The notes beneath the pieces are model-generated. The model ran no database searches. It worked only from the letters and a program-made list of their open reading frames with translations, and had not been told where the DNA came from. The translations under genes were made by a program, and so were the position numbers. Below are positions 1-64,000 of a DNA stretch of 64,000 nt, one piece after another; position 1 is the stretch's first letter; each line of letters opens with the position of its first letter. This stretch comes from a virus (Duplodnaviria; Caudoviricetes), in the IMG/VR virus record IMGVR_UViG_3300038673_000510, positions 1 to 64,000 of that record; one strand, given 5' to 3'.

Positions 1-165
1 GAGGACTTATTTTATTTATTGGAGAAATAATATGAGTATGCGGTCGATCTTCAGAAAACAGCAAAAGATACAAAAGAAGAAGTTAAAAACGAAATAAAAA
101 AAGTAATACGATAAAAATTTATCATATTTACCAGATATTGACGTATAATATATTAAGAGGTAAAT

Positions 166-921
166 ATGATAATTTATAAAATAACAAACTTAATAAATAA
201 AAAAATTTATATAGGTCAAACTATTGGTTTAATGAAAAAACGATGGTATAAACATTGTTCTGAAGCAAAAAATAATAAAAGTATGCCTATAGCACGTGCC
301 ATAGTAAAATATAAAAAAGAAAATTTTATTATTGAAGAAATTGATAGCGCATCAACAAAAGATGAACTTAATGTTAAGGAAATTTATTGGATAGATTACT
401 ATCAATCTTATAAAAAAGAATACGGTTATAATATTTCATTGGGCGGAAAAAATATAAATTTATCACCAGAAGCAGAAGCCAAACGAATCGCTAATATGAT
501 AAAACCAGTGTATCAATATGATTTGTGTGGTAATTTTATAAAAAAATGGGATAAAGTACGAGATGCTGTTTTAAATTATAATGATACCGGCCAAGTTATT
601 GCCAAATGCGCAAGACAACATGGGTATTCAAAAACAGCAAAAGGATTTCAATGGAATTATAATTATGTAGACAAAATGCCAAATGTACAAAATGTTGGTA
701 GAGTTGGAAAAAAGAACAATCAACCAAAAATACTAATGAAAGAAAAAACAAAAGTTATTAAAAAATTTGATTCAATTCAAGAAGCAGCCCAATATATTTT
801 TGAAAATAATAGTATAAGAACAACCAATGTGAAAAGTATTGTAGATGGAATATATAGATACTTATATCAAAAAAAGAAAATATCACATGCTTATGGTTTT
901 CAGTGGGAATATTTATTTTAA
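166..921 (+). CDS. GIY-YIG homing endonuclease with NUMOD1-like repeats
   Basis: IIYKITNLINKKIYIGQT N-terminus, E-x-YWI and GYN motifs, repeated PVYQYDL/KKFDSIQEAA/AYGFQW modules. Confidence 0.9.
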   Translation: MIIYKITNLINKKIYIGQTIGLMKKRWYKHCSEAKNNKSMPIARAIVKYKKENFIIEEIDSASTKDELNVKEIYWIDYYQSYKKEYGYNISLGGKNINLSPEAEAKRIANMIKPVYQYDLCGNFIKKWDKVRDAVLNYNDTGQVIAKCARQHGYSKTAKGFQWNYNYVDKMPNVQNVGRVGKKNNQPKILMKEKTKVIKKFDSIQEAAQYIFENNSIRTTNVKSIVDGIYRYLYQKKKISHAYGFQWEYLF

Positions 922-944
922 CTTATTTGCATTGCTGGTATAAT
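921..944 (+). promoter_or_regulatory. class-II phage promoter ACTTATTTGC-N8-TATAAT upstream of dnaE
   Basis: Same motif and spacing at 8831, 30711, 34152, 39102, 48732. Confidence 0.7.
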
Positions 945-967
945 AAAATAAAAAGGAAAATAATTTT

Positions 968-3176
968 ATGACAACTCAAATTAAAGATTTTAATGTAAGA
1001 AAAAGCTTTACTGTAGCAAAGATTCAGATAATTAAATCTGAATCATCTTATCCAGATATAGACTAATTGCGCCCATTCATTTTTATTTGAATGGGCGCAA
1101 GGAATATAAGACACAGATTTAGGCGCTCATCCAATTACCGGTAAAAGTAAAGACACTGTTATTGAGTATCTTATTGAAAAATATGGACAGGAATATGTTG
1201 CTAATGTCGGCACACGAATGATTTATAGTGCAAAAAGTGCTATAAGAGATTTGGCGGCAGTTTATGAAATACCACCATCAGAAAGTTTCAAAATTACTAA
1301 AGAGTATAATGATGAACTTGATGTGGCAGCAAATATTCGTCGTAATAAAAACATCGCCGAATATTTTGCAAAATATCCAATGTTAAAAGATAAGGTCGAC
1401 CAATTAATTGGTACAATTTCTTCTCTTGGTGTTCATGCTGGTGGTGTTATTCTTTCTGATAAAGCACGTAAACTTTCTTTATTTGATTATTGTGCTCTGC
1501 AAAGAACAAAAGACGAGGGACGTATTGCCAGTTTGTGGACAAAAGAAGAAGTTGCTCAATTGGGATTTATTAAATATGACTTACTTGGACTTAATTCTGC
1601 GTCGATGGTTCATTATGCGCGTCAACTTCTTGATCTCAACCCATATGAAGATGCTCCAGAGGATGAAGAAGTTTTCCGCGATATAGTACTTTGTCTTAAA
1701 CATAAAAATATATTCCAGTTTGAAAGTCAATTAGGACGGCAAGCATTTGAGGATTTTCTTCCAATGAGTATTGCAGAACTTGGAAATGCTACCGCCGTTA
1801 TACGTCTTGTGGGTGCAGAAGCTGGTCGTGAAGTTTATAATGACTATAAAAAAGCAGTAGATCAGATTCAGCAAGGTGACACAGAGTATTGGAAAGAAAG
1901 ACTGTATCAAGAATGTGTTAATGAAGATAACGCCAGAATTTCAATTGAAGTTATGAAAGATAGTTATGGTGTGCTTATTTTTCAGGAACAGCTTGCTAAC
2001 CTTGTTAAAGAATTTAGTAGAGGGCAGAAAACGTTTACAGATGGTAATCAGTGCAGAAAAGCTCTTGATAAACATAAAAAGAAATATGGAACAATAGATG
2101 ACTGTCAAGGTGATAAAACAGCAATTGAACTTTGGCATAAAACATTTATGGAGATTCTTGAAACATATTTTCTTCCATTTATTGGAGAAGATGGTTGGGA
2201 TAGCCCAGATGAAGCAACACAAGATTTTCTTAATTGTAAATTAACAGCAGATAAAAGATTGCCATTACCCGAACGTGGACCATTAAAATGGGTTCTTTCG
2301 TCTGCTGCATACTTGTTTAACAAGTTACATGCAATTGCATATTCAGTTAATACGTATAATATGATGTGGCTAAAACATTATTATCCAAAAGAATTTTGGG
2401 TATCTTCGTTAACATGCGTTCAAGATAACTTAGATTCCGTTAGAAATATGATTGCTGCAATTGCTGTTGAAAATCCCGAAATAAAAATTCTTGCACCTAA
2501 TGTAAATAAATCAGAGGCAAATTTTACTATTGAAGATGATAATATAAGATATGGTATGTCAGCTATTAATGGTATGTCAATGGCTGCAGAAATTATTTTG
2601 GAAGAAAGAAAAAATAATGGACGATATCTGTCAATAGAAGATTTTATCAAAAGAACAGCCAAAACAAAAGTAAACAAAAGAGCCTTAACTGCATTATTGT
2701 TTATAAATGCTTTTAGTGATTTCGGAGATATACAAAAAGCATGGAAAGGTCTTCAGAAAGCTGGAAGAGAACTTGATTTTCCTGAAATGGATCAGGCTGC
2801 ATTAGCAAGTAAAGAAGCAAGCTTTATTGGTGGTAATTTAACATTCACACATCCAATTCTTTCTAAAGCTGGATATTATACTCCGTTTTCAGAGATGGCA
2901 GATGGTGTTTCTGATACTTGTGCATTTAGAGTTCTTAAAATAATTAAGAAAACAACAAAGAAAAACAAACCATATCAATTGCTTAGAGTTACTTGTTTAA
3001 ATTGTGGTCAAACAGTTAATTTGTTTGATTGGCAAAATAGAACGGACATAGAAAATCAGGAATACCTTATTGCAAGGGTAACTAAGAATGGAAATTTTAC
3101 TACTCTTAATGGGCCATCAACGGCTGCAGGAAAAAATTTTAGCACCAGTAGCGCTAAAAAAATATTAAGGATGTAA
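968..3176 (+). CDS. dnaE: DNA polymerase III alpha-type catalytic subunit (no PHP domain), interrupted by a 49-nt gap (1064-1112); predicted 719 aa when joined
   Basis: 968-1063 encodes MTTQ...SYPDID then TAA; 1113 onward continues TDLGAHP...IEKYG, GVHAGGV, KYDLLGL, IFQFES, YLFNKLHAIAYS, WLKHYYP, PNVNKS. Confidence 0.9.
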
Positions 3177-3177
3177 T

Positions 3178-3441
3178 ATGAAAAAAGAAAAACGTATTAA
3201 ACTAAAAAATAAAAGTAAATATGATTTTGTTGATATTTCAACAGAAGAATATAGAGAATATACTTTTGTAAAATATTTTATTTTTAAAGTAAAAGTAAGA
3301 CTCAAAAATCCATTAGATTTAGCGGTTAGTAGTAGTGGTCACAGAGTTTTAACTGGAGATGGAATTAGTCATTATATTCCTAATGGATGGATTCATCTTG
3401 AGTGGAAATCAAAACCACATGCACCACATTTTGTAAAATAG
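3178..3441 (+). CDS. hypothetical protein
   Basis: ORF directly after dnaE stop. Confidence 0.7.
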   Translation: MKKEKRIKLKNKSKYDFVDISTEEYREYTFVKYFIFKVKVRLKNPLDLAVSSSGHRVLTGDGISHYIPNGWIHLEWKSKPHAPHFVK

Positions 3442-3449
3442 GAGAGTAT

Positions 3450-3818
3450 ATGTTTGGATTTGGAACAAAAGCGAGAATAAGGTCATTAGAACAAAAAGTC
3501 CTTTCACTGCAAACGGCCAAAAAAGAAGCGGTTATAACAACGTTGACAGAAGAACAACAAACAGAACTTTTGAATTATTGTTCAAAAGAGATACAAGACG
3601 CGGTATATAAGGTTCTATTTGAAAAAACAATTCCAGATACTCATGATGGAACAATGCAAATAGTTGAAAGAACTATTGCTGGAATGTTTGACAAAGTTTT
3701 TAAAGAGATAGAAAATAAAATTCATAAAAAAATTATTGCTGATTTTGATGAATTCTATCATTCAGAAGAATTTATTGATAATATAGTAGAAAGAATTTTA
3801 AAAAAACAATTACGATAA
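3450..3818 (+). CDS. hypothetical protein
   Basis: GGAGAG RBS before ATG (MFGFGTK). Confidence 0.65.
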   Translation: MFGFGTKARIRSLEQKVLSLQTAKKEAVITTLTEEQQTELLNYCSKEIQDAVYKVLFEKTIPDTHDGTMQIVERTIAGMFDKVFKEIENKIHKKIIADFDEFYHSEEFIDNIVERILKKQLR

Positions 3819-3828
3819 GAGGTAACGA

Positions 3829-4593
3829 ATGAAAAAACTATTTGCAGCATTGATGTTGCTATTCTGTTCCATTGGAGTATATGCAGCAGAATATGAAAAT
3901 CCAATGAGCATGTATAAGGATAATTATTTTCTTTTTGGAGATAAAGAAGATGAAACGAAGTTTCAAATCTCCGCAAAATATAATATTTTTTATCCTTCTA
4001 AGACTGGTTTGTTTGTGGCATATACTCAAACAAGTTGGTGGGAAATTTATAATAGTAGAGATTTTTTCTCTTCCAATTATCAGCCCGAAGTATTTTATCG
4101 ATTTACATCAGGTGATAATATTTTTAGTAATAAAATAATTCCTTATGTAGATTATATTCAAGTTAGTCCAGAATATCATTGTTCTAATGGCGTTCCAAAA
4201 GATCAAGGTAGAGTGGGTATTAATACGTATTATGCACAAGCCCAATTTTCTATTGGTGAAGTTTACAATTTTGGAACCAATCTAAAAGTTTTTGGTTATT
4301 ATAGTAAAACCAGAAGAAACGAAGATATTAATGATTATAGAAAAAATTATGAAGCAGAAGTATTTTTTAAATTAAAATCAAAAACATATTGGCTACTTGA
4401 TAAATATGAACTACATGCAAGATGCACAGGAAATCCAGCTGGGAAAGGATGGTATCAACTTGAAGCCGTAGCAACATTATTTACAACCTATTTTCAGCCA
4501 AAACTTATGGTACAATTTAACGACGGATATTCACCAAATCTTGCATATTGGAATCAGAAAGATCGTGAACTTCGTGTTGGTATAACATTCTAA
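3829..4593 (+). CDS. pldA: outer-membrane phospholipase A1 (OMPLA/PldA family)
   Basis: Signal peptide; KFQISAKY, YTQTSWW, NYQPEVF, catalytic HxSNG (HCSNG), C-terminal Phe. Confidence 0.85.
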   Translation: MKKLFAALMLLFCSIGVYAAEYENPMSMYKDNYFLFGDKEDETKFQISAKYNIFYPSKTGLFVAYTQTSWWEIYNSRDFFSSNYQPEVFYRFTSGDNIFSNKIIPYVDYIQVSPEYHCSNGVPKDQGRVGINTYYAQAQFSIGEVYNFGTNLKVFGYYSKTRRNEDINDYRKNYEAEVFFKLKSKTYWLLDKYELHARCTGNPAGKGWYQLEAVATLFTTYFQPKLMVQFNDGYSPNLAYWNQKDRELRVGITF

Positions 4594-4605
4594 AGGAGAA
4601 AAACA

Positions 4606-4992
4606 ATGGGTGGCGTATTTAATGCAGATGAAGAAATGGTAGTTAACGCAAAATCAAAAGATCCAGGTCTTAATGAAGAAACAAAAATTGCGAGCATTGG
4701 TGTAACAACTGAAACAATGGCTGCAATTGCACAAGCAAGTATTATTGAGTCTGAAAAAGAACTAAGTCCAGACAATCCTAAGAATACTGTGAATTTTAAT
4801 TCGCTAAGACTTCCTGGAAATAGACGAGCAAGACGCAAATTGATGAAATCTACGAAAATTCCTAAGGCTTTTATTGCAAAAGGAACATTAGCTCAGGCCA
4901 ATGCATTCACATTAGCTTGTCAACAAAATAAAATGTATGTTCCTTTTGAAAAGAAAGGTACCAAAAAAGTTCAAGAAACAGAAAAAATTTAA
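4606..4992 (+). CDS. hypothetical protein
   Basis: AGGAG RBS, ORF. Confidence 0.7.
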   Translation: MGGVFNADEEMVVNAKSKDPGLNEETKIASIGVTTETMAAIAQASIIESEKELSPDNPKNTVNFNSLRLPGNRRARRKLMKSTKIPKAFIAKGTLAQANAFTLACQQNKMYVPFEKKGTKKVQETEKI

Positions 4993-5053
4993 TAGTTTTT
5001 TTTATTTATGTGTAAATATAACATAAAGAAACAACACTATAGTGAGGTAAATT

Positions 5054-5221
5054 ATGGCCGTAAATAAAGACATGGGAAAAACTGGTGCTGGTAACAATGT
5101 TGCTTCAGGTGGCGGAAGTTCAAAACCTGGAACTCCAAGTGGAAGCGGTTCTACAAATAAAAAGCAACCTGCGTCAAATAACATTGGAAACAAAGGTGGA
5201 AGTCTAAAGACTAATAACTAA
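5054..5221 (+). CDS. small Gly/Ser/Lys/Asn-rich protein, 55 aa (below ORF-track cutoff)
   Basis: GAGG RBS, MAVNKDMGKTGAGNN...LKTNN, followed by terminator. Confidence 0.7.
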   Translation: MAVNKDMGKTGAGNNVASGGGSSKPGTPSGSGSTNKKQPASNNIGNKGGSLKTNN

Positions 5222-5241
5222 AATTTCCAAGTGAAAACTTG

Positions 5242-5273
5242 AGGACGCAATATTAAGTTATTGCGTCCTTTTT
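5242..5273 (+). terminator. intrinsic terminator
   Basis: AGGACGCAAT...ATTGCGTCCT stem plus T run. Confidence 0.8.
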
Positions 5274-5371
5274 AATTTTAAGGAGACATATATGATATTT
5301 GCTAATGGATTGAAAATAAACAATAAAGAAAAGTGTTATCTTCTTAAAATGATTAAGGATATTATATTATT

Positions 5372-5950
5372 ATGACAATAACAACACTATTAGATTATTT
5401 AACCGAATCAGCTTTTGCTCATCCATTAGTTCGACAGGCACAAGATTTTGCCGAGAAAAAGCACGAAGGCCAAATGCGTAAAGATGGAACACCATATATA
5501 ACACATCCAAAACGAGTAGCAAAACATGTATACAAAAATAAAGACTCGCATCAACTTCCAAGCTTAATGGCTGCGGCATATTTGCATGATACAAAAGAAG
5601 ATTGTAATGTAGAAATTTCAGAAATCCGCGAACGATTTGGTGACTTGGTAGCATCATTAGTTGAAGAATTAACAACAGATGAAGAAGAAAAAGTAAAATT
5701 AGGTAAAACTTCTTATTTAACAAAAAAAATGCTTAAGATGTCTGATTGGGGATTAGTAATAAAATTGTGTGATAGATTAGATAATGTTTCAGATTTACAT
5801 ACCTCTGCTCCCGAATTTAGAGAGAAATATGTAAAAGAAACAAATGATATAATACGTGCATTAAGAAAGGATAGACGCCTTACCAGAACACAAATTAAAC
5901 TCATCAATAAAATTCAGAAAAAAATTTATAAACTTGAAGATAAACAATGA
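5372..5950 (+). CDS. RelA/SpoT-like HD domain small alarmone hydrolase (MESH1-like)
   Basis: RKDGTPYITHP, AAYLHDTKED, VEELT, VIKLCDRLDN motifs. Confidence 0.9.
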   Translation: MTITTLLDYLTESAFAHPLVRQAQDFAEKKHEGQMRKDGTPYITHPKRVAKHVYKNKDSHQLPSLMAAAYLHDTKEDCNVEISEIRERFGDLVASLVEELTTDEEEKVKLGKTSYLTKKMLKMSDWGLVIKLCDRLDNVSDLHTSAPEFREKYVKETNDIIRALRKDRRLTRTQIKLINKIQKKIYKLEDKQ

Positions 5951-6471
5951 ATCTTAAACAATATTTAGAAAACACAAATTCAAAAAAACTTATTATCATG
6001 CGTGGACTTCCAGGATCAGGTAAAAGTTATACAGCTAAACAACTTGGAGGGTATGTTTTTTCTACTGACGATGAATTCATGATTAATGGAAACTATGAAT
6101 TCGACGGAGCAAAATTAATTCGAGCTCATAAGAATACACAAGAAAAAGTACTGCAAGCTTTTAAAAAAGGTCTTTCTCCTATTATATTAGATAATACTAA
6201 TGTTACTTATGATGATATGAAATATTATGTATTACTGGCTGAGCAGTATGATTATAATATTGAGTTTAAAGAAAGTACTGCAGATTGGTGGACATTAACT
6301 AAAGATTCTACACCAGAAGAAAAAGAAAAATTAGCAGATATTTTGGCAAAAAAGAATGAACATGGCGTGCCAAAAGATAATATAATAAAGATGATAAATA
6401 GATGGAAACATTACGATTCATCACGACATCAAGAATTTATTGATAAGATCAAAAGCAGCAAAGGATTTTAA
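5947..6471 (+). CDS. AAA_33/N4BP2-like P-loop polynucleotide kinase
   Basis: IIMRGLPGSGKS, STDD, IILDNTN, NEHGVP. Confidence 0.85.
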   Translation: MNLKQYLENTNSKKLIIMRGLPGSGKSYTAKQLGGYVFSTDDEFMINGNYEFDGAKLIRAHKNTQEKVLQAFKKGLSPIILDNTNVTYDDMKYYVLLAEQYDYNIEFKESTADWWTLTKDSTPEEKEKLADILAKKNEHGVPKDNIIKMINRWKHYDSSRHQEFIDKIKSSKGF

Positions 6472-6472
6472 T

Positions 6473-6742
6473 ATGAAAAAAACTCTTAATGATTATATGG
6501 AAATGGCTCATAAAAGACAACAAAAAAATATTAACAAAGCAGCAGAAGATCTTTATCATGATAGTCTAACAACATGTAGTTCTGCATGGGAACGAGCACA
6601 ATCAATGCTAAAACAAAAACAATATAACACAATTGATGCTGCAGAAGTTGTATTGGACGCAATACAATCTCAACAAGATTTTGAAATAGATGAATCTGTA
6701 CATAATGAACTTATGGAAATGATAATAGCGGGGTTAATATGA
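6473..6742 (+). CDS. hypothetical protein, possible internal head protein
   Basis: Starts MKKTLNDYMEMA, shared with next gene. Confidence 0.65.
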   Translation: MKKTLNDYMEMAHKRQQKNINKAAEDLYHDSLTTCSSAWERAQSMLKQKQYNTIDAAEVVLDAIQSQQDFEIDESVHNELMEMIIAGLI

Positions 6743-7026
6743 ATAAAAAAACTTTAAATGATTACATGGAAATGGCACGCCAAAGTGATAGATCACAAAC
6801 TGCAATTAGTAGTTATTGGGCTGCTAATAGCCATCAAGTAATAGATTGTGTAAAAGATTTAGGTCCTGAACTTTGTCTTGATATTATTGGTTATGCTCCA
6901 GAAAGTGACGAGGCTGATGCTTTTATGGATAGCACAGCAAAACATCAAGCTCTTGAAATGCTAAATGTAATGGGTGTTGCTGAAGTTGATGCAATGGTAC
7001 AAGATTGGTTAAGTGATCTTGAATAA
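6739..7026 (+). CDS. hypothetical protein, possible internal head protein
   Basis: Starts MNKKTLNDYMEMA; ATGA overlap. Confidence 0.65.
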   Translation: MNKKTLNDYMEMARQSDRSQTAISSYWAANSHQVIDCVKDLGPELCLDIIGYAPESDEADAFMDSTAKHQALEMLNVMGVAEVDAMVQDWLSDLE

Positions 7027-7047
7027 TTATTATTCAAATAATACGCA

Positions 7048-7074
7048 GAAAAATCCAGGAAACTGGATTTTTTT
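7048..7074 (+). terminator. intrinsic terminator
   Basis: AAAAATCCAG-GAAA-CTGGATTTTTTT. Confidence 0.8.
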
Positions 7075-7087
7075 GTCTTCATAATCT

Positions 7088-7140
7088 TATAAGGGTTGAC
7101 AAAAATAAAGATATATGTTATAATAATAGTATAAGCAACG
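7088..7140 (+). promoter_or_regulatory. strong sigma70 early promoter (repeat family)
   Basis: TATAAGGG-TTGACA-N17-TATAAT-AATAGTATAAGCAAC; related copies with TTGACA at 7322, 10589, 19013, 26444, 36092, 36369, 43623, 49188, 54952. Confidence 0.9.
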
Positions 7141-7313
7141 AACAAAGGAAAATAAAAATGACTGTTAAAGAAGCGATCGAAAAACTACAAAAAATGCCAC
7201 AAGATTCACAATTGGTTATTGAATCAAATGACCTTGTTGTTGGAAGTTTTAATACACGTGCTTCTGAAAATCATAAGTTTGTTTATGTATCGGTTATTAT
7301 AAGATAAAAATCT

Positions 7314-7366
7314 TATAAGGGTTGACAAAAAAGATTTTAAATATTATAATAATAGTATAAGCAACG
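7314..7366 (+). promoter_or_regulatory. strong sigma70 early promoter driving tRNA-Glu
   Basis: TTGACA 7322, TATAAT 7345, 17-nt spacer. Confidence 0.9.
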
Positions 7367-7380
7367 ATAAGATAAAATAT

Positions 7381-7455
7381 GCCGTGATAGACGAAATGGT
7401 TAAAGTCATTGCCCCTTCAAGGCAAGGTTTGTGGGTTCGAATCCCATTCGCGGTG
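7381..7455 (+). tRNA. tRNA-Glu(TTC), C33
   Basis: Cloverleaf; anticodon arm TTGCC-CCTTCAA-GGCAA; TTCGAAT T-loop. Confidence 0.9.
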
Positions 7456-7486
7456 CATGTTTCAAAACATTGACAAAGGAAAAAAT

Positions 7487-7750
7487 ATGAAAGAAGATTT
7501 TAAATTCCTTAAAAGATTTAAAAACATTAAAAATTGGACAGAAAAAGAAGCAGCTGAGTATGAAAAAGCTCTTGAGGCACATGATCTGATTTATCATATT
7601 GACGACGATGCAAAAAATATCATTTGGTCAAATGATAAGATTATTCCAAATTTTGTTCTGAATGATATGAATATGATCTCAAAAAAACTTCGTGGTGAAG
7701 CAAGAGAAAGATTTTTCGATGAAGCATCGCAATATCTGATGCGTAGGTAA
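7487..7750 (+). CDS. hypothetical protein
   Basis: AAGGA RBS before MKEDFKFL; the track's earlier start lies in the tRNA. Confidence 0.65.
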   Translation: MKEDFKFLKRFKNIKNWTEKEAAEYEKALEAHDLIYHIDDDAKNIIWSNDKIIPNFVLNDMNMISKKLRGEARERFFDEASQYLMRR

Positions 7751-7753
7751 ACA

Positions 7754-8314
7754 ATGAAACTGATTATAGGACAAACATATTATCTGAAGAGTTATAATCA
7801 GATATGGAAGCCGGAAATTGTTCGCGATTCTAAAACAGTAAATCTAAAGACTCAATATGCACTTACTCTTAAAGTGAATCTTTATAAAGAGTCGGAACAA
7901 ATAAACAATAATTTTAAAAGTCGTAGTGAGGAATTAAAACCGTATCTTAAAGCACTTAAACAGCTTGCAAAAGAAACAGAAAATCGTAAGTCTTTTGGTG
8001 AACATAGAAAATCGAAAAAAGAAAAGATTCTTATTGAACAAATATCAGAAATGAAAAAACAACTTTTTTCTAAAGAAAAAGTTAAGTCTTATAAACAATT
8101 TTTGGATGTTCTTATAAGAAATTACGAGCCAGAGAATATGCGATTTTCAAAATATCCAAAAGAAGGTGAAACTTCGGCTGTAATTTATGCAGGAAAATAT
8201 ATTACAGTGAATGGTAAAGTTATACATAAATGGTATAAAATCGAAGATTGCGTGATTAATAGTGATAAGTTTGATTCTGAATATTTTGAAGAGGTGTATA
8301 ACGAGTGCGATTAA
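7754..8314 (+). CDS. hypothetical protein
   Basis: ORF with RBS. Confidence 0.65.
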   Translation: MKLIIGQTYYLKSYNQIWKPEIVRDSKTVNLKTQYALTLKVNLYKESEQINNNFKSRSEELKPYLKALKQLAKETENRKSFGEHRKSKKEKILIEQISEMKKQLFSKEKVKSYKQFLDVLIRNYEPENMRFSKYPKEGETSAVIYAGKYITVNGKVIHKWYKIEDCVINSDKFDSEYFEEVYNECD

Positions 8315-8404
8315 TCGGATGGATTTTGATTGTGTATGGTGCATGCACCGGACAACTGCCTTTCTTTTGGACTGGTGTTATTATTTTGATATTGGTATAA
8401 TAAA

Positions 8405-8635
8405 ATGGCAATTAAAAAGAAAAATTCAGAAAGACGACGTGTAATTGATCTTGATGGTCCAGATGGTAATGCATATGCTCTTATGGGATATGCAATGAAT
8501 TTCGCAAGACAGTTGAAATACTCTTCACAAGAAACTAAAGCAATGATTGAAGATATGAAGTCAAGTGATTATGAACATCTTCTTGAAGTTTTTGATTGGC
8601 ATTTCGGAAGTTTTTGCGATCTTGAAAGAAGTTAG
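8405..8635 (+). CDS. conserved phage hypothetical protein
   Basis: IDLDGPDGNAYALMG...SSDYEHLL motif common in phages. Confidence 0.7.
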   Translation: MAIKKKNSERRRVIDLDGPDGNAYALMGYAMNFARQLKYSSQETKAMIEDMKSSDYEHLLEVFDWHFGSFCDLERS

Positions 8636-8869
8636 GTCTTATACACAAACACAAAGACAAGAACTAAATCTGCATGAGCTGAGTATCTCATTAAACTACT
8701 CAATTAGAAAAAATTAAAAAAATAAAAAAAATATGAAAACTTTTATATCTATTGCTGTAATATTAAGTATAATGTGTATAATAAATATATTAGTTGTTGC
8801 TACAATTTTTGTGTGCTCATAATACAAAAGATTTGCGTTTGAAGTATAATAAAAGACAAAGGTAGCAAA

Positions 8870-9141
8870 ATGGCAACATTACTGAAGATTGATGGAACAC
8901 AGATTGAGTTAAAACCAAAACGTGGAAAAAGCTAAGACTTGAGGATTTTCAAGAAGCGGTTGGTGGGTTTATTGAAATTGTTTATCTTTCAAATACAAAG
9001 ATGCTAATTGTTAATGAAGAAGGAAAAATAAAAAAACTTCCTATTAATGAAAAAGCTACTGAGATATTTATAGATGCTCATGGATTAGTTGATATAATAG
9101 TTGGTGATGTTGTTTTAGCAGATACAAAAGAAATAAGATAG
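8870..9141 (+). CDS. DUF3846-like protein, frameshifted at an A-run near 8930
   Basis: LEDFQEAVGGFIEIV, IVNEEGK, LPINEKAT, IVGDVVL; one extra A restores the frame. Confidence 0.7.
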
Positions 9142-9166
9142 TCCGTAAAGACATTAAACTACATTA

Positions 9167-9238
9167 CTGGGTGTAGCTCAGAGGCAGAGCGCGTGGTTTG
9201 GGACCATGAGGCCGAGATTTCAAAATTCTCCACTCAGA
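9167..9238 (+). tRNA. tRNA-Pro(TGG)
   Basis: CTGGGTG/CACTCAG acceptor; CGTGG-TTTGGGA-CCATG. Confidence 0.85.
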
Positions 9239-9313
9239 ATTGAACAATAAAAGTTCAAATATTAAATAATTTAGACTCAATAGAAAATGCGTGCGCAAAA
9301 TGGTGGCTCAGGA

Positions 9314-9385
9314 TGTATAGTATGCCAATTGGATGAGCAGCGGCTTGAAGGCCGTGGAATGAAGGTTCGAGTCCTCCCTATACAA
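9314..9385 (+). tRNA. tRNA-Phe(GAA)-like, 6-nt anticodon loop as sequenced
   Basis: TGTATAG/CTATACA acceptor; GCGGC-TTGAAG-GCCGT; TTCGAGT. Confidence 0.6.
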
Positions 9386-9440
9386 ATAATTTGAACCTTT
9401 AACGTATAATAAAATATATTATGTTAAAGCGAGAGTTCAA

Positions 9441-9986
9441 ATGATATGTGAAAATTGTGGAATAGAACATAATGGTTCTTATGGTAGTGGAAGATTTTGT
9501 TCACAAAAGTGTGCGAGGGGATTTAGTACTAAATTTAATAGAAAAGAAACAAGTAAAAAGGTTTCATTAAAATTAAGTGGTGGTAAACAAAAAAATAAAT
9601 GCTTATATTGTGATACTATAGTAAAGAAAAATAGACATAAATTTTGTGGAAGAGAATGTGCTTTTAAATATAAAAAAGAGCAATATATAAGAAATTTAGA
9701 ACACAAGCAAGTATTTTCTTCACAAGGAAACGCAAGAACATATTTACTTTATAAAAATGGTAATAAGTGTGAAATTTGTGGAACAGAAGTATGGAATGGA
9801 AAGCCAGTTCCACTTGTAATGGATCATATTGATGGTAACTCTGATAATCATTCTTTTAATAATTGCCGATTAATTTGTAGAAATTGTGACGGACAATTAG
9901 ATACTTATTCTGGTAGAAATATTGGAAAAGGTAGAAAAACAAAAAGAATGATTAAGTTTAAAAAATATAATGGAGAATTAGTTTAA
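9441..9986 (+). CDS. HNH homing endonuclease with Zn-finger repeats
   Basis: CENC..GSGRFCS..C; CEICG, MDHIDGNSDN, CRNCD. Confidence 0.9.
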   Translation: MICENCGIEHNGSYGSGRFCSQKCARGFSTKFNRKETSKKVSLKLSGGKQKNKCLYCDTIVKKNRHKFCGRECAFKYKKEQYIRNLEHKQVFSSQGNARTYLLYKNGNKCEICGTEVWNGKPVPLVMDHIDGNSDNHSFNNCRLICRNCDGQLDTYSGRNIGKGRKTKRMIKFKKYNGELV

Positions 9987-10042
9987 TAGTAAAACGATAG
10001 CCTGTCACGTTATTGTCAGGGGAGCATAACCCCTATTCTCCG
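9972..10042 (+). tRNA. tRNA-Asp(GTC), atypical T-loop AGCATAA
   Basis: GGAGAAT/ATTCTCC; ATAGC-CTGTCAC-GTTAT. Confidence 0.85.
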
Positions 10043-10172
10043 CAGTCGTCGATTGGTGACGATACGACATAAAATAAAAATCTCGTCTATCGTATAACCA
10101 GAAGGAGTGCGATATAAAATTATGTAACTCCTTTTGCTTGTTGGTAACTCAATGTATCAAAAGTTGCATTAT

Positions 10173-10247
10173 GCGGGATTGGTGTTTAACGGATTAGCAC
10201 AGCGTCCTTCCAAGTCGAAAGTAAGGGTTCGAATCCCTTATCCCGCT
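10173..10247 (+). tRNA. tRNA-Gly(TCC)
   Basis: GCGGGAT/ATCCCGC, CTTCCAA loop, U73. Confidence 0.9.
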
Positions 10248-10337
10248 CATAGTCTTGATACTTAGTTTAAAAAAATGCAAATGTCTCATGAGACTTTGAG
10301 TTGTTGACAGAGCCTCAACAGTATCAATACTTAATAT

Positions 10338-10410
10338 GGGGAAGTAGCTCAACCGGGAGAGCAACTGCTTTGCAAGCAGTAGGTCGAGGGTTCGATTCCC
10401 TTCTTCTCCA
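10338..10410 (+). tRNA. tRNA-Ala(TGC)
   Basis: G3:U70, ACTGC-TTTGCAA-GCAGT. Confidence 0.95.
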
Positions 10411-10580
10411 AATAAAAACTATATTTTAACATAAAGTCCCCGTACAAGGATGAGTGAGGAATATAAGTTTTTAATTCTTTCTGAAAACGTAGAAGCGGAT
10501 GGATAAATTTCACAAGAGGCCATCAACGTTGTGAACATAGTGAGGAAAGAATGTTTTTGCAATTATAAAAACAATAATTT

Positions 10581-10630
10581 TATAAGGGTTGACAAAAATA
10601 AAAATATATACTATAATAATAGTATAAGTA
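10581..10630 (+). promoter_or_regulatory. strong sigma70 early promoter
   Basis: TTGACA 10589, TATAAT 10612. Confidence 0.9.
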
Positions 10631-10663
10631 ACAAAAAAGAAATGTAATATGGAAGTAATTTTC

Positions 10664-10737
10664 GGCGTTATCGTTCAATTGGTTAGGACACCGCCGTGTT
10701 GAGGCTGGAGATTGAGGTTCAAGTCCTTGTGATTCCG
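10664..10737 (+). tRNA. atypical tRNA-Asn(GTT) or pseudo-tRNA
   Basis: D and T arms normal; CCGCC-GTGTTGA-GGCTGG with bulge; mismatched acceptor. Confidence 0.55.
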
Positions 10738-10752
10738 ATAGTAGTAAATTAT

Positions 10753-10825
10753 AGCCCGTTGGCGCAGTGGTTAGCGCATCTGACTTTGACTCAGATATTC
10801 AGTGGTTCAAATCCACTACGGGCCG
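10753..10825 (+). tRNA. tRNA-Gln(TTG)
   Basis: TCTGA-CTTTGAC-TCAGA; unpaired 1:72, G73. Confidence 0.9.
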
Positions 10826-10971
10826 CATGGAGATAATATGAATATTAAGAAATGGTTATGGAATTATATTGATCGACAAATTCAAAAAGCAATGGAAGAA
10901 GGATTACGAAATGCAAGACCAACGGCGTCAACAAAATATAACATTCTGTAATAATAAATGAAAATAAATAA

Positions 10972-11196
10972 AGAATTGGTGCAGCAAACTTACAAAAAAT
11001 TTATTGGAAAATTTTAAAATCAATTCTGTTTTATTAATAAAGTACTTAATAGTAAGGGATGATTACAGCAAAATTAACCATTTGACCCTTAATCAAAAAA
11101 CAACATATCATCCTGTCGCAAATTAAAGACAAAGAATCGTTTCCGCAAACTTAAAAGAATACAACTGTTAATTGTAAAAATCTAAAAGCGATTCTG
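10972..11196 (+). ncRNA. three tandem structured RNA units (closing stem, C(A/C)GCAAA, anticodon-like hairpin, CTG)
   Basis: Units 10972-11028, 11055-11115, 11133-11196 with covarying closing stems. Confidence 0.7.
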
Positions 11197-11222
11197 AATT
11201 AATTATAAAAAAGGAAAAAACA

Positions 11223-12626
11223 ATGAACGGATTAGTTAGAGCAATCAACTCAAATGAAAGAACTGAAAATGGAATGGTAACAAATGCTTCTTCTCTGAGT
11301 GCATGTGTTGATCTTTTTTTCACTGCTGGCGCAAAAAGAGGAAAAGATATTATACCAAATTTTTCAAAGGCTATGATTGAAAATCCTGAAGTTGCTACTC
11401 GTATTGCATTATGGGCACGTGATGTTCGTGGTGGTGCAGGAGAACGTCAGATTTTTAGAGATATTCTGAAGTATCTGATTGAAAATACCTCGCAGGCTCG
11501 TGTTGAATCTGTTGCACGTAAAATACCTGAGCTTGGGAGATGGGACGATCTTTTTGTTCTAATGGACACTCCAATGGAACATATCGTATATGATATTCTC
11601 GCAGAAGGAATCACTAATCCAGATACTTGTGGACTTGTTTGTAAGTGGCTGCCTCGTAAAGGTCCAATTGCTAATAAACTAAGAAAATGGATGAAGTGTT
11701 CTCCAAAAGAATATAGACAGTTTCTTGTAGCAAACACAAAAGTTGTTGAACAGTCTATGTGTGCAAAAGAATGGTCAGATATTAAGTATGCGAGCATTCC
11801 ATCACTTGCGCACTCAAGATATATGAAAGCTTTCTGGAGAAATGATGCAGAAAGATATGGTGCTTATGTTGAATCACTGAAGAAAGGTGAAACAAAAATC
11901 AATGCCAGTGCAGTATATCCTTATGATATTACTAAGGCTCTAAAGTATGGTGATAAGCATGTAGCCAATGAGCAGTGGAAAGCACTTCCTGATTATTGTG
12001 CTGATAGCAAAGAAAGAATTATTCCTATAGTAGATGTAAGTGGTTCAATGTGTTTACCAGCTGGTGGTAATAAGAATGTACGTTGTCTTGACGTTGCTCT
12101 TTCACTGGGACTATATCTGTCTGAAAGACTAAAGGGTGAATTCAACAATTACTTTATTACATTTTCAGATAATCCACAGCTTGTTCATGTAACTGGTACT
12201 CTTTCAAACAGACTTGAACAGATGGAACAGTCAAACTGGGGAATGAGTACAAATCTTGAATCTGTATTTAAGTTAATTCTTAGTTCGGCGCTAAAGAATA
12301 ATGTATCAGCAGACGAAATGCCAACTGTGCTTTTAATTCTTTCTGATATGGAATTTAATCGTTGTTGTGGTGATCCAAGTGATAGCGCAATGCGAATGAT
12401 TCAGAAGAAATATGAAGCAGCTGGATATGTTGTTCCTAAAGTTGTGTTTTGGAATATTCAGTCTCGTAGTAATAAGAATGTTCCAGTAGAATATAATGCA
12501 AAAGGAACGGCACTTGTTTCTGGATTCTCTCCTTCTATTATGACTTCTATACTTAAGAATGTAGAGAATCTTACACCAGAACGTATTATGTTTGAAACTA
12601 TCAACAACGATAGATATAACTTTTAA
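11223..12626 (+). CDS. TROVE/Ro60-like protein with vWA domain (DUF2828 type)
   Basis: RTENG, WARDVRGGAGER, GRWDDL, KWLPR, MIDAS DVSGSM, ILSDMEF, FWN, VSGFSP. Confidence 0.9.
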   Translation: MNGLVRAINSNERTENGMVTNASSLSACVDLFFTAGAKRGKDIIPNFSKAMIENPEVATRIALWARDVRGGAGERQIFRDILKYLIENTSQARVESVARKIPELGRWDDLFVLMDTPMEHIVYDILAEGITNPDTCGLVCKWLPRKGPIANKLRKWMKCSPKEYRQFLVANTKVVEQSMCAKEWSDIKYASIPSLAHSRYMKAFWRNDAERYGAYVESLKKGETKINASAVYPYDITKALKYGDKHVANEQWKALPDYCADSKERIIPIVDVSGSMCLPAGGNKNVRCLDVALSLGLYLSERLKGEFNNYFITFSDNPQLVHVTGTLSNRLEQMEQSNWGMSTNLESVFKLILSSALKNNVSADEMPTVLLILSDMEFNRCCGDPSDSAMRMIQKKYEAAGYVVPKVVFWNIQSRSNKNVPVEYNAKGTALVSGFSPSIMTSILKNVENLTPERIMFETINNDRYNF

Positions 12627-12632
12627 AAATAA

Positions 12633-12798
12633 AGAATACTTTCAGCAAACCATAAAAACACTACAATTATGGTGAGTCTCCGGTGCAAGTTACTGTTGAT
12701 ATTTGCAGTAACGTAACCGGAGAGCTGTATTCCGAAGATACAGTAAACAAAAAATAAATATCTTGGCGTATTACCAATCTAAAAATACAATGATTCTG
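12633..12798 (+). ncRNA. longer fourth structured RNA unit downstream of TROVE gene
   Basis: AGAATACTTTCAGCAAAC start, ATTCTG end, several internal hairpins. Confidence 0.6.
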
Positions 12799-12817
12799 TT
12801 TTTTAAAAGTAACTTAC

Positions 12818-12880
12818 AGGGGATTAGTAGAATAGTAGTCTCCAAAACTGAAGACGAGGGAGCGTTACCTTCATCCCCTG
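12818..12880 (+). tRNA. tRNA-Trp(CCA) lacking most of the D-arm; T-loop AGCGTTA
   Basis: AGGGGAT/ATCCCCT, TAGT-CTCCAAA-ACTG, G73; only 63 nt. Confidence 0.7.
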
Positions 12881-12945
12881 CATTGCATCCTTATTTTGAA
12901 CCTTTAGCGTATAATAAAATATACATACAAAATGAGGTTCAAAAT

Positions 12946-13506
12946 ATGAAATGTGAATATTGTAATAAAGAGCACGATGGTGCTTATGCAAGTGGAAGAT
13001 TTTGTTCGAAAGAATGTGCAAGAGGATTTTCTTCACGTGAAAAACGAAAAGAAATAAATATTAAGGTTAGTAAAACTTTAACAAAAAATAAAAAATGGTC
13101 ATTAAAACAACTTGAACCTAAGTCATGTTTAAATTGTGGGGCAACAATTAAAAATGCTCGTATTTATTGTAGTAATCAATGTCAACAAGATTATAGAAAA
13201 AAACAATATACTTTATCGGTTGAAAAAAATGGAAAATTTCCAAATCTTACTTCTGACTCAGGTGCTCGTGTAAGATTAGTAAAAAGATATTTAATAGAAA
13301 AAAATGGTCATAAATGTTCTATATGCGGTGGAACAAAATGGTTTAATAACTTAATGCCATTATGGGTCGATCATATTGATGGTCAAGGCGATAATTGGGA
13401 AATAAGTAATATAAGATTAGTATGTCCTAATTGTGACTTTTTTTCTTCTACTTATTGTGGTAGAAATAAAGGTAAAGGTCGTCGTAATCCATATAAGCGT
13501 CTTTAG
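12946..13506 (+). CDS. HNH homing endonuclease with Zn-finger repeats
   Basis: MKCEYC..SGRFCSKEC, CSICG, VDHIDGQGDN, CPNCD; GAGG RBS. Confidence 0.9.
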   Translation: MKCEYCNKEHDGAYASGRFCSKECARGFSSREKRKEINIKVSKTLTKNKKWSLKQLEPKSCLNCGATIKNARIYCSNQCQQDYRKKQYTLSVEKNGKFPNLTSDSGARVRLVKRYLIEKNGHKCSICGGTKWFNNLMPLWVDHIDGQGDNWEISNIRLVCPNCDFFSSTYCGRNKGKGRRNPYKRL

Positions 13507-13568
13507 CTCAGAAGCAGAGCACATCCCTCATAAGGATTAGGTGATAGGGGCAGTACCTATAAGACGCA
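13497..13568 (+). tRNA. tRNA-Met/Ile2(CAT), T-loop GGCAGTA
   Basis: GCGTCTT/AAGACGC; ATCC-CTCATAA-GGAT. Confidence 0.85.
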
Positions 13569-13588
13569 CATTACAAAGGAAAATAAAA

Positions 13589-13954
13589 ATGAATAATCGT
13601 CAGCACGATATTTTTGAAATTAAAAATACAATTACAAAAATGATTGCAGAATTTAATGAAAAACATAAAGACGAACCATATCTGCTTGAAAATATTTTTG
13701 TAATAAAAAGAAAATACAACCCCAATTATGATAATGATAAAACATGCATTTGTGGGCATCCATATCATAGACATTTTGATTCGTATGAAAATATGGAAGC
13801 AGTAGGATGTAAATATTGCGGTTGTAATAATTTTGAAGAAATAACCGAAGAAGAATTACGAGAATTTGAAACAATGGAAAATGAATTTTATTGTGATTAT
13901 AACTGTGATGATTGCGATTATCAATATGATGATTGTATTAAAGGTATGTTATGA
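13589..13954 (+). CDS. Cys/His-rich hypothetical protein
   Basis: CICGHPYHRHFD...CKYCGC. Confidence 0.7.
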   Translation: MNNRQHDIFEIKNTITKMIAEFNEKHKDEPYLLENIFVIKRKYNPNYDNDKTCICGHPYHRHFDSYENMEAVGCKYCGCNNFEEITEEELREFETMENEFYCDYNCDDCDYQYDDCIKGML

Positions 13955-14101
13955 TTATAGATCAGATAGAGTTAAAACATTTACAGAAGTATACTGCATT
14001 TGTTTTACATTATTATAGTGATTTAAGGAAACAAAAAATTTAAAGGTACAGAAAAAATTCGTTTTTATAAAAAATTGAAATAGTAATATAAAGGAGATAA
14101 T

Positions 14102-14611
14102 ATGTTTATAGCTGATGTAGTAATCGGATTGCTTGTGTCATTAGTGGTTGGATTAATTTTTACTCTGTTTTGTATTCCATATTTTACTTGGAAAGATATT
14201 GATAATCCATTCGCGGAAACAAAATGGTATGCACCAATTATTGCAATAATTATTATTACTTGTATAGTTGGTGGAGTATTTACCACCTACTTCAGTAAAA
14301 CCGAAGAACTTGAAAAACTAAGAGTAAGTGCAAATTATAACGTTCAGAATATTTTGACACTTGCAAATAATCTTAATGAAAAAGCAGTTGTAAAAACAAC
14401 AAACAATGAAATTATTGTTGATGTGGCAAATTTTTCACAGAGTACAATTACATCAGACGTATATAAACAGTATGTTGTTGCAATAAATACTTACAATGCA
14501 ACTCTTGCGGAATTTAAAGTAAGATGTAAGCCTGGACTCATTTACAGAATATATTATGGAGTTTATCCTGATCTTCCAGAAGATCTTAAGTATATAAAAA
14601 TTACTCTTTAA
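14102..14611 (+). CDS. membrane protein (2 TM)
   Basis: Hydrophobic N-terminal segments, AGGAG RBS. Confidence 0.7.
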   Translation: MFIADVVIGLLVSLVVGLIFTLFCIPYFTWKDIDNPFAETKWYAPIIAIIIITCIVGGVFTTYFSKTEELEKLRVSANYNVQNILTLANNLNEKAVVKTTNNEIIVDVANFSQSTITSDVYKQYVVAINTYNATLAEFKVRCKPGLIYRIYYGVYPDLPEDLKYIKITL

Positions 14612-14621
14612 TGGGTATTAA

Positions 14622-14944
14622 GGGTACGAAAGGTTTCGATTGTATTAGTGATTTATAATAAGCATGCAGTGTAGAGTAGACACTATAAAGAACTCAAATA
14701 ATTTAAATGCAAACGATTTTACACCTGCAAGGATGGCTGCTTAAGCCACTTGCTCAGAGTCTAAGAGTACTTTGTTAAATAAACTCTTTTGTTGTAAATA
14801 GTCTGTCATTCCTATTCAAAGAATGTCTGGTGGAGACAAACAAAGTTCGAAAAAAGATGTAAGAGTGGTTTACTATAAAACCTAAGCATGTAGAAAGTTA
14901 TAAGTTAGTAATATAAGACGCGGGTTCGAATCCCGCCGTATCCA
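14622..14944 (+). ncRNA. ssrA: tmRNA; tag (A)NDFTPARMAA at 14709-14744
   Basis: GGGTACG/CGTATCC acceptor with G3:U70, GGTTTCGA, GCATG helix, PK1, resume GCA after ATTTAAAT, GACGCGGGTTCGAATCCCGC T arm. Confidence 0.95.
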
Positions 14945-15198
14945 ATTGGAGGATAATATGTACGAAGAGATTAAACGATTTGAGTATAAAATTTTGTGCA
15001 AACGCTTTAACAAAAAAATTAAAGAAATAACGCTCGATGATATTTTCAATAGTCATTATACAAGATTACAAGTTTTAAAAAAAGATATGACATTTGAAGA
15101 ATGTGTCGATCAATTCAAAAAATGGAATTATAGGGTAATATAATATGAAATATGTTTATAAGAGAGGTTATGTTTAACTACTAATTAAGAGGTTAAAC

Positions 15199-15417
15199 AT
15201 GAAAAGAGATACATTTAAATTTATTAAAGAATATGGTGAAATTGAAGATTATAAACAATTCGCAGATATTCCTAAAAAAATTGGAAGTATTAAAGCTGTA
15301 AAAATCGATCAACTTCTTTCTTGTACTTATTGTTCCCCTCATCGTGGTGATAATTGGCGAAGGAAGATAAGACGCAATTGGAAAAAATATAGAAAAGCGC
15401 AATACAAATGGATATAA
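15199..15417 (+). CDS. small basic hypothetical protein
   Basis: GAGG RBS; CTYCSPHRGDN. Confidence 0.6.
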   Translation: MKRDTFKFIKEYGEIEDYKQFADIPKKIGSIKAVKIDQLLSCTYCSPHRGDNWRRKIRRNWKKYRKAQYKWI

Positions 15418-15560
15418 TAAAATGAAAGATTTACTTGAAACAATTAGCTTGATTGTGTTAATATTATTCATTGTATTAATGTGTAAATGGTGTGATAATT
15501 CGTCTGTTGGAATTTATGGCAATGCACGTAGCATGTGGATAGGAGATAAACAGTAGTTCA

Positions 15561-15631
15561 GACTCAGTGTCCGAGAGGCAAGGTAGTGACCTGCAAAGTC
15601 ACGTACACTGGTTCAAATCCAGTCTGAGTCT
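15561..15631 (+). tRNA. tRNA-Cys(GCA)
   Basis: GTGAC-CTGCAAA-GTCAC, U73. Confidence 0.95.
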
Positions 15632-15711
15632 CATAACCAATATTTTAATATTGGGCAAAGGCCATCAGTTTAACTTTAAAAGTAAACATTAATAATATTT
15701 GATGGCCTTCA

Positions 15712-15785
15712 GCTCGGTGCGCATAACGGCTGGTGCACTTCTCTTACAAAGAAGCATTAACAAGGTTCGACTCCTTGACCGAGCA
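15712..15785 (+). tRNA. tRNA-Val(TAC)
   Basis: CTTCT-CTTACAA-AGAAG. Confidence 0.9.
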
Positions 15786-15789
15786 TATT

Positions 15790-15866
15790 CTCGTCTTAGC
15801 TCAATGGATAGAGCACTTGGCTACGAACCAAGGTTATTTGTACAGGTTCGACTCCTGTAGACGAGG
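15790..15866 (+). tRNA. tRNA-Arg(ACG)
   Basis: CTTGG-CTACGAA-CCAAG. Confidence 0.9.
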
Positions 15867-15889
15867 CATAGAGGCATAGAGGAAAAAAA

Positions 15890-17527
15890 ATGACAACAAA
15901 AATTTTATTTGTAGGCGATATTCATGGAGAATTTCGTCGATTTAGTGATTTAATAAATTTACAAGAACCGGATATTACAATTCAACTTGGAGACAATGCT
16001 TACTTTTGGTTAAATGACGTTGCTTATGGGAAAATTAATCCAGGAAAAAGTAAGGTATATCTACTTCCAGGGAATCATGAATGTGTTTGTAAAGATACAG
16101 AATTGTTAACTAAAAATGGTTGGGTAAAAAGTAGTAATATTTCTAAAAGCGATGAAATAGCTCAATTCAATAAAGAAACCGGGGAAATCTCTTTTACTTT
16201 TCCAAAAAGACTTGAGTGTCATTATGAAAAGCAACTCGTTGAAATTGAATCAAGCAAAATTAAGCAAAGAATCACATTTAATCATCATCTTGTTATTAAT
16301 AATAAATTTGAATATGCGAAAGATATATTAGATAAAGATATATTTCAGAATGATTTTAGATTATATGGTTCATTAAACAACATTGATTATGATATATCTG
16401 ATGATATGTTAAGATTGCTTGTGTGGGTAATATGTGACAGTACAATAGTTAAAACATCAGAAAACAAAAAAAGAATACAGTTTAAACTTAGCAAAGAAAG
16501 AAAAATAAAAACACTAATACAAATACTTGAAAAATTAAACATTGAATATACTTTTAGAAAAGCTACAAAAAGTATAAGTAACATATTGCAACCATATTAT
16601 ATACGTATATATGGAGAACATGCGCGAAATATTTTTAATATACTAAATGAGAAAAAACAATTTCCAGGTTGGATAAAAAATATTAGTGAAAGACAATTAC
16701 AAATTGTTTTAAATGAATTATTAATTACTGATGGCTCTCGTAATGGAGATACCTTAACTTTTTCTACTACCAATAAATACGACGCTGATATCATTCATGA
16801 GTTATGTATTATGAATAAAAGAGTGTGTCATATTGTAGAACAACAGCCTAATAAAAAATCATTTGGTAAAAAGATATTTTATAGATTGCACATTTATTTA
16901 AAAGAACGAAAGCCGATTAATAATTTAAAAATAAAATCAAAGGTTATAGAATACAATGATTATGTATATTGTGTGACAATGCCTCTCGGAACAATTATTA
17001 CAAGATTAAATGGTAAAAGTAACTTTACTGGCAATTGTTGGGATACTTTTGAAGATGTTATTGGCAGAAGAGGATTAGTTCCAATTGAAGTAGAGCAAAA
17101 TTTATTTTTATGTCCAATTGGTTCTTCAATAAATTTAGATGGATATAAATTTCTTTTTCTTGGCGGAGCAGATAGTATAGATAAAGATCGAAGGATTATT
17201 GGTCATTCTTGGTTTAGACAGGAGTTGTTTAATGAAGGTGACTATGAATTTGTTTCAAAGAACATAAAGGAAGCAGATATAATTTGTTCTCACACAAGCC
17301 CAAAAGCATTTGACGAAGGAATAATAAAATATCTTCCCATATATGAGAAGTTAAAAGATCCTTCAAGAGAATGGTTGAATTATATTTTGCATGATTTAAA
17401 ACCTAAAGCTTGGTTCTTTGGACACTGGCATCAACACATGACTGGAGAGTACAATGGTACTCAATGGGAATGTTTAGATCATATAAGAAGTTATACACCA
17501 TTTTTTAATGTCTTTGAGATTTCTTAA
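15890..17527 (+). CDS. calcineurin-like metallophosphoesterase containing an intein
   Basis: GDIHG, LGD, GNHE, SHTSP, FGHWH. Confidence 0.9.
   Translation: MTTKILFVGDIHGEFRRFSDLINLQEPDITIQLGDNAYFWLNDVAYGKINPGKSKVYLLPGNHECVCKDTELLTKNGWVKSSNISKSDEIAQFNKETGEISFTFPKRLECHYEKQLVEIESSKIKQRITFNHHLVINNKFEYAKDILDKDIFQNDFRLYGSLNNIDYDISDDMLRLLVWVICDSTIVKTSENKKRIQFKLSKERKIKTLIQILEKLNIEYTFRKATKSISNILQPYYIRIYGEHARNIFNILNEKKQFPGWIKNISERQLQIVLNELLITDGSRNGDTLTFSTTNKYDADIIHELCIMNKRVCHIVEQQPNKKSFGKKIFYRLHIYLKERKPINNLKIKSKVIEYNDYVYCVTMPLGTIITRLNGKSNFTGNCWDTFEDVIGRRGLVPIEVEQNLFLCPIGSSINLDGYKFLFLGGADSIDKDRRIIGHSWFRQELFNEGDYEFVSKNIKEADIICSHTSPKAFDEGIIKYLPIYEKLKDPSREWLNYILHDLKPKAWFFGHWHQHMTGEYNGTQWECLDHIRSYTPFFNVFEIS
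16082..17035 (+). mobile_element. intein with LAGLIDADG endonuclease (318 aa)
   Basis: GNHE|CVCKDTELLT ... TFNH ... VYCVT...TGN|CWD. Confidence 0.9.
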
Positions 17528-17538
17528 AGACATATTTT

Positions 17539-17611
17539 CTTCCTGTAGCTCAGTTGGAAGAGCAATGGATTTCTAATCCATTTGTCGGTGGTTCGAGCCC
17601 ACTCAGGAAGG
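17539..17611 (+). tRNA. tRNA-Arg(TCT)
   Basis: ATGGA-TTTCTAA-TCCAT. Confidence 0.95.
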
Positions 17612-17636
17612 CATTTAAATAACGAAGGAATAACAA

Positions 17637-18095
17637 ATGAATAAAGCTGAACGTATAGCTTATGGCGAAGATGTGGCTTATGCTTTGTATAATAGTTTAA
17701 AACGTGATTTAAAAGGTGAAGTAAGACGCTCAGATTCATATTCAGAATGGACACCTTATTTTGATTTACTTAATGGCGATATATTTATTCTTGCTAATAA
17801 AATAATTAAAATTGATGTAAAAAGAATAAATAAAAATGGTAAAGTTTTTATTTCATATAAAAGTGCAACATTGTTTAGAGGTAATTATTTTGCTTTAAGC
17901 GATTTGTTTGATGTAGAAAAAACAGTATTTATGGATGCACGAAGTATAAAAACATATATGCTTAAGGTTGAAAAGGATGGTAATTTAGAAATTCCTTTTG
18001 AGGACCCAGGTTATTATTTTGACCCTACAAAATTACATAAAGCAATTAAATATGAAAACTTTGTTAATAGGATAAATAATTTATGGATACCTTAA
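17637..18095 (+). CDS. hypothetical protein, possible PD-(D/E)XK nuclease
   Basis: GED...GDIFI...IDVKR pattern. Confidence 0.5.
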   Translation: MNKAERIAYGEDVAYALYNSLKRDLKGEVRRSDSYSEWTPYFDLLNGDIFILANKIIKIDVKRINKNGKVFISYKSATLFRGNYFALSDLFDVEKTVFMDARSIKTYMLKVEKDGNLEIPFEDPGYYFDPTKLHKAIKYENFVNRINNLWIP

Positions 18096-18340
18096 ATATT
18101 CTTTTTGGTTTAGGGCGTAAGAGACATCATACGGCAAGAATAATTAAGAAACGTAAAAAGATAGCAAAAGATAATCATTTGTATTTTAGGTATTCTGGAA
18201 TATTAAATAGACATAATTTAAGTTGTAATTGCGGATTGTGCAATGCAAAACATCCCCAGAGGATAAAGAAACCTCAGACTTCATTAAAGACAAAAGAAAA
18301 ACTTAGGACAATGAAGGAGGAAATAAATGAATTATACTAA
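18083..18340 (+). CDS. basic hypothetical protein
   Basis: ORF, CNCGLCN. Confidence 0.55.
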   Translation: MDTLNILFGLGRKRHHTARIIKKRKKIAKDNHLYFRYSGILNRHNLSCNCGLCNAKHPQRIKKPQTSLKTKEKLRTMKEEINELY

Positions 18341-18551
18341 AAAGGATTTGCTTAATATAGTTAATATGATTTATCCAGATCATGCTGAGGTACCTTTGCC
18401 GGCTTTAATTAGAGATGCTTGTGCAGATTGTTATGCAGAAACTAATATTGTTATTACTAATGAACAGAAAGCAAAACTAATAACTGCATATTTGGATTTA
18501 AAATATGTTGGATTTTTTGAATTTGAACCTAATATTGAGGAAAAAGTATGA
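18327..18551 (+). CDS. hypothetical protein
   Basis: AGGAGG RBS. Confidence 0.65.
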   Translation: MNYTKKDLLNIVNMIYPDHAEVPLPALIRDACADCYAETNIVITNEQKAKLITAYLDLKYVGFFEFEPNIEEKV

Positions 18552-18772
18552 CCAAGCAAATTACAATTCCTATGGCTCCTCCTGGAATGAAACTTAATAC
18601 GGACGGAGCAATTGTAATAAATATTATTGAAGCTTTAACAAAAACAGAAGGTATGTGTCCATGTGTTCCACGACATCTTCATACTGGACCAGATAAAGAA
18701 GATTATAAGTGTGTATGTAAGAATGCTCGTGAAAATAAAGTATGTCATTGTAATCTTTTTATAAAGGTATAA
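18548..18772 (+). CDS. ferredoxin-thioredoxin reductase catalytic subunit-like protein
   Basis: CPC, CVC, CHCNLF motif triad. Confidence 0.75.
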   Translation: MTKQITIPMAPPGMKLNTDGAIVINIIEALTKTEGMCPCVPRHLHTGPDKEDYKCVCKNARENKVCHCNLFIKV

Positions 18773-19781
18773 TATGAATAATGTGGGTGATATTTATAAA
18801 CAATACATAGGTTATGCTTTTGCGTCTGCAACAAATTTTATAGAGTCTCAGAACGCTTATAAAGACCGTGTAATTGCATAATATATGAAGACATATTCAA
18901 AGCCACGTAAAATGAAAAAAGCACGCAGAAAACAACCTGAAATTGAGTTTAAGATAGCAGAATATGACCCCTTTAGTATTCGAGAAGTTATGGAAATATT
19001 ATCTTAAAGGGGTTGACAAAAATAAAATTAAATAGTATAATAATAGTATAAGCAACGAAACAAAGAATAAAGGATAAAAAAACATAATTTTCTTAATTGC
19101 TTTAGGTATTATTACAATATGTGCAGCGATTGCTGGAATTTTTATGTTTCAGTATCTGCAAGGCAATCTTAAGGGAGTTCAGTGTTTTGGCTTTTGTATG
19201 CTTATAGTATAAAATATTCTATCGGAGAAAATATGAAACGATATTTTGAGGTGGGATATAAAATTATTCAGCTAACTGTTTTTGAACAGCTAAGGGGAAT
19301 AAAAAAAATCATTGATACCAATATTTGTTTAACTCCATGTCCATTAAGAATAGATGGTACGAAGATAGGTTCTAATAGTTGTTCGGATTGTCAATATTAT
19401 AATGGTGGAAACATAAGCGGCGATCGCAAATATATTCTCTGTGGCAATAATACGGTCACTGAGGAAATGGAATGAAGAAAATAGTACTAATTAACTTTTA
19501 TATTATTGGAATTATTCTGAATACTCAAATGGTTTTGAGGTCTTATGATAAAGGTGATACAGCGTTTTTAATTATTGGATGTTTGTTTATTGCCTTGTGT
19601 TCATACTTTATTATGAAGGTAGCTAAGAAAAAATGATAAGATTAGATATAAATAATTTTATTACTGTAATTAAAAAAGAAGAAAAAGTTTCTGCCGTTAA
19701 GACAATATATAAATACAGAAAGAATCAAAAATTTTCTGTTGATGAACAAAAAGGAATACAAATAGATTTTAAAGTATAATT

Positions 19782-19874
19782 GGAGAAATCAACCGAAACT
19801 GGTATCGGCCTGGTCTTGAAAATCAGTCATCATCTGAGTAAGGTGGTGTGGGAGTTCAAATCTCTCTTTCTCCG
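19782..19874 (+). tRNA. tRNA-Ser(TGA)
   Basis: GGAGAAA/TTTCTCC, CTTGAAA loop, long variable arm, G73. Confidence 0.9.
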
Positions 19875-19894
19875 AATAAGTCTTTGAGAAAACA

Positions 19895-20589
19895 ATGAAT
19901 GGTATAATCTATCAAATTAAAAATTTAATAAACAATAAAGTGTATATAGGCTATACAACTAATTTTGAAAAACGTCAAAAAAACATTTATCTTTTGTTAA
20001 AAATGGTAGTAATTTTCATATACACAATGCTATAAGAAAATATGGCAATGAAAATTTTCAATGGATTATATTAGAGCAAATTGTTGATGAAAATAATGAT
20101 AAGTTAATTAAGCTATTGAAAATTGCAGAAGTACAATATATTCAAAAATTTAAAGCAAATAATAAAAATTTTGGATATAATATGACGCCCGGTGGTGATG
20201 GTGTATATCCATCGGAAGAAATGAAAGAAAAAATTAGTAATACACTAAAGGGCAGAAAGTTAACAATCCAACATTGTATTAATATAAGTCAAGGTAAAAA
20301 AGGAGTTCCATTATCCGAAGAGCATAAAAGAAAAATGCGAGAAGTGAATGTTGGAAGGGTACATACTAAAGAAGCAAGAAAAAATATGTCATTGGCTCAT
20401 ATTGGTAAACAATTACCAAAACGTTCAACTGAGGCTAAATTAAAAGCAAGCGTTTCTGGGAAAAAAGATTGGGAATGTCGAAAACAAAAAAAGCAATATA
20501 ATGATATAATATATTTATTTTATATCTTATATAATATAATTCAAGAGGCAACAAATGACGCATGTAACAACAATGATGGGAACAGTTAA
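19895..20589 (+). CDS. GIY-YIG homing endonuclease with NUMOD3 repeats, frameshifted at an A-run near 19980
   Basis: [21 protein letters not shown]; HNAIRKYG; GYNMTPGG; SEEHKRKM repeats. Confidence 0.8.
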
Positions 20590-20771
20590 GTGGTTCGCAT
20601 CAGAAAAAGGGGTATGGATTTATTTCAGGTAGTAATAGAACAGATTATTTTGTTCATTTTTCAAATCTGAATATTGAAGGGTTTAAAACTCTTAAAGAAG
20701 GTGCACAAGTAAGTTTTGAAATTGAAGAAACAAATCGTGGACCAAAAGCAGTAAATGTGTCTGTGATTTAA
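20555..20771 (+). CDS. cold-shock protein (CspA family), one extra base in AAAAAGGGG
   Basis: [35 protein letters not shown]. Confidence 0.85.
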
Positions 20772-20900
20772 TTCATAGATTGTGTCGCACTTGGCCTTAG
20801 GAAGCGACATTAAATAAGTTCCTATAGGCTACGATATAACAAATAACGAGGCGTCGTTTCACGCCTACAATCCGAAAGGAAGAGGTTATATGGAAAGTAT

Positions 20901-20972
20901 GGTGGGATTAGCATAAAGGTAATGCCCTGGCCTGTGAAGTCGGTTAAATGGGGTCAGTACCCATATTCCACC
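20901..20972 (+). tRNA. tRNA-His(GTG), T-loop GTCAGTA
   Basis: G-1:C73, CTGGC-CTGTGAA-GTCGG. Confidence 0.9.
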
Positions 20973-20974
20973 CA

Positions 20975-21137
20975 TGATAATAAGTATTCGGGGTCCGGTA
21001 GTCCGTTAAGTAACGTGTAGGATTATAAAATAAGGTTATGTATGACGTGAGGTGCACGTCAACTATAACAAACTTTTATGGCAGCCTTGCTTATGAGCTA
21101 ATAATTAGGTTAGCCGCCCGCCGAATACTTATTATCA
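20975..21137 (+). ncRNA. unassigned structured RNA with 17-bp closing stem
   Basis: TGATAATAAGTATTCGG / CCGAATACTTATTATCA, exactly filling the His-Ile spacer. Confidence 0.65.
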
Positions 21138-21141
21138 ATAT

Positions 21142-21213
21142 GCAATAGTAGCTTAATGGTGAAGCAAATGGATGATAACCATTAGATTGTTGGTTCAACT
21201 CCAGCCTATTGCA
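21142..21213 (+). tRNA. tRNA-Ile(GAT)
   Basis: AATGG-ATGATAA-CCATT. Confidence 0.9.
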
Positions 21214-21252
21214 CATAATACTATTATTCCATGAATATAGTATTCAAAAAAA

Positions 21253-21326
21253 CTCTGAGTAACCGAATTGGCATAGGTACTGGTTTTAGAAACCAGGTTT
21301 TGTGGGTTCGACTCCCACCTTGGAGA
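21253..21326 (+). tRNA. tRNA-Leu(TAG) with short variable loop
   Basis: CTGGT-TTTAGAA-ACCAG, 5-nt variable loop, A73. Confidence 0.85.
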
Positions 21327-21760
21327 CATGACTAAAATATTTGTACCATACTACGGTATTTTAGTCCTTTAATTTAAATTAGGCGTTGGTATGGCTGAAG
21401 GATGGAAATCTGTTCACGGATGGAAATTTGAGCTAATTATAGGATTGTGAACGTAGTTTAGTAAAATTAGGAATGTCATGTCATGAATGTCAACTTAATA
21501 ACTTCTAAACTGAATGTACGAGAACCATTCCACGCCAATGTAATAGTCATTGAGTGAAACGCTACTTTTAGGGCAAACAAAAGAAAGTATTATTTTATGC
21601 ACAATAGATTGCATGAAAAATATGAGTATTGAGCTATTCAGTTGCAATTCTGTTTGACTTTATTGTTACCTAATTGCACGTAAGCTTCCTTAATTTGATT
21701 GTAAGCATTTTAAGCGATGAGTACGAAAACCTCATTATGGTATTATAAATAGGAGATAGC

Positions 21761-22021
21761 ATGAAGAAGATATTGTTTATTGCAGTGCTGATGTTGTTTG
21801 TGGGATGTGGGATATTGGAATGTTGGAAACCAGATATTAAATCTAATCCAATGACATCAACAACTATTGATGTGACTGTAGAATGTGTTGAAGGTCATGT
21901 ATATTATGGCACCTTGGTTTATGCAAAAAATCAAGCATTTTTTCCAAAGTTAAACGATGATGGAACACCAGTAAAATGTCAAGTTGTTCCTAATGGAAAT
22001 TTTATACAAATTAAACAATAA
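21761..22021 (+). CDS. putative lipoprotein
   Basis: MKKILF...LFVGC lipobox. Confidence 0.7.
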   Translation: MKKILFIAVLMLFVGCGILECWKPDIKSNPMTSTTIDVTVECVEGHVYYGTLVYAKNQAFFPKLNDDGTPVKCQVVPNGNFIQIKQ

Positions 22022-22058
22022 AAAAAGTAAAAAATATTATATGAAAGTATAATATAAT

Positions 22059-22715
22059 ATGGAAAGTAAAAAGTATTATACTATTTATAAAATTACGTGT
22101 ACTATAAATAATAAGATTTATATTGGTCAACATTCAACTAATGATTTAAATGATACTTATTTTGGTTCTGGTGCTTTACTAAAAGAAGATGTTGATTTGT
22201 TTGGTAAAGAAAAATTTATAAAAGAAATTTTATATGTTTTTGACACTTGGGAGGAATGTGATAAAAAAGAAAATCAAATTGTAAATGCTGATTTTGTAGC
22301 AAGAGATGATACATATAATTGCAGGCATGGCGGTTATAGTATAAATGAAAATAAAAAATTTAATTATTCAAAAGCTGGCAAATTGGGGCAAGAGAAACTT
22401 AAACAAAGATTCAAAGATGATCCTGAGTTAAGAAAAGAAATAAATGAAAAATTAAGAATAAAGTCATCGTTAAATAATAATGCCAGATTTTTAAAAGAAA
22501 ATAGTTATGATTGGACAGGAAAAAAACACAAAGAAGAATCAAAGAAAAAAATAGGAAAAGCGAATGCAATTCATCAACAAGGTACAGGTAATTCTAATTT
22601 TGGGAATTGCTGGATTTATAATAAAGATTTAAAAGAAAATAAATTGATAAGTAAAACTGATTTAGATATATGGCTTAAACAAAATTGGATCAAAGGTCGT
22701 AAAATGTCTTTTTAA
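22059..22715 (+). CDS. Seg-like GIY-YIG homing endonuclease
   Basis: TIYKITC..KIYIGQH, YFGSG, TYN, WIKGR. Confidence 0.9.
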   Translation: MESKKYYTIYKITCTINNKIYIGQHSTNDLNDTYFGSGALLKEDVDLFGKEKFIKEILYVFDTWEECDKKENQIVNADFVARDDTYNCRHGGYSINENKKFNYSKAGKLGQEKLKQRFKDDPELRKEINEKLRIKSSLNNNARFLKENSYDWTGKKHKEESKKKIGKANAIHQQGTGNSNFGNCWIYNKDLKENKLISKTDLDIWLKQNWIKGRKMSF

Positions 22716-22721
22716 TATTTT

Positions 22722-22794
22722 GCCTCTATAGCACAAATGGAAAGTGCAGCAGTCCTGTAAATTGCGTATTCCGGATCGTACCCGGATGGGGGCT
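22722..22794 (+). tRNA. tRNA-Thr(TGT), C33, T-loop ATCGTAC
   Basis: GCAGT-CCTGTAA-ATTGC. Confidence 0.8.
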
Positions 22795-22822
22795 CATAAA
22801 AAATACGTATTGGAGTTATTGA

Positions 22823-23215
22823 ATGACACAGACACTTCAGGAATATCTTGAGCAATTTAATAGTTATATAGTAGCTAAGGAAAATGAAATTGGAATTGAT
22901 CTTGGTAAACATGCAAAAGAGCGTGGCGACGAAAGACTTGCGATTGATAATAACATTCTAACCGACATAGGACGTAAAATTGCCAAAGTATTTAATAAAA
23001 GTAATGCTGATGGTCTTTTTGGATTTTATTCAAAAACAGATCATGTTTCTGGGATTTTTCGTTTTTTCAAAAATAATCCTACAATAAAATTTATAACAAT
23101 ATTTCCAAATAAGAGAGTACAATTTTTCAACGATATAAAAGGCGCGATTATATTTGAAGGTGAAACAGAATCCTCAACACTTGTTGAACCTCTTCAAGAT
23201 ATAATAGAAGTTTGA
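22823..23215 (+). CDS. hypothetical protein, possible internal head protein
   Basis: MTQTLQEYLE N-terminus. Confidence 0.65.
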   Translation: MTQTLQEYLEQFNSYIVAKENEIGIDLGKHAKERGDERLAIDNNILTDIGRKIAKVFNKSNADGLFGFYSKTDHVSGIFRFFKNNPTIKFITIFPNKRVQFFNDIKGAIIFEGETESSTLVEPLQDIIEV

Positions 23216-23335
23216 TTAAGGTAAATATAGGAGGAATACGCCTATGAAACTAACATCGTAGATTCATACAAATAATGATCCATAACTTTTAATTGACATA
23301 TAATAATATCAATTAAAAAAATTATGGAGAACATT

Positions 23336-23716
23336 ATGACACGCGAACAATATTTAGAATTAAAAGCACAACTTAAAGAAGAAGCAAAAGTTTTAAGAAG
23401 TTTCAAGTACAGAACAAGACAAACTCAAAGTGATTATGCGCATGGTATTAAAACGGACATAAGTCCTGCAACACTGCAATATCAGCTGTATGAAAAGAAA
23501 CGAGAATACAGATGTAAACATGTTTTTTATTGTTTATTAAAAGGTAGAACAATGGAACAAATTGAAAACAACTTTGGTCCATATACTTATGAAAGTAAAT
23601 ATGTTAGCCTTTCTGTAGAAAAGTTTTGTCAGACTTATAATTTAAGTTATGACTTAGACGAACACAATAGAGTAATAAGTATCAAGCGAGATTGGATAAA
23701 AACAGAAGCGGCTTAA
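23336..23716 (+). CDS. hypothetical protein
   Basis: GGAG RBS; YRCKHVFYCLLKGRTMEQIE. Confidence 0.7.
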   Translation: MTREQYLELKAQLKEEAKVLRSFKYRTRQTQSDYAHGIKTDISPATLQYQLYEKKREYRCKHVFYCLLKGRTMEQIENNFGPYTYESKYVSLSVEKFCQTYNLSYDLDEHNRVISIKRDWIKTEAA

Positions 23717-23783
23717 TTGCCGCTTATTAAAATTGAACTCCGTATAGTATAATTAAATAAAATATAGTTATACGGAGTTCAAA

Positions 23784-24356
23784 ATGAAATGTGAAAATTG
23801 CAATATAAAACATAATGGTACTTATGGCAGTGGCAGGTTTTGTTCTGAAAAATGTGCGCATAGTTATCCATGGAAAATAAAAAGAAAAGAAATGTGTAAA
23901 AATATTTCTTTAGCAATGGGTGGAACAGGTGATCCCGGACAGGGTATAACAAAAATATGTAAACACTGTAATACAACATTTACATCAAAACAATGTAAAC
24001 AATCATTTTGTTCAACTTTATGTTCTAATTTGTATAAAACAAAAGAAACACAAAAAAAATTAGATTATATACAAAATTTTGCTGGTTATGGAATTAATAC
24101 AATAAAAAAATATTTAATTAGTAGAAAAAAACATAAGTGTGAAATTTGTGGAACAGAAGTATGGAATGGAAAACCAGTTCCACTTGTAATGGATCATATT
24201 GATGGCAATTCTGATAATTGGGATGTTACTAATTTACGTTTGGTCTGTAGAAATTGTGATGGTCAATTAGATACTTTTTGTGGTAAAAATAAAGGTTATG
24301 GAGCATCAAGAAGTAAACGTAAAATGAAAAAATATTATGATGGACAAACATTTTAG
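23784..24356 (+). CDS. HNH homing endonuclease with Zn-finger repeats
   Basis: Paralog of 9441; MDHIDGNSDN, CRNCD. Confidence 0.9.
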   Translation: MKCENCNIKHNGTYGSGRFCSEKCAHSYPWKIKRKEMCKNISLAMGGTGDPGQGITKICKHCNTTFTSKQCKQSFCSTLCSNLYKTKETQKKLDYIQNFAGYGINTIKKYLISRKKHKCEICGTEVWNGKPVPLVMDHIDGNSDNWDVTNLRLVCRNCDGQLDTFCGKNKGYGASRSKRKMKKYYDGQTF

Positions 24357-24426
24357 GATAATTAGTTTAATGGTAAAACGATAAATTCTAAATTTATTTT
24401 TTGGGGTTCAATTCCCCAATTATCCA
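24356..24426 (+). tRNA. amber suppressor tRNA (CTA anticodon)
   Basis: GGATAAT/ATTATCC; ATAAA-TTCTAAA-TTTAT; TGGGG-TTCAATT-CCCCA; A73. Confidence 0.85.
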
Positions 24427-24460
24427 ATTCCGATCTGGAGCACATAAAACGGAGAATATA

Positions 24461-24840
24461 GTGACAAAAAAATTAAACTTACCGCAGAACAAAAAAGAAG
24501 AATCGCAGAAAGACTTGAAACACTCAAAACTAAAAGACGTAAGAACGAAAGAATTTTAGATAGCGAAGTAAATGATCTGATTAATTTTGGTTTGACTATA
24601 GCGCTCATTAATAGTCTTACAAGTCCGCTACAGCATGTAGATAGTATGTCTCTTCTTGATAATGGATTGCTTGATAATGATTTCAATCCAGGTGGAGGAG
24701 AATTTGGTGGCGGTGGAGCATCTGGAAGTTGGGATGATTCAGATTCTCGGTCAGATTCATCATATGATTCTTCGTCATACGAATCAAGTTCATATGATTC
24801 AGGAAGTAGCGATTCAGGAAGTTCCAGTGGAGATTGGTAA
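24461..24840 (+). CDS. hypothetical protein with Gly/Ser-rich GGGGASG-W tail, probable A-run frameshift just after GTG start
   Basis: GGAG RBS before GTG 24461; open frame continuous into track ORF 24592. Confidence 0.55.
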
Positions 24841-24910
24841 TAAAAATGAAAATTGAATATGGAGTAAATGTGCACGATTATTGAATACCCTAAAATAAGG
24901 AGATTCAATA

Positions 24911-25183
24911 ATGAAAAGAAAAAGACACAAAAGAAAATATGTTTGTTTGTATAGATCAACAAATGCTGTTCATGTTATAATCAAAAAAATTTTTAAAGGT
25001 AATGAAAAACAATTTTTTGATTGGATGTTACAAAATACACACGTTGAAATGTATAACAATGAAGTTGGCGTCATAAGTTGTCACGCGAGCACACCATTTG
25101 ATATGAATGGTTGGAAAGATGAAATTTCAGACCAGAGAGTAAGAGATGGCAGACGTTATGCTTATTCAAAGAGGTTTGAATGA
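24911..25183 (+). CDS. hypothetical protein
   Basis: GGGAG RBS. Confidence 0.6.
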   Translation: MKRKRHKRKYVCLYRSTNAVHVIIKKIFKGNEKQFFDWMLQNTHVEMYNNEVGVISCHASTPFDMNGWKDEISDQRVRDGRRYAYSKRFE

Positions 25184-25376
25184 GTTATAAAATTTGCCTA
25201 CGAACAAAAAACGGTAAAGGAAATTGCCCGCCATATGATGGTCCTTGTGATTATGGTGGAAGATGCACTTCAGGCTGCAGACAAACTCACAGACGTTATA
25301 CTAATAAGGCACGTAGACTTTGGGATAAAAAGATTATTAAACAAGAAGTAGCACAGATTCCCTTTAGGAATCTTTT

Positions 25377-25838
25377 GGCTCCGTAGCCCAATTAGGTAGA
25401 GGCAAGGGACTTTTGAAAGCTTTTCACAAAAGCTAATGGGTCGGCATATTGGAAACGATATGTTAGTAAGGTTTAAATTCGGTGAACGCTTCTTTATTTC
25501 GGTTAGACTGGGATAGTTAACCCCGATTGAAATGCCAACGCCGAGCGAAGTCATAATTCGTCCAGAATATCTTTTTAGAGATAATACCGGAATTATGAAA
25601 CGTGTAGAGACTATAATAACCCACCTAAAAGTTTGTATCTTTATTCACCGGCGAAGGTACCCGCTAACAAACTTATGGTGAAGGCATAGTCCAGACCACA
25701 AACATAATATTGTATAGCTAAGGGAAGCAGGAAGGTCGGTCGTAACTTAGTTAACTCCTCCTGAGCAGTATTTTGGTAGTGAAAACTATAGTGGTAAGTA
25801 AAATCCCTCAAGTATGGGTTCGAATCCCATCGGAGCTA
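25377..25838 (+). tRNA. tRNA-Leu(TAA), intron-containing, short variable loop
   Basis: Exon 1 25377-25411 ends AGGGACT; exon 2 25799-25838 TAAAATCCCT...CGGAGCTA. Confidence 0.9.
25412..25798 (+). mobile_element. group I intron (387 nt, no ORF)
   Basis: P AAATTCGGTGAA, Q AACGCCGAGC, R GTAGAGACTA, S GAAGGCATAGTCC, terminal G; IGS GGGTC. Confidence 0.9.
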
Positions 25839-25843
25839 AATAT

Positions 25844-25925
25844 GGGATTGTGGTGGAACGGTTTACACAACGGACTTAAAATTCGTCTTCCATTGGAAGT
25901 GTGGGTTCGAATCCCACCAATCCTA
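25844..25925 (+). tRNA. tRNA-Leu(TAA), class II
   Basis: ACGGA-CTTAAAA-TTCGT, long variable arm. Confidence 0.9.
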
Positions 25926-26180
25926 ATTTTAACAAAGGAAAATAAGAAAACAATGATTGAAAAAAACATTACAAGAACTTGATAAAATGTCAACGAAACG
26001 ACTTCTAAAATATTATAAAGCAATACGTGAACATAATTTTTCTTGTAGTGCTTATGATGGCACTTGTTTTGGATTAGGTAGAATATGTGATACTTATTCA
26101 GAGGAATATCTTGAAAAAGTAAAACTTGTTTTGAGCGAACGTGAACATATTAAATAATATTGAAACAACAAGAGAAAATT

Positions 26181-26432
26181 ATGAAAAAAATAATTATTAT
26201 GATTGCTATAATTGGATTATGCTTTTTAGGTTGTACAAATTCTAAAGGAGCTAAACAGCTTCTTGAAGATGAAGGATTTACCGATATAACTATTACGGGT
26301 TATGATTTTTTAGCGTGTTCAAAAGATGATTTTTATCATACTGGTTTTATAGCAAAGAAAAATGGTAAAGAAAGACGTGGCACAGTTTGTGAAGGTCTCT
26401 TTTTTAAGGGGTCAACAATTCGTTTTAAATAA
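26181..26432 (+). CDS. putative lipoprotein
   Basis: FLGC lipobox; GYDFLACSKDD..TGF..GTVC phage family. Confidence 0.7.
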   Translation: MKKIIIMIAIIGLCFLGCTNSKGAKQLLEDEGFTDITITGYDFLACSKDDFYHTGFIAKKNGKERRGTVCEGLFFKGSTIRFK

Positions 26433-26500
26433 TTTTATAAGGGTTGACAAATTTTCTTTTAAATGATATAATTATATCAATAAAACAAAAAGGAAATAAA

Positions 26501-26923
26501 ATGAAAACAGTCATTCAGAATGCAAAGAGAATAGAAGTTCCGGATAATTTTATAGAATGTACTGTTTGTGGCGTATGGTGCGATCCTTCTGAATTTCGTA
26601 GAGAAAATGAAACACATCAGTCGCGCACAAATTGTTTTGCATGTTATAATCTTGATTGGGATATATTTCAGCTTAAGAAAGAAGAAAGAATTCTTATGTT
26701 AAAATCTCCAGAGCACAAGAGAGAAATTCGTGCTCTTAGAGAAGAACTTGAATATATGTCTAATGCTGTTTCAGTTGAAACATTAATTGCTCAGCTGCAA
26801 GCTCTTCCTAAAAATTCATTTGTAAGAATTGCTGGTGTTGATTTTACTGCTCCTCAGCTTGATCGAGTTTTAAACAATAGAGACTATTATGATATTGGTT
26901 GTAATTGTGGCGAAGAATATTAA
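26501..26923 (+). CDS. hypothetical protein
   Basis: Follows early promoter (TTGACA 26444) with AGGA RBS. Confidence 0.65.
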   Translation: MKTVIQNAKRIEVPDNFIECTVCGVWCDPSEFRRENETHQSRTNCFACYNLDWDIFQLKKEERILMLKSPEHKREIRALREELEYMSNAVSVETLIAQLQALPKNSFVRIAGVDFTAPQLDRVLNNRDYYDIGCNCGEEY

Positions 26924-26935
26924 AAGGAATAATTA

Positions 26936-28078
26936 ATGAATAAAAAAGTTATTCGTCTTGAAAAAATTAGTGAGACCGGAAAGAAAGTTTTTTGGGAAGC
27001 TCGCATTGTTGGCTCAATGGTTGATTATGAGTGGGGTCAGATTGGTGGAAAAACACAAGTTGAAAATCGTGTTTTTCTCGAAGGTAAAAATATTGGTAAA
27101 GCCAACGAAACTACTCCTGCCGAACAGTGTCAGTTTGAAGCCGAAAGAAAAGCTCGCAAGAAAGTTGAAGATGGTTATTCAATTGTAAAGGGTTCACTTG
27201 AAACCGTTTCAAAAACAGTTGTTGAGTCCGATACTTCCGTTCCAAAACCTATGCTTGCAAAACGTTTTCAGGATCAAGAAAAGCAAGTAAAGAAATGGGG
27301 ACCAATTATTCTTGCACAAAGAAAGCTTAATGGCAATAGATGTCTTGCCAACATTAAAACAAATAAGCTTTATTCTCGTAAGAGAAAAGAAATTACGTCA
27401 ATTCCTGGACTTGCAGAAGCAGTAAGTAGAGCGTGTAAAAAACTCAGAGATATGGGAATAGAGTGGGTTGATGGTGAACTTTATTCACATGAACTTACAT
27501 TTAATCAGATTCAGTCTGTAGTTCGTCAGAAAAATCAGATTGATGAAAATGCTGATACAATTGATTTTAAGATTTATGATTATATCAGCTCAGATTGTGG
27601 ACAAGAGCGTTGTAATAATATTGCAAAGCTTGTTAAAGGTCCTCGCGTAGAAATAACCAATACTGTTCTTATTGCTTTTGATGATATTCAAGAATGGCAT
27701 GATAAGTTTCATGCAGAGGGATATGAAGGAATTATTTTGCGCAATCCTTCGGCTCCTTATGAACAGAAGCGTTCTGGAAGTCTAATTAAGTATAAGAATT
27801 TTATTGATGCGGAATTTAAAGTTGTAGGCTGGTCTGCTGAAAAAAATGATTCATCGAAAATGGGCGCAGCAATTCTCGAAATGAGTGATGGACAAACTTT
27901 CAAAGCAACTCCATCAATGTCGGATGTTGAAAAAGCAGCAATCTGGAAAAATAGAAAAGAGTATATTGGTAAAATGGCAACAGTGGAATTCCAGGAATAT
28001 GATAAAGTCACTGGAATTCCACTGTTCGGAACATTGAAAGGTTTTAGAGATGAGTCTGATTTAGACGACGAAGATTAA
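26936..28078 (+). CDS. ATP-dependent DNA ligase
   Basis: PMLA, KLNGNR, DGELY, EGIILR, IKYK. Confidence 0.95.
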   Translation: MNKKVIRLEKISETGKKVFWEARIVGSMVDYEWGQIGGKTQVENRVFLEGKNIGKANETTPAEQCQFEAERKARKKVEDGYSIVKGSLETVSKTVVESDTSVPKPMLAKRFQDQEKQVKKWGPIILAQRKLNGNRCLANIKTNKLYSRKRKEITSIPGLAEAVSRACKKLRDMGIEWVDGELYSHELTFNQIQSVVRQKNQIDENADTIDFKIYDYISSDCGQERCNNIAKLVKGPRVEITNTVLIAFDDIQEWHDKFHAEGYEGIILRNPSAPYEQKRSGSLIKYKNFIDAEFKVVGWSAEKNDSSKMGAAILEMSDGQTFKATPSMSDVEKAAIWKNRKEYIGKMATVEFQEYDKVTGIPLFGTLKGFRDESDLDDED

Positions 28079-28153
28079 AAATAACAATACAGTATTTATC
28101 TGTTGAGCACAGTGTGTACCACTGTGCTATTTCTATATTATAAAGGACAATAT

Positions 28154-28852
28154 ATGACTATTAAAAGAATTAAAGACACTGAACCAAAAATAAAGAAAGA
28201 AAAGAAAGAGAAGATTCGCAACACAATTAATAAGTTGAATCCAGCTGAAATCGCAGAAATCGCAACAAGCTCAAGAGCATTTGAAAAATTGATTCGTGAG
28301 AATCCAGGCTTTGTTGAAAGTGCTGTATTATCTGTAATTCAGAAACAAAATCATCATCCTGAAATTAAAGACCTATTACAAATAGGTGCGATTAGTTTGT
28401 GGAAAGCTGCAACAAAGTATGATGTTGAAAAATCAGGTGGCGCGAAATTTGGTACTTATGCGTATAAAGTTATTCAAAATGGCGTAAGACAAGAACTGAA
28501 AACTAATAATAGAAAAACTATGAATAATATTTCTTTAGAAGATATGCGTTCTTATAATGAAGATGCAAGTTCAGGAGATATTAAAGAGCATAAATTTGTT
28601 GAGACAAAACAGATTAGTTATTTACGTAATTTTGAAAATACAATCTTAACAGAAATGATTATAAAAGATCAGTTCAAACACCTTAATGCTTTTGAACAAC
28701 AAATTTTTAATTTACGATTTATTGAAAACAAATCAATTGCAAAAGTAGCTGAAGAACTTAATATTGAACAAAGTACACTAAAAAAATGGTATTATGTTCA
28801 AGGCGGAAAAAAGAAACTTGAAGATGCAATGGATAAAATCAATGGAAGATAA
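28154..28852 (+). CDS. sigma70-family RNA polymerase sigma factor
   Basis: DLLQIGAISLWKAATKYD, KFGTYAY (region 2); region 4 HTH. Confidence 0.85.
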   Translation: MTIKRIKDTEPKIKKEKKEKIRNTINKLNPAEIAEIATSSRAFEKLIRENPGFVESAVLSVIQKQNHHPEIKDLLQIGAISLWKAATKYDVEKSGGAKFGTYAYKVIQNGVRQELKTNNRKTMNNISLEDMRSYNEDASSGDIKEHKFVETKQISYLRNFENTILTEMIIKDQFKHLNAFEQQIFNLRFIENKSIAKVAEELNIEQSTLKKWYYVQGGKKKLEDAMDKINGR

Positions 28853-29026
28853 ATTAAAAAATCGAGAAATAAGAATTGCTCTTATAAAAGATGAAAAATA
28901 TTTTAATGGAAGTGATATAATAAAATGGTTATATGAACTTGAATGTAATATAAAAGATAAGGATCTTAATATGGGGTTAACTATAGCAACCATTAAAGAT
29001 ATTTTAAGTGAATGGATTGAAGAGTA

Positions 29027-29653
29027 ATGGAATTTAAAACAGGAAATATTTATTTGGTTAGATATAGAGAATATAAACATGACCCGACACCCTTGATTTT
29101 AGTATTATATCCTGGACATTTTGCTGATTTTCATTCTGCAAAACCAATGGAATTGATGCATGCTATTAACTTAAACTATCTAAAATCAGCTTTGTCTGAA
29201 GGTGTTTATAAAATGATTGCCTTGATTGTTACAAAACAATTATCAGGAAGAGACACTCATGCTTTATATCATGATTACATTAAAAATAATTTACATCCTG
29301 TTATAAGACACGCTTACAGAACATATAATCCAGCTAAAATAACAAATCCAAAATTAGTTTCAAAAGGATTTAATGAGAGTCTTGGTTTTATACAAAAAAT
29401 GAAATTATCATTAACAAGATCACAAAAACAACAGCAAGTTGAACGTCTTGTTAAAACAAAAGTTGATGCGGCTAAGGCGGTTGAAAGAATATCGACATCG
29501 ATTATTTCTCATGGATTAAATAGCACGATATCACTTGAGGAAGCCGAAAAACGCGCAAGATTATATATGGCCGAAATACAAAAAGCAAAACGTCCGGAAG
29601 AAATTGATTTTACAAAATTTACAAGATTATTGGCATTAAGGAAAAAACCATGA
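29027..29653 (+). CDS. possible T4 gp2-like DNA end protector
   Basis: HDPTPLILVL, HAINLNYL, YRTY. Confidence 0.45.
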   Translation: MEFKTGNIYLVRYREYKHDPTPLILVLYPGHFADFHSAKPMELMHAINLNYLKSALSEGVYKMIALIVTKQLSGRDTHALYHDYIKNNLHPVIRHAYRTYNPAKITNPKLVSKGFNESLGFIQKMKLSLTRSQKQQQVERLVKTKVDAAKAVERISTSIISHGLNSTISLEEAEKRARLYMAEIQKAKRPEEIDFTKFTRLLALRKKP

Positions 29654-29788
29654 TAATAACAAATATAATACTTATTGTATTAATATTATATGGAATTTAT
29701 ATATTACGCTTAATGAATTCTAATATAGTAAAAATTGGAATTATTATAAAAACTATACATAATTATAATGTAAAAAAGGTTAATAAAA

Positions 29789-30088
29789 ATGACAGAAAAA
29801 GATAAGGAAGCCGATGGATTATATTTTCAAAAGCCATCTCAATCATCAGGTTCTGTACTTCATGCTGATATTAGAGAAGTAAAAGATAATATTCAAGAAC
29901 TTAGTCAACAATTAAAAAATTTTACAATACCTACAACAGTTGGTGTAACAGTAACAGTTGATCTTGGATTTGATAAAAAAATGAGTACAACAACTACACG
30001 TCAACTCGCTCCAGGTGAAACTGTTTTCGAGGGTCATGAACGACTTTATAAAGAATGTCTTGAAAGTATTGCAAAACTGGTAAACTAA
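29789..30088 (+). CDS. hypothetical protein
   Basis: ORF. Confidence 0.6.
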   Translation: MTEKDKEADGLYFQKPSQSSGSVLHADIREVKDNIQELSQQLKNFTIPTTVGVTVTVDLGFDKKMSTTTTRQLAPGETVFEGHERLYKECLESIAKLVN

Positions 30089-30366
30089 TGACAACAACAG
30101 AAAAAGAACTAACACAAAATGAAATTACTATTTTAAAAGAAATAGTCAAAAATGTAAAGCATCATTATACAAGAGCATATCAATGTATTTGCGGACATGT
30201 TTCCGATCAAGAATACGGAGTATTTAGTGCCTACGATCATAATTGTCATAGTGGCTTTGTATGTCCCAATTGCGGGGAGCACCAAAGGTGGCATGATATA
30301 AAGATTAAACATATAACATGTGATTTACGAAAAGTTATAAATATAAAAGTAATAGAGGCTGACTAA
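30088..30366 (+). CDS. Zn-ribbon hypothetical protein
   Basis: CICG...CPNCG. Confidence 0.6.
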   Translation: MTTTEKELTQNEITILKEIVKNVKHHYTRAYQCICGHVSDQEYGVFSAYDHNCHSGFVCPNCGEHQRWHDIKIKHITCDLRKVINIKVIEAD

Positions 30367-30705
30367 ATGAAGGTAAAAGTTGTTCTTGGAAAAATAGTAC
30401 AACATAATACTAATAATGGCGTGATGGAAGTACTCTTCAATGATCCCGCACAATGGTCTATTATATTTGATACTGATGCATTTATTCAACTTGATAATGA
30501 ATTTCAAGACATTACAAATAAATATTTATATGAAACAATTTCAGAACGAATATTACACGCGATGTCTTATGATTTACAAATAGCATTAAACAAATTAGCA
30601 CGAGAAGGAAAAGTCCATACAATGCAAACTTTAGGACCAGAATTAAGACAAATTTTTAATCTTGATAAAAACACTTTAAAAGTGCATGCTTCAAAATTTT
30701 TTTAA
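30367..30705 (+). CDS. hypothetical protein
   Basis: GAGG RBS. Confidence 0.6.
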   Translation: MKVKVVLGKIVQHNTNNGVMEVLFNDPAQWSIIFDTDAFIQLDNEFQDITNKYLYETISERILHAMSYDLQIALNKLAREGKVHTMQTLGPELRQIFNLDKNTLKVHASKFF

Positions 30706-30758
30706 AAACAACTTATTTGCATTTTCAGTATAATAAAATAAAAAGGAAAAAAAAAATT

Positions 30759-31163
30759 ATGAATACAGAAGTAAAAGTCAAAGAAACAAAACGACCGCGT
30801 ACAAGAAAAGGTTTTACACTTCAGGAACAGCTTAAGGGTGGAAGACGACTTTATTCTACTGTTTTCTTCGATCTTAAAGAAAGAAGAAAAGAAGTTAAAT
30901 GTACTATTGCTGTATATGGACTTCCCGGAAATGATGTAAAAGAATTCCGTGCAACAGCATATTGTCATGAACAAGATGTATTTAATGTTGATGAAGGAAT
31001 TCAAATTGCTTTTGATAAAGCAAAAGAAAGATACAGAGATTATATGGACAATCAAATAGATCTTATGGTATCTCGGATGAATCTTATTATAAGCACAGTA
31101 GAAAACATGGTGACTCGCCGCCATGATAAAATGGTGAGAAATAAAAAATATAAACTGAGATAA
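30759..31163 (+). CDS. hypothetical protein
   Basis: After class-II promoter; ATAYCHEQDVFN..GIQIA phage motif. Confidence 0.65.
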   Translation: MNTEVKVKETKRPRTRKGFTLQEQLKGGRRLYSTVFFDLKERRKEVKCTIAVYGLPGNDVKEFRATAYCHEQDVFNVDEGIQIAFDKAKERYRDYMDNQIDLMVSRMNLIISTVENMVTRRHDKMVRNKKYKLR

Positions 31164-32182
31164 TGAATCCAACCGCGGAACAAATAATAAGTTTCTTAAA
31201 CGATGAAGGTCTATCATCCACGATTAAAATTCGTCAAGATGATGGACCTTTTTTTAAAATATCCATAAATGACCCTTGGTCACCAGATAACAAATTACGT
31301 TGTAGTATTGCTTTAACACAACCGGATTGGGCAGAAGAACCAGTAGTGTTATTTAATACTTATAAAAGCGCATTATTATTTGGCGAAGAATACAAGGGTT
31401 CATTTTGGAAATTTGTTATGCTCATTAAAGGCTTTGGCAACTTAAATGAAGCACGAATATGGTTTTTAATAAACTATATGTTTCATGGCGATATTAAAAA
31501 AAATATTATGCCACAGCCTAAAATTGAACGAGTTGTTAAGAAAAAACAAAAAGTAACTTTCCCGGAACATTTTGTAAAACTGGATATAAACAAACATCAA
31601 GAATATACAAAATATTTACTTGATAGAAAACTTTCAATTTGGCGCATTAAAGACTTAGAATTGTTTGTTGATCTTAAAGAAAAAAGAATTGTATTTCCAG
31701 TTTATGAAAATGGAGAAATGATTTATTGGACAGGAAGAAGTATAATAAATAGCACATTGCGCTGGAAAAATGCTCAATGTACTTCTTGGCCACATCCAAT
31801 TTGGAATCTTGATAATATAAAATCAGAAAACAGCGTTTATATTTTTGAAGCTATTTTTGATGCATTAACTGTGTATAATGGAATTGCTATTCTTGGAGCC
31901 AGCAACATTCAAGAAGAACAAATCGAAAAGATCATTAATAAAAATTTTTCCAGAATTGTTGTTATAATGGATAATGATGTGGCTGGTGAAAAAACCAGAA
32001 TGGAATTAGCAAAAACATTATCACAATATCATAATAACGTTTGGATATATGATTTTAAGGGGATTAAACAAAAAGATTTTAATCAAATGGCACAAGAAGA
32101 AATCGATTTTGATTTTGATAATCGATTAAATAAATATGGGTTAAAGGCACAATTAGCGAAACAGCTAAAAATAATTCAATGA
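31163..32182 (+). CDS. DNA primase (TOPRIM)
   Basis: RIVFPV, YWTGR, IFEAIFDA, MDNDVAG, KDFN. Confidence 0.9.
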   Translation: MNPTAEQIISFLNDEGLSSTIKIRQDDGPFFKISINDPWSPDNKLRCSIALTQPDWAEEPVVLFNTYKSALLFGEEYKGSFWKFVMLIKGFGNLNEARIWFLINYMFHGDIKKNIMPQPKIERVVKKKQKVTFPEHFVKLDINKHQEYTKYLLDRKLSIWRIKDLELFVDLKEKRIVFPVYENGEMIYWTGRSIINSTLRWKNAQCTSWPHPIWNLDNIKSENSVYIFEAIFDALTVYNGIAILGASNIQEEQIEKIINKNFSRIVVIMDNDVAGEKTRMELAKTLSQYHNNVWIYDFKGIKQKDFNQMAQEEIDFDFDNRLNKYGLKAQLAKQLKIIQ

Positions 32183-32892
32183 TAAAAAAAATACAAATAA
32201 CACATCATAAAGTCTTTAAACATAATCTTCTTATAGTAAATCTTTTTAAAAAAAATGATTTTTCAAATACTTTTCTTCGCTTATTAGAATTTAAAAATTG
32301 GAGAACACTTGATAAGACACTATTAAATAAAGACGAATTTTTAAAATGGTACAAAGTTATTATGCAAACAGAATATGATACAATGCTGTATGGACTTTAT
32401 GTACCTAACGCTCTTATTAAAGATTTTTTAAAAACATATTATACAGATTTAACCGAAGATGAACAAGTTGTTTTTAATGAAGCAACAAAATATTTAAAAA
32501 TCAAAGTAGATAATTCACAGATAAAATTTTCAGGAAATGTTAATATTATTGTTATTAATAATAACTTAGCAAAGTTTGATAGTTATAATCCTGAACATAT
32601 TTTACTGCATGAATTATCTCATTTTATTTTTAATTATGTTAAAGACTATCGCGTGCTTGTTAGTGAAGCTTTTAATAGTCTCGAAAGAAAAACTGCAAAA
32701 AAAATTGTAAAAGAGTACATGTTTAAAAAAGGCAATAGTACAATAGAACATATTGCAGATGAATGGGCAGCGCAACTTGTAAGTGTTTATAATAATAAAA
32801 AGACAAAAAATAAAAACATAGTAGCTTTAAAAAAATATTTTAAGGATATATTGAAGATCGATGAAAATAACATATATCAACATCAGCCTTAA
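32179..32892 (+). CDS. hypothetical protein with HEXXH motif
   Basis: LLHELSH...DEWAA. Confidence 0.6.
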   Translation: MIKKIQITHHKVFKHNLLIVNLFKKNDFSNTFLRLLEFKNWRTLDKTLLNKDEFLKWYKVIMQTEYDTMLYGLYVPNALIKDFLKTYYTDLTEDEQVVFNEATKYLKIKVDNSQIKFSGNVNIIVINNNLAKFDSYNPEHILLHELSHFIFNYVKDYRVLVSEAFNSLERKTAKKIVKEYMFKKGNSTIEHIADEWAAQLVSVYNNKKTKNKNIVALKKYFKDILKIDENNIYQHQP

Positions 32893-33502
32893 ATTTTTAC
32901 TGGTTTTGTTAGCGTTTGTTATTATTGCCAATATAGGAGTAGGTTGTAAAACAATACAGAATAATCAAACATTTATTGAACCAAAAACAATTCAGCAAAT
33001 CAAACCCAAAATATCTATTACATTTGAAATTAAACAAACCATTCAAAAAGCTCTTGATATGAAAAATAGAAAATGGACAAAAGTAAATTTAAACAAAGTA
33101 TCAAGACTGTTACAAATTGGTGAAACACAATTTGATTATAATCATAAAGATATTGTTGCTCTTATGCTACTTGAAAGTGAAATGAATATTCATGCAACGG
33201 GTCGCAATGAAGATTCTATAGATTATGGATTACTTCAACATAATAGTAATTCAATTTCAGATCGCTACAAAGAAGCTGCAAAATATTTAGATGAATATCA
33301 TATATCATATAATATACACAATAAATATGATATAGCTTTAAATATTATTTCATGTTTTCTATATCTTGATATGATACGTAAAAATTATCCAGATGATTAT
33401 GATAAAATGATACGAGGATATAACGCTGGCATTAGAGGAGCTTCTTTAGGAAGAGGAAAGATGTATTATAATAATTTTATTGCTTATAGGGAGAAATTAT
33501 AA
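32861..33502 (+). CDS. membrane-anchored lytic transglycosylase (SLT)
   Basis: LESEMN, DYGLLQ, GYNAG; N-terminal TM. Confidence 0.8.
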   Translation: MKITYINISLKFLLVLLAFVIIANIGVGCKTIQNNQTFIEPKTIQQIKPKISITFEIKQTIQKALDMKNRKWTKVNLNKVSRLLQIGETQFDYNHKDIVALMLLESEMNIHATGRNEDSIDYGLLQHNSNSISDRYKEAAKYLDEYHISYNIHNKYDIALNIISCFLYLDMIRKNYPDDYDKMIRGYNAGIRGASLGRGKMYYNNFIAYREKL

Positions 33503-33834
33503 TGGACGCAAGAATATCAGATATGCTGCAAGAATTATTTCATGAATTAGAAGACAGACATCGTAGTTTTGAAGTTGCTTATAGAGATTATACTAACACA
33601 ACAAATGTGGAAGATAAAACAGATTGTGTTGAAGAAATGATGGATATTTATGATGGAATGGAACCACGCTTTAATATGATAACAACTTATGTAGATAGAA
33701 TAAAATCTGATATGATTCATCCATCCGCCACATTATTGGAAAAAGAAAAGTATCAACGGTATCTTGAATCATATCAGAATTTAAAAATTACTATGGAGCA
33801 ACTTAATGGTACAATAAGAGAGCTACTACATTAA
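33502..33834 (+). CDS. hypothetical protein
   Basis: GGAG RBS. Confidence 0.65.
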   Translation: MDARISDMLQELFHELEDRHRSFEVAYRDYTNTTNVEDKTDCVEEMMDIYDGMEPRFNMITTYVDRIKSDMIHPSATLLEKEKYQRYLESYQNLKITMEQLNGTIRELLH

Positions 33835-33835
33835 A

Positions 33836-34102
33836 TTATTGTCTCGAAAGATTATCTACCAATAGTGATACAGCCAATTGTATTCCAGCGCTTCTTATAT
33901 CATAACCATCTTTTTCCAACACAGCAAGTACATCATCTTGTACTTTTTTTAATGCTGCTTTTTGTTTTGGTTTAAATGGTGATGACTCTGTTTCATAATT
34001 ATTTAATGTTTTTAGTGCATCAATTGCTTTATCTCTTGCGTCTGATGGTAGTGGTTTAAGATCCTCATCATTTGGCATATTATCAATATCTTTTTCTGTC
34101 AT
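33836..34102 (-). CDS. hypothetical protein
   Basis: AGGAG RBS on minus strand. Confidence 0.7.
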   Translation of the reverse strand: MTEKDIDNMPNDEDLKPLPSDARDKAIDALKTLNNYETESSPFKPKQKAALKKVQDDVLAVLEKDGYDIRSAGIQLAVSLLVDNLSRQ

Positions 34103-34204
34103 AAAAATTCTCCTTGTTTTATTTATTATATCCTCGGAGATTTTATTTTTAACTTATTTGCATTTTTAATATAATAAATAAAAAAGAATATAAAGGAATA
34201 TATA

Positions 34205-35539
34205 ATGAATACTGAAACTTTTCCATTTGTAGATGCTATTGAAGCAGAGTTGTTACCTGCGCTTATAAATAATCGTACTATGTGGGTTGATTTAAAAGAT
34301 CATATACTTCAACAATATTGGACCAAAAAAGAGCGCGCAATTATATATAAGCTCTTTAATGTGTTCTTTGAAAGATATAAGAATTTTCCAACAAGAGCAC
34401 AAGCACTTGATATTGCAACACGCAAAAATTATGGCGACAAAGTACTTTCTGAAATTGAATTAGTTTATAATAAAGTTACTGGAGATACACTTCCAGAAGT
34501 GCAACAATATGTATATGATGAAGCGCTTAACTTTATTAGAAACAATAAAATTAAAACAGCTCTTCTTGAATCAGTTGATCTTCTTGAAAAAAGAGATTTT
34601 CTTAATATTGAAAGTAAAATGAAAGATGCTGTTAACTGGAATCCGGATATCAAGCTTGGAACAGATATTCAAGATGTTGAAACTCGTTTCGCCGCATTAG
34701 AGAATCTTTCTAATAACATTATTCCTTCTCCTTGGAAAGTACTTAATATGCTTATTGGTGGAGGATTCTATGGAAAAGAATTAGCTTTATTCGCTGGAAC
34801 AAGTTCTGTAGGAAAATCAATTGCACTTGATAATATTGCATATCACGCTTGGGATCAAGGCTATAATGTTGTTATGATTACATTGGAACTTAGCGAAGTA
34901 AGAAAAGCACAAAGAATTGATTCATCTGCTGTGCGTATTCCATTGAACGAAGTTAAAGCAAGAAAAGATGATGTTATTAAATTTTTTGAAAATAAACGTA
35001 AGAACAATAAACTTTATATAAAAGAATTTCCAACAAGCAGTGTAAGTGCTAAAAATATTCTTAATTATTTATATCAGCTTGAATTATATAATGGACTTAA
35101 AATGAGAGGAGGTGGCAAACACGGACTCAATCTTCTTATTGTAGATTATCTTGAACTGATGCTACCAAATCAGAAAAAAGCCAACGAATATGAATCACAG
35201 GGAGCGGTTGGAGCAGAACTTCGTGGAATAGGACAAGAACTTGATATTCCAGTTGTTAGTGCATGTCTTGATCCTAATACAGAAGTAATTACTTTTAAGG
35301 GAAAAATAAAATTGTCTGAATTAAAAGTTGGTGATTTTATACGTTCAAAATCACAATATAATTTTGTACAGAAAATTCAAATTAATAAAAATACAAAAAA
35401 ATATAAAATTAAAACAAAATCAGGCAAAGAAATTATTTGTAGCGCTAATCATTTATTCCCTGTAGTAAATAAAAACGAAGAATTGTCTATAAATACAGGT
35501 TTAAAAATTGGTCAACAATTATATATCAAAGAGGTGTGA
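34205..35539 (+). CDS. replicative helicase (gp41/DnaB-like) N-part fused to split intein N-half (35264-35536)
   Basis: GTSSVGKS, TLELSE, IVDYLEL, IPVVSA|CLDPNTEV...CSANHLFP. Confidence 0.93.
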   Translation: MNTETFPFVDAIEAELLPALINNRTMWVDLKDHILQQYWTKKERAIIYKLFNVFFERYKNFPTRAQALDIATRKNYGDKVLSEIELVYNKVTGDTLPEVQQYVYDEALNFIRNNKIKTALLESVDLLEKRDFLNIESKMKDAVNWNPDIKLGTDIQDVETRFAALENLSNNIIPSPWKVLNMLIGGGFYGKELALFAGTSSVGKSIALDNIAYHAWDQGYNVVMITLELSEVRKAQRIDSSAVRIPLNEVKARKDDVIKFFENKRKNNKLYIKEFPTSSVSAKNILNYLYQLELYNGLKMRGGGKHGLNLLIVDYLELMLPNQKKANEYESQGAVGAELRGIGQELDIPVVSACLDPNTEVITFKGKIKLSELKVGDFIRSKSQYNFVQKIQINKNTKKYKIKTKSGKEIICSANHLFPVVNKNEELSINTGLKIGQQLYIKEV

Positions 35540-36090
35540 TAGTGAATCCTAAAGTGTATATTTGTATTGGTATGATAGGAAGTGGCAAAAGCACGTTTGC
35601 TAATAAAATGGCAATCACGTCACCAACACTTGTTGTTTCAAAAGATAAAATTCGAGAAATGTTACTCGGACAATATCGTTATGAAGAGACAGTAGAACAG
35701 TTGATAAATAAAATCACTGATGATACAATTGCAAATTGTGCGTCAGAAATTATACTTGGAATTGCTCCATATCAATCAATTATAATCGACGAATGTAATT
35801 TGACCAGAAAAGATAGAAATGCTTATATTGATTTAATTATGCGTGTAGAAGATACATTTGATAAAGAAAACTTTTTTGAAATTGAATATGTTTATTTTCC
35901 TGATTTTGATGGAGATGGTTTAACACGACGCATGAATGAACATCGTGGACTTGGCGAAGATCATTGGGAAAATGTTTGGAATTGGCAACTTAGAAAAATT
36001 GAAGCGCCTACTCACAAAGAAATGTCAGAAAACAATGTCATTAATATGATAACTATTAATTCTTTTAAAGCGAATAATTATCTTAAATAG
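35536..36090 (+). CDS. AAA_33 P-loop kinase
   Basis: GMIGSGKST, SKDKIR, IIDECN. Confidence 0.8.
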   Translation: MIVNPKVYICIGMIGSGKSTFANKMAITSPTLVVSKDKIREMLLGQYRYEETVEQLINKITDDTIANCASEIILGIAPYQSIIIDECNLTRKDRNAYIDLIMRVEDTFDKENFFEIEYVYFPDFDGDGLTRRMNEHRGLGEDHWENVWNWQLRKIEAPTHKEMSENNVINMITINSFKANNYLK

Positions 36091-36458
36091 GTTGACAAAA
36101 ATAAGGATTAATACTATAATAATAGTATAAGGAGAATAAACAATGAATGAAATAAATACTTGGAAAGATTTTTGAGTTTTTATATTTTCCTTTAAAGGAA
36201 AAGTTTTTAAAATAAAAATTGATAACATTCTTGATGGATCTTTTAATCTTATTGTCGCGCCCTTTATATTTATTTTTAATATTTTACTTTTAATAAAAGA
36301 GATAGTGGTTTTTCCAAAACAAATTATTTGTTGTGTTTATATCTTTTATAAAGAAAAACTTATAAGGGTTGACAAGATTTAAAATTAATGTTATAATAAT
36401 AGTATAAGCAAACAACAAAAGAAACTAAAAAAAACTAAAAACTACAGAGGACAAAATA

Positions 36459-36911
36459 ATGGCTAAAGCAAAAATTGACACTACTGGTTTTCTTGAAGCT
36501 CGTATTCCCGAAGGTTACAAAACTACTACTGCCGCTGCACGTGCTCTTGAGCGTTCACAGGAAAGGGCTCGCCTTTCCAAAGAAAAGCTTGCAAAGCTCG
36601 AAGCAAAAGAACTAAAAGCAAAAGAGCGTGAAGAAGCTGCTGCTAAGGTTCGTGCCGAAAAGCTTGAAAAGGCAAAAGAACGTGCTGCTATCTCCGAAGC
36701 TCGTGCCGCTGAAAAGGCTGAAAAGCTTGAAGCAAAGAAAGCTGAAAAGCTTGAAAAGGCAGCTGAAACACTTGAAGCCCTTGAACTTAAGCTTGCTAAG
36801 CAGATTGAAGCAGTTACCAAAACTCAGACTGCAATCGCTGAACTGAAGGCTATGGTTGAAGCTGCAAAGGCCGCCGAAGTTTCTGAACTTGCTGAAGTAG
36901 CAGAAGCTTGA
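36459..36911 (+). CDS. Ala/Glu/Lys-rich helical early protein
   Basis: Own early promoter, GAGG RBS, terminator-like hairpin, strong codon bias. Confidence 0.8.
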   Translation: MAKAKIDTTGFLEARIPEGYKTTTAAARALERSQERARLSKEKLAKLEAKELKAKEREEAAAKVRAEKLEKAKERAAISEARAAEKAEKLEAKKAEKLEKAAETLEALELKLAKQIEAVTKTQTAIAELKAMVEAAKAAEVSELAEVAEA

Positions 36912-36984
36912 TCTAAAAACAATATAGAACGATAAATATGGGAAGATATAATCTTCCCATAATTTTATAATAGAGGTTACAAAT

Positions 36985-37200
36985 ATGGACGAAAAAATGA
37001 TTGCAGTTGAATCAAGTGTAATTAAACGTATTGGCTACGATGAAGAAACTCAGATTCTTGCTGTTGAATTTAAAAATAACAAGACATATTGTTATGCCGA
37101 TGTTCCTAAAGATATGTTTGACGCGTTTGTCAACGCTGGATCCATTGGTATGTTTTTCTCTGAAAACATCAAAGATGAATATGATGTTATTCCAGCTTAA
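36985..37200 (+). CDS. KTSC domain protein
   Basis: VESSVIKRIGYD..LAVEF..Y.Y.DVP..AGSIG.FF. Confidence 0.9.
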   Translation: MDEKMIAVESSVIKRIGYDEETQILAVEFKNNKTYCYADVPKDMFDAFVNAGSIGMFFSENIKDEYDVIPA

Positions 37201-37300
37201 TTACCAATAGTCCTCTAAAATTTTTTAGTTTTTGAAAACTCCCACAATAAAATGTGGGAGTTTTCTTGTATTTAGACAATATAATATAAATAGAGGACTT

Positions 37301-37759
37301 ATGAAAAAATATATAATTTTATTTGTTATTGCTTTTGGTCTTGGATGGATTCTTTCATATAAATTTAGAACCCCAACAGAAGTTGTGATTACTAAAGATA
37401 AAATTGTTGCCAATACAATAAACAAAAATATTGGTAATATGACAGACGAAGAAAAAGTTAAAGATTTACAATGCTTTTATACTGCTACACCAGGACTTGA
37501 TATCAGACATATTCAAGACGATGAATATGATTTGACGGCTTATTTATGTGAAAGAGAATGGAGTAGAAAAGTAAAGATTGAAACTATCGCAAAACAATAT
37601 CGCAATCTTATTATATTAAATACTTTTTTTGATTCAAATTTTAAAATTGGACTAAATACTCAATATTACAAAATGTTCGGGCGTTTTGGTGTGGGTGGAG
37701 GTGTTTCATTTACACAAGGATATGCTGCAATTCAAGCTGGAGTATTAATGCAGTGGTAA
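37301..37759 (+). CDS. hypothetical membrane protein
   Basis: GAGGA RBS; N-terminal TM. Confidence 0.65.
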   Translation: MKKYIILFVIAFGLGWILSYKFRTPTEVVITKDKIVANTINKNIGNMTDEEKVKDLQCFYTATPGLDIRHIQDDEYDLTAYLCEREWSRKVKIETIAKQYRNLIILNTFFDSNFKIGLNTQYYKMFGRFGVGGGVSFTQGYAAIQAGVLMQW

Positions 37760-37780
37760 AAAATAACAAAGGAAAACACA

Positions 37781-38449
37781 ATGAGAATTATTTCTAAATA
37801 TCGTGATTATTATGATACTATAATGTCTTTTGGAATTGATAATGAATGTGTTTATTTACGTAATCCAGAACCAATTTCGTTAAATAAAAATAACGATCCA
37901 TTTTCTTCGTATATACATCATAGAGATAAAAAAGATCACACTAAGGGTGATTTGTATGATATTGGTGTTTATACAAATTATAGTCAAAACCGTAAAGAAG
38001 AAACATTGATAATTGGCTTTTGTGGAAAAATATATCCTTGTTTTATTGACACTACTGCTCATTATGAACCAACCGAAGAACAAATTTATGATGCAAAAAA
38101 TAATCGTTGGGGTCTCAATCGTAATTATGTAGATTTTTTCAATAAAAATTGGGATGATTTTAATAAAATATTTACAGATTATATGGTTCCAATTTTTACT
38201 ATTCGTGGGCCTAATGGTTCAGATGGCTGGAAAACTCTAACATTAAACGATGATCTTAAACAATTTAATTTTGTTACACAGAAAGATCCTTATACTGCTT
38301 TTCAAGATATATATCAGTATCTTTCTGGTGTGCTTGGTATTAACAATAAGCCAATGATAAAAATATCAGATAAAGATATGGCCATTAAAAAAGGATTTTC
38401 ACATAAATATGCTTTTCGCAAAGAACCTACTAAGAGGAAAATTTCATGA
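37781..38449 (+). CDS. conserved phage hypothetical protein
   Basis: MRIISKYRDYYD, IGFCGKIYP, DPYTAFQ. Confidence 0.7.
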   Translation: MRIISKYRDYYDTIMSFGIDNECVYLRNPEPISLNKNNDPFSSYIHHRDKKDHTKGDLYDIGVYTNYSQNRKEETLIIGFCGKIYPCFIDTTAHYEPTEEQIYDAKNNRWGLNRNYVDFFNKNWDDFNKIFTDYMVPIFTIRGPNGSDGWKTLTLNDDLKQFNFVTQKDPYTAFQDIYQYLSGVLGINNKPMIKISDKDMAIKKGFSHKYAFRKEPTKRKIS

Positions 38450-39120
38450 ATTTAAAAGAATATATTGTTGAGTGGCTGACTGCTTCAGAGCGACAACGTG
38501 CTGCACAAAATGGACAAACAAATCTTAAACAAGATATTAAATTGGATGATGTACGTATTCCACCATCGCGTCGAGGTTATAATTTTCCCGAATGGTTAAG
38601 AAATTATAAATGGCCTATTGAAGGAGAATTCAAAGACAGTCAAACTATATATACTAAAAAAGTATTAAAACAAATAAACGCAAAAGACAATATAAGAACT
38701 AACTCAATTATTAGTAAGGGTAGTAGAATTGTTATATTTCCGGATGGAACCTTTTTAAGTGGCGATCCATCACGATTAATACACGTGGATTTAATTATTT
38801 ATGCAATGTATAAAGGCAAAATTTCTTTAGATGAAAATCAGTATAATACATTTTTTAAAAATCCTAAATCATTAAATAATTTTTTAATGATAATGGGGAG
38901 TCCATATTATAATGAATATTATGGATTAAGTGAAAGTTATAGTATTAATTCGTTTTATAAAAAAATTAACACAGCTGAAACACAAGCACAAATAGCAAAA
39001 TATGCTAAAATGGCATACCAATATGGATTGAAGATACTTCCATTACATTATAGAAAAATACAGCAAATGAATGAAGAACAGTTAGAAAGAGCATACAAGA
39101 AATTTGCGTTTTGGGTATAA
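38446..39120 (+). CDS. hypothetical protein, possible internal head protein
   Basis: MNLKEYIVE N-terminus. Confidence 0.65.
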   Translation: MNLKEYIVEWLTASERQRAAQNGQTNLKQDIKLDDVRIPPSRRGYNFPEWLRNYKWPIEGEFKDSQTIYTKKVLKQINAKDNIRTNSIISKGSRIVIFPDGTFLSGDPSRLIHVDLIIYAMYKGKISLDENQYNTFFKNPKSLNNFLMIMGSPYYNEYYGLSESYSINSFYKKINTAETQAQIAKYAKMAYQYGLKILPLHYRKIQQMNEEQLERAYKKFAFWV

Positions 39121-39155
39121 TAAATAAAAAAGGATAAAATATAAAATATAAAATT

Positions 39156-39602
39156 ATGACAGAAAGTATTAAAGAAGCTAAGATTAATGAATTTTCTAAT
39201 GATGCTACTATGCTTATGGCAAAATCATATGAACGAATGATAGTATCACAAGGAAATTTTTCAAACATTGCTGTATCTCGGGCGATTGAAATAGCAAAAA
39301 TGCAAAACATTAATTTGGATAGTTCACACATCATTGGCGTTAGTTTTGCCCCACAATTTGCTGTTGTAGCAGTACTTTATAAACCAGTAATACTCGCTCC
39401 TGGTGATGATGGAAATCCAAAACAAGTAAATATTCCGGTGCCAGTAGAATGTTTATTCCCAACAAACGATTCATGGAAAGATATTTATAATAAAATTCTT
39501 GAAGATGCAACTGAGGCAATCAAAAAAGATAAAGAAGCTGGAAAACTTGAAGAAGCTTTTGGTAATTTTGAGAACTTAGGACCAGATTCAGTAGAGGGTT
39601 AA
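39156..39602 (+). CDS. hypothetical protein
   Basis: After class-II promoter. Confidence 0.65.
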   Translation: MTESIKEAKINEFSNDATMLMAKSYERMIVSQGNFSNIAVSRAIEIAKMQNINLDSSHIIGVSFAPQFAVVAVLYKPVILAPGDDGNPKQVNIPVPVECLFPTNDSWKDIYNKILEDATEAIKKDKEAGKLEEAFGNFENLGPDSVEG

Positions 39603-39956
39603 TTGAAAGTATCTATAACAGGTTCAAGAGAATATAATGATTATTTTTCTTTTAAGTCATGTTTAAACGATTATATAAAAGCAAATAAAATTTTTGTTAC
39701 AGAAATTATTTCTGGTGGAGCTAAAGGTACAGACACAATGGCTCACACATTTGCAATAGAATATAATGTTCCTATTAAATTGCATTTACCTGAATGGGAT
39801 AAGTATGGTAAATCAGCTGGATTTATAAGAAACAAATTAATACTTGATGATGCAGAAATGAATTTTATTTTCTGGAATAATGTTAGTAAGGGAGCACAAT
39901 GGAATATAAGTTATTGTTTAAAACACAATAGACCATTTAAAGTTTTCAATATATAA
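39603..39956 (+). CDS. SLOG family (DUF2493/YspA-like) protein
   Basis: ITGSR, ISGGAKGTD, WDKYGKSAGFIRN, FWN..SKG. Confidence 0.85.
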   Translation: MKVSITGSREYNDYFSFKSCLNDYIKANKIFVTEIISGGAKGTDTMAHTFAIEYNVPIKLHLPEWDKYGKSAGFIRNKLILDDAEMNFIFWNNVSKGAQWNISYCLKHNRPFKVFNI

Positions 39957-39963
39957 GGTAAAA

Positions 39964-40557
39964 ATGTTTGACAAATTATTAAATAAATTGTATCAGACGT
40001 TAGATACACCAGAAAGAAAGGAACGATTAAGATTAAAAGTAAAAGAAGCGTTAGAAGAAGCTTATAATAATGGATATAAAACAGCCGAAGAAATTGGACA
40101 AGAAGCAATAAAAGCAAAAGAAAACGATTTAATTGATGAGTATAGTATTTTGTTAGCTACAAAAAATTCCGAGTTGATACAAGCTCGTAAGATGATAAAA
40201 GATTATCAAGATCAACTTAGAAACGCTAAGCGAGCATATAAATCATATTATCATGATGCTGTTGCAAATAAAAAACTTATTGCTGAGGTTGCTGTACAAA
40301 TTCAAAGATTGTTTGATGCATCAGGAGATATTTATAAAAGCTTTATTTCAATTCAAGATAGTGCTCAAGATCATTTTGATTTGATGCTGAAAAAAGATCC
40401 ATTAAATAGAAACTTACTTGGTATTACACAAATTCCAGATAATGGAATTGAAAATAAAACTATATTATCGGAGCAAGAACTAAACGAAACATTGGAAGCC
40501 ATAAATAATATGTCACCAAAATCGTTAAAAGAAAAAAACAATGAAAATAACAATTAA
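39964..40557 (+). CDS. coiled-coil hypothetical protein
   Basis: ORF. Confidence 0.65.
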   Translation: MFDKLLNKLYQTLDTPERKERLRLKVKEALEEAYNNGYKTAEEIGQEAIKAKENDLIDEYSILLATKNSELIQARKMIKDYQDQLRNAKRAYKSYYHDAVANKKLIAEVAVQIQRLFDASGDIYKSFISIQDSAQDHFDLMLKKDPLNRNLLGITQIPDNGIENKTILSEQELNETLEAINNMSPKSLKEKNNENNN

Positions 40558-40735
40558 CACTGAACCGAACGATAATCTTTCTATTTATTCAGAAAACAAA
40601 CAACTTGGAATAATAAATGTCGATACTTTTCTATCTATATTAGATTCTTTTCAAGTGGATGCATATGAAGATGGAGAGGTTAAATTTAGTGTAAATGAGG
40701 TAAAACTATTCAATAAATTAAAGTGAGGTAATTAT

Positions 40736-40960
40736 ATGAGTAGAACGTTCCGAGCAAAAGATTCTTATTACACATGTGAAGAATCATTTAAGGCAACAAT
40801 GGATAAAAAAAGATGGTCCAAACCTCCAAAGTGGTTTAAAAGAATGCGTCGACAAGTAGAACGAGCGCGCACAAAGGATGCAATGCGACATATTCTTGAT
40901 GATATAGAAACAACAAATATTCCTATTATTAAACATTCAGATATATTTAATTGGAATTAA
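40736..40960 (+). CDS. small basic hypothetical protein
   Basis: GAGG RBS; MSRTFR...PKWFKR. Confidence 0.65.
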   Translation: MSRTFRAKDSYYTCEESFKATMDKKRWSKPPKWFKRMRRQVERARTKDAMRHILDDIETTNIPIIKHSDIFNWN

Positions 40961-41049
40961 AAAAAACAAAAAATTTGCGAAATATATAATAAATAAAAAC
41001 CAACTTATATCTCTTTAGGTTGGTTTTTTACTTTACAGTGGAGAAAAGA

Positions 41050-41673
41050 ATGACGGACAAAAAAGAAGTAGGTATGAAGTTTGATGGAGAAAAAGAAAGA
41101 TGGGATCTTTTACCTATGGATGCTTTAAATGAAGTCGCTAAGGTTCTTACATTCGGTGCAAAAAAATATAAAGCTTGGAATTGGGAACATGTTGATGACG
41201 CGGAAAACAGATATTATGCAGCAGCAGAAAGACACCTGCGTGATATTCAAAACGCAAAACGGGGTTTAGAAGGTGCTTCTGAATTTGATTCAGAGTCTAA
41301 TTTGCTTCATGCTGCACATGCTGCATGCTGCTGTTTATTTGTAGCTTCATTAGCTCTTCAACGTAAACAAAAAGAAAAAGAAATTGAAAATCAGAAAGAT
41401 CCAATATTTGTTCCACATTTTGATTTTGAACTTATGAAGTATGGTGAAACTAATTTAAATAAATCTGTTTGTGCTGAAGAAGCTATTAAAAAAGCTGCAA
41501 CACAATTTAATAAATTTTGCGCAGAAATTATAGTAGATCAAGATGGAAATCTTGTTGGCACAAAACAATTAAAAAATGAAGATTTTAAAAAAATCTCAAG
41601 TAGTACAAAAAAGCATTGGCATAATGCAATAACAAAATATTTTACAAGGAAAAAAGAAGATGCAAATAACTAA
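41050..41673 (+). CDS. dATP/dGTP diphosphohydrolase domain protein (DUF5664)
   Basis: GMKFDGEKERWDLLP, VLTFGAKKY..WNW, AAERH, DSESNLLHAAHA. Confidence 0.85.
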   Translation: MTDKKEVGMKFDGEKERWDLLPMDALNEVAKVLTFGAKKYKAWNWEHVDDAENRYYAAAERHLRDIQNAKRGLEGASEFDSESNLLHAAHAACCCLFVASLALQRKQKEKEIENQKDPIFVPHFDFELMKYGETNLNKSVCAEEAIKKAATQFNKFCAEIIVDQDGNLVGTKQLKNEDFKKISSSTKKHWHNAITKYFTRKKEDANN

Positions 41674-42412
41674 AATATACATGAATCAAGGAATGCGTAT
41701 TACACGTATTATGACTTCAGGTTGGGAAAATGCAATCCTTGGCATGAGACTTCCAATGAACTCAGAACATTTATCTGATAGCACTTATAATATTCCTCTG
41801 GGATCAGATAAAGATCAATTTATATTACTTGATTCTGGGTATGATATTGGACCAAAAGATCAAGATCTTATAATCAGACTTGCAAAAGCAGGAACAGATC
41901 ATAGTAAGGTTCTCAGAATGATTCATGTGTCAGCTCTTGTAAAAATGCCTATGACATTTTTTAAACATTATGATACTTATAAGGTTGCAACAACCGCAAT
42001 CTCAAGAAGTACGATGCACAAAGGAGTTGGTAAAGAATTACTTACTAAAGATGATTTTTATGTTGAAGAATGGAACAATGAACAAGATATTATGTTAGAA
42101 ACACTTAATAAGTTACAAATTCAGCACAATAATGCAACAGACCAAACTGAAAAAAGAAAAATTTGGCGTAGATTAATAGACGCTCTTCCAATGTGTTATT
42201 GTCAGGAGAGGCTGATAGATTTAGATTATCAGACACTTCTTGCTATTCTTGGTTCCAGGTATCAAGTAGAAAAATTATCACCGGAATGGAATTTCTTTTG
42301 TGAAGCGTTTCTCAAAGACTGTCCTATGCTTGAAAGACTTTATGAAGCAACAAAGCATAAAAGAACAATGACCACAGAAGAGTTTACTGCGATATCAAAG
42401 GGAAATAAATAA
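41660..42412 (+). CDS. divergent ThyX-like protein
   Basis: DHSKVLRMIHV, YDTYKV, SRSTMHK, LPMCY.Q.R, EW..FC. Confidence 0.55.
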   Translation: MQITKIYMNQGMRITRIMTSGWENAILGMRLPMNSEHLSDSTYNIPLGSDKDQFILLDSGYDIGPKDQDLIIRLAKAGTDHSKVLRMIHVSALVKMPMTFFKHYDTYKVATTAISRSTMHKGVGKELLTKDDFYVEEWNNEQDIMLETLNKLQIQHNNATDQTEKRKIWRRLIDALPMCYCQERLIDLDYQTLLAILGSRYQVEKLSPEWNFFCEAFLKDCPMLERLYEATKHKRTMTTEEFTAISKGNK

Positions 42413-42759
42413 TGAAAAAATTGCATGTATATGTAGCAAGTCCATATTCAAATCCAGATCCAATAAAAATTGAAGCTAATGTACATAGATCTATGCTGGC
42501 TTGTGAACAGTTAATGGTAGCAGGCTTTGTTCCATTTCTTACATTAGCTTCTCATTATTATGATGTTAATCATTATAGTCACACTTGGGAAGAATGGATG
42601 GAATTTGATATTGCTTGGTTGTCAAAATGTGATGCATTGCTTCGTCTTGAAGGTGCTTCTAAGGGCGCAGATAGAGAAGTAGATTATGCAGTAAAAAATA
42701 ACATTCCAGTTTTTTACACAATTGAATCATTAAAAATGTATGCTGAAAATTTAAAATAA
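42412..42759 (+). CDS. nucleoside 2-deoxyribosyltransferase-like (DUF4406-type) protein
   Basis: YVASPY, CDALLRL, SKGADRE. Confidence 0.75.
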   Translation: MKKLHVYVASPYSNPDPIKIEANVHRSMLACEQLMVAGFVPFLTLASHYYDVNHYSHTWEEWMEFDIAWLSKCDALLRLEGASKGADREVDYAVKNNIPVFYTIESLKMYAENLK

Positions 42760-43007
42760 TATATTTATTTCCTTCATTAAATATTAATATATAATGCTTA
42801 ATGGAGGTATTATGATACAAGAAAAACTAAATATTATTTTGATTCTTAGAAAATATATTAGCGATGCTATAATGATGCATAAAGATTTAAAACGATTTTG
42901 TAAATATTGTAATGCTAAAGAACAATATAGATGTGAAACATGGACAATAGAACATAAAGCTAAATGTCCAATATTAGAAGCAAAAAAATTATTGAGTAGA
43001 TTAGAAA

Positions 43008-43619
43008 ATGAAAAATGAACATAGTATTTTTATGAATATTGCTAAAGAAATTTCAAGAGCTTCTACTTGTTGCAAACGGCAAGTAGGAGTCGTTATTATT
43101 TCTCCAGACAACAGAATAATTTCTACTGGTTATAATGGTGTTGTTAGTGGTGCAGCGCATTGTACTACTACGTTGAAAACTATTATAGGCCATTATGTTG
43201 ATTCTGATTATGATAATTTTAAAAATAGAATTTTTGTTATCAGTCTCGGCAATGAAAGATTCAGATATGAAATACCAAACGATATTCCACTTAGTGAATC
43301 TATGTTTATTGATTATGTTTATAATGATATGATTGAAAAAGATTATATTAAAAGATGGCATTCTGAATGGTCAAAACAAAATGAAATTCATGCTGAAATT
43401 AACGCACTTCTTAATGCAACAATTCCTTCCTTAAAAAATTGTTCAATGTATGTTACATTAAGTCCTTGTATTGATTGTGCAAAAGCAATAGTTGCTGCAG
43501 GAATTAAAAATGTTTACTATCTTGGAGATAGAAGCAACAAATCAGACGATGGTATAGAATATCTTAAAAAAATAAGAACAATTCAATTAGATCATGAACA
43601 TTATAAAAAAATCTTATGA
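43008..43619 (+). CDS. dCMP deaminase
   Basis: STC..RQVG, TGYNG, HAEINA, SPCIDC. Confidence 0.93.
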   Translation: MKNEHSIFMNIAKEISRASTCCKRQVGVVIISPDNRIISTGYNGVVSGAAHCTTTLKTIIGHYVDSDYDNFKNRIFVISLGNERFRYEIPNDIPLSESMFIDYVYNDMIEKDYIKRWHSEWSKQNEIHAEINALLNATIPSLKNCSMYVTLSPCIDCAKAIVAAGIKNVYYLGDRSNKSDDGIEYLKKIRTIQLDHEHYKKIL

Positions 43620-43882
43620 GGATTGACAAGAATTAAAATAAAGATTATAATAATATCATAAAGGAAAACACAAAAGAAAATAAAAATGAAAGCAATCATA
43701 AAAATAAAAAAGAATGAATCTAATTTCTGCTGTCTGACTTGTCCAGCAAATCATGATGCAGCGGTTGGAAGTATAGGGTGTATGATGTGTAATTTTTATG
43801 ATAAAAAGGCTTCAACTCAAATATTTGTGCATTGTACATCTCCGGTTGCTGTTGTATTTTTACAAAGTTTAAGAGGATAATT

Positions 43883-44218
43883 ATGATTTGTAAAGAATGC
43901 GGAAATGAAATAAAGATGGTTAATATTCCTTTTGTTGATAATAATATTCGTGCCAATGGAATATGTCTTGAATGTGAAAGGTGGCTTAATCTGTTTGATG
44001 AGATTCAGATTAATAAGGGTCATTTTACCATGAATGGAAAATATTGGATAATTGATCCGAAGTCAAAAAACGAAGTTTATTCTTCAAATAAATTTTGTTT
44101 CAAAAAAGATGGCGTCGATGAAATTCTTTATTCCAATACTATAGTTTGTGTCGGTAAAATTCCAGCAAGATTTTCGAATCTTTTTCCAACAGATTGTGGG
44201 CGATCAGTAGGTGAGTAA
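43883..44218 (+). CDS. hypothetical protein
   Basis: GAGGA RBS, MICKECG. Confidence 0.55.
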   Translation: MICKECGNEIKMVNIPFVDNNIRANGICLECERWLNLFDEIQINKGHFTMNGKYWIIDPKSKNEVYSSNKFCFKKDGVDEILYSNTIVCVGKIPARFSNLFPTDCGRSVGE

Positions 44219-44891
44219 TACTAAAAGATTAGTAATAATATTATTATTTAGCAAAAGGTGAGTTTTTATGACAGATGAAGAAATTGTAATTCTGAAACGA
44301 TTAAGCAAAAAACTTAAACGTAAAGCTTCAATTGAAATGAAGAAAGTGAAAAATGACATAACTCATTATGAAGGTATGTGCAAAGGTATGTGGATTGGCT
44401 ACAACGAATCTGCTACTGAAATTGATAAAATACTAAGAGAAATAAAATGACGATAAAGGTAACAAAAACAATAGAAACACCTAAAATTGTTTTCAAGCAT
44501 TAAAACTAAAAAAAAATATTTATTCATTTTGAGAGGAAAAATGGAACAGTCAGAAGTAATTGCTAAATTGATTCTTACAGCAAGTGTGTTTGTAAGTATT
44601 GGTGGTCATACAGTGATGTGGCTCATGAATAAAACGCCGTTTTCAAAATTTCTTGGTAGTCTTCTTGGTGTTGGTTTTAATGCCGCATTACTTTATTATG
44701 CTAAAGTTTTTAACTTTATTAAGTTCTGAGGCAATGTATGACAAAGTGTATTTGCGGATATGTAGATAATGGTGGATTTAATGAAGAGCCGTTTATAGAA
44801 ACAGGTTGGGTTGTCGGAAAGAATTATGATCGTATCCCAGTTGTGGTTTGTCCTAAGTGTGGAACATTAAAAGCAAACGTGAGGAATTAAA

Positions 44892-45185
44892 ATGATTATT
44901 GATAATACGGAAATTTTTGCTCGTTTTTCTTATTATACAGATTTTAAGGCTCGTGCATTGTATTTTATTGATGAGTATAATAATCCGTATTGTGTTATGA
45001 CAGTAAATATTCCTGATGTTATACTTAAAGATGATGAACTCCTTATAAAAACTTGGGGAGAATGTGAAGATATGTATGATTCACTTGTTAAAATGGGCGC
45101 ATTAATACCGACCGGAGATGTTGTGCCAACCGGTTTTGTGTGCGCTGCAATTTGCAAATATAACCCGGAGATATTAATGAAATGA
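44892..45185 (+). CDS. DUF4313-like hypothetical protein
   Basis: PYCVMTVNIP, PTG...TGFV. Confidence 0.55.
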   Translation: MIIDNTEIFARFSYYTDFKARALYFIDEYNNPYCVMTVNIPDVILKDDELLIKTWGECEDMYDSLVKMGALIPTGDVVPTGFVCAAICKYNPEILMK

Positions 45186-45623
45186 AAAAAATCATATTAT
45201 TTTTGCTTATATTTGCAATTGCAGTGGGAACGGTATCTGCACAAAAGCCTAAAGTGAAAATAACATTGAAATGTTATTACATTGGCAACGATCAATATCG
45301 TTGGTATGTTCACAGTAGATATTCTCTTCCATATCTTAAAGACGGAAAGAATGTTGCATGTTCAAAAAAGGATATTAAATGATAGAATATAAAAGCTTAG
45401 AGCATGGAAGTACAGTTGTAGTAGTAAACAATAAAGTAGAATTAAATAAAGTTTTAAACTGGTGTAAAGAAAAAGATAAAATAATAATTGATTGGTTTAA
45501 TAAAGTTGAAAAATTTCCATTGTGTATTTCTGTTGCAAGCGATATTGTCGGATGGACAGACAAAATGGATAGAGCTTTATATTATAAACCATTTGAAGAT
45601 TTTTTAAAGGATATTGGTGAATA

Positions 45624-46673
45624 ATGGAATTTAAATTGCAAGATTTTCTTGAATTGACAAAGATTAAAGAAGAAATTAGAATGAAAGAAGAAATTGTTAA
45701 TGGTGTTCGCGTTGGAATTTTTTCTTATATGGTTTCTATGCCCGATACTTTTGATTCGGATCTCGCAAAAGAATGTCGTGGTATTACATTTAATCTTGAA
45801 ACTGGTGAATGTATCTGCCGTCCATTCCCTAAATTTTTTAACGTCAATGAAAAACCAGGTTGGCTTGAACATGAATTAGATTGGAAAAATATTACTTATG
45901 TTGGTGAAAAGTTTGATGGTTCAATGATTACTCCAGTTCTTGTTAATGGAAAAGTTTTTCTGAAAACCAAAAAAAGTTTTTATTCTGATGTTGCAATTCA
46001 GGCAACTCAATATATGAATAAGAACAATATTGTGTTTGACTTCAAGAAAGATGAAACATTACTTCTGGAATATATCGGACCTGATAATAAAATCGTTATT
46101 GATTATCCACAAGAAAAATTTGTATCTCTTGCTGTACGTAATATCAATTCTGGTAAAATTACCTTCACAACTAATATTTTTGATGAATGTAAAAATTTAA
46201 TTCAAGATGGATTGTTTATTGAATATGTTAGAACATTAGTTGGTAAAGAAGGTTTTGTATGTTATGATGCAACTAATGATAAACTATTCAAAGTAAAATC
46301 TCAATGGTATATGGATCTTCATAGATTGATTGATAAAATTTCAGGACGTGATGTTTTAGTAATGATCCTGGATGAAACTATTGACGACTATTCGTCTGCA
46401 ATTGCTGAAAACAAACGTAAATATAATGCAATCGCAGAACTTACAAAAGAAGTTAATCAGTTTAAACTTCAGTTAATCAAACGAGTTGAAAAAACATATA
46501 TGGAAAATTGTGCACTATCTAAAAAAGAATTTGCACAACACATATTTGCTAATGGTCATAAAGATATTAGCGGAATATTGTTTGCATTATATGACCAGAA
46601 AGATTATATGATTCAGATCAATGGTTTTGTAAACAATGTTTATAGAGAAAAATTAAGTGGGGTTATTTTTTAA
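45624..46673 (+). CDS. RNA ligase 1 (T4 Rnl1-like)
   Basis: ECRGITF, PFPKFFN, EKFDGS, EGFV, KVKSQWY. Confidence 0.92.
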   Translation: MEFKLQDFLELTKIKEEIRMKEEIVNGVRVGIFSYMVSMPDTFDSDLAKECRGITFNLETGECICRPFPKFFNVNEKPGWLEHELDWKNITYVGEKFDGSMITPVLVNGKVFLKTKKSFYSDVAIQATQYMNKNNIVFDFKKDETLLLEYIGPDNKIVIDYPQEKFVSLAVRNINSGKITFTTNIFDECKNLIQDGLFIEYVRTLVGKEGFVCYDATNDKLFKVKSQWYMDLHRLIDKISGRDVLVMILDETIDDYSSAIAENKRKYNAIAELTKEVNQFKLQLIKRVEKTYMENCALSKKEFAQHIFANGHKDISGILFALYDQKDYMIQINGFVNNVYREKLSGVIF

Positions 46674-46698
46674 CCCCACTATTTTTATGAGACATGAT

Positions 46699-46968
46699 AT
46701 GAAGAAAGTAACTATTGATTTTAATTGTAATGAAACTGTTGAAATTACATTAAACGAAAATGGCGCAAAAATTTATAATGATTATTATAAACAATTTGAT
46801 ACTTATTTTAATGAAAATCGACGTCATAAAAATATTCAGCCAGGAGTGCGCAGTATGCAATTATGGGATGTGATGAATATTTTTGGGCCACATTTAGGTC
46901 TTGGTAAAACTGCGCCATTTGAAAAATTTGAAATTAGATTTACAGTTGAGGTACCCGATGAGAGTTAA
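46699..46968 (+). CDS. hypothetical protein
   Basis: QLWDVMNIFG phage motif. Confidence 0.6.
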   Translation: MKKVTIDFNCNETVEITLNENGAKIYNDYYKQFDTYFNENRRHKNIQPGVRSMQLWDVMNIFGPHLGLGKTAPFEKFEIRFTVEVPDES

Positions 46969-47202
46969 AGCACTCATTCAATCTGGAGAAATTCCGGCGG
47001 GATCAATTATTGACGTTGAAAAAGAAGTATATGGAAATTTTTTTGGAATTTGGCGTTCACACTTCGGAACATTCAATGTAAGTATTTCTATTAAAGATTG
47101 TGAAATTATTAAAGAATAGTGGATTGATATATGGCCCAATGATTGAAGTAATTAATGATATAAATTTTATTGAAATAAAGTAAGTAGGTAGGTAAGTAAT
47201 TA

Positions 47203-48114
47203 ATGATTAAAGTAATTTTTGCGCGTGGGCTTATTGCGTCAGGAAAATCCACGTGGGCCAAAGAATTTGTAGCAAATAATCAGAATTATAAAAGAGTATC
47301 TCGTGATGATTTTCGTCATATGACCAACTCTTATATTTATACTGATGAAAATGAAAAAATGGTAACTAAGTTATGGGATGTTACTGTTGCCAGTCTTATT
47401 GCACAAGGATACAATCTTGTTATTGATGAGCAGAATCTTAATAGTAAGTATCTTGAAGATCATAAGAGTTTTATTAAAACTGTTTGTGACCATGAAAACA
47501 AGACTGTAGAATTTTTAGTTAAAGATTTTCCAATTACTCTCGGCGAAGCAATTACCAGAGATAAACAAAGAGATTTTTCAATTGGTGAAAAAATTATAAA
47601 AAAGACTTGGCATAAGTATGAACTTACTTTGCGTAAGATGCTTGAAGATTCACGCAAAACAAAAGTTTATCCTTTTGATCCTAATCTTCCATATTGTATA
47701 ATTTGCGATATTGATGGGACTCTTAGTCGTCCAAATGACCGAGGAATTTTTGATTATTCAAAAGTTGATAATGATTATGTTATAGAACAAGTTGCTTTTA
47801 TGATTAAGAAACTTAAAGAAAGTACAAATATGATTATTGTCATGATGTCTGGTCGTGAGGAACAAGCTCGTGAAAAAACTATTAAATGGTTTGAACAAGC
47901 TAAGATTCCTTATGACTTCTTTTACATGAGAAAAGACAAGGATTCTCGTGCTGATAATATTGTTAAACTTGAATTGTTTGATAATCATATTAGAAACAAA
48001 TTTAATCCTTTCTGTGTATTCGACGATAGAATCCAGGTTCTTAAAATGTGGCAAGATCTTGGAATTTTTACTTTTGATGTTCGTCAAGACGCAGAAGGAA
48101 AAAATATTTTTTAA
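47203..48114 (+). CDS. pseT: polynucleotide 5'-kinase/3'-phosphatase
   Basis: GLIASGKST, SRDDFR; HAD DIDGTL, SGR, FDDR. Confidence 0.92.
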   Translation: MIKVIFARGLIASGKSTWAKEFVANNQNYKRVSRDDFRHMTNSYIYTDENEKMVTKLWDVTVASLIAQGYNLVIDEQNLNSKYLEDHKSFIKTVCDHENKTVEFLVKDFPITLGEAITRDKQRDFSIGEKIIKKTWHKYELTLRKMLEDSRKTKVYPFDPNLPYCIICDIDGTLSRPNDRGIFDYSKVDNDYVIEQVAFMIKKLKESTNMIIVMMSGREEQAREKTIKWFEQAKIPYDFFYMRKDKDSRADNIVKLELFDNHIRNKFNPFCVFDDRIQVLKMWQDLGIFTFDVRQDAEGKNIF

Positions 48115-48890
48115 GGATAATATAATACATGAAACAAAACGTTCATATTCATCGGATGATTCTTTTAACCCTATAGGATTGAGCATAGGTGGTGGAGATT
48201 TTTCTTCATCGCCTATTTCTTTTTTTAACAATGATAATGATTTTTCTGGTGGAGGTGGTGATTTTGGAGGAGGTGGCGCATCTGGAGATTGGTAAACAAA
48301 ATAAATGTATCCATGAATAGAAGGACATCAGTACTTTCCATTCTCGTTATCAGCTTAAATGTATTAAGTGTAGTAAAACGAAATTAGATAAGGATAAAAT
48401 AAAAAATGAAAAATAAAGTTTTGATTGTGTTTTTAATTATTGTTGCAATATTTATAACTTCGTTGATGATAAAAATTGAAAAAACAAACAAGCAAATTAA
48501 TAGCCTTAATAAAAATATACAATTTTTAAACAATGAAGTTGAAGCAATTAATAGACGTTTAAGTCTTGATTCAACGGTAGATTAATATGGAAAAAATTGA
48601 ATGCACATGTAATAAAGGGCTCATAGAAAAATTGCATACAATGAAACTTGGAGATGGAAAAGAAATCTCAGTAAAAACACAAAAAGTATGTTCAGTTTGT
48701 CATGGAACCGGTTTTATAGAAAAATAAAACAACTTATTTGCGTTTTAAATATAATAATTAAAAGGAGAAAATTTATGTCTATGTGTGATGCAACATTTGC
48801 GAGAAAATCAATAGAATTAAATAAAGAACGTTTTCATATAGATGATTGTTTAATAAATGTTTTAATTAATACCATTGAGGTTGTTGATAA

Positions 48891-49175
48891 ATGAAAGAAA
48901 AATTTTTTATACAATATGGAATGAATGCACCAGTAGCAATAGAAAAAGTTAAAACATTTAAACGCACCGGCGGAAATATAGAATTTTTTTTTGACAGTGG
49001 AGTTGTGACATGGCAATTTGGTACTGTTGCTGAAGCTGAATATGCGCATAATATTTTAATAAAAACATATGTTTATAAAATGGACACATTACTTCAAAAA
49101 GAAGCAAAAGAAACAATGAAAAAACTTAAAGTAGAAGATAGTAATGAAAATGAGCCAAAACCCGATATGCTTTAA
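48891..49175 (+). CDS. hypothetical protein
   Basis: GAGG RBS. Confidence 0.6.
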   Translation: MKEKFFIQYGMNAPVAIEKVKTFKRTGGNIEFFFDSGVVTWQFGTVAEAEYAHNILIKTYVYKMDTLLQKEAKETMKKLKVEDSNENEPKPDML

Positions 49176-50488
49176 TTCTTATAAGGGTTGACAAAAAAAA
49201 GACAAAATGTTATAATATTAACAACGAACAAACAAAAGTACAAAGGGAAAAAGTATGCAGAAAGATGTTATTACTCTCGTAACAAAACACATGGATAAAA
49301 ATCATGCTGTTGAGTTATGGAGTGATGACAAACAAAAAGTGAATAGGCTGGAAATAATTTTCAATCATATTCATTTTATGAAAACAAATTACCTATATAA
49401 TCCCGAAACATTATTTGAAAAAAAATAAATAGTTTTATTCCTTTAAATTTGTTTCTACAGAGCAGATCAGATACTTTTATTATGTTAGAAACATGGTCAG
49501 ATAAAGAAGATTTAATGCTTGAGTTTGCTGAGTTTTGCGCAAAAGAATTAAACCTTTCATTTAATATTATATAAAGGAAAATACAAATGCACGGAAAAAT
49601 TATTAAAATTCATAATCATGAAATTCTTAAACAAAAAAGACATAAGATTTTTGATTATATAAGTGTTGATATGGTGATGGCGCAGTTCAAATGGTTGTTA
49701 TGACTATTGATGCATACAATCTTTATATGTTTAAGGATTCTCTACTTGCAAAGGGTATGTTATACGATGACATCGAAAAACTTTGCAATCTTCAAATTGA
49801 AGTCTGTCAAAATGATGAAGCTCGTAATTTTTGTGAGGGTTAATATGGAAAAGAAAATATTTGAAGTATCATATGAAGGTTGGGATGGTGGTTCTGAAAT
49901 GTGTACTCACTACCTCCTTGTTGAAGCTGAAAACGAAGAACAAGCGAGAGACAAAGCTAATCTTTATTTGATAGATACTGTTACTCCTAAGCACATGTTC
50001 CGTTCAGTCGATAGAGTTTGGGAAGCCAAAATAATAAGATAAAAACATGGAAACTGAAAATGTTGATAAAGAAGAATTACTTCAATTAGCATATAAAAGC
50101 CTTTGTGAATATTGTCAACGTAGTTATCCTTGTGCGGTTTGTAGGTACAAGAGCATAAAAGAATATGTAAAAAAAAATTAAATTGGAAATAAAAATATGA
50201 AAAATATAATTCCAGCTTGGAAGCTTCATAAGACTCGTACTATGATTCAACAGAAAAGTAAAGTACAAACAAATCGCAGAGTTTATAAACGCGATAAAAA
50301 ATCATGGAAGAACATGGTATGAAAGCCGAAGTAAAACATATTGACAATTTGTTTTCAAATATCATAGATTATATAACTATCAACACTGTACTTGATGATG
50401 GTGATTATGATTTTATTGAAAACAGATTAAAAGCGGTATCTGCTGCAATTACAAGAAAAAAAATTGATATAAAAAGAGGAAAATCAGT

Positions 50489-51229
50489 TTGAATAACTTC
50501 AAGTCAAAAGATGGCATTACAATTGCAGAGGTTCGCGCTGAACTTAAAAAGCAGAATGCTGTAATTGAAAGAGATAAGGCATACACTTGTCGTAGATGGA
50601 TTGTTACAGTTGATAAAAATACTTCTTTTCATATTCGTTATATTCCCACTATGGGAGAAATGCTGAACGAACTAAAAACTAAAAAAGTAATGGCTTTCTG
50701 TAAAGAACATGAAGCCAATTCAGATGGTAAAACCACAAAAGTACGTAAAGAAAAGAAGCTCAGAACAAAAGAAGTGAGAATGCTGAAAAAGCAGAAAAAA
50801 GTAAATAATCCCAGAATTCAAGAACTTCAGGAACAGCATATAAATCTTGTTCTTGAAAGAATGCGTCTGACAAATACCAAAGAAAGAAAAGCAGAACTTG
50901 CTATTCAATTAAAAGCTCTTCGTGCAGAAATTATTGAGCTTGGTGGTGATCCCACTATAGGTAATTCAAATGAAAAAACTTCTGTATCACGTGAAGATAT
51001 GGAAGAAGCTCGTAAACGTGGTATAGCAAAGCGCGCCGAAAAGAAAGACAAAAAAACTGCTGGTAAAAATGCTTCACCTCGTCTTAAGAAAACTGCATCT
51101 AAAAAAGCAAAAGATGAAGACTATGAAGACGAAATTGAAGAAGATGAATTCGATCTTGAAGAAGAAGAAGAAGAAATGAAACCAGCTAAAAAAGCAAAAA
51201 CTAAAGCTGTTAAAAAGGGTAAAAAATAA
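50489..51229 (+). CDS. hypothetical protein with acidic and basic C-terminal tracts
   Basis: TTG start with GAGGA RBS. Confidence 0.7.
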   Translation: MNNFKSKDGITIAEVRAELKKQNAVIERDKAYTCRRWIVTVDKNTSFHIRYIPTMGEMLNELKTKKVMAFCKEHEANSDGKTTKVRKEKKLRTKEVRMLKKQKKVNNPRIQELQEQHINLVLERMRLTNTKERKAELAIQLKALRAEIIELGGDPTIGNSNEKTSVSREDMEEARKRGIAKRAEKKDKKTAGKNASPRLKKTASKKAKDEDYEDEIEEDEFDLEEEEEEMKPAKKAKTKAVKKGKK

Positions 51230-51714
51230 TGGGACTTTGTAAGGGTATTTACACAAGACGACAGCACGGTGAAAATATCACTGTTCCAGATTTTATGGAA
51301 GGGCATCATATGAAAGACGATAAAAAAACCATGGTTCCCGATGGCGCAGTAATTACAAAAATCCCAGAGGGTGTTCTTGATATTACTGAAATTGATAAAC
51401 CGGAAAAGAAAAAAAAAGTAAACGTCAAGAAGCAAGAACAGACAATTAAGCAGCTTGAAAAAATCATTAAACGCAAAAGTCGCGGTGCAATGATTAAAAC
51501 AGCTTCAATCAAAGAAGTTCAAAAAGCACTTGGATCGCGGTATGTTATTGAAAGAGATAGATCATATAAATGTCGTAGATGGATTGTGACATCAAAAGAC
51601 AAAGAATGGTTTATCCGTTTTAATGATCCATTATGTATAGCGGTGGATTATATTAATAAACATGGTGCAGCAAAATTTCTTAAAGAGTTTTCGTTAAAAA
51701 GCAAATACAATTAA
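51229..51714 (+). CDS. hypothetical protein sharing a domain with the upstream gene
   Basis: IERDRSYKCRRWIVT vs IERDKAYTCRRWIVT. Confidence 0.7.
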   Translation: MGLCKGIYTRRQHGENITVPDFMEGHHMKDDKKTMVPDGAVITKIPEGVLDITEIDKPEKKKKVNVKKQEQTIKQLEKIIKRKSRGAMIKTASIKEVQKALGSRYVIERDRSYKCRRWIVTSKDKEWFIRFNDPLCIAVDYINKHGAAKFLKEFSLKSKYN

Positions 51715-51900
51715 GAGGTTAATATGCTTGGATGTGGAGATTATGCAATAACTAAATTATGGAAAGGATATACTGAGCCTCAAGTAATTGAATATGCAGA
51801 ATCTTATGAAGAATGTCTTAAATATATTTCCACTCAAAAACATAGCATTGCTTTTGATTGGGAAATAATGAAATTTCAATAAAAAACAAGAGGTAATAGT

Positions 51901-52149
51901 ATGGACGCAGTAACCGAAATTTCTTCAATCGTAGTTGATGAACTTGAATTTTTTCCTGGAGATTATTTTCAGGGAAGAGATAGAGAACGAAAAAATTTCA
52001 CGCTCAAATATGAAAGAATAACAAACGGTATGGCAATCATCAAGCAGATGGGCAGAAATACTACACATTTTTTTCGAATACCTCTTGCTGATGCTGGCGA
52101 TCAGCTTGGTATGATGTTCAGAAAAATTGAACGTGTATATAAATTTTAA
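51901..52149 (+). CDS. hypothetical protein
   Basis: GAGG RBS. Confidence 0.6.
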   Translation: MDAVTEISSIVVDELEFFPGDYFQGRDRERKNFTLKYERITNGMAIIKQMGRNTTHFFRIPLADAGDQLGMMFRKIERVYKF

Positions 52150-52200
52150 TGTTTGAGCTGGAGGATGAAAATTCTCCAGCTATTGTAATTTGGAGATAAT

Positions 52201-52557
52201 ATGATAGATGAAATAATTAGCATTGAAGAAGTGGAATCAGGGGACACAATTGATATAGAAGTTTCGGGAGATCATTTGTTTTTTGCAAATGATATTTTAA
52301 CACATAATTCGCAGTTAAGTCGTGGTAATCTTCTTGTAAGTATTGAGGATTTGACTGAAGGCTTTATGGCGGATAGTTGGAGAAAAGTAAGTATATCGGA
52401 CTTGATTGTTGGTATGGCTGCAACTCCTGAAGAACGAGCTGCAAATAGAATAAATTTTAAAACACTCAAATCTCGAAATGGAATTAAAGACGAAATTTTT
52501 CCATTGAAGATTGAATACGAAAAAATGACTATTTCAGATTTAGCTAAAAAAGGATAA
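52201..52557 (+). CDS. split intein C-half (36 aa) fused to helicase C-part
   Basis: IDIEVSGDHLFFANDILTHN|SQLSRG...ADS...KSRNG. Confidence 0.93.
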   Translation: MIDEIISIEEVESGDTIDIEVSGDHLFFANDILTHNSQLSRGNLLVSIEDLTEGFMADSWRKVSISDLIVGMAATPEERAANRINFKTLKSRNGIKDEIFPLKIEYEKMTISDLAKKG

Positions 52558-52728
52558 TAACATGAAAGTTCAAACAAAAATACTAATGGAAATGTCACTT
52601 AAAGAAGCAGCAGTTCTTCAACGTTTTCTTGCAAATGTTTCAGATGAGATACTTGAAACATGTAATATAACTGAGACAGGAGATCAGAATATTATTTATG
52701 ACATATACAACGAACTTGAGAAACATGC

Positions 52729-53238
52729 ATGAAAAATACAACATATCTTGATAAGTTAAAAGCTAAGGGTCCACAATTTATATTTGTGGCAAAACCAGCT
52801 ACAATACTTTCAACTAAATATCCAACAGTATATATTGATGGTAGTTATGATACTACTAAGAAAATTTCTGGGTGGGGATTTGTGGTTGTTGAAAATGGAA
52901 AACAAATTCATGAAGAATGCGGACATGTTGATGATAGTCCCTTTGGTTCAAGAAATATTACCGGTGAAATCATGAGTTCAGTATTCGCCTTAAAATGGGC
53001 AGATAAAAACAATATTCCGATGGTTGTTATATATCATGATTATATAGGACTTGGACAGTGGGCAGCTGGACATTGGAAAACAAAAGCGCCAATCTCAATA
53101 AAATATAAAGAGTTGCTTGGCAAAATAAAATGTAAAGCAGAATTCAGACACGTAAAAGGTCATACTGGAAATGTATGGAATGAAGCGGTTGATAAACTTG
53201 CTGAACAAGGAAAGTTTAGAAAACTATGGAAAATATAA
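52729..53238 (+). CDS. ribonuclease HI
   Basis: YIDGS, RNITGEI, HDYIG, HVKGHTG..WNEAVDKLA. Confidence 0.9.
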   Translation: MKNTTYLDKLKAKGPQFIFVAKPATILSTKYPTVYIDGSYDTTKKISGWGFVVVENGKQIHEECGHVDDSPFGSRNITGEIMSSVFALKWADKNNIPMVVIYHDYIGLGQWAAGHWKTKAPISIKYKELLGKIKCKAEFRHVKGHTGNVWNEAVDKLAEQGKFRKLWKI

Positions 53239-53372
53239 AAAACTTTCTTAATTTATTTAAGAAAAAACAATGCAATCATGTTTTTATGAAACGATATGCG
53301 TATTTACACACTCCTTATAAAATACGTTTTGAAGAATGTATTAAGTGCGGAAGATTATAAAGGATAATAACA

Positions 53373-53960
53373 ATGGAAAATAAAAATTTTTTTGAAGAAT
53401 ATCACAAAATTAATTCAGTTTATAAAAGAGATCCAAAAACTAAAAAAATAATCATCGGAGATTATTCAACTCCGGAAATCGAATTCCTTAAAAACAATCA
53501 GTGGACTGCTGATGAAAAAATCGATGGAACAAATATTCGTATCGGATGGGATTGTGAAAAAGTTATTATCGGTGGAAGGACTAAGGATGCTCAGCTGAGT
53601 ATGGAATTAATACAGTCACTTCAGAAGATATTTACAGTTGAAAAATTCAAAAGTATTTATCCTGAAACTCCAATGACACTTTATGGACAAGCATTTGGTA
53701 TTCAAGGAAAAACTTTTGGTATTCCTACTGTAGATGCTTCTGTAAAAAGATCTATACCATTATATAAAATTGAATATTATGTTGAAAGGTTTATTGATTA
53801 TGCCAAAGAACATCCTGAACTGACTTTCCTTGTTACTGAAATAGGTTGTGGGCTTGCAGGGTTTAAAGTAAAAGACATTGCTCCTTTATTTGTCAAAGCA
53901 ATTGATGTAGAGAACATTCATTTGCCATCTAAATTCTGGCACAAGCTGGAGAACATATGA
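53373..53960 (+). CDS. chimera: truncated RNA ligase N-part plus macro-like phage protein C-part
   Basis: YHKINSVYKRD, EKIDGTNIR; then FGIPT, FLVTEIGCGLAG. Confidence 0.7.
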   Translation: MENKNFFEEYHKINSVYKRDPKTKKIIIGDYSTPEIEFLKNNQWTADEKIDGTNIRIGWDCEKVIIGGRTKDAQLSMELIQSLQKIFTVEKFKSIYPETPMTLYGQAFGIQGKTFGIPTVDASVKRSIPLYKIEYYVERFIDYAKEHPELTFLVTEIGCGLAGFKVKDIAPLFVKAIDVENIHLPSKFWHKLENI

Positions 53961-54209
53961 GCTGCAAAAGAGCAGAAGATTATGAGAAGATAAGAAAATC
54001 ATTGATAATGACAAATGAAAAATACCACCAGAAGTTTGATATATAAGGAAATAATTATATGAATAATGAACAAATGTTTTGGATTCTATATGGTATGTTA
54101 GCTGGTATCTTTCTGCAATTAGTATTTATAAATAATAAACTCAGAGATATTAGAGATAACTCTCATAAAAAATAATTAAACGTGGCATAGATTGTGACAG
54201 AGGAGTAAA

Positions 54210-54479
54210 ATGAAACATCCCATAATAATTGAAAAATATAATGGAACAATGGAAGAATTAGTTAATGATTTATCACAACTGAATTACACCTCTCTTAAAT
54301 ATATTTTTGATATGCTTGCTGTGAAAATAGCAAAAGATGCACAAGAAGACTTTTCAAAAGGAAGAGTTCAACTCAGTAAGGGACTTATGGATTTAGCTGA
54401 AAAATTATCAGACTGTGCTATACTAATTAACCCCATATGGAAAATATGTAAAAATCATATGGACTTGGGGAAAAAATAA
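54210..54479 (+). CDS. hypothetical protein
   Basis: GAGGAG RBS. Confidence 0.65.
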   Translation: MKHPIIIEKYNGTMEELVNDLSQLNYTSLKYIFDMLAVKIAKDAQEDFSKGRVQLSKGLMDLAEKLSDCAILINPIWKICKNHMDLGKK

Positions 54480-55004
54480 TTGTTGACGAAAATGAAAAGG
54501 TATAATTATGAAATTGTCAGAAGTATTAGAAAGTTTAAGATTGAAATTCACAAGTGGTAATGCTGTTCCAGTAGAACGTGCATTTATTCTTAAAGAAGAG
54601 TATGAAGTTATTCTTAATGTAATAAATACATATCAAACGGCACTGGAAGATATTCGCAATTTTGCAGATTATTATCCAGGTTGTGGTGAATATTCTTGTG
54701 GACAAAAAGCAATAGAAGCTTTGGAGAAAATAAAATGAAAAACCAAATAACTGAAATCGTTCTTATTAAAGATATGAGCGCCGGCAATGAAACAGTAGGC
54801 GAATCATGGCAAGAAACAAAAATTTTTAGTGTTGATGAACCTATTACAAATCTTTTAAAATGGGCTTTTCCGGATTGCGATTATGAAAGAAAATCAAGAA
54901 AAAGAGTAACTATTACTATTCCTGAGCAATAAGAAAAAAATCACATAAGGGTTGACAATAATGCAAATATAAGATATAATTAATATATAACGAGGTTAAT
55001 AAAA

Positions 55005-55862
55005 ATGAATAAAAATCTAATTAGTTTCTCAATGACAATTCTTGTCATTCTCTCAATGATCGGTTGTCAAGTTGACACCGATAAATCTGGTAAACGTAAT
55101 GTTATTGTTAATAAGGCTTTTGGTTCGACAGCTGCTCCCACAAAGTCTTCACGAACAGCTGCTTCCACAAAGTCTGCACGAACAGTGTCTATTTTCAATG
55201 CTGAACGGGGCAACGACACTTTTGAGATTGTACGTGATATTAATAAAGCGAATAATATTACAAAAATGACCACCACCTCTTCAAATCATTCAATATATAC
55301 TTTTGAATATGATGAGAATAATCGTATGGTATGTATGAAAAATTATGATAACATTGACGGTGACAGCGAGGGTGATACACTAAATGCTACATTAAAATTT
55401 TCATATTCACCAAATACTATGACAGTTGATTATATTGTTGGTACCAATCCCGATGCAATCCCTACAAGCAGCATTGTTTATACTTATGATGTTAATGATA
55501 GTACAAAAGTTATAAGTAAAGAGGTTGATGGTACAAATTATACTTATGTATATTCAGAAGATGGGACACTTGATAAAATTATAGACACTAATGGTTTAAC
55601 ATATCTTGATTATACTTATGATGGTTCTGAAGTTTCTTGTTTTTCATCATCATCTGGCATAAATTTTAAAAATAGATATAATGCAGATGGTAATATTGAA
55701 TATGCATATTGCAACGCTGGTCCATCAACAGTATATTATACTTATGAAGTAACCGAAGTAGAAACGCTTCCCGAAAATTTTCTACCTTTTAATAATTATC
55801 TTGTGCTTATTGATGTTACTTATGGCTCGTTTGATGGCTTTAATGGATTTGAATACAAATAG
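55005..55862 (+). CDS. lipoprotein with YD-like repeats
   Basis: MIGC lipobox; repeated Y-x-YD; own early promoter and terminator. Confidence 0.7.
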   Translation: MNKNLISFSMTILVILSMIGCQVDTDKSGKRNVIVNKAFGSTAAPTKSSRTAASTKSARTVSIFNAERGNDTFEIVRDINKANNITKMTTTSSNHSIYTFEYDENNRMVCMKNYDNIDGDSEGDTLNATLKFSYSPNTMTVDYIVGTNPDAIPTSSIVYTYDVNDSTKVISKEVDGTNYTYVYSEDGTLDKIIDTNGLTYLDYTYDGSEVSCFSSSSGINFKNRYNADGNIEYAYCNAGPSTVYYTYEVTEVETLPENFLPFNNYLVLIDVTYGSFDGFNGFEYK

Positions 55863-55886
55863 TTAAATTTAAAAAAGAAATATATA

Positions 55887-55916
55887 AGAACTCCAGCTTT
55901 TGCTGGAGTTCTTTTT
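55887..55916 (+). terminator. intrinsic terminator
   Basis: AAGAACTCCAGC-TTTT-GCTGGAGTTCTT-TTT. Confidence 0.85.
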
Positions 55917-56034
55917 ATATTACAATGGAGAATAAAATGATAAGACAAGCAACTTGCGAAATAATAGTTTTGAGGACATTAAACAAATTTTTTAATTGGT
56001 TTGGTAATATCAAATTATTTGAGAGGAAAAAATA

Positions 56035-56649
56035 ATGGCAACTGGATATACGTATATGATTATTAAAGACAAAAAAGAGCCAACATTTCAGGAGTTTGCA
56101 TTTAAATGTATGCAAGCTTTTTCATGGGTATTCAGAGATAATAATCTAACAATAGAAGAAGTAATAGCAAAAGAGGGTAATTTGGAAAAAATGACAGATG
56201 ATAATTATTATTCAAATGAACTTAAGGCAACACAAAAGGAACTGAAAAAACTTTTAAAAATGACCGATAAGCAGTTTGCTAATCTTGTCGATAAAGAATA
56301 TAAGCAAAAAATTAAAGTTTATAATGAAAAGATGGCTGAACAAACAGAAAACATTAGACGGCTTAATGTTAAAATTAAAGAAGTGGAAGCTTGGAATCCT
56401 CCAACAGAAAATCATGTTGCAATTAAGGAATTTATGCTTGAGCAATTAAAAATGACTATAGATAGTGAAACTTATGATATTAATAAACCAATAGCTATAT
56501 CTGTTGATGAATATAAAAAAACAGAAATTGACAAATGTACCGCTGAAATAAAATATTATCAAGAAAAAATTGAAGCAGAACATGATAGAATAAATCATAA
56601 TAATTTGTGGACAAGAACATTTTTACAGAGCATTGGTCTCTTAAAATAA
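56035..56649 (+). CDS. conserved phage hypothetical protein
   Basis: MATGYT..TFQEFAFKC, WNPPTENH..IKEFMLEQL. Confidence 0.7.
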   Translation: MATGYTYMIIKDKKEPTFQEFAFKCMQAFSWVFRDNNLTIEEVIAKEGNLEKMTDDNYYSNELKATQKELKKLLKMTDKQFANLVDKEYKQKIKVYNEKMAEQTENIRRLNVKIKEVEAWNPPTENHVAIKEFMLEQLKMTIDSETYDINKPIAISVDEYKKTEIDKCTAEIKYYQEKIEAEHDRINHNNLWTRTFLQSIGLLK

Positions 56650-56699
56650 AATTACTGGAGTATAATTAAGAAAAGACTAAAAACATACGGAGTAAATTA

Positions 56700-57647
56700 A
56701 TGACTGGAAAAACTATAAAAAGTTTAACTGTTGAAGAAATTGAGAACGCAGAAGAAAAAGAACATATTGCCAGTGAGAGTGTTCGCAAAGTAAATGTTGT
56801 TAAAGAAGAAACTGTTGCTGCTAAAAAATATGATTGTAAAATGAAAGAGGAAGTTGTATCTATTTTTGAGCCACAACCAGTACCTTTTATGCTTCCGACA
56901 AAAACAAAGGTTTATCATGGACCTGGTATTTCTAAGGATGGTAATATTTATATTCGTAGATTTACCACAAAAGAAGAGAATTCTATTCAAACATCATTAT
57001 CAAAGAATCAAAAAGACAATGATCTTTCTATTAATGGTTTTCTAAAAATACTGAATACTGCAATTGATAATTGTATTAAGTCTGATGTAAGTATTTATGA
57101 AATTCCTATTATTGATAAGGTTCCATTATTAATAAAACTTATTTCTTTATCTTATGGCAACAAACTTAAAATTGCTATTCCATGTGATGGCTGTGGGAAA
57201 GAACATGTTGTAGAGATTAATCTTGATAAAGATTTTGTTGTTAATTATGTAACCGATGAATTTGAAGTACCAAAAACTATTGCGTTAACTGGATTTTCTT
57301 TTCCAGTATCTGTTGATGTATCAATTCCTACTATAGAATTTGAAGATGCATTTGGAGGGGAAAAAGCTGAGTTGCTGAGACAATTTGAAGCGTTAATTGT
57401 GGATGCACATGGACAAAAGCCAGATGGTTCAGAAATTACTATAGAAGATATTCCATTGATTGTAGAAAATATCGAAAAAGAAGACAAAGATAAAATCAAA
57501 GACTATATTAGTAGTTTTGAAGACATAGGAACAAATCTGCAATTAAAGCCTATGGTATTGTGTAAAGAAAAAACATGTTCATTAAAGAACAAAAAAGTAC
57601 AGCCTTTTATAGAATTAAAATTCTTATTAAATCAATTATTAGTGTAA
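56700..57647 (+). CDS. baseplate hub assembly protein (T4 gp26-like)
   Basis: LPT..., RRFTTKEE, SLSYG, CxxC, INL. Confidence 0.65.
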   Translation: MTGKTIKSLTVEEIENAEEKEHIASESVRKVNVVKEETVAAKKYDCKMKEEVVSIFEPQPVPFMLPTKTKVYHGPGISKDGNIYIRRFTTKEENSIQTSLSKNQKDNDLSINGFLKILNTAIDNCIKSDVSIYEIPIIDKVPLLIKLISLSYGNKLKIAIPCDGCGKEHVVEINLDKDFVVNYVTDEFEVPKTIALTGFSFPVSVDVSIPTIEFEDAFGGEKAELLRQFEALIVDAHGQKPDGSEITIEDIPLIVENIEKEDKDKIKDYISSFEDIGTNLQLKPMVLCKEKTCSLKNKKVQPFIELKFLLNQLLV

Positions 57648-57648
57648 T

Positions 57649-58566
57649 ATGCAATATATTCCAAAGACATTATATCTTCCATCTGGCGGATTATTATATC
57701 CGCCAGTGGCTTATATACATAAACTTGATGCTTCGTATTATCTCGCCGAATTAGATGCAAATATTTATGATACAAATTTTGATAAAATTCAAAGTATCAT
57801 AAAACGTTTTTGCTTACTTCCAATCGACATAAACAATATGTTATTAAGTGATATATACTATATTTATAGTTATATATTAACTACTGATATAGTGGAAGAT
57901 ATTTATTTATTGAAAACAGCATATTGTTCTTCATGTGATACATTTAATAAAGTTTCTGTATCTGCGGCTAATTTCAATATACAAGTTTATAATCCTTATG
58001 ATCCAATATGTTTTAATAATGAATATGTTACACTACATAATACTAAAATAAAAATACGTCATAGAATAGTACAAGATAATTTGCAATATGTGGCATTAAT
58101 ATCATTAGAAGAGAACGAATATGATGAATTACACATTATAAAAATGATGGTATATTTTGTTATGACGCAAATTGAAGAAATTATATATAACAATAAGTTA
58201 GTTCATAAAAAACACTGGAAAGAAGTTTTGGAGAATTTGGTTACCAGAGATTTATTTCAATTATTTAATCAGACGCTTGAGTTTAATAAAACAATTGGTA
58301 TTTATGATAAATTTAAGTTTGTTTGTAAGAATTGTGGGGCTAAAAATTACTTTTGGTTTTTTGATGATATAATTGATAATAAAGTTATTACTCAAAGAAC
58401 AATTAATAGAGAACAATTACTTATAATAATAAAAAGTTTTATTAGTGAAAGTAGACTTCCTTGTTTTACATTAAGCGATGTAATGAATAGACCATTACAT
58501 TATCAAGAAATTTACAAGGAGGCCATTGATAGTTTGGATTTTAAAATCGGACAGGTAATGGTTTGA
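57649..58566 (+). CDS. second gp26-like baseplate protein
   Basis: LPSGGLLY, two CxxC motifs. Confidence 0.55.
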   Translation: MQYIPKTLYLPSGGLLYPPVAYIHKLDASYYLAELDANIYDTNFDKIQSIIKRFCLLPIDINNMLLSDIYYIYSYILTTDIVEDIYLLKTAYCSSCDTFNKVSVSAANFNIQVYNPYDPICFNNEYVTLHNTKIKIRHRIVQDNLQYVALISLEENEYDELHIIKMMVYFVMTQIEEIIYNNKLVHKKHWKEVLENLVTRDLFQLFNQTLEFNKTIGIYDKFKFVCKNCGAKNYFWFFDDIIDNKVITQRTINREQLLIIIKSFISESRLPCFTLSDVMNRPLHYQEIYKEAIDSLDFKIGQVMV

Positions 58567-59051
58567 AAATAACAATAACAGCTACAAGAATTAAAAAACA
58601 ACAAAACATACAAGAAATATTTACATGGAATCCTATTACAAGATTTGCAATTGATAATACCAGAGGATTACCAGTAAAGTTAAGAATACAAATAGCAAAA
58701 ATGTCATTACACAATAAAATAACAGATATAAAATTGATTGATATAAATTATTTTGATAATAGTATTATGTATTTATATAATATAATAGATACAGATTTTT
58801 TTAATATACCAATTATCGAAACATGTATGATTGATTATAATCCTACATTAAGAAATAAAGACTGTAAAAATTGCCAGCATCTTAAATTTTGGAACAACCA
58901 GTTTGTCTGTTATTTACGAATGTTTCCTACGGATAAATTAGAAGGTTGTTTAGACTGGTTTGAAACAGAAACAAATAACTTGATAGAGATAAGGAAAAGA
59001 CATGTATATAACCGCAAAACAGCAAGACGAAATGGTATGTTTAATAAATGA
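58563..59051 (+). CDS. hypothetical protein
   Basis: ORF in operon. Confidence 0.55.
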   Translation: MKITITATRIKKQQNIQEIFTWNPITRFAIDNTRGLPVKLRIQIAKMSLHNKITDIKLIDINYFDNSIMYLYNIIDTDFFNIPIIETCMIDYNPTLRNKDCKNCQHLKFWNNQFVCYLRMFPTDKLEGCLDWFETETNNLIEIRKRHVYNRKTARRNGMFNK

Positions 59052-59691
59052 ATTTAATTTAGAAACAAACTATGGACAAAACATCACTCGTAAAAGTAAT
59101 GCCATAATGAACAATCTATATACAAATTATATGGATAAAATCATTACTGGCATTATATTCACTCCGCAATATAGCTTTTGGCGTTATGCTGAGGCATCTG
59201 ATTTGATTCAAGAAGCACGAACAGCAATATATTTATCTATATTAAAACAACAATACAATAATGCAAAAGGAACACCATTTAATTTCTTTTCAACAGTAGT
59301 AAGTAACACATTAAAAAATTTTACAACTAAAGGCAACAGATATTATGAAAAAAAATCCAATGCTGATATTTCTAAGTTGTATAATAATCCTTCCTTAATG
59401 TACAATCAAAACCTCGACAAAAACATTCTCTTCGATAATATAATAGAAATGTTAATAGTGTATTTCGAAGATAAACCCAAATTTCAGGATTTAACAATTT
59501 TATTAGCTCAACATGTACATGTGAATAATTGTAGTAATAGTAAATTCATTAAAAAGCATTTTATTCAATATGTTAAGGCGCATAATTATTCGCCCGCAAT
59601 TGCTAATACATTTTTTAATTATTTAAAACGTTTCGCAACAAATCGTCAAATAAAAGAATTGCTTTATTTGATAGACCATGAGTATATATAG
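59002..59691 (+). CDS. truncated sigma factor (T4 gp55-like late sigma)
   Basis: DLIQEA...YNNAKGTPFNFFSTVVSN region-2 signature. Confidence 0.7.
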   Translation: MYITAKQQDEMVCLINEFNLETNYGQNITRKSNAIMNNLYTNYMDKIITGIIFTPQYSFWRYAEASDLIQEARTAIYLSILKQQYNNAKGTPFNFFSTVVSNTLKNFTTKGNRYYEKKSNADISKLYNNPSLMYNQNLDKNILFDNIIEMLIVYFEDKPKFQDLTILLAQHVHVNNCSNSKFIKKHFIQYVKAHNYSPAIANTFFNYLKRFATNRQIKELLYLIDHEYI

Positions 59692-59697
59692 GATATT

Positions 59698-60066
59698 ATG
59701 GAAAATTTAGAAGAACTTACAAAACTATTACGTGAATCAATAAATATGTGCAGAGAAGACAGAAAAGCCGCTAAAGCTAATTATGAAGCTTTACGTAAAC
59801 AGCTTGATGATATTCTTGAACGTGGAATGGAGAGTTCCGAGGATGGACGTGTAGAACAAGAAGTAAATAAATCACTTAAACTTGTTTTTGAAGCTGCACA
59901 AAGAGCTGATAAAGTAATTGATAGCATCACCAAAATTCTTGTTGTTCAGTTGAATAACGAAAGTAGAGAACGTGTTGCTAATAGTCTTATAGGCGGGAAT
60001 TTCCCGGGTAGTAAACAAATTGTTACTGGACCAGTTGATATTAAAATGCTTATTGATGAAGATTGA
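59698..60066 (+). CDS. helical hypothetical protein, possible terminase small subunit
   Basis: Size, helical character, adjacency to TerL. Confidence 0.4.
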   Translation: MENLEELTKLLRESINMCREDRKAAKANYEALRKQLDDILERGMESSEDGRVEQEVNKSLKLVFEAAQRADKVIDSITKILVVQLNNESRERVANSLIGGNFPGSKQIVTGPVDIKMLIDED

Positions 60067-60077
60067 GGATAGAGGGA

Positions 60078-63056
60078 TTAATCATCCCTCCACGATCCTA
60101 TTATACTGTTTATATCAAGTCCTTCCATTGTACATCCCATTGCATCTCCAAGTTCAATCAATTCTTTAGTTTCGTCATCAATTTCAAAGTCATTAGCTTC
60201 CCAATATTTAATTGTCTTACTTTTTGTTTGTTGTTCTTCAAGATCATTCATAGATTGAACAACATCACCAAAAAGTAAATGAGAAGTTACCATTTTATCT
60301 GTTGCCGCCCAACCAATATTATTAAGAAAGCAATATTGAACTAATGTCATTACTAAGTCATCATGACCAGCAAGCGCTTCAAGTTTACCAGATTTTGAAT
60401 AGCCAAATCCACGAAGTTCATTTATCATACGAACGCTTCTTATTTTAACTTCTTCTTTAACAATCATAGTTTGCATAATAGCAATTCCATTCGCTCTATT
60501 TGTTGTACTCATAGGGAAACCGGGCGTTAATTCTTTTTTAGATTTCCTGTGCCAATATAAACCTTGATACATAGTTGTTGATGCAAAATATTCAGTTACT
60601 GGACCACCAAGACCAGTACTTTCTATAGATAACTTTGCCGTATTATAATAATTACAAATCAATTCTATGATTTGTTTAAATTTTTCTGTATCAACTTTCC
60701 CCCAATACTCGGCCACTTGTGTGCTTGTTTCTGGGTCAAATACAACTGCAGTACTAAAGTCATTTGCACGTCCAGTAGCAACGTCACAATTATGTGTCGG
60801 TATATAATTACAACAATATGTATGATCTTCTGTTTCAAAGTTATAAACTGTTCCAGTATATTGTTGTTTTGTAACTTCGCTAATTTTTAAATATATAAAT
60901 TTATTATCATCAGACAAATGACAGCATCCAATAGATTTACGAATTTTAGGATTAGGTTTAATAGTAATATCTATGTTTAATAAATTCATAAATTTAATAT
61001 TTTCATGAGTTTCTATATTTAGACAATATGTTTCCTTCTGATTTACTATTCTATCTCTGATTGTAACTTGTGAATCCGCCTTACGTAATAATTTTAAATT
61101 AGAGACAACTCCTAATGAAAATAAAATATCTTGTATATCTTGTAATAATTTTAAACTAATTGAAACAAAAGATGAACGAAAATACTTCTTTTTCGCATCT
61201 TTATCATAGTTATTCATTATTGACCCATCACCCAACAAATAACCCTTTACTAATTGAACTTTGTATTTATTAGGAAGAAACTTTACCCACTCTGGAATTT
61301 GTTTGTTGCCAGCCCCCTTACCAAACGTTGAAATTAAAAAATCTGTAAATTGTCTTGACGACCAATGAATTTGCATAGTATTTGTTTCGGCATTTTTAGT
61401 TGAATAAACCTTTCTATTATATTTGTTTAACAAGTTATATATTTTGTCTATTAAATATAATTCTGAAGTTAAATTATGTGATGTTGTAATTCGACAATTA
61501 TATTTTGCATGAAATGATGTATGTCCTTCCGCCAACCATAATCCAATATACCACCATATTTCTTCATCTAATATAATATTAGAATTTAAATTAAAATCTT
61601 TTCGTTTAGATTGATATTGTTCAAAATATTTTATCATATCTAATTCTGTTGTTTTTTCATTATTATATATGTTAGGATAACACAGCCAATCTCCTATATT
61701 AAGTTCTTGAATAGGGTAAAATTTAAAATCATGTTTCCATATTCTTGGATTATAATTTAATTTTCCGGGTCTAATTGTTTTACTTTTTGATGCAAAAACA
61801 GGATGTTCTTCTGTAAATGTTGTGGTGTTATATATATTTTCTACTCTCACAGTATAAATATTTTTATCTTTTACTTTATGATTTATTGTTTTTATTATTT
61901 TTGTTTCTTTTCCATCAATAGAATATAAAACGTCGTTTAATGTAATATCCTCAATTTTTTTTAATCCACTTGTTGTTAAAACTTTTTCACCTGTAGGTAA
62001 ACACACAACTACATATTGTTTCCCCGGCGCAGGTTCTTCCCATATCCAAAATCCCTTTATATAATTAAAGCGTTCATCAAAGTCATCTTTCATTTCCAGC
62101 ATTTTATCAAAATCCTTATAATATCCTTCTGCATCAACATCATCTGGATAAAGAAAATCACATCTAATTGGAGATACTGGTGTCATTTTTTCAAGAATAT
62201 AATTTGGTATAAGTGAGTTTTCCAAATCATAAACTTCTACACCTAAAATTTCTATTTTGTATATACGTTCGCCAAGAGTTTCCCTCATAGCTTTATGCCA
62301 TTCAGCATCTTGATATTGTTCAATATCTGATGTATCTACATCAATTAAGTGAAATTTACTTTCTTGTGGATTTTCTTGTACACCATGTAATAGAGTAAGA
62401 TAGTGATTATTAATTGGATTTTGTGGAAGAGTACTAATAATAAATAATTGTGATGGCATAGTTCTGTTTGTAAATGGCGTTCCTTGTCCTACAGCAAGAG
62501 TAGGAATTGCTGATGCCATTAAACCGCTCTGATTGTCCATCGCTGCAAACTCATCAAGTATTAAAAGTGAAATAGATCCACCTCGACCAGCGTCGCTTCC
62601 TCTTGGAATGGCGGTTACTTTACTGTTATTATGTTTAAAACTCATTGTTGTTTTTGCGAATTCATCTGTTTGTTGTTTGAGCCACAATGGAAGATGATCG
62701 TATATAAACTTTACACGACCAAGCAAATCGGTACTTTCTCTTTGGGTTAATGATACTATTACTACATTTTGTGCTTCAAAAAATAAAGCTCTATATAAAG
62801 CATAACATGCTGTTAACGTAGAGAATCCAGTCTGACGAGTTTTCTTTGATATTATTTGTTTTTTTGATATAAATTCTTTTGCGGCTTTTTTCTGCCATCG
62901 ATACATATTATCTGATAATGCAACTGCGCCTTTAGAGGGGTGAGATACTTTTACATAATTTTCACAAAAATATAAAAAGCCGGTTTTACCCTCGACATCA
63001 GTTAATTTTTTTAATTCGATTTTTATTTCGTCGATTGTTAATTGCGATTTGTTCAT
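60078..63056 (-). CDS. terminase large subunit containing an intein
   Basis: KTRQTGFST, LILDEFA, IIST, CDVATG..DFS, HDDLVM. Confidence 0.93.
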   Translation of the reverse strand: MNKSQLTIDEIKIELKKLTDVEGKTGFLYFCENYVKVSHPSKGAVALSDNMYRWQKKAAKEFISKKQIISKKTRQTGFSTLTACYALYRALFFEAQNVVIVSLTQRESTDLLGRVKFIYDHLPLWLKQQTDEFAKTTMSFKHNNSKVTAIPRGSDAGRGGSISLLILDEFAAMDNQSGLMASAIPTLAVGQGTPFTNRTMPSQLFIISTLPQNPINNHYLTLLHGVQENPQESKFHLIDVDTSDIEQYQDAEWHKAMRETLGERIYKIEILGVEVYDLENSLIPNYILEKMTPVSPIRCDFLYPDDVDAEGYYKDFDKMLEMKDDFDERFNYIKGFWIWEEPAPGKQYVVVCLPTGEKVLTTSGLKKIEDITLNDVLYSIDGKETKIIKTINHKVKDKNIYTVRVENIYNTTTFTEEHPVFASKSKTIRPGKLNYNPRIWKHDFKFYPIQELNIGDWLCYPNIYNNEKTTELDMIKYFEQYQSKRKDFNLNSNIILDEEIWWYIGLWLAEGHTSFHAKYNCRITTSHNLTSELYLIDKIYNLLNKYNRKVYSTKNAETNTMQIHWSSRQFTDFLISTFGKGAGNKQIPEWVKFLPNKYKVQLVKGYLLGDGSIMNNYDKDAKKKYFRSSFVSISLKLLQDIQDILFSLGVVSNLKLLRKADSQVTIRDRIVNQKETYCLNIETHENIKFMNLLNIDITIKPNPKIRKSIGCCHLSDDNKFIYLKISEVTKQQYTGTVYNFETEDHTYCCNYIPTHNCDVATGRANDFSTAVVFDPETSTQVAEYWGKVDTEKFKQIIELICNYYNTAKLSIESTGLGGPVTEYFASTTMYQGLYWHRKSKKELTPGFPMSTTNRANGIAIMQTMIVKEEVKIRSVRMINELRGFGYSKSGKLEALAGHDDLVMTLVQYCFLNNIGWAATDKMVTSHLLFGDVVQSMNDLEEQQTKSKTIKYWEANDFEIDDETKELIELGDAMGCTMEGLDINSIIGSWRDD
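60789..62003 (-). mobile_element. intein with LAGLIDADG endonuclease (405 aa)
   Basis: VVV|CLPTGEKV, TEEHP, GLWLAEG, GYLLGDG, VYNFET..THN|CDV. Confidence 0.93.
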
Positions 63057-63161
63057 AATTCCTACCTTTATCTTATTATATTATGTTTATAAAGAAAAAA
63101 GATCGCGCTTTTTCGATCAATACGACAATATAATAAGTAAATACTATTTTGAGGAAAGCGC

Positions 63162-64000
63162 ATGGCAGATACATTAAACGGTAATGATTTTAGAGAATAT
63201 CGAGACCTCTTTGGAAGTCCCATTCAACAGCAAGCAACCGCTTCAGATGGAACAAAAGCAGAAATAGATATTCTACTTAAAAAAATTGATCGTAAGTTAA
63301 AACGTTTTACACAATCTGATAGTGAACTTATTGGTCAACCAGATTATACAATAAGTCCAAGAGAACTAATTCCTATATCTATTTTTAATAATGATGATGA
63401 TTTAAACGCATTAGGCGGTTCTTCGTCTAAAAAACTAATGAATGACCTGGCTAAAATAGAACAGGAAAAAGCATTCAGATTAACTCGTTATAAAAGACTT
63501 CATAAAACTATTGAATCACCTGAAGCAGAAGGTATTCTAATGGTTTATGCTGATGAAGCAACAACAGAAGATCAGCAAGGAAGTATAATTCATATTCTCC
63601 ATCCAGATAAAACAATTAAAGAAACCATTGAAGATTTATTTAGACGTTGTGATCTTGAGGATCGTTGCTGGTCTATGGTTTATAATATGTGTGGTTTTGG
63701 AGATGAGTTCTATGATGTTATTCCAGCTTTGTCAGCTGATAGAATTGCAAAAATAGAATGGATTCCAAGAGATCAAATTGAACGTGTCGAAATAAACAAT
63801 ATTCTTCAGGGCTTTAGAACTGTTGATAAAAATTTAGATAATCAAGAACAAAGCGCTCTTTATACTACTTATAAATATGTAAATACTGATCAAGACACAG
63901 AAGAAAATGATCCAGTTAAAAATGCTGAAGGATTAATACACCCATTTAGAATTTTACATTTTAGAATACCATCCGATAAATATAAACCATATGGAAAGTC
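63162..64000 (+). CDS. portal protein (T4 gp20-like), partial
   Basis: GAGGA RBS; PEAEGILMVYADEAT, NMCGFGDEF, HFRIPSDKYKPYGKS; open to window end. Confidence 0.8.
   Translation, partial: MADTLNGNDFREYRDLFGSPIQQQATASDGTKAEIDILLKKIDRKLKRFTQSDSELIGQPDYTISPRELIPISIFNNDDDLNALGGSSSKKLMNDLAKIEQEKAFRLTRYKRLHKTIESPEAEGILMVYADEATTEDQQGSIIHILHPDKTIKETIEDLFRRCDLEDRCWSMVYNMCGFGDEFYDVIPALSADRIAKIEWIPRDQIERVEINNILQGFRTVDKNLDNQEQSALYTTYKYVNTDQDTEENDPVKNAEGLIHPFRILHFRIPSDKYKPYGK

Follow-up and report, generated by a model that had tools for sequence, protein, structure and literature searches.

A putative ribosome-bypassed gap next to a homing endonuclease gene in the catalytic motif of a phage DnaE

The interrupted locus

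The window, the 64,000-nucleotide stretch analysed here, belongs to a 117-kb record from an uncultured large phage and contains, within the catalytic motif of DnaE, a gap over which ribosomes are proposed to hop. The features pointed out in the initial annotation (leader, TAA, hairpin, second GAC and resumed frame) are all present, and the locus is laid out as follows.

122–148, plus strand: decayed remnant of the 5′ end of a DnaE C-part gene, reading SYLPDIDV and then a stop; the 5′ joint of the putative cassette is after GAC 140–142
166–921, plus strand: intact homing endonuclease gene, 251 aa, with Pfam GIY-YIG and NUMOD1
936–944, plus strand: candidate extended −10-like sequence TGGTATAAT, from direct reading
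953–957, plus strand: AAGGA ribosome-binding site of the leader, from direct reading
968–1063, plus strand: 32-codon leader or N-terminal extension, start ATG 968, ending SYPDID with the putative take-off codon GAC 1061–1063
983–1009, plus strand: cassette-specific leader motif KDFNVRKSF, followed by the displaced segment, encoded anew, up to SYPDID
1064–1066, plus strand: TAA stop adjoining the take-off codon on its 3′ side, from direct reading
1067–1100, plus strand: perfectly paired 13-bp hairpin, loop 8 nt (arms 1067–1079 and 1088–1100) and no T tail
1101–1103, plus strand: GGA mini-Shine Dalgarno, separated from the landing codon by the 6-nt A/U spacer ATATAA
1107–1109, plus strand: TAA inside the spacer, closing the landing frame on its upstream side
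1110–1112, plus strand: putative landing codon GAC, the gap 1064–1112 being 49 nt
1113–3176, plus strand: resumed DnaE C-part frame of 687 codons (TDLGAHPITGK...), with palm, fingers and HhH

Both a promoter and a ribosome-binding site had been described ahead of 968. The AAGGA stands, but a consensus promoter scan makes no call and only the −10-like sequence is readable. The order of hairpin, AAGGA and 6 nt holds, as does the spacer, though the AAGGA (1099–1103) is not separate from the hairpin, the first two of its bases overlapping the 3′ arm. Folding of 1040–1130 gives −27 kcal/mol (z = −4.3 against shuffles) and of the stretch from take-off to landing, 1061–1112, −23.4 kcal/mol. The take-off codon is itself unpaired, the hairpin beginning 3 nt on, past the TAA stop. 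That the hairpin is an intrinsic terminator was considered and rejected: it is followed by GGAATATAAG, without a T run, and a terminator scan makes no call. A known structured RNA or self-splicing intron was also rejected, as there is no Rfam match at E ≤ 1 on either strand of 1–3500 and 49 nt is far under the size of an intron core.

There is no ATG, GTG or TTG ahead of 1218 in the open frame that runs to 3176, and a start at 1218 falls beyond both Asp of the catalytic motif. Pfam recognises in this frame positions 110–260 of DNA_pol3_alpha, the finger domain and HHH_6. A skip of 1064–1112 yields SYPDIDTDLG, as is read in uninterrupted relatives and in gap-free alleles from the 90% cluster of the related contig L003. 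When the whole 117-kb record is searched for a short ORF and stop followed within 15–80 nt by a same-tRNA codon opening a start-less frame of ≥200 codons, this configuration occurs once, and its occurrence here is not due to chance. No second DnaE palm domain is present in the record. Nor is there a match to PHP, which is N-terminal in DnaE; the N-part of this polymerase is off the record. A companion suggestion, that a gene for N-terminal DnaE would be just upstream of the nuclease, fails in L290, a contig near-identical to the window, whose upstream DNA contains neither PHP nor DnaE genes for about 4.9 kb.

The nuclease gene is between the SYLPDID of the remnant (122–142) and the SYPDID of the leader, and a six-frame reading of the 117-kb record gives just two PD[IV]D strings, that of the remnant and that of the leader at 1052. 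The intact GIY-YIG gene upstream and the decayed PDID copy flanking it indicate that the 49 bases probably arrived with a selfish nuclease gene. A regulatory throttle on replication, which had been put forward as a possible purpose of the gap, finds no support here; the homing endonuclease and duplicated PDID suggest a mobile cassette instead.

Gapped and gap-free relatives

The 49-nt insert is real and no assembly artefact. It is identical in L290, a 194-kb contig from another sample, seen in two samples, whose sequence departs from the window's at 5 of 8000 positions, and homologous inserts are present in at least 7 further contigs from other studies. The gap type of L003 is known from two assemblies (L003/L104) and that of L285 from five contigs (L285–L289) and at least 3 studies.

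Seven gap types are distinguished, that of the window included, with lengths of 49, 51, 51, 32, 31, 43 and 66 nt, and all are at PD^ID or PDID^TD; the six besides the window's (31–66 nt) are in diverged relatives. Gap-bearing genes are scattered over the family tree in at least 7 positions, with uninterrupted sisters beside each. In the gene maps of P0004, P0009, P0031 and P0038 a mini-ORF is in each case followed by a truncated gene. [Frameshifting was rejected as a means of joining the frames: the gap lengths cover all three classes modulo 3, and gaps that are in frame contain stops. Read-through of the stop by a phage tRNA(CUA) was likewise rejected, the stop being TAA and the frames different.]

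Asp codons bound both ends of the gap in all seven types, with the pair non-identical in two, GAT/GAC and GAC/GAT. A single tRNA(GUC) normally decodes both Asp codons, GAT and GAC. Between L003 and L285 the landing codon tracks the take-off codon, GAT after GAT and GAC after GAC. A stop comes right after take-off in 5 of the 7, TAA in the window and, in L120, L121, L283 and L284, TAG three times and TAA once. The L003 and L285 types, the two closest relatives of the window, have at this position TAT, an ordinary codon, and because of this the pause signal is less evident in them. A G-rich triplet 5–8 nt ahead of landing, with a spacer that is 88–100% A/U, is common to the seven gap types and T4, and in none of the seven is there a GAY triplet between the hairpin and the landing codon.

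The gap hairpins of the relatives, 4 to 17 bp, are mutually unrelated. Tetraloops of the UUCG, UUUG or GNRA kind are present in three of the six types other than the window's (UUUG in L283, GAAA in L121), and in L120 and L284 the take-off and stop codons are paired inside the stem. The L120 gap starts with 14 nt, TAGCCTTCGGGCTA, identical to T4 gene 60, though stable hairpin tips of this sequence are common. The arms of the window's hairpin recur in L003/L104 and L285–L289, and between the window and L003/L285 the non-coding gap is 82% identical with both arms unchanged. Comparison of related dnaE genes had been suggested as a check, with the insert, the matched codons and hairpin covariation as the points to look for. 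The insert and matched codons do recur, but covariation does not appear, the stems of window and relatives being identical and compensatory changes absent. L003 and L285, whose dS is 0.057, have one 48-nt core at sites 6 nt apart. A pattern search for the arms gave no copies elsewhere in the window and none in the collection of viral contigs; of the 115 stretches returned from metagenomes, 114 were unrelated GC-rich terminators, the only relevant one being L104, at the same dnaE site.

The KDFNxRK motif of the leader is confined to gap-bearing genes or alleles in their 90% clusters and is absent in ~55 other family members. KDFNxRK[ST]F is ~18–23 residues ahead of take-off in five of six distinct gap-bearing leaders, the leader of L120 deviating with KD...NNSF. 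It resembles T4 NVRRSI weakly, with the register 1–3 residues off. A nascent-peptide role for the leader may be suspected.

Most C-part genes of the family have an unbroken M...SYPDIDxDxG, and unsplit DnaE relatives read FERFLNPDRLKYPDIDVD. P0130 and P0131, gap-free alleles in the 90% cluster of gap-bearing L003, encode 717 aa (28 + 689), reading ...SWPDIDTDLGTH..., which is exactly the predicted joined protein. Profile-based locus searches gave 5 family loci among viral contigs and a single one among genome contigs, none of them interrupted, and a search of a representative library with P0131 gave one extra truncated member, P0149. For the window against L003/L285 dN/dS is 0.07–0.09 with synonymous sites saturated (pS 0.71–0.73), and by this measure the downstream DnaE frame is under purifying selection. 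Because dN/dS is low at saturated synonymous divergence and the gap is 82% conserved, long persistence of functional gap-bearing genes can be argued. [Recent homing could, however, put a gap into a gene already shaped by earlier selection.]

A GIY-YIG gene is immediately before the mini-ORF in L284 and in the P0038 contig also, and the closest relative found of the window's nuclease (40.6% identity) is the one directly upstream of the leader of the gap-bearing dnaE in L284. There is no recognisable nuclease gene nearby in L003, L120, L121 or L283, though L121 has the same kind of PDID remnant footprint. Nuclease relatives from cultured phages are all below 32% identity and uninformative.

The proposed bypass and its alternatives

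Window 143–1112 is quite probably, as judged from these comparisons, a mobile cassette of ~970 nt that entered the C-part gene of a split DnaE close to its 5′ end, with its gap hopped by ribosomes. The cassette would have three components, the nuclease gene (166–921), a new start with the 32-codon leader (968–1063) and the 49-nt gap (1064–1112), and the leader would re-encode the displaced ...SYPDID segment. On translating the leader, the ribosome would pause with peptidyl-tRNA-Asp on GAC 1061–1063 beside the TAA. The tRNA would then un-pair, the ribosome would pass the 13-bp hairpin, and re-pairing would be at GAC 1110–1112, aided by pairing of rRNA to the GGA six bases upstream. [Use of the anti-Shine Dalgarno is assumed from the phage's own ribosome-binding sites.] Decoding would restart at ACA GAT TTA to give a subunit of 719 aa with an intact PDIDTD catalytic motif, and the junction peptide predicted for the hop product is ...SSYPDIDTDLGAHPITGK. 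The GAC-to-GAC hop rebuilding PDIDTDL that was first proposed appears supported by the uninterrupted relatives, the gap-free alleles and the seven gap types; the hop itself, its efficiency and the part played by the leader are what we infer from such sequence features.

The gap splits the conserved sequence that would most likely be recognised by the nuclease. As the likely target is thus divided, a genome carrying the gap would escape cutting by the nuclease it encodes, an immunity function suggested by analogy to T4 MobA. Set against the hop model, a helix of 13 bp exceeds the length allowed by the A-site stem-loop model of T4, and the stem leaves the take-off codon outside.

The matched triplets flanking the gap could also be a 3-bp target duplication by an inserted element. 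The hairpin could be a small independent mobile element, unconnected to the nuclease, that makes such duplications and for which the matched codons are a by-product, with the gap tolerated in one way or another. Such an element would fit the finding that the 48-nt core has two positions, 6 nt from one another, with a repeated triplet bordering the core in both, and the four relatives in which there is no recognisable nuclease gene nearby. However, an element free to transpose would be expected elsewhere too, and in metagenomes the arms are only at the same dnaE site. Two gap types have synonymous codon pairs that are not identical, and copies of the PDID segment stand on both sides of the nuclease gene. 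This origin is very unlikely, and even then a hop or splicing would still be required for the essential gene, so that what it rivals is the origin of the gap and not its decoding.

Hopping would not be needed if the 49 nt were removed from the mRNA, either as a micro-intron or through cleavage and religation by phage Rnl1/PNK or by host enzymes. The initial annotation, which credits the phage with these RNA repair enzymes, had offered excision as its alternative, and a compact hairpin could display two cut sites. Against it, 1–3500 has no Rfam family or intron core, and the unrelated hairpins of the relatives, 4 to 17 bp, do not fit recognition by one ribozyme or at one kind of endonuclease site. 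Splicing, moreover, needs neither a stop at the 5′ joint, nor same-tRNA codons, nor a mini-Shine Dalgarno at a fixed distance, nor a cassette-specific leader peptide, and excision leaves all of these unexplained. The gap of T4 gene 60 stays in the mRNA. Removal at the RNA level is, on this showing, very unlikely.

It is also conceivable that the gap is not crossed at all, with the gene a defective passenger kept by co-infection or homing, or the polymerase made in pieces as a 32-aa peptide and a protein started downstream. The same populations also contain gap-free alleles, a nuclease cassette is able to spread selfishly, and some relatives have ATA or ATT after landing, 8–11 nt past the G-rich triplet, where weak initiation is possible. 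However, the codon after landing is ACA in the window and GTA in L283, and the first start, 1218, is past both Asp. The same signals are retained across the seven gap types. With the values for dN/dS (0.07–0.09) and gap conservation (82%) given above, and no second DnaE palm domain in the 117-kb record, it is highly improbable that the gap goes uncrossed.

Assemblies do break nearby, the near-identical contig L004 beginning at window position 1184, ~70 nt past the gap, but with the same insert in the independent 194-kb contig (two samples) and its homologues in at least 7 further contigs, an assembly or sequencing artefact can be virtually dismissed.

Relation to T4 gene 60 and other interrupted genes

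Among bacteria and phages, T4 gene 60 is the one case of long-range ribosome bypassing to have been studied, and its recently reported homologues are all in the same topoisomerase gene (10.1101/2022.08.31.505936). As in the T4 gene 60/MobA case, the hop-mediated expression proposed for dnaE involves a gap of tens of nucleotides in a conserved metal-binding motif of the DxD type in an essential replication enzyme (10.1101/2022.08.31.505936; NC_000866). One tRNA would serve for take-off and landing in both, and Asp take-off occurs among gene 60 homologues too; in both, take-off is followed by a stop, the 5′ end of the gap forms a stem-loop, and a G-rich mini-Shine Dalgarno is 5–7 nt before landing in A/U-rich surroundings (10.1101/2022.08.31.505936). 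In each, the cassette supplies an N-terminal extension that re-encodes the displaced segment, and a homing endonuclease gene is directly upstream. Several features of the dnaE family have counterparts among T4-type elements: GIY-YIG takes the place of MobA in some metagenomic cases, UUUG and GAAA loops are variants described for gene 60 homologues, and there are lineages from which the nuclease or the gap has been lost (10.1101/2022.08.31.505936).

The differences are also considerable. The host gene is dnaE rather than that for the topoisomerase large subunit, and the nuclease of the window is GIY-YIG rather than HNH. The take-off codon in the window is outside a much longer, 13-bp, stem, whereas in T4, L120 and L284 it is inside the stem. 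Gaps in the DnaE family extend up to 66 nt. The window's gap and leader have no demonstrable sequence homology to those of T4, the 14-nt hairpin string being shared by L120 alone. In addition, the split of DnaE into N- and C-parts is older than the cassette; L121 retains the older start of its C-part, and in the window the N-part is non-adjacent.

The 'byps' that Lang et al. are said to have described in 2014 from Magnusiomyces capitatus mitochondria are reportedly bypassed GC-rich hairpin inserts, tens of nucleotides long, with matched codons in AT-rich coding sequence. They are many per genome and in many genes, with an unassigned codon and not a stop, whereas here there is one site per genome and it is nuclease-linked. 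DnaE is among the 'fractured genes', in which split inteins divide the gene and a free-standing homing endonuclease lies between the two parts (Dassa et al. 2009, PMC2677866). The likeness is that phage or environmental DnaE is in separate genes with a homing endonuclease at the break; the difference is that here a short untranslated gap is within one gene, an option which those authors raise only to dismiss it for long spacers (PMC2677866). [A split intein was considered for the present locus and rejected: neither the N-part of L002 nor the window's C-part or leader has an intein/Hint Pfam match, and there is no His-Asn or nucleophile signature.]

The survey of gene 60 homologues states that bypass elements are exclusive to Topo2L and calls the cassette unique (10.1101/2022.08.31.505936). 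The sequence comparisons support the view that the T4 MobA/gene 60 architecture, in that survey reported only in topoisomerase genes, is present in a different gene, dnaE. If this is so, a second essential gene would make bypassing a general route by which homing endonuclease elements enter conserved active-site codons without loss of the gene. The family would also provide a comparative series, seven natural variants differing in hairpin class and in stop or non-stop, with Asp take-off and with matched gap-free alleles, from which to probe which signals are needed among the length of the stem, the position of take-off within or beyond it, the leader peptide and Shine Dalgarno spacing. For annotation, gene callers shorten these polymerases to proteins of 590–690 aa that would be catalytically dead.

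A rather doubtful possibility, offered tentatively, is that the DnaE and T4-type cassettes share descent from a portable bypass module consisting of leader, stop, tetraloop hairpin, mini-Shine Dalgarno and matched codon, which nucleases would carry to GAY-NNN-GAY sites encoding DxD in unrelated essential genes, and that a phage tRNA-Asp(GUC) could do the hop. The phage's own tRNA-Asp(GUC), at 9972–10042, has an aberrant T-loop.

An interrupted catalytic motif in phage dnaE

The window encodes a member of a phage DnaE family that is made as two genes (here N-part and C-part), and its C-part gene is interrupted by 49 nt over which, judging from comparative sequence analysis, ribosomes probably hop from one GAC codon to another. 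The source record (IMG/VR, 116,958 nt, linear, ~63% complete, 30% G+C) begins with the window. Re-reading of the sequence bore out exactly the initial annotation's description of ATG 968, TAA, hairpin, AAGGA, second GAC and resumed frame:

968-1063, + strand: leader ORF, ATG 968, 32 codons, C-terminal ...SESSYPDID, last codon the take-off GAC 1061-1063
Directly 3′ of GAC 1061-1063, + strand: stop codon TAA, read from the sequence
1067-1079 and 1088-1100, + strand: arms of a perfect 13-bp hairpin
1099-1103, + strand: AAGGA, then six A/U bases containing TAA 1107-1109
1110-1112, + strand: landing GAC, one base out of frame with the leader (gap length 49 nt, 1 modulo 3)
Directly 3′ of the landing GAC, open to 3176, + strand: resumed frame, ACA GAT TTA onward

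The folding energy of region 1040-1130 is −27 kcal/mol (z = −4.3). The hairpin is not terminator-like. There is no ATG, GTG or TTG start in the resumed frame before 1218; Pfam assigns to this frame DNA_pol3_alpha (from profile position 110), finger and HHH_6 domains. Searching the entire record on both strands for a short ORF with a stop and, within 15-80 nt, a same-tRNA codon opening a long start-less frame found this site only.

In C-family polymerases, D401 and D403 of E. coli are the second and third Asp of PDxDxD. About 55 of 75 family members found by protein search start M...(I/V)x(I/V)xKPExSYPDIDxDxG, and the three unsplit members (P0036, P0048, P0053) read FERFLNPDRLKYPDIDVD, like ordinary DnaE. 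Because uninterrupted and unsplit relatives read straight through the motif, the 49 nt in the window must have been inserted within ID|TD, after its second residue and before its third. In the uninterrupted locus L002, the N-part (PHP and DNA_pol3_alpha positions 3-101) finishes with ...FERFLNLER and a further tail of ~50 aa, and the C-part has ~17 residues and then PPDIDGDFF.

In L002 (3833-8013), L123, L125 and L203 the split falls between FERFLNxER and PDID; the N-part carries a tail of ~50 aa and the C-part one of ~17-25 aa, and neither shows an intein signature. The N-part precedes the C-part in L002, L123 and L125 and follows it in L203; in the window, L003, L120, L283, L284 and L285 the two are not adjacent. 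The unsplit members nest inside the family tree. Known fractured DnaE genes carry split inteins and are associated with nucleases (PMC2677866); unlike these, neither the L002 N-part nor the window's C-part has a detected intein domain.

Recurrence of the gap and function of the gene

The possibility of an assembly artefact, raised by the initial annotation, is removed by L290, an independent 194-kb contig of a different JGI sample, present in two samples, which matches the window at all but 5 of 8000 aligned positions and carries the nuclease gene, 32-codon ORF and insert unchanged. Of these five differences over 8 kb, four lie in a 13-nt stretch of dnaE (1553-1565; T>A, T>A, G>A, A>T), which looks like a small patch of exchange and not scattered mutation. 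A third near-identical contig from another sample, L004, begins at window position 1184, ~70 nt past the gap. Assemblies thus break close to the cassette, as they would in a sample that holds alleles both with and without it.

Gene calls that begin after the motif occur in 12 protein clusters of the family, and the insert is at the same place in every one for which DNA was fetched.

Gaps in relatives (identity is to the window)
Locus; relationship; take-off, next codon; hairpin or core; gap; landing
L003/L104; 74% identity; PD GAT, TAT; arms as in the window; 51 nt; GAT
L285-L289; same 90% cluster as L003; PDID GAC, TAT; 48-nt core as in L003; 51 nt; GAC
L120; 51% identity; GAT, TAG; 7-bp stem, UUCG loop; 32 nt; GAT
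L121; 53% identity; GAT, TAG; GAAA loop; 31 nt; GAT
L283; 50% identity; GAT, TAG; UUUG loop; 43 nt; GAC
L284; 48% identity; GAC, TAA; 17-bp stem including take-off and stop; 66 nt; GAT

The gene, by its pattern of substitution, very probably works with the gap. Between the window and L003 or L285 pS is 0.71-0.73 (synonymous sites saturated) and dN/dS is 0.07-0.09. The non-coding gap is 82% identical with both arms unchanged, roughly the level of the coding flanks (70-79%), and is probably constrained, since a spacer under no constraint would be expected to decay across such divergence. Gap-free alleles that share a 90% protein cluster with L003 (P0130 and P0131; 717 residues, 28 + 689) read ...SWPDIDTDLGTH..., exactly the product predicted from the hop. 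A second intact polymerase, which the initial annotation had considered, was not seen: no other DnaE palm domain was found in the 117-kb record.

Removal of the 49 nt from the RNA, instead of a hop, is very improbable; it would restore the same reading frame but leaves the stop, the same-tRNA codon pairs, the mini-Shine Dalgarno and the leader unexplained. No Rfam match was found in 1-3500. Frameshifting is ruled out: modulo 3 the gaps include lengths of every class, and those in frame hold stops.

Comparison with T4 gene 60

T4 gene 60 was fetched and compared directly with the seven DnaE gap types. The gaps in the window and its relatives are long and gene-60-like. In all seven the codon pair at the gap ends is readable by one tRNA (in two of the pairs the wobble base is not the same), a G-rich triplet (GGA, GAGAG, GG or GAGG) stands 5-8 nt before the landing codon with a spacer that is 88-100% A/U, its T4 counterpart being GAG + 6 nt, and no GAY triplet lies between hairpin and landing codon. 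A stop follows take-off in five of the seven, the L003 and L285 types having TAT instead. The L120 gap opens with the same 14 nt as that of gene 60 (TAGCCTTCGGGCTA), and the loops UUCG (L120), UUUG (L283) and GNRA-type GAAA (L121) are among the UUCG, UUUG and GNRA loops listed for gene 60 homologues (bioRxiv 10.1101/2022.08.31.505936).

The strongest single observation is codon matching in L003 and L285, which are almost the same phage (dS 0.057): the same 48-nt core sits two codons apart, and the landing codon tracks the take-off codon (GAT/GAT in L003, GAC/GAC in L285). Matched triplets at gap ends could have begun as target duplications. Of the features that the initial annotation asked about in related dnaE genes, inserts and same-tRNA codon pairs recur, but the stems show no compensatory changes. 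Because the window's take-off codon, unlike that of T4, is outside the stem, and its 13-bp helix is much longer than the T4 A-site stem-loop, ribosomes may cross the gap by a different physical route.

Cassette, nuclease and phage tRNAs

Two features precede the leader:

122-148, + strand: SYLPDIDV then a stop, just before the nuclease gene
166-921, + strand: intact GIY-YIG/NUMOD1 gene (Pfam), directly upstream of the leader

A six-frame reading of the record has PD[IV]D just twice, in the 122-148 remnant and in the leader, and deletion of 143-1112 on paper rejoins ...SYLPDID to TDLG.... The C-part start is also duplicated, with the same footprint, in L121 (505-579 and 736-846), where FCK and a stop truncate the older start MKIKSVEVKNPDVSFPDID and the new leader, gap and gene follow ~215 nt later; the nuclease gene has apparently been lost by deletion, and the stretch between old start and new leader may hold remnants of it. 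The N/C split is older than the cassette, the older C-part start being seen in L121. A GIY-YIG/NUMOD1 gene 40.6% identical to the window's directly precedes the leader in L284, and in the P0038 contig a GIY-YIG gene and a 32-aa ORF precede a shortened dnaE gene; no recognisable nuclease was found near the gap in L003, L120, L121 or L283. Five of six distinct gap-bearing leaders have KDFNxRK[ST]F ~18-23 residues before take-off (L120 reads KD...NNSF there), a motif that, apart from the gap-free alleles in the cluster of L003, no uninterrupted family member has. Gap-bearing or shortened genes are scattered over a tree of 74 C-part proteins, at seven or more separate positions that each have uninterrupted sisters alongside. 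One uninterrupted member, L124 (sister, P0038), has two GIY-YIG-like fragments (67-357 and 2867-3169) upstream of its C-part gene, which would fit gap loss after nuclease decay.

This architecture, that of a probable mobile cassette with nuclease, re-encoding leader and gap and with variants lacking nuclease or gap, is shared with the T4 MobA element, which comprises a nuclease gene, an N-terminal extension with re-encoded homologous region and a bypass cassette, with later loss of nuclease or gap (bioRxiv 10.1101/2022.08.31.505936). The T4 gap is reported to shield its carrier from its own nuclease (same source, citing Bonocora et al.), and we infer that the DnaE gap may likewise protect the carrier genome from its GIY-YIG nuclease. 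The 2022 survey found bypass cassettes exclusively in the topoisomerase gene and the cassette to remain unique (bioRxiv 10.1101/2022.08.31.505936); full-text literature searches found no report of bypassing in dnaE.

A tRNA-Asp at 9972-10042 (+ strand; anticodon loop CUGUCAC, non-canonical T-loop AGCAUAA with no TTC) was missed by ARAGORN and scores 54.9 bits with Rfam; a link to the hop is conceivable because its anticodon, GUC, reads exactly the take-off and landing codons. Another tRNA, at 13497-13568 (+ strand; Rfam 46 bits, not called by ARAGORN, T-loop without TTC), is one of several odd tRNAs in the window's tRNA cluster. A tRNA at 24356-24426 (+ strand) has the amber suppressor type anticodon CUA; the stop after take-off is TAA in the window and TAG in three relatives. 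The window also encodes a phage tmRNA (14622-14944, + strand) with the tag ANDFTPARMAA.

What the first reader, a model, noticed from the sequence alone, without database searches (positions are those of the whole stretch)
10972..12798. Ro60/TROVE-like gene flanked by repeated small RNAs that display tRNA anticodon stem-loop mimics
Seen: three upstream units and one downstream unit share a layout of closing stem, C(A/C)GCAAA, A-rich linker, hairpin, linker, complementary stem and CTG. The closing stems differ in sequence but keep pairing (AGAATTGGT/ATCAATTCT; GGGATGAT/ATCATCCT; AGAATCGTTT/AAGCGATTCT). Unit 2 carries TTTGA-CCCTTAA-TCAAA (tRNA-Lys CTT-like arm). Unit 3 carries TACAA-CTGTTAA-TTGTA (tRNA-Asn GTT arm, 5 bp plus 7-nt loop). 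Unit 1 has an imperfect hairpin containing TTGGAAA. No tRNA-Lys and only a degenerate tRNA-Asn were found in the window. Established: Ro60/Rsr proteins bind Y RNAs encoded next to them, and anticodon nucleases such as PrrC cut tRNA-Lys. Inference: a phage RNP of Y-like RNAs presenting anticodon decoys or sensors against host tRNA-cleaving defences.
Basis: partly seen in the sequence, partly recalled or inferred. Interest (0 to 1): 0.85.

Follow-up and report, generated by a model that had tools for sequence, protein, structure and literature searches.

The report
Ro60-like phage protein's partner RNAs
A large phage encodes a ring-shaped protein that folds like the RNA-surveillance protein Ro60, flanked by four small RNA genes that share one conserved "handle"; two of them display hairpins built like tRNA anticodon arms, and the same protein-RNA pairing recurs in very different phages but appears in no RNA catalogue or paper I could find.

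Summary
Four same-strand units flank the 467-aa DUF2828/DUF7788 gene (11223-12626): U1 10972-11028, U2 11056-11115, U3 11133-11196, and U4, which ends at 12734 rather than 12798. Each has a covarying closing stem, an unpaired C(A/C)GCAA starting at nucleotide 11, variable cargo and a C-N-G end.

A covariance model built only from other phages recovers all four. It gives 91 hits in 87 sources. All lie on the gene's strand, and 81 lie within 500 nt of a DUF2828 gene, in phages of Proteobacteria and Firmicutes.

The protein model's 12 best PDB matches are all Ro60. Pfam's TROVE model, the Y-RNA motif GNCGAA and Rfam's Y RNA models do not match. I read this as a separate branch of the Ro60/Y-RNA design, absent from Rfam 15 and from the papers searched. 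Its handle resembles Dictyostelium Class I RNAs but scores below Rfam's threshold.

The anticodon-arm claim is partly right:
- U3 carries a canonical Asn-type arm.
- U2 carries a Lys-type arm with C in place of U33.
- U1 and U4 carry none.
- Family-wide, only about 1 unit in 15 carries such an arm, though that is far above chance.

The decoy role is untested. The phage does encode the Rnl1 and PNKP tRNA-repair pair. This scan has noted the same pairing before on other DNA.

The parts
10589..10617 (+). Promoter-like site (TTGACA, 17 nt, TATAAT; 12 of 12) upstream of tRNA-Asn, tRNA-Gln, U1-U3 and the gene. It is the likely start of a shared transcript.
   Evidence: Consensus scan. No terminator-like site was found on the + strand as far as 13200.
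10663..10826 (+). tRNA-Asn(GUU), low-scoring with an odd anticodon arm (10663-10738), and tRNA-Gln(UUG) (10753-10826), directly upstream of the units.
   Evidence: ARAGORN; Rfam gives 36.4 and 64.5 bits; sequences.
10972..11028 (+). U1, 57 nt. A 9-bp closing stem (AGAAUUGGU/AUCAAUUCU), GCAGCAAAC, A/U-rich cargo with no convincing hairpin, and a free 3' G.
   Evidence: R1 gives 51.9 bits. The independent model R2 gives 40.9 bits, E 5e-7.
11056..11115 (+). U2, 60 nt. Closing stem GGGAUGAU/AUCAUCCU, then UUACAGCAAA. The cargo hairpin UUUGA-CCCUUAA-UCAAA is 13 of 15 identical to the E. coli tRNA-Lys(UUU) anticodon arm, with C at position 33.
   Evidence: R2 gives 39.8 bits, E 1e-6. Rfam RF01414 gives 26.6 bits.
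11133..11196 (+). U3, 64 nt. A 10-bp closing stem (AGAAUCGUUU/AAGCGAUUCU), then CCGCAAAC. The cargo hairpin UACAA-CUGUUAA-UUGUA has 5 bp and a canonical 7-nt Asn(GUU)-type loop. The unit ends 26 nt before the gene's ATG.
   Evidence: R2 gives 47.5 bits, E 1e-8. Aeromonas phage LAh_6 has a unit with the same closing stem.
11223..12626 (+). Gene for a 467-aa Ro60-like protein: an N-terminal helical-repeat ring (Pfam DUF2828) plus a C-terminal vWA domain (DUF7788) with an intact MIDAS motif (D271-x-S273-x-S275, T343, D375).
   Evidence: Pfam. PHROG 850 'RNA-binding protein'. Invariant columns. AlphaFold2 model with pLDDT 81.8. The 12 best Foldseek PDB matches are all Ro60, over the full length, with TM 0.48-0.63.
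12633..12734 (+). U4, 102 nt, starting 7 nt after the stop codon. Closing stem GAAUAC/GUAUUC, UUUCAGCAAAC, a cargo of two hairpins (12649-12673 and 12677-12723), and the end C-C-G.
   Evidence: R2 gives 33.7 bits, E 4e-5. Folds.
12735..12798 (+). It may hold a degenerate minimal unit (AAGAUA-CAGUAAAC-...-UAUCUU-GG, about 12735-12767). Its status is uncertain.
   Evidence: Read by eye. R1 gives only 10.8 bits, E 5, for 12736-12798.
12818..12880 (+). tRNA-like pseudo-element with a 7-bp acceptor-type stem and the same A-G...C-U-G ends as the units, but without CAGCAA.
   Evidence: Rfam tRNA model gives 25.5 bits, below the gathering score of 29. ARAGORN does not call it.
45624..48114 (+). Context only; not shown to be part of the system. 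T4-type RNA ligase 1 (45624-46673) and polynucleotide kinase-phosphatase (47203-48114). In T4 this enzyme pair repairs tRNA-Lys cut by the PrrC anticodon nuclease (established knowledge).
   Evidence: Pfam RNA_lig_T4_1 at 3.4e-16; HAD_PNKP at 7.3e-39 plus AAA_33.

Best explanation
U1-U4 are genes for small stable RNAs that are the partner RNAs of the Ro60-like DUF2828 protein encoded between them. They are the counterpart of Y RNAs in a separate branch of the Ro60 design.

**Shown**
- The protein has the Ro60 fold, a helical ring plus a vWA domain with a MIDAS motif.
- The RNAs share a 'handle': a 6-10-bp stem that joins the two ends and covaries, an unpaired (U)UNC(A/C)GCAA at a fixed distance from the 5' end, and a single free 3' G after the stem.
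- This handle sits on the gene's strand, next to the gene, in very different phages.

**Inferred**
- The units are transcribed with the neighbouring tRNAs from the promoter at 10589 and cut out of that transcript. The acceptor-stem-like ends may make them substrates of tRNA-processing enzymes.
- The protein binds the handle, as Ro60 binds the terminal helix of Y RNAs.
- The variable cargo is what differs between particles. It presents a tRNA part to proteins that recognise tRNA: a Lys-like anticodon arm in U2, an Asn-like one in U3, and T-loop or YrlA-like modules in relatives.
- The purpose is most likely tRNA/RNA surveillance, or protection of the translation apparatus during infection. The units lie among tRNA and tmRNA genes, in a phage that also carries Rnl1 and PNKP.

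Whether the anticodon arms act as baits for host anticodon nucleases is a further, untested step.
For: - **Fold:** the 12 best PDB matches are all Ro60 (Thermus phage phiLo, Deinococcus, Xenopus, human), E 3e-9 to 2e-6, over the full length.
- **MIDAS residues** are invariant across 28 homologues.
- **Closing helix:** 98.5% of cells are paired, all 7 pairs show compensatory changes, and the covariation score is 0.88 against 0.20 in shuffles (0 of 500) and at most 0.20 when the partners are slid (for the 11 seed units).
- **Recurrence:** model R2, built without the window, recovers all four units. It gives 91 hits at E <= 0.01, all 91 on the gene's strand. Of these, 81 lie within 500 nt of the gene, and 50 of 80 IMG/VR loci have at least one.
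- **Whole-record scans** of four phages (Aeromonas LAh_6, the Felix O1-like LMP33, Listeria List-36, Staphylococcus 6ec) give 14 hits, 12 of them within 1.3 kb of the gene.
- **Fixed position:** the motif starts at nucleotide 11 in 74 of 78 distinct units. Nucleotide 1 covaries with the penultimate nucleotide (AG..CUG, UG..CAG, GG..CCG).
- **tRNA-part cargo:** 5 of 37 seven-nucleotide loops are CU-NNN-AA against 0.9% expected, and 2 more are T-loops. There is a partial YrlA hit beside a unit in L078.
- **Lys arm:** it is conserved between the window's U2 and an LAh_6 unit, although the two proteins are only 47% identical. It matches E. coli lysT at 13 and 15 of 15 positions.
- **Precedent:** Y RNAs lie within 4 kb of Ro60 on the same strand and mimic tRNA (PMC4201824). 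Phage phiLo Ro60 binds two RNAs encoded upstream of its gene (PMC12135203).
Against: - There is no expression, processing or binding evidence of any kind. Everything rests on comparative genomics and analogy.
- The single units do not fold better than shuffled sequence (z -1.3 to -1.7).
- The anticodon-like stems are marginal, with pair probabilities of 0.3-0.45.
- 30 of 80 related loci have no model hit within 3 kb.
- Some relatives (Vibrio phages nt-1 and K566) show only UACAGCAAA in the gene's leader. That fits a cis-regulatory site as well as it fits a free RNA.
- Pfam TROVE, the GNCGAA motif and the Rfam Y RNA models are all negative. The analogy to Ro60/Y RNA therefore rests on fold and gene arrangement, not on family membership.
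Confidence: 0.68

Rival explanations
1. Anticodon-nuclease decoys. The RNAs, stabilised by the ring protein, present anticodon arms that soak up or misdirect host tRNA-cutting defence enzymes (PrrC/RloC-type, PARIS, colicin-E5-like and others), and so protect the tRNA pool.
For: - U3 has a canonical Asn(GUU) loop.
- U2 has a Lys arm 13 of 15 identical to E. coli tRNA-Lys. Its only differences are at positions 33 and 34, next to the site that PrrC cuts (the PrrC site is from established knowledge).
- An LAh_6 unit carries an exact 15-nt Lys(UUU) arm.
- CU-NNN-AA loops are enriched.
- The phage lacks tRNA-Lys in its 117 kb, has an aberrant tRNA-Asn, and encodes Rnl1 plus PNKP.
- Phage tRNAs are known to counter tRNA-targeting defences (PMC10264068, PMC11555353).
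Against: - Only about 7 of 78 distinct units carry such an arm, and U1 and U4 do not.
- Apart from the Lys arms, only the loops match real tRNAs, not the stems.
- The anticodons seen (Lys, Asn, Met, Leu) show no clear bias towards known nuclease targets.
- The contig is only 63% complete, so the absence of tRNA-Lys is weak evidence.
- There is no functional evidence.
Confidence: 0.15
2. Cis-acting elements of the DUF2828 mRNA. The handles are binding sites through which the protein controls its own mRNA's translation or stability, and are not free RNAs.
For: - U3 ends 26 nt before the ATG, and U4 starts 7 nt after the stop codon.
- Minimal 33-37-nt handles lie 11-27 nt before the start codon in L024, L064, L085 and L087.
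- Vibrio phages keep only UACAGCAAA in the leader.
Against: - In Felix O1-like phages the units lie 350-1200 nt downstream, between tRNA genes.
- LAh_6 has nine hits, including ones 4 kb and 40 kb away from the gene.
- Arrays of 3-8 units with different cargo are hard to explain as operators.
- The two roles are not exclusive.
Confidence: 0.12
3. Processing spacers or decayed tRNA remnants of the tRNA operon, with no link to the protein.
For: The units sit inside tRNA clusters, have acceptor-stem-like ends, and sometimes carry tRNA parts.
Against: - The units follow the DUF2828 gene even where no tRNA gene is annotated within 5 kb (Bacillus PJN02) or where the nearest is 1.5 kb away (Staphylococcus 6ec).
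- An unpaired motif conserved at a fixed position, beside a covarying stem, across phages of different host phyla indicates selection on the RNA itself.
Confidence: 0.05

Closest known systems
Ro60/Rsr with Y RNAs: bacterial and mycobacteriophage YrlA/YrlB (Chen et al. 2014, PMC4201824; Rfam RF02553) and Thermus phage phiLo Ro60 with Yrl1/Yrl2 (PMC12135203)
   Same: - A ring-plus-vWA protein fold.
- RNA genes on the same strand, within a few hundred nucleotides of the protein gene.
- The two RNA ends are paired, with a short conserved motif beside the stem.
- The cargo imitates tRNA parts.
- The genes lie near RNA-repair genes.
   Different: - The protein belongs to Pfam DUF2828/DUF7788, not TROVE, and is 13-17% identical to solved Ro60 structures.
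- The RNA motif is an unpaired CAGCAA, not GNCGAA(N)G or CGAA.
- No Rfam Y_RNA or YrlA hit falls in the window region.
- The cargo here is a bare anticodon-type arm, not a T-arm/D-arm domain.
- The units come in arrays of up to eight or more.
Dictyostelium Class I RNAs (Rfam RF01414; Kjellin et al. 2021, PMC7919456)
   Same: - Size of 42-65 nt.
- A short covarying stem joins the 5' and 3' ends.
- A conserved unpaired motif lies right after the 5' arm: CCUUACAGCAA in Dictyostelium, UUACAGCAA in U2, and exactly CCUUACAGCAA in one LAh_6 unit.
- A variable A-rich remainder and a ...CUG end.
- RF01414 is the only Rfam family apart from tRNA and tmRNA that hits the units repeatedly: 26.6 bits here and 28-35 bits on six relatives.
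   Different: - All scores fall below the gathering score of 41.5.
- Class I RNAs are eukaryotic genes with a DUSE promoter. They are reported as unique to Dictyostelia, and their known direct binder is an RRM protein (PMC7919456).
- I did not test whether dictyostelids encode DUF2828.
Phage-encoded tRNAs that counter tRNA-targeting defences (van den Berg et al. 2023, PMC10264068; Azam et al. 2024, PMC11555353)
   Same: Both are encoded in phage tRNA clusters, and both centre on the anticodon loops that host nucleases attack.
   Different: Those are complete, functional tRNAs that replace cleaved ones. The units here are 57-64-nt RNAs with only an anticodon-type arm on a non-tRNA handle, so they cannot decode.

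Membership tests
Ro60/Rsr (TROVE) proteins | Match to the Pfam TROVE domain | tested here: not met
   Pfam reports only DUF2828 (9.4e-29) and DUF7788 (4.7e-49). A profile search of PDB sequences hits phiLo Ro60 only weakly (E 5.7e-4), over residues 229-304, at the end of the helical part and the start of the vWA domain.
Ro60/Rsr (TROVE) proteins | Ring of helical (HEAT-like) repeats closed by a C-terminal vWA domain | tested here: met
   AlphaFold2 model with pLDDT 81.8 and pTM 0.79. The 12 best Foldseek matches are all Ro60, with 490-560 aligned columns and TM 0.48-0.63.
Ro60/Rsr (TROVE) proteins | MIDAS metal site in the vWA domain | tested here: met
   D271, S273, S275, T343 and D375 are invariant in 28 homologues. 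They were identified as the MIDAS site by reading the sequence.
Ro60/Rsr (TROVE) proteins | Binds Y RNA or misfolded RNA | not testable with these tools
   Needs pull-down or gel-shift experiments.
Y RNAs of the YrlA/YrlB type | Encoded within 4 kb of the Ro60 gene on the same strand (criterion of PMC4201824) | tested here: met
   U1-U4 lie 7-251 nt from the gene on the + strand. Family-wide, all 91 hits are on the gene's strand and 81 lie within 500 nt.
Y RNAs of the YrlA/YrlB type | 5' and 3' ends paired in a terminal stem | tested here: met
Y RNAs of the YrlA/YrlB type | Ro-binding motif GNCGAA(N)G | tested here: not met
   No G.CGAA occurs in any of the four units.
Y RNAs of the YrlA/YrlB type | Match to Rfam Y_RNA or YrlA | tested here: not met
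   No such hit at E <= 10 in window 10800-13000. There is a partial YrlA hit (39.9 bits against a gathering score of 69) in relative L078 only.
Y RNAs of the YrlA/YrlB type | tRNA-like domain with T and D arms | tested here: not met
   The window's units carry at most an anticodon-type arm. T-loop hairpins occur in two relatives.
Dictyostelium Class I RNAs (RF01414) | Score at or above Rfam's gathering score (41.5 bits) | tested here: not met
   U2 scores 26.6 bits. The best relative scores 35.2 bits.
Dictyostelium Class I RNAs (RF01414) | 42-65 nt, a short terminal stem, and the 11-nt motif CCUUACAGCAA next to the 5' arm | tested here: inconclusive
   U1-U3 are 57-64 nt and have the stem. The motif matches at 9 of 11 positions in U2, and at about 6 of 11 in U1 and U3 (read by eye). 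U4 is 102 nt.
Dictyostelium Class I RNAs (RF01414) | Dictyostelid gene with an upstream DUSE promoter element | tested here: not met
   The contig is a virus record with phage genes such as terminase, DNA polymerase and tRNAs.
tRNA anticodon stem-loop (as a mimic) | 5-bp stem, 7-nt loop, U at position 33, purine at position 37 | tested here: inconclusive
   U3 meets all four features (CUGUUAA). U2 fails U33 (CCCUUAA). U1 and U4 have no such arm. The stems are weak.
CAGCAA-handle RNAs next to DUF2828 genes (defined here by model R2, built from 69 units of other phages) | Significant match to R2 on the strand of, and next to, a DUF2828 gene | tested here: met
   U3 47.5, U1 40.9, U2 39.8 and U4 33.7 bits, with E 1e-8 to 4e-5.

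The most novel reading that the evidence does not exclude
The anticodon-arm cargoes (Lys-like in U2, Asn-like in U3), held and stabilised by the Ro60-like ring, are baits that bind or jam host anticodon nucleases. That would be an RNA-protein anti-defence device of a new kind, working alongside the phage's Rnl1/PNKP repair pair. More broadly, the handle plus DUF2828 pairing would be an old particle type whose eukaryotic counterpart is the unexplained Class I RNAs of Dictyostelium.
Probability: 0.13. Interest if true: 0.9.

Novelty: new variant of a known kind. Interest (0 to 1): 0.72.

Why it matters
- DUF2828 is a very large protein family of unknown function. It occurs in 711 of about 50,700 phage records and also in plants and fungi.
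- A conserved RNA partner would give the family a testable function.
- It would extend the Ro60/Y-RNA principle (a ring protein plus modular RNAs that imitate tRNA) to a second, sequence-unrelated branch. That branch is common in well-studied phages such as the Felix O1 group, Listeria P100-like and Staphylococcus phages.
- The anticodon-arm cargo ties the system to the growing field of tRNA-targeted phage defence.
- The resemblance of the handle to Dictyostelium Class I RNAs offers a concrete lead for RNAs whose mechanism has been open since 2004.

Tried and rejected
- **Rfam 15**, at gathering scores over the whole window and at E <= 10 over 10800-13000: no Y_RNA or YrlA, and no other family for the units except the sub-threshold RF01414.
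- **Single-protein scan of IMG/VR:** it found no relative. A scan with a protein alignment was needed.
- **My loose stem-plus-GCAA script:** far too unspecific in 30% GC sequence, so I abandoned it for covariance models.
- **Model R1:** it missed U4 because of its long cargo. R2 found it.
- **NCBIfam:** no match.
- **Protein atlas:** only viral DUF2828 clusters, with nothing on amoebae.
- **Search for long homologues:** it found plant and fungal DUF2828 proteins but no dictyostelid and no informative fusion.
- **Avesson et al. 2011,** which lists the four proteins associated with Class I RNA, is not held in the library.
- **Matching cargo arms to real tRNA anticodon arms:** only the Lys arms match in the stem. 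I therefore rejected the idea that the units are recent copies of tRNA genes.
- **Literature searches** on DUF2828, on TROVE with Y RNA and phage, and on Ro60 with phage and tRNA-like RNAs found no description of these RNAs.
Full report
**Setting**

The window is the first 64 kb of a 116,958-bp IMG/VR virus record with 30% G+C, estimated 63% complete. It is a large phage.
- It encodes DNA polymerase III alpha, a DnaB-type helicase, primase, DNA ligase, a sigma factor, a terminase with an intein, and several homing endonucleases.
- It carries about 20 tRNA genes and a tmRNA.
- The finding lies inside the tRNA cluster.

**The observation**

On the + strand lie four units.
- U1 is 10972-11028, U2 is 11056-11115 and U3 is 11133-11196. 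All three are upstream of an ORF at 11223-12626. U4 starts 7 nt after its stop codon.
- Each begins with N-G and a 6-10-bp arm. C(A/C)GCAA follows, starting at nucleotide 11 in every unit. Then comes an A-rich variable part, the complementary arm, and one free G.
- As single sequences the units fold no better than shuffles (z -1.3 to -1.7). Folding energy alone would not establish them.

**Is it more than chance?**

Aeromonas phage LAh_6, whose homologous protein is 47% identical, has at least eight such units upstream of its gene. One has the very closing stem of U3.

I built model R1 from these eight plus U1-U3.
- In the window and in the whole contig, R1 found only U1-U3 at E up to about 1.
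- In 80 IMG/VR loci fetched with a protein alignment, R1 gave 69 hits, all on the gene's strand.

I then built R2 from those 69 hits alone, with no window sequence.
- R2 recovers U1-U3 at E 1e-8 to 1e-6, and U4 as 12633-12734 at E 4e-5.
- Over 87 sources R2 gives 91 hits at E <= 0.01. All 91 are on the gene's strand, 81 lie within 500 nt of the gene, and 50 of the 80 IMG/VR loci have at least one.
- Scans of four complete phage records (580 kb in all) give 14 hits, 12 of them within 1.3 kb of the gene.
- R2 also hits next to the gene in a Felix O1-like coliphage, Listeria phage List-36, Staphylococcus phage 6ec and Bacillus phage PJN02. It hits weakly in mycobacteriophage LeBron.

The closing helix is well supported.
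- 98.5% of cells are paired.
- All seven pairs show compensatory changes.
- The covariation score is 0.88, against 0.20 in shuffles and at most 0.20 when the partners are slid.
- That alignment was fitted to the model. The independent MAFFT alignment of the 11 seed units shows the same pattern: 0.74 against 0.17.

Nucleotide 1 covaries with the penultimate nucleotide (AG..CUG, UG..CAG, GG..CCG), and the last G stays free. This looks like an acceptor stem with a discriminator base. That resemblance is my inference.

**The protein**

- Pfam gives DUF2828 plus DUF7788, and PHROG 850 is named 'RNA-binding protein'.
- An AlphaFold2 model built from 28 homologues (pLDDT 81.8) has Ro60 structures as its 12 best PDB matches: phage phiLo, Deinococcus Rsr, Xenopus and human. 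All are full-length matches with TM 0.48-0.63 at 13-17% identity.
- The MIDAS residues are invariant.
- The 'Ro60-like' label is therefore right for the fold. It is not right for the Pfam TROVE family.
- The protein occurs in 711 phage records, and in plants and fungi.

**What the RNAs are not**

- They lack the GNCGAA motif of YrlA-type Y RNAs (PMC4201824).
- They give no Rfam Y_RNA or YrlA hit.
- I found no paper that links DUF2828 to an RNA.

The only Rfam family that hits them repeatedly is RF01414, the Dictyostelium Class I RNAs. It scores 26.6 bits on U2 and 28-35 bits on six relatives, always below the gathering score of 41.5. The shared features are specific: size, a covarying terminal stem, UUACAGCAA right after the 5' arm, and a CUG end. 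Class I RNAs are reported as unique to Dictyostelia (PMC7919456). This is a resemblance, not membership. I did not test whether dictyostelids have DUF2828.

**The anticodon-arm claim**

- U3's cargo is a 5-bp stem with the loop CUGUUAA, a canonical Asn-type anticodon loop.
- U2's hairpin UUUGA-CCCUUAA-UCAAA is 13 of 15 identical to the anticodon arm of E. coli tRNA-Lys(UUU). The homologous LAh_6 unit is 15 of 15. U2 has C at the universally conserved position U33.
- U1 has no convincing arm. U4 carries two unrelated hairpins.

Across 78 distinct units there are 37 hairpins with 7-nt loops.
- Five are CU-NNN-AA (Asn, Lys, Met twice, Leu), against 0.9% expected from base composition. That is a binomial P of about 2.5e-5 by my calculation.
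- Two more are T-loops.
- In an earlier test, 10 of 68 units had a U33/R37 arm, against 3.0 +/- 1.6 in dinucleotide shuffles (0 of 300).

Tendency to display tRNA parts is therefore real, but only a minority of units do it. Outside the Lys arms only the loops, not the stems, match real tRNAs. The stems are also thermodynamically weak.

**Context**

- The contig has no tRNA-Lys, though it is incomplete.
- Its tRNA-Asn has an aberrant anticodon arm.
- It encodes T4-type RNA ligase 1 and PNKP. From established knowledge, this pair repairs PrrC-cut tRNA-Lys in T4.
- tmRNA genes lie near the DUF2828 gene here and in three relatives. Listeria List-36 has RtcB 1.3 kb downstream.
- In Salmonella the Ro60/Y RNA genes share an operon with RtcB that responds to damaged tRNA (PMC7790460).

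All of this fits a role in tRNA/RNA surveillance during infection. None of it proves such a role.

**Verdict**

- The most likely reading (about 0.68) is a Ro60-like particle whose partner RNAs share the CAGCAA handle and differ in a tRNA-imitating cargo.
- A purely cis-regulatory role (0.12) is supported by minimal handles in the gene's leader in several phages. It cannot explain arrays scattered among tRNA genes.
- The decoy reading (0.15) is coherent but untested, and it cannot be the family's general function.
- Earlier notes of this scan describe the same pairing in more than 200 other genomes. I reached the reading before consulting them and tested it independently here.

Noticed in passing
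window 24356-24426: A high-scoring tRNA (69.9 bits) with anticodon CUA, that is an amber suppressor (ARAGORN labels it 'Pyl'). It might mean that TAG is read through or recoded in some phage genes.
   Followed up: no
window 9314-9385: A tRNA-like gene with a 6-nt anticodon loop (UUGAAG), for which ARAGORN reports a 2-nt anticodon. It could be a Phe(GAA)-type tRNA with a shortened loop. Rfam gives 32.2 bits.
   Followed up: no
window 14622-14944: A phage-encoded tmRNA with the tag ANDFTPARMAA, 2 kb downstream of the DUF2828 gene. tmRNA genes also lie within 3 kb of the DUF2828 gene in relatives L059, L077 and L078.
   Followed up: partly
window 9972-10042 and 13497-13568: Two tRNAs found by Rfam but missed by ARAGORN. 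Read by eye they are Asp(GUC) and Met(CAU). The second overlaps the end of ORF 12763-13506.
   Followed up: partly
window 15890-17527, 34205-35539, 60078-63056 (-), 166-921, 22059-22715: Many selfish elements: a LAGLIDADG insert in a metallophosphatase, intein signatures in the DnaB-type helicase and in the large terminase (992 aa), and free-standing GIY-YIG endonucleases.
   Followed up: no
L006 (Aeromonas phage LAh_6, NC_048774.1) 1110-1194 and 1293-1372: Two units are nested inside perfect 20-bp extended stems that reach beyond the unit ends. These may be precursor helices for a double-strand-specific processing enzyme. Several units overlap annotated 'hypothetical' or 'membrane protein' ORFs and the annotated start of the DUF2828 gene, so those annotations are probably wrong.
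   Followed up: partly
L078 1952-2054 and 2691-2761; L066 5154-5289: Long units whose cargo holds T-arm-like (GUGAG-UUCGAGU-CUCAC) and D-arm-like segments in permuted order. A partial YrlA match (39.9 bits) sits beside another unit. These are a bridge between this family and the tRNA-like domain of YrlA.
   Followed up: partly
L005 and L007 (Vibrio phages K566 and nt-1), about 1470-1490: These T4-like phages have no complete unit near the gene. They keep UUAUACAGCAAA in the gene's 5' leader, and a second ACAGCAAAC lies inside the first 50 codons.
   Followed up: no
window 5372-6471: Adjacent genes for an HD-domain (HD_4) protein and an AAA_33 kinase-like protein, upstream of the tRNA cluster. 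They may be further nucleotide- or RNA-end-processing enzymes.
   Followed up: no
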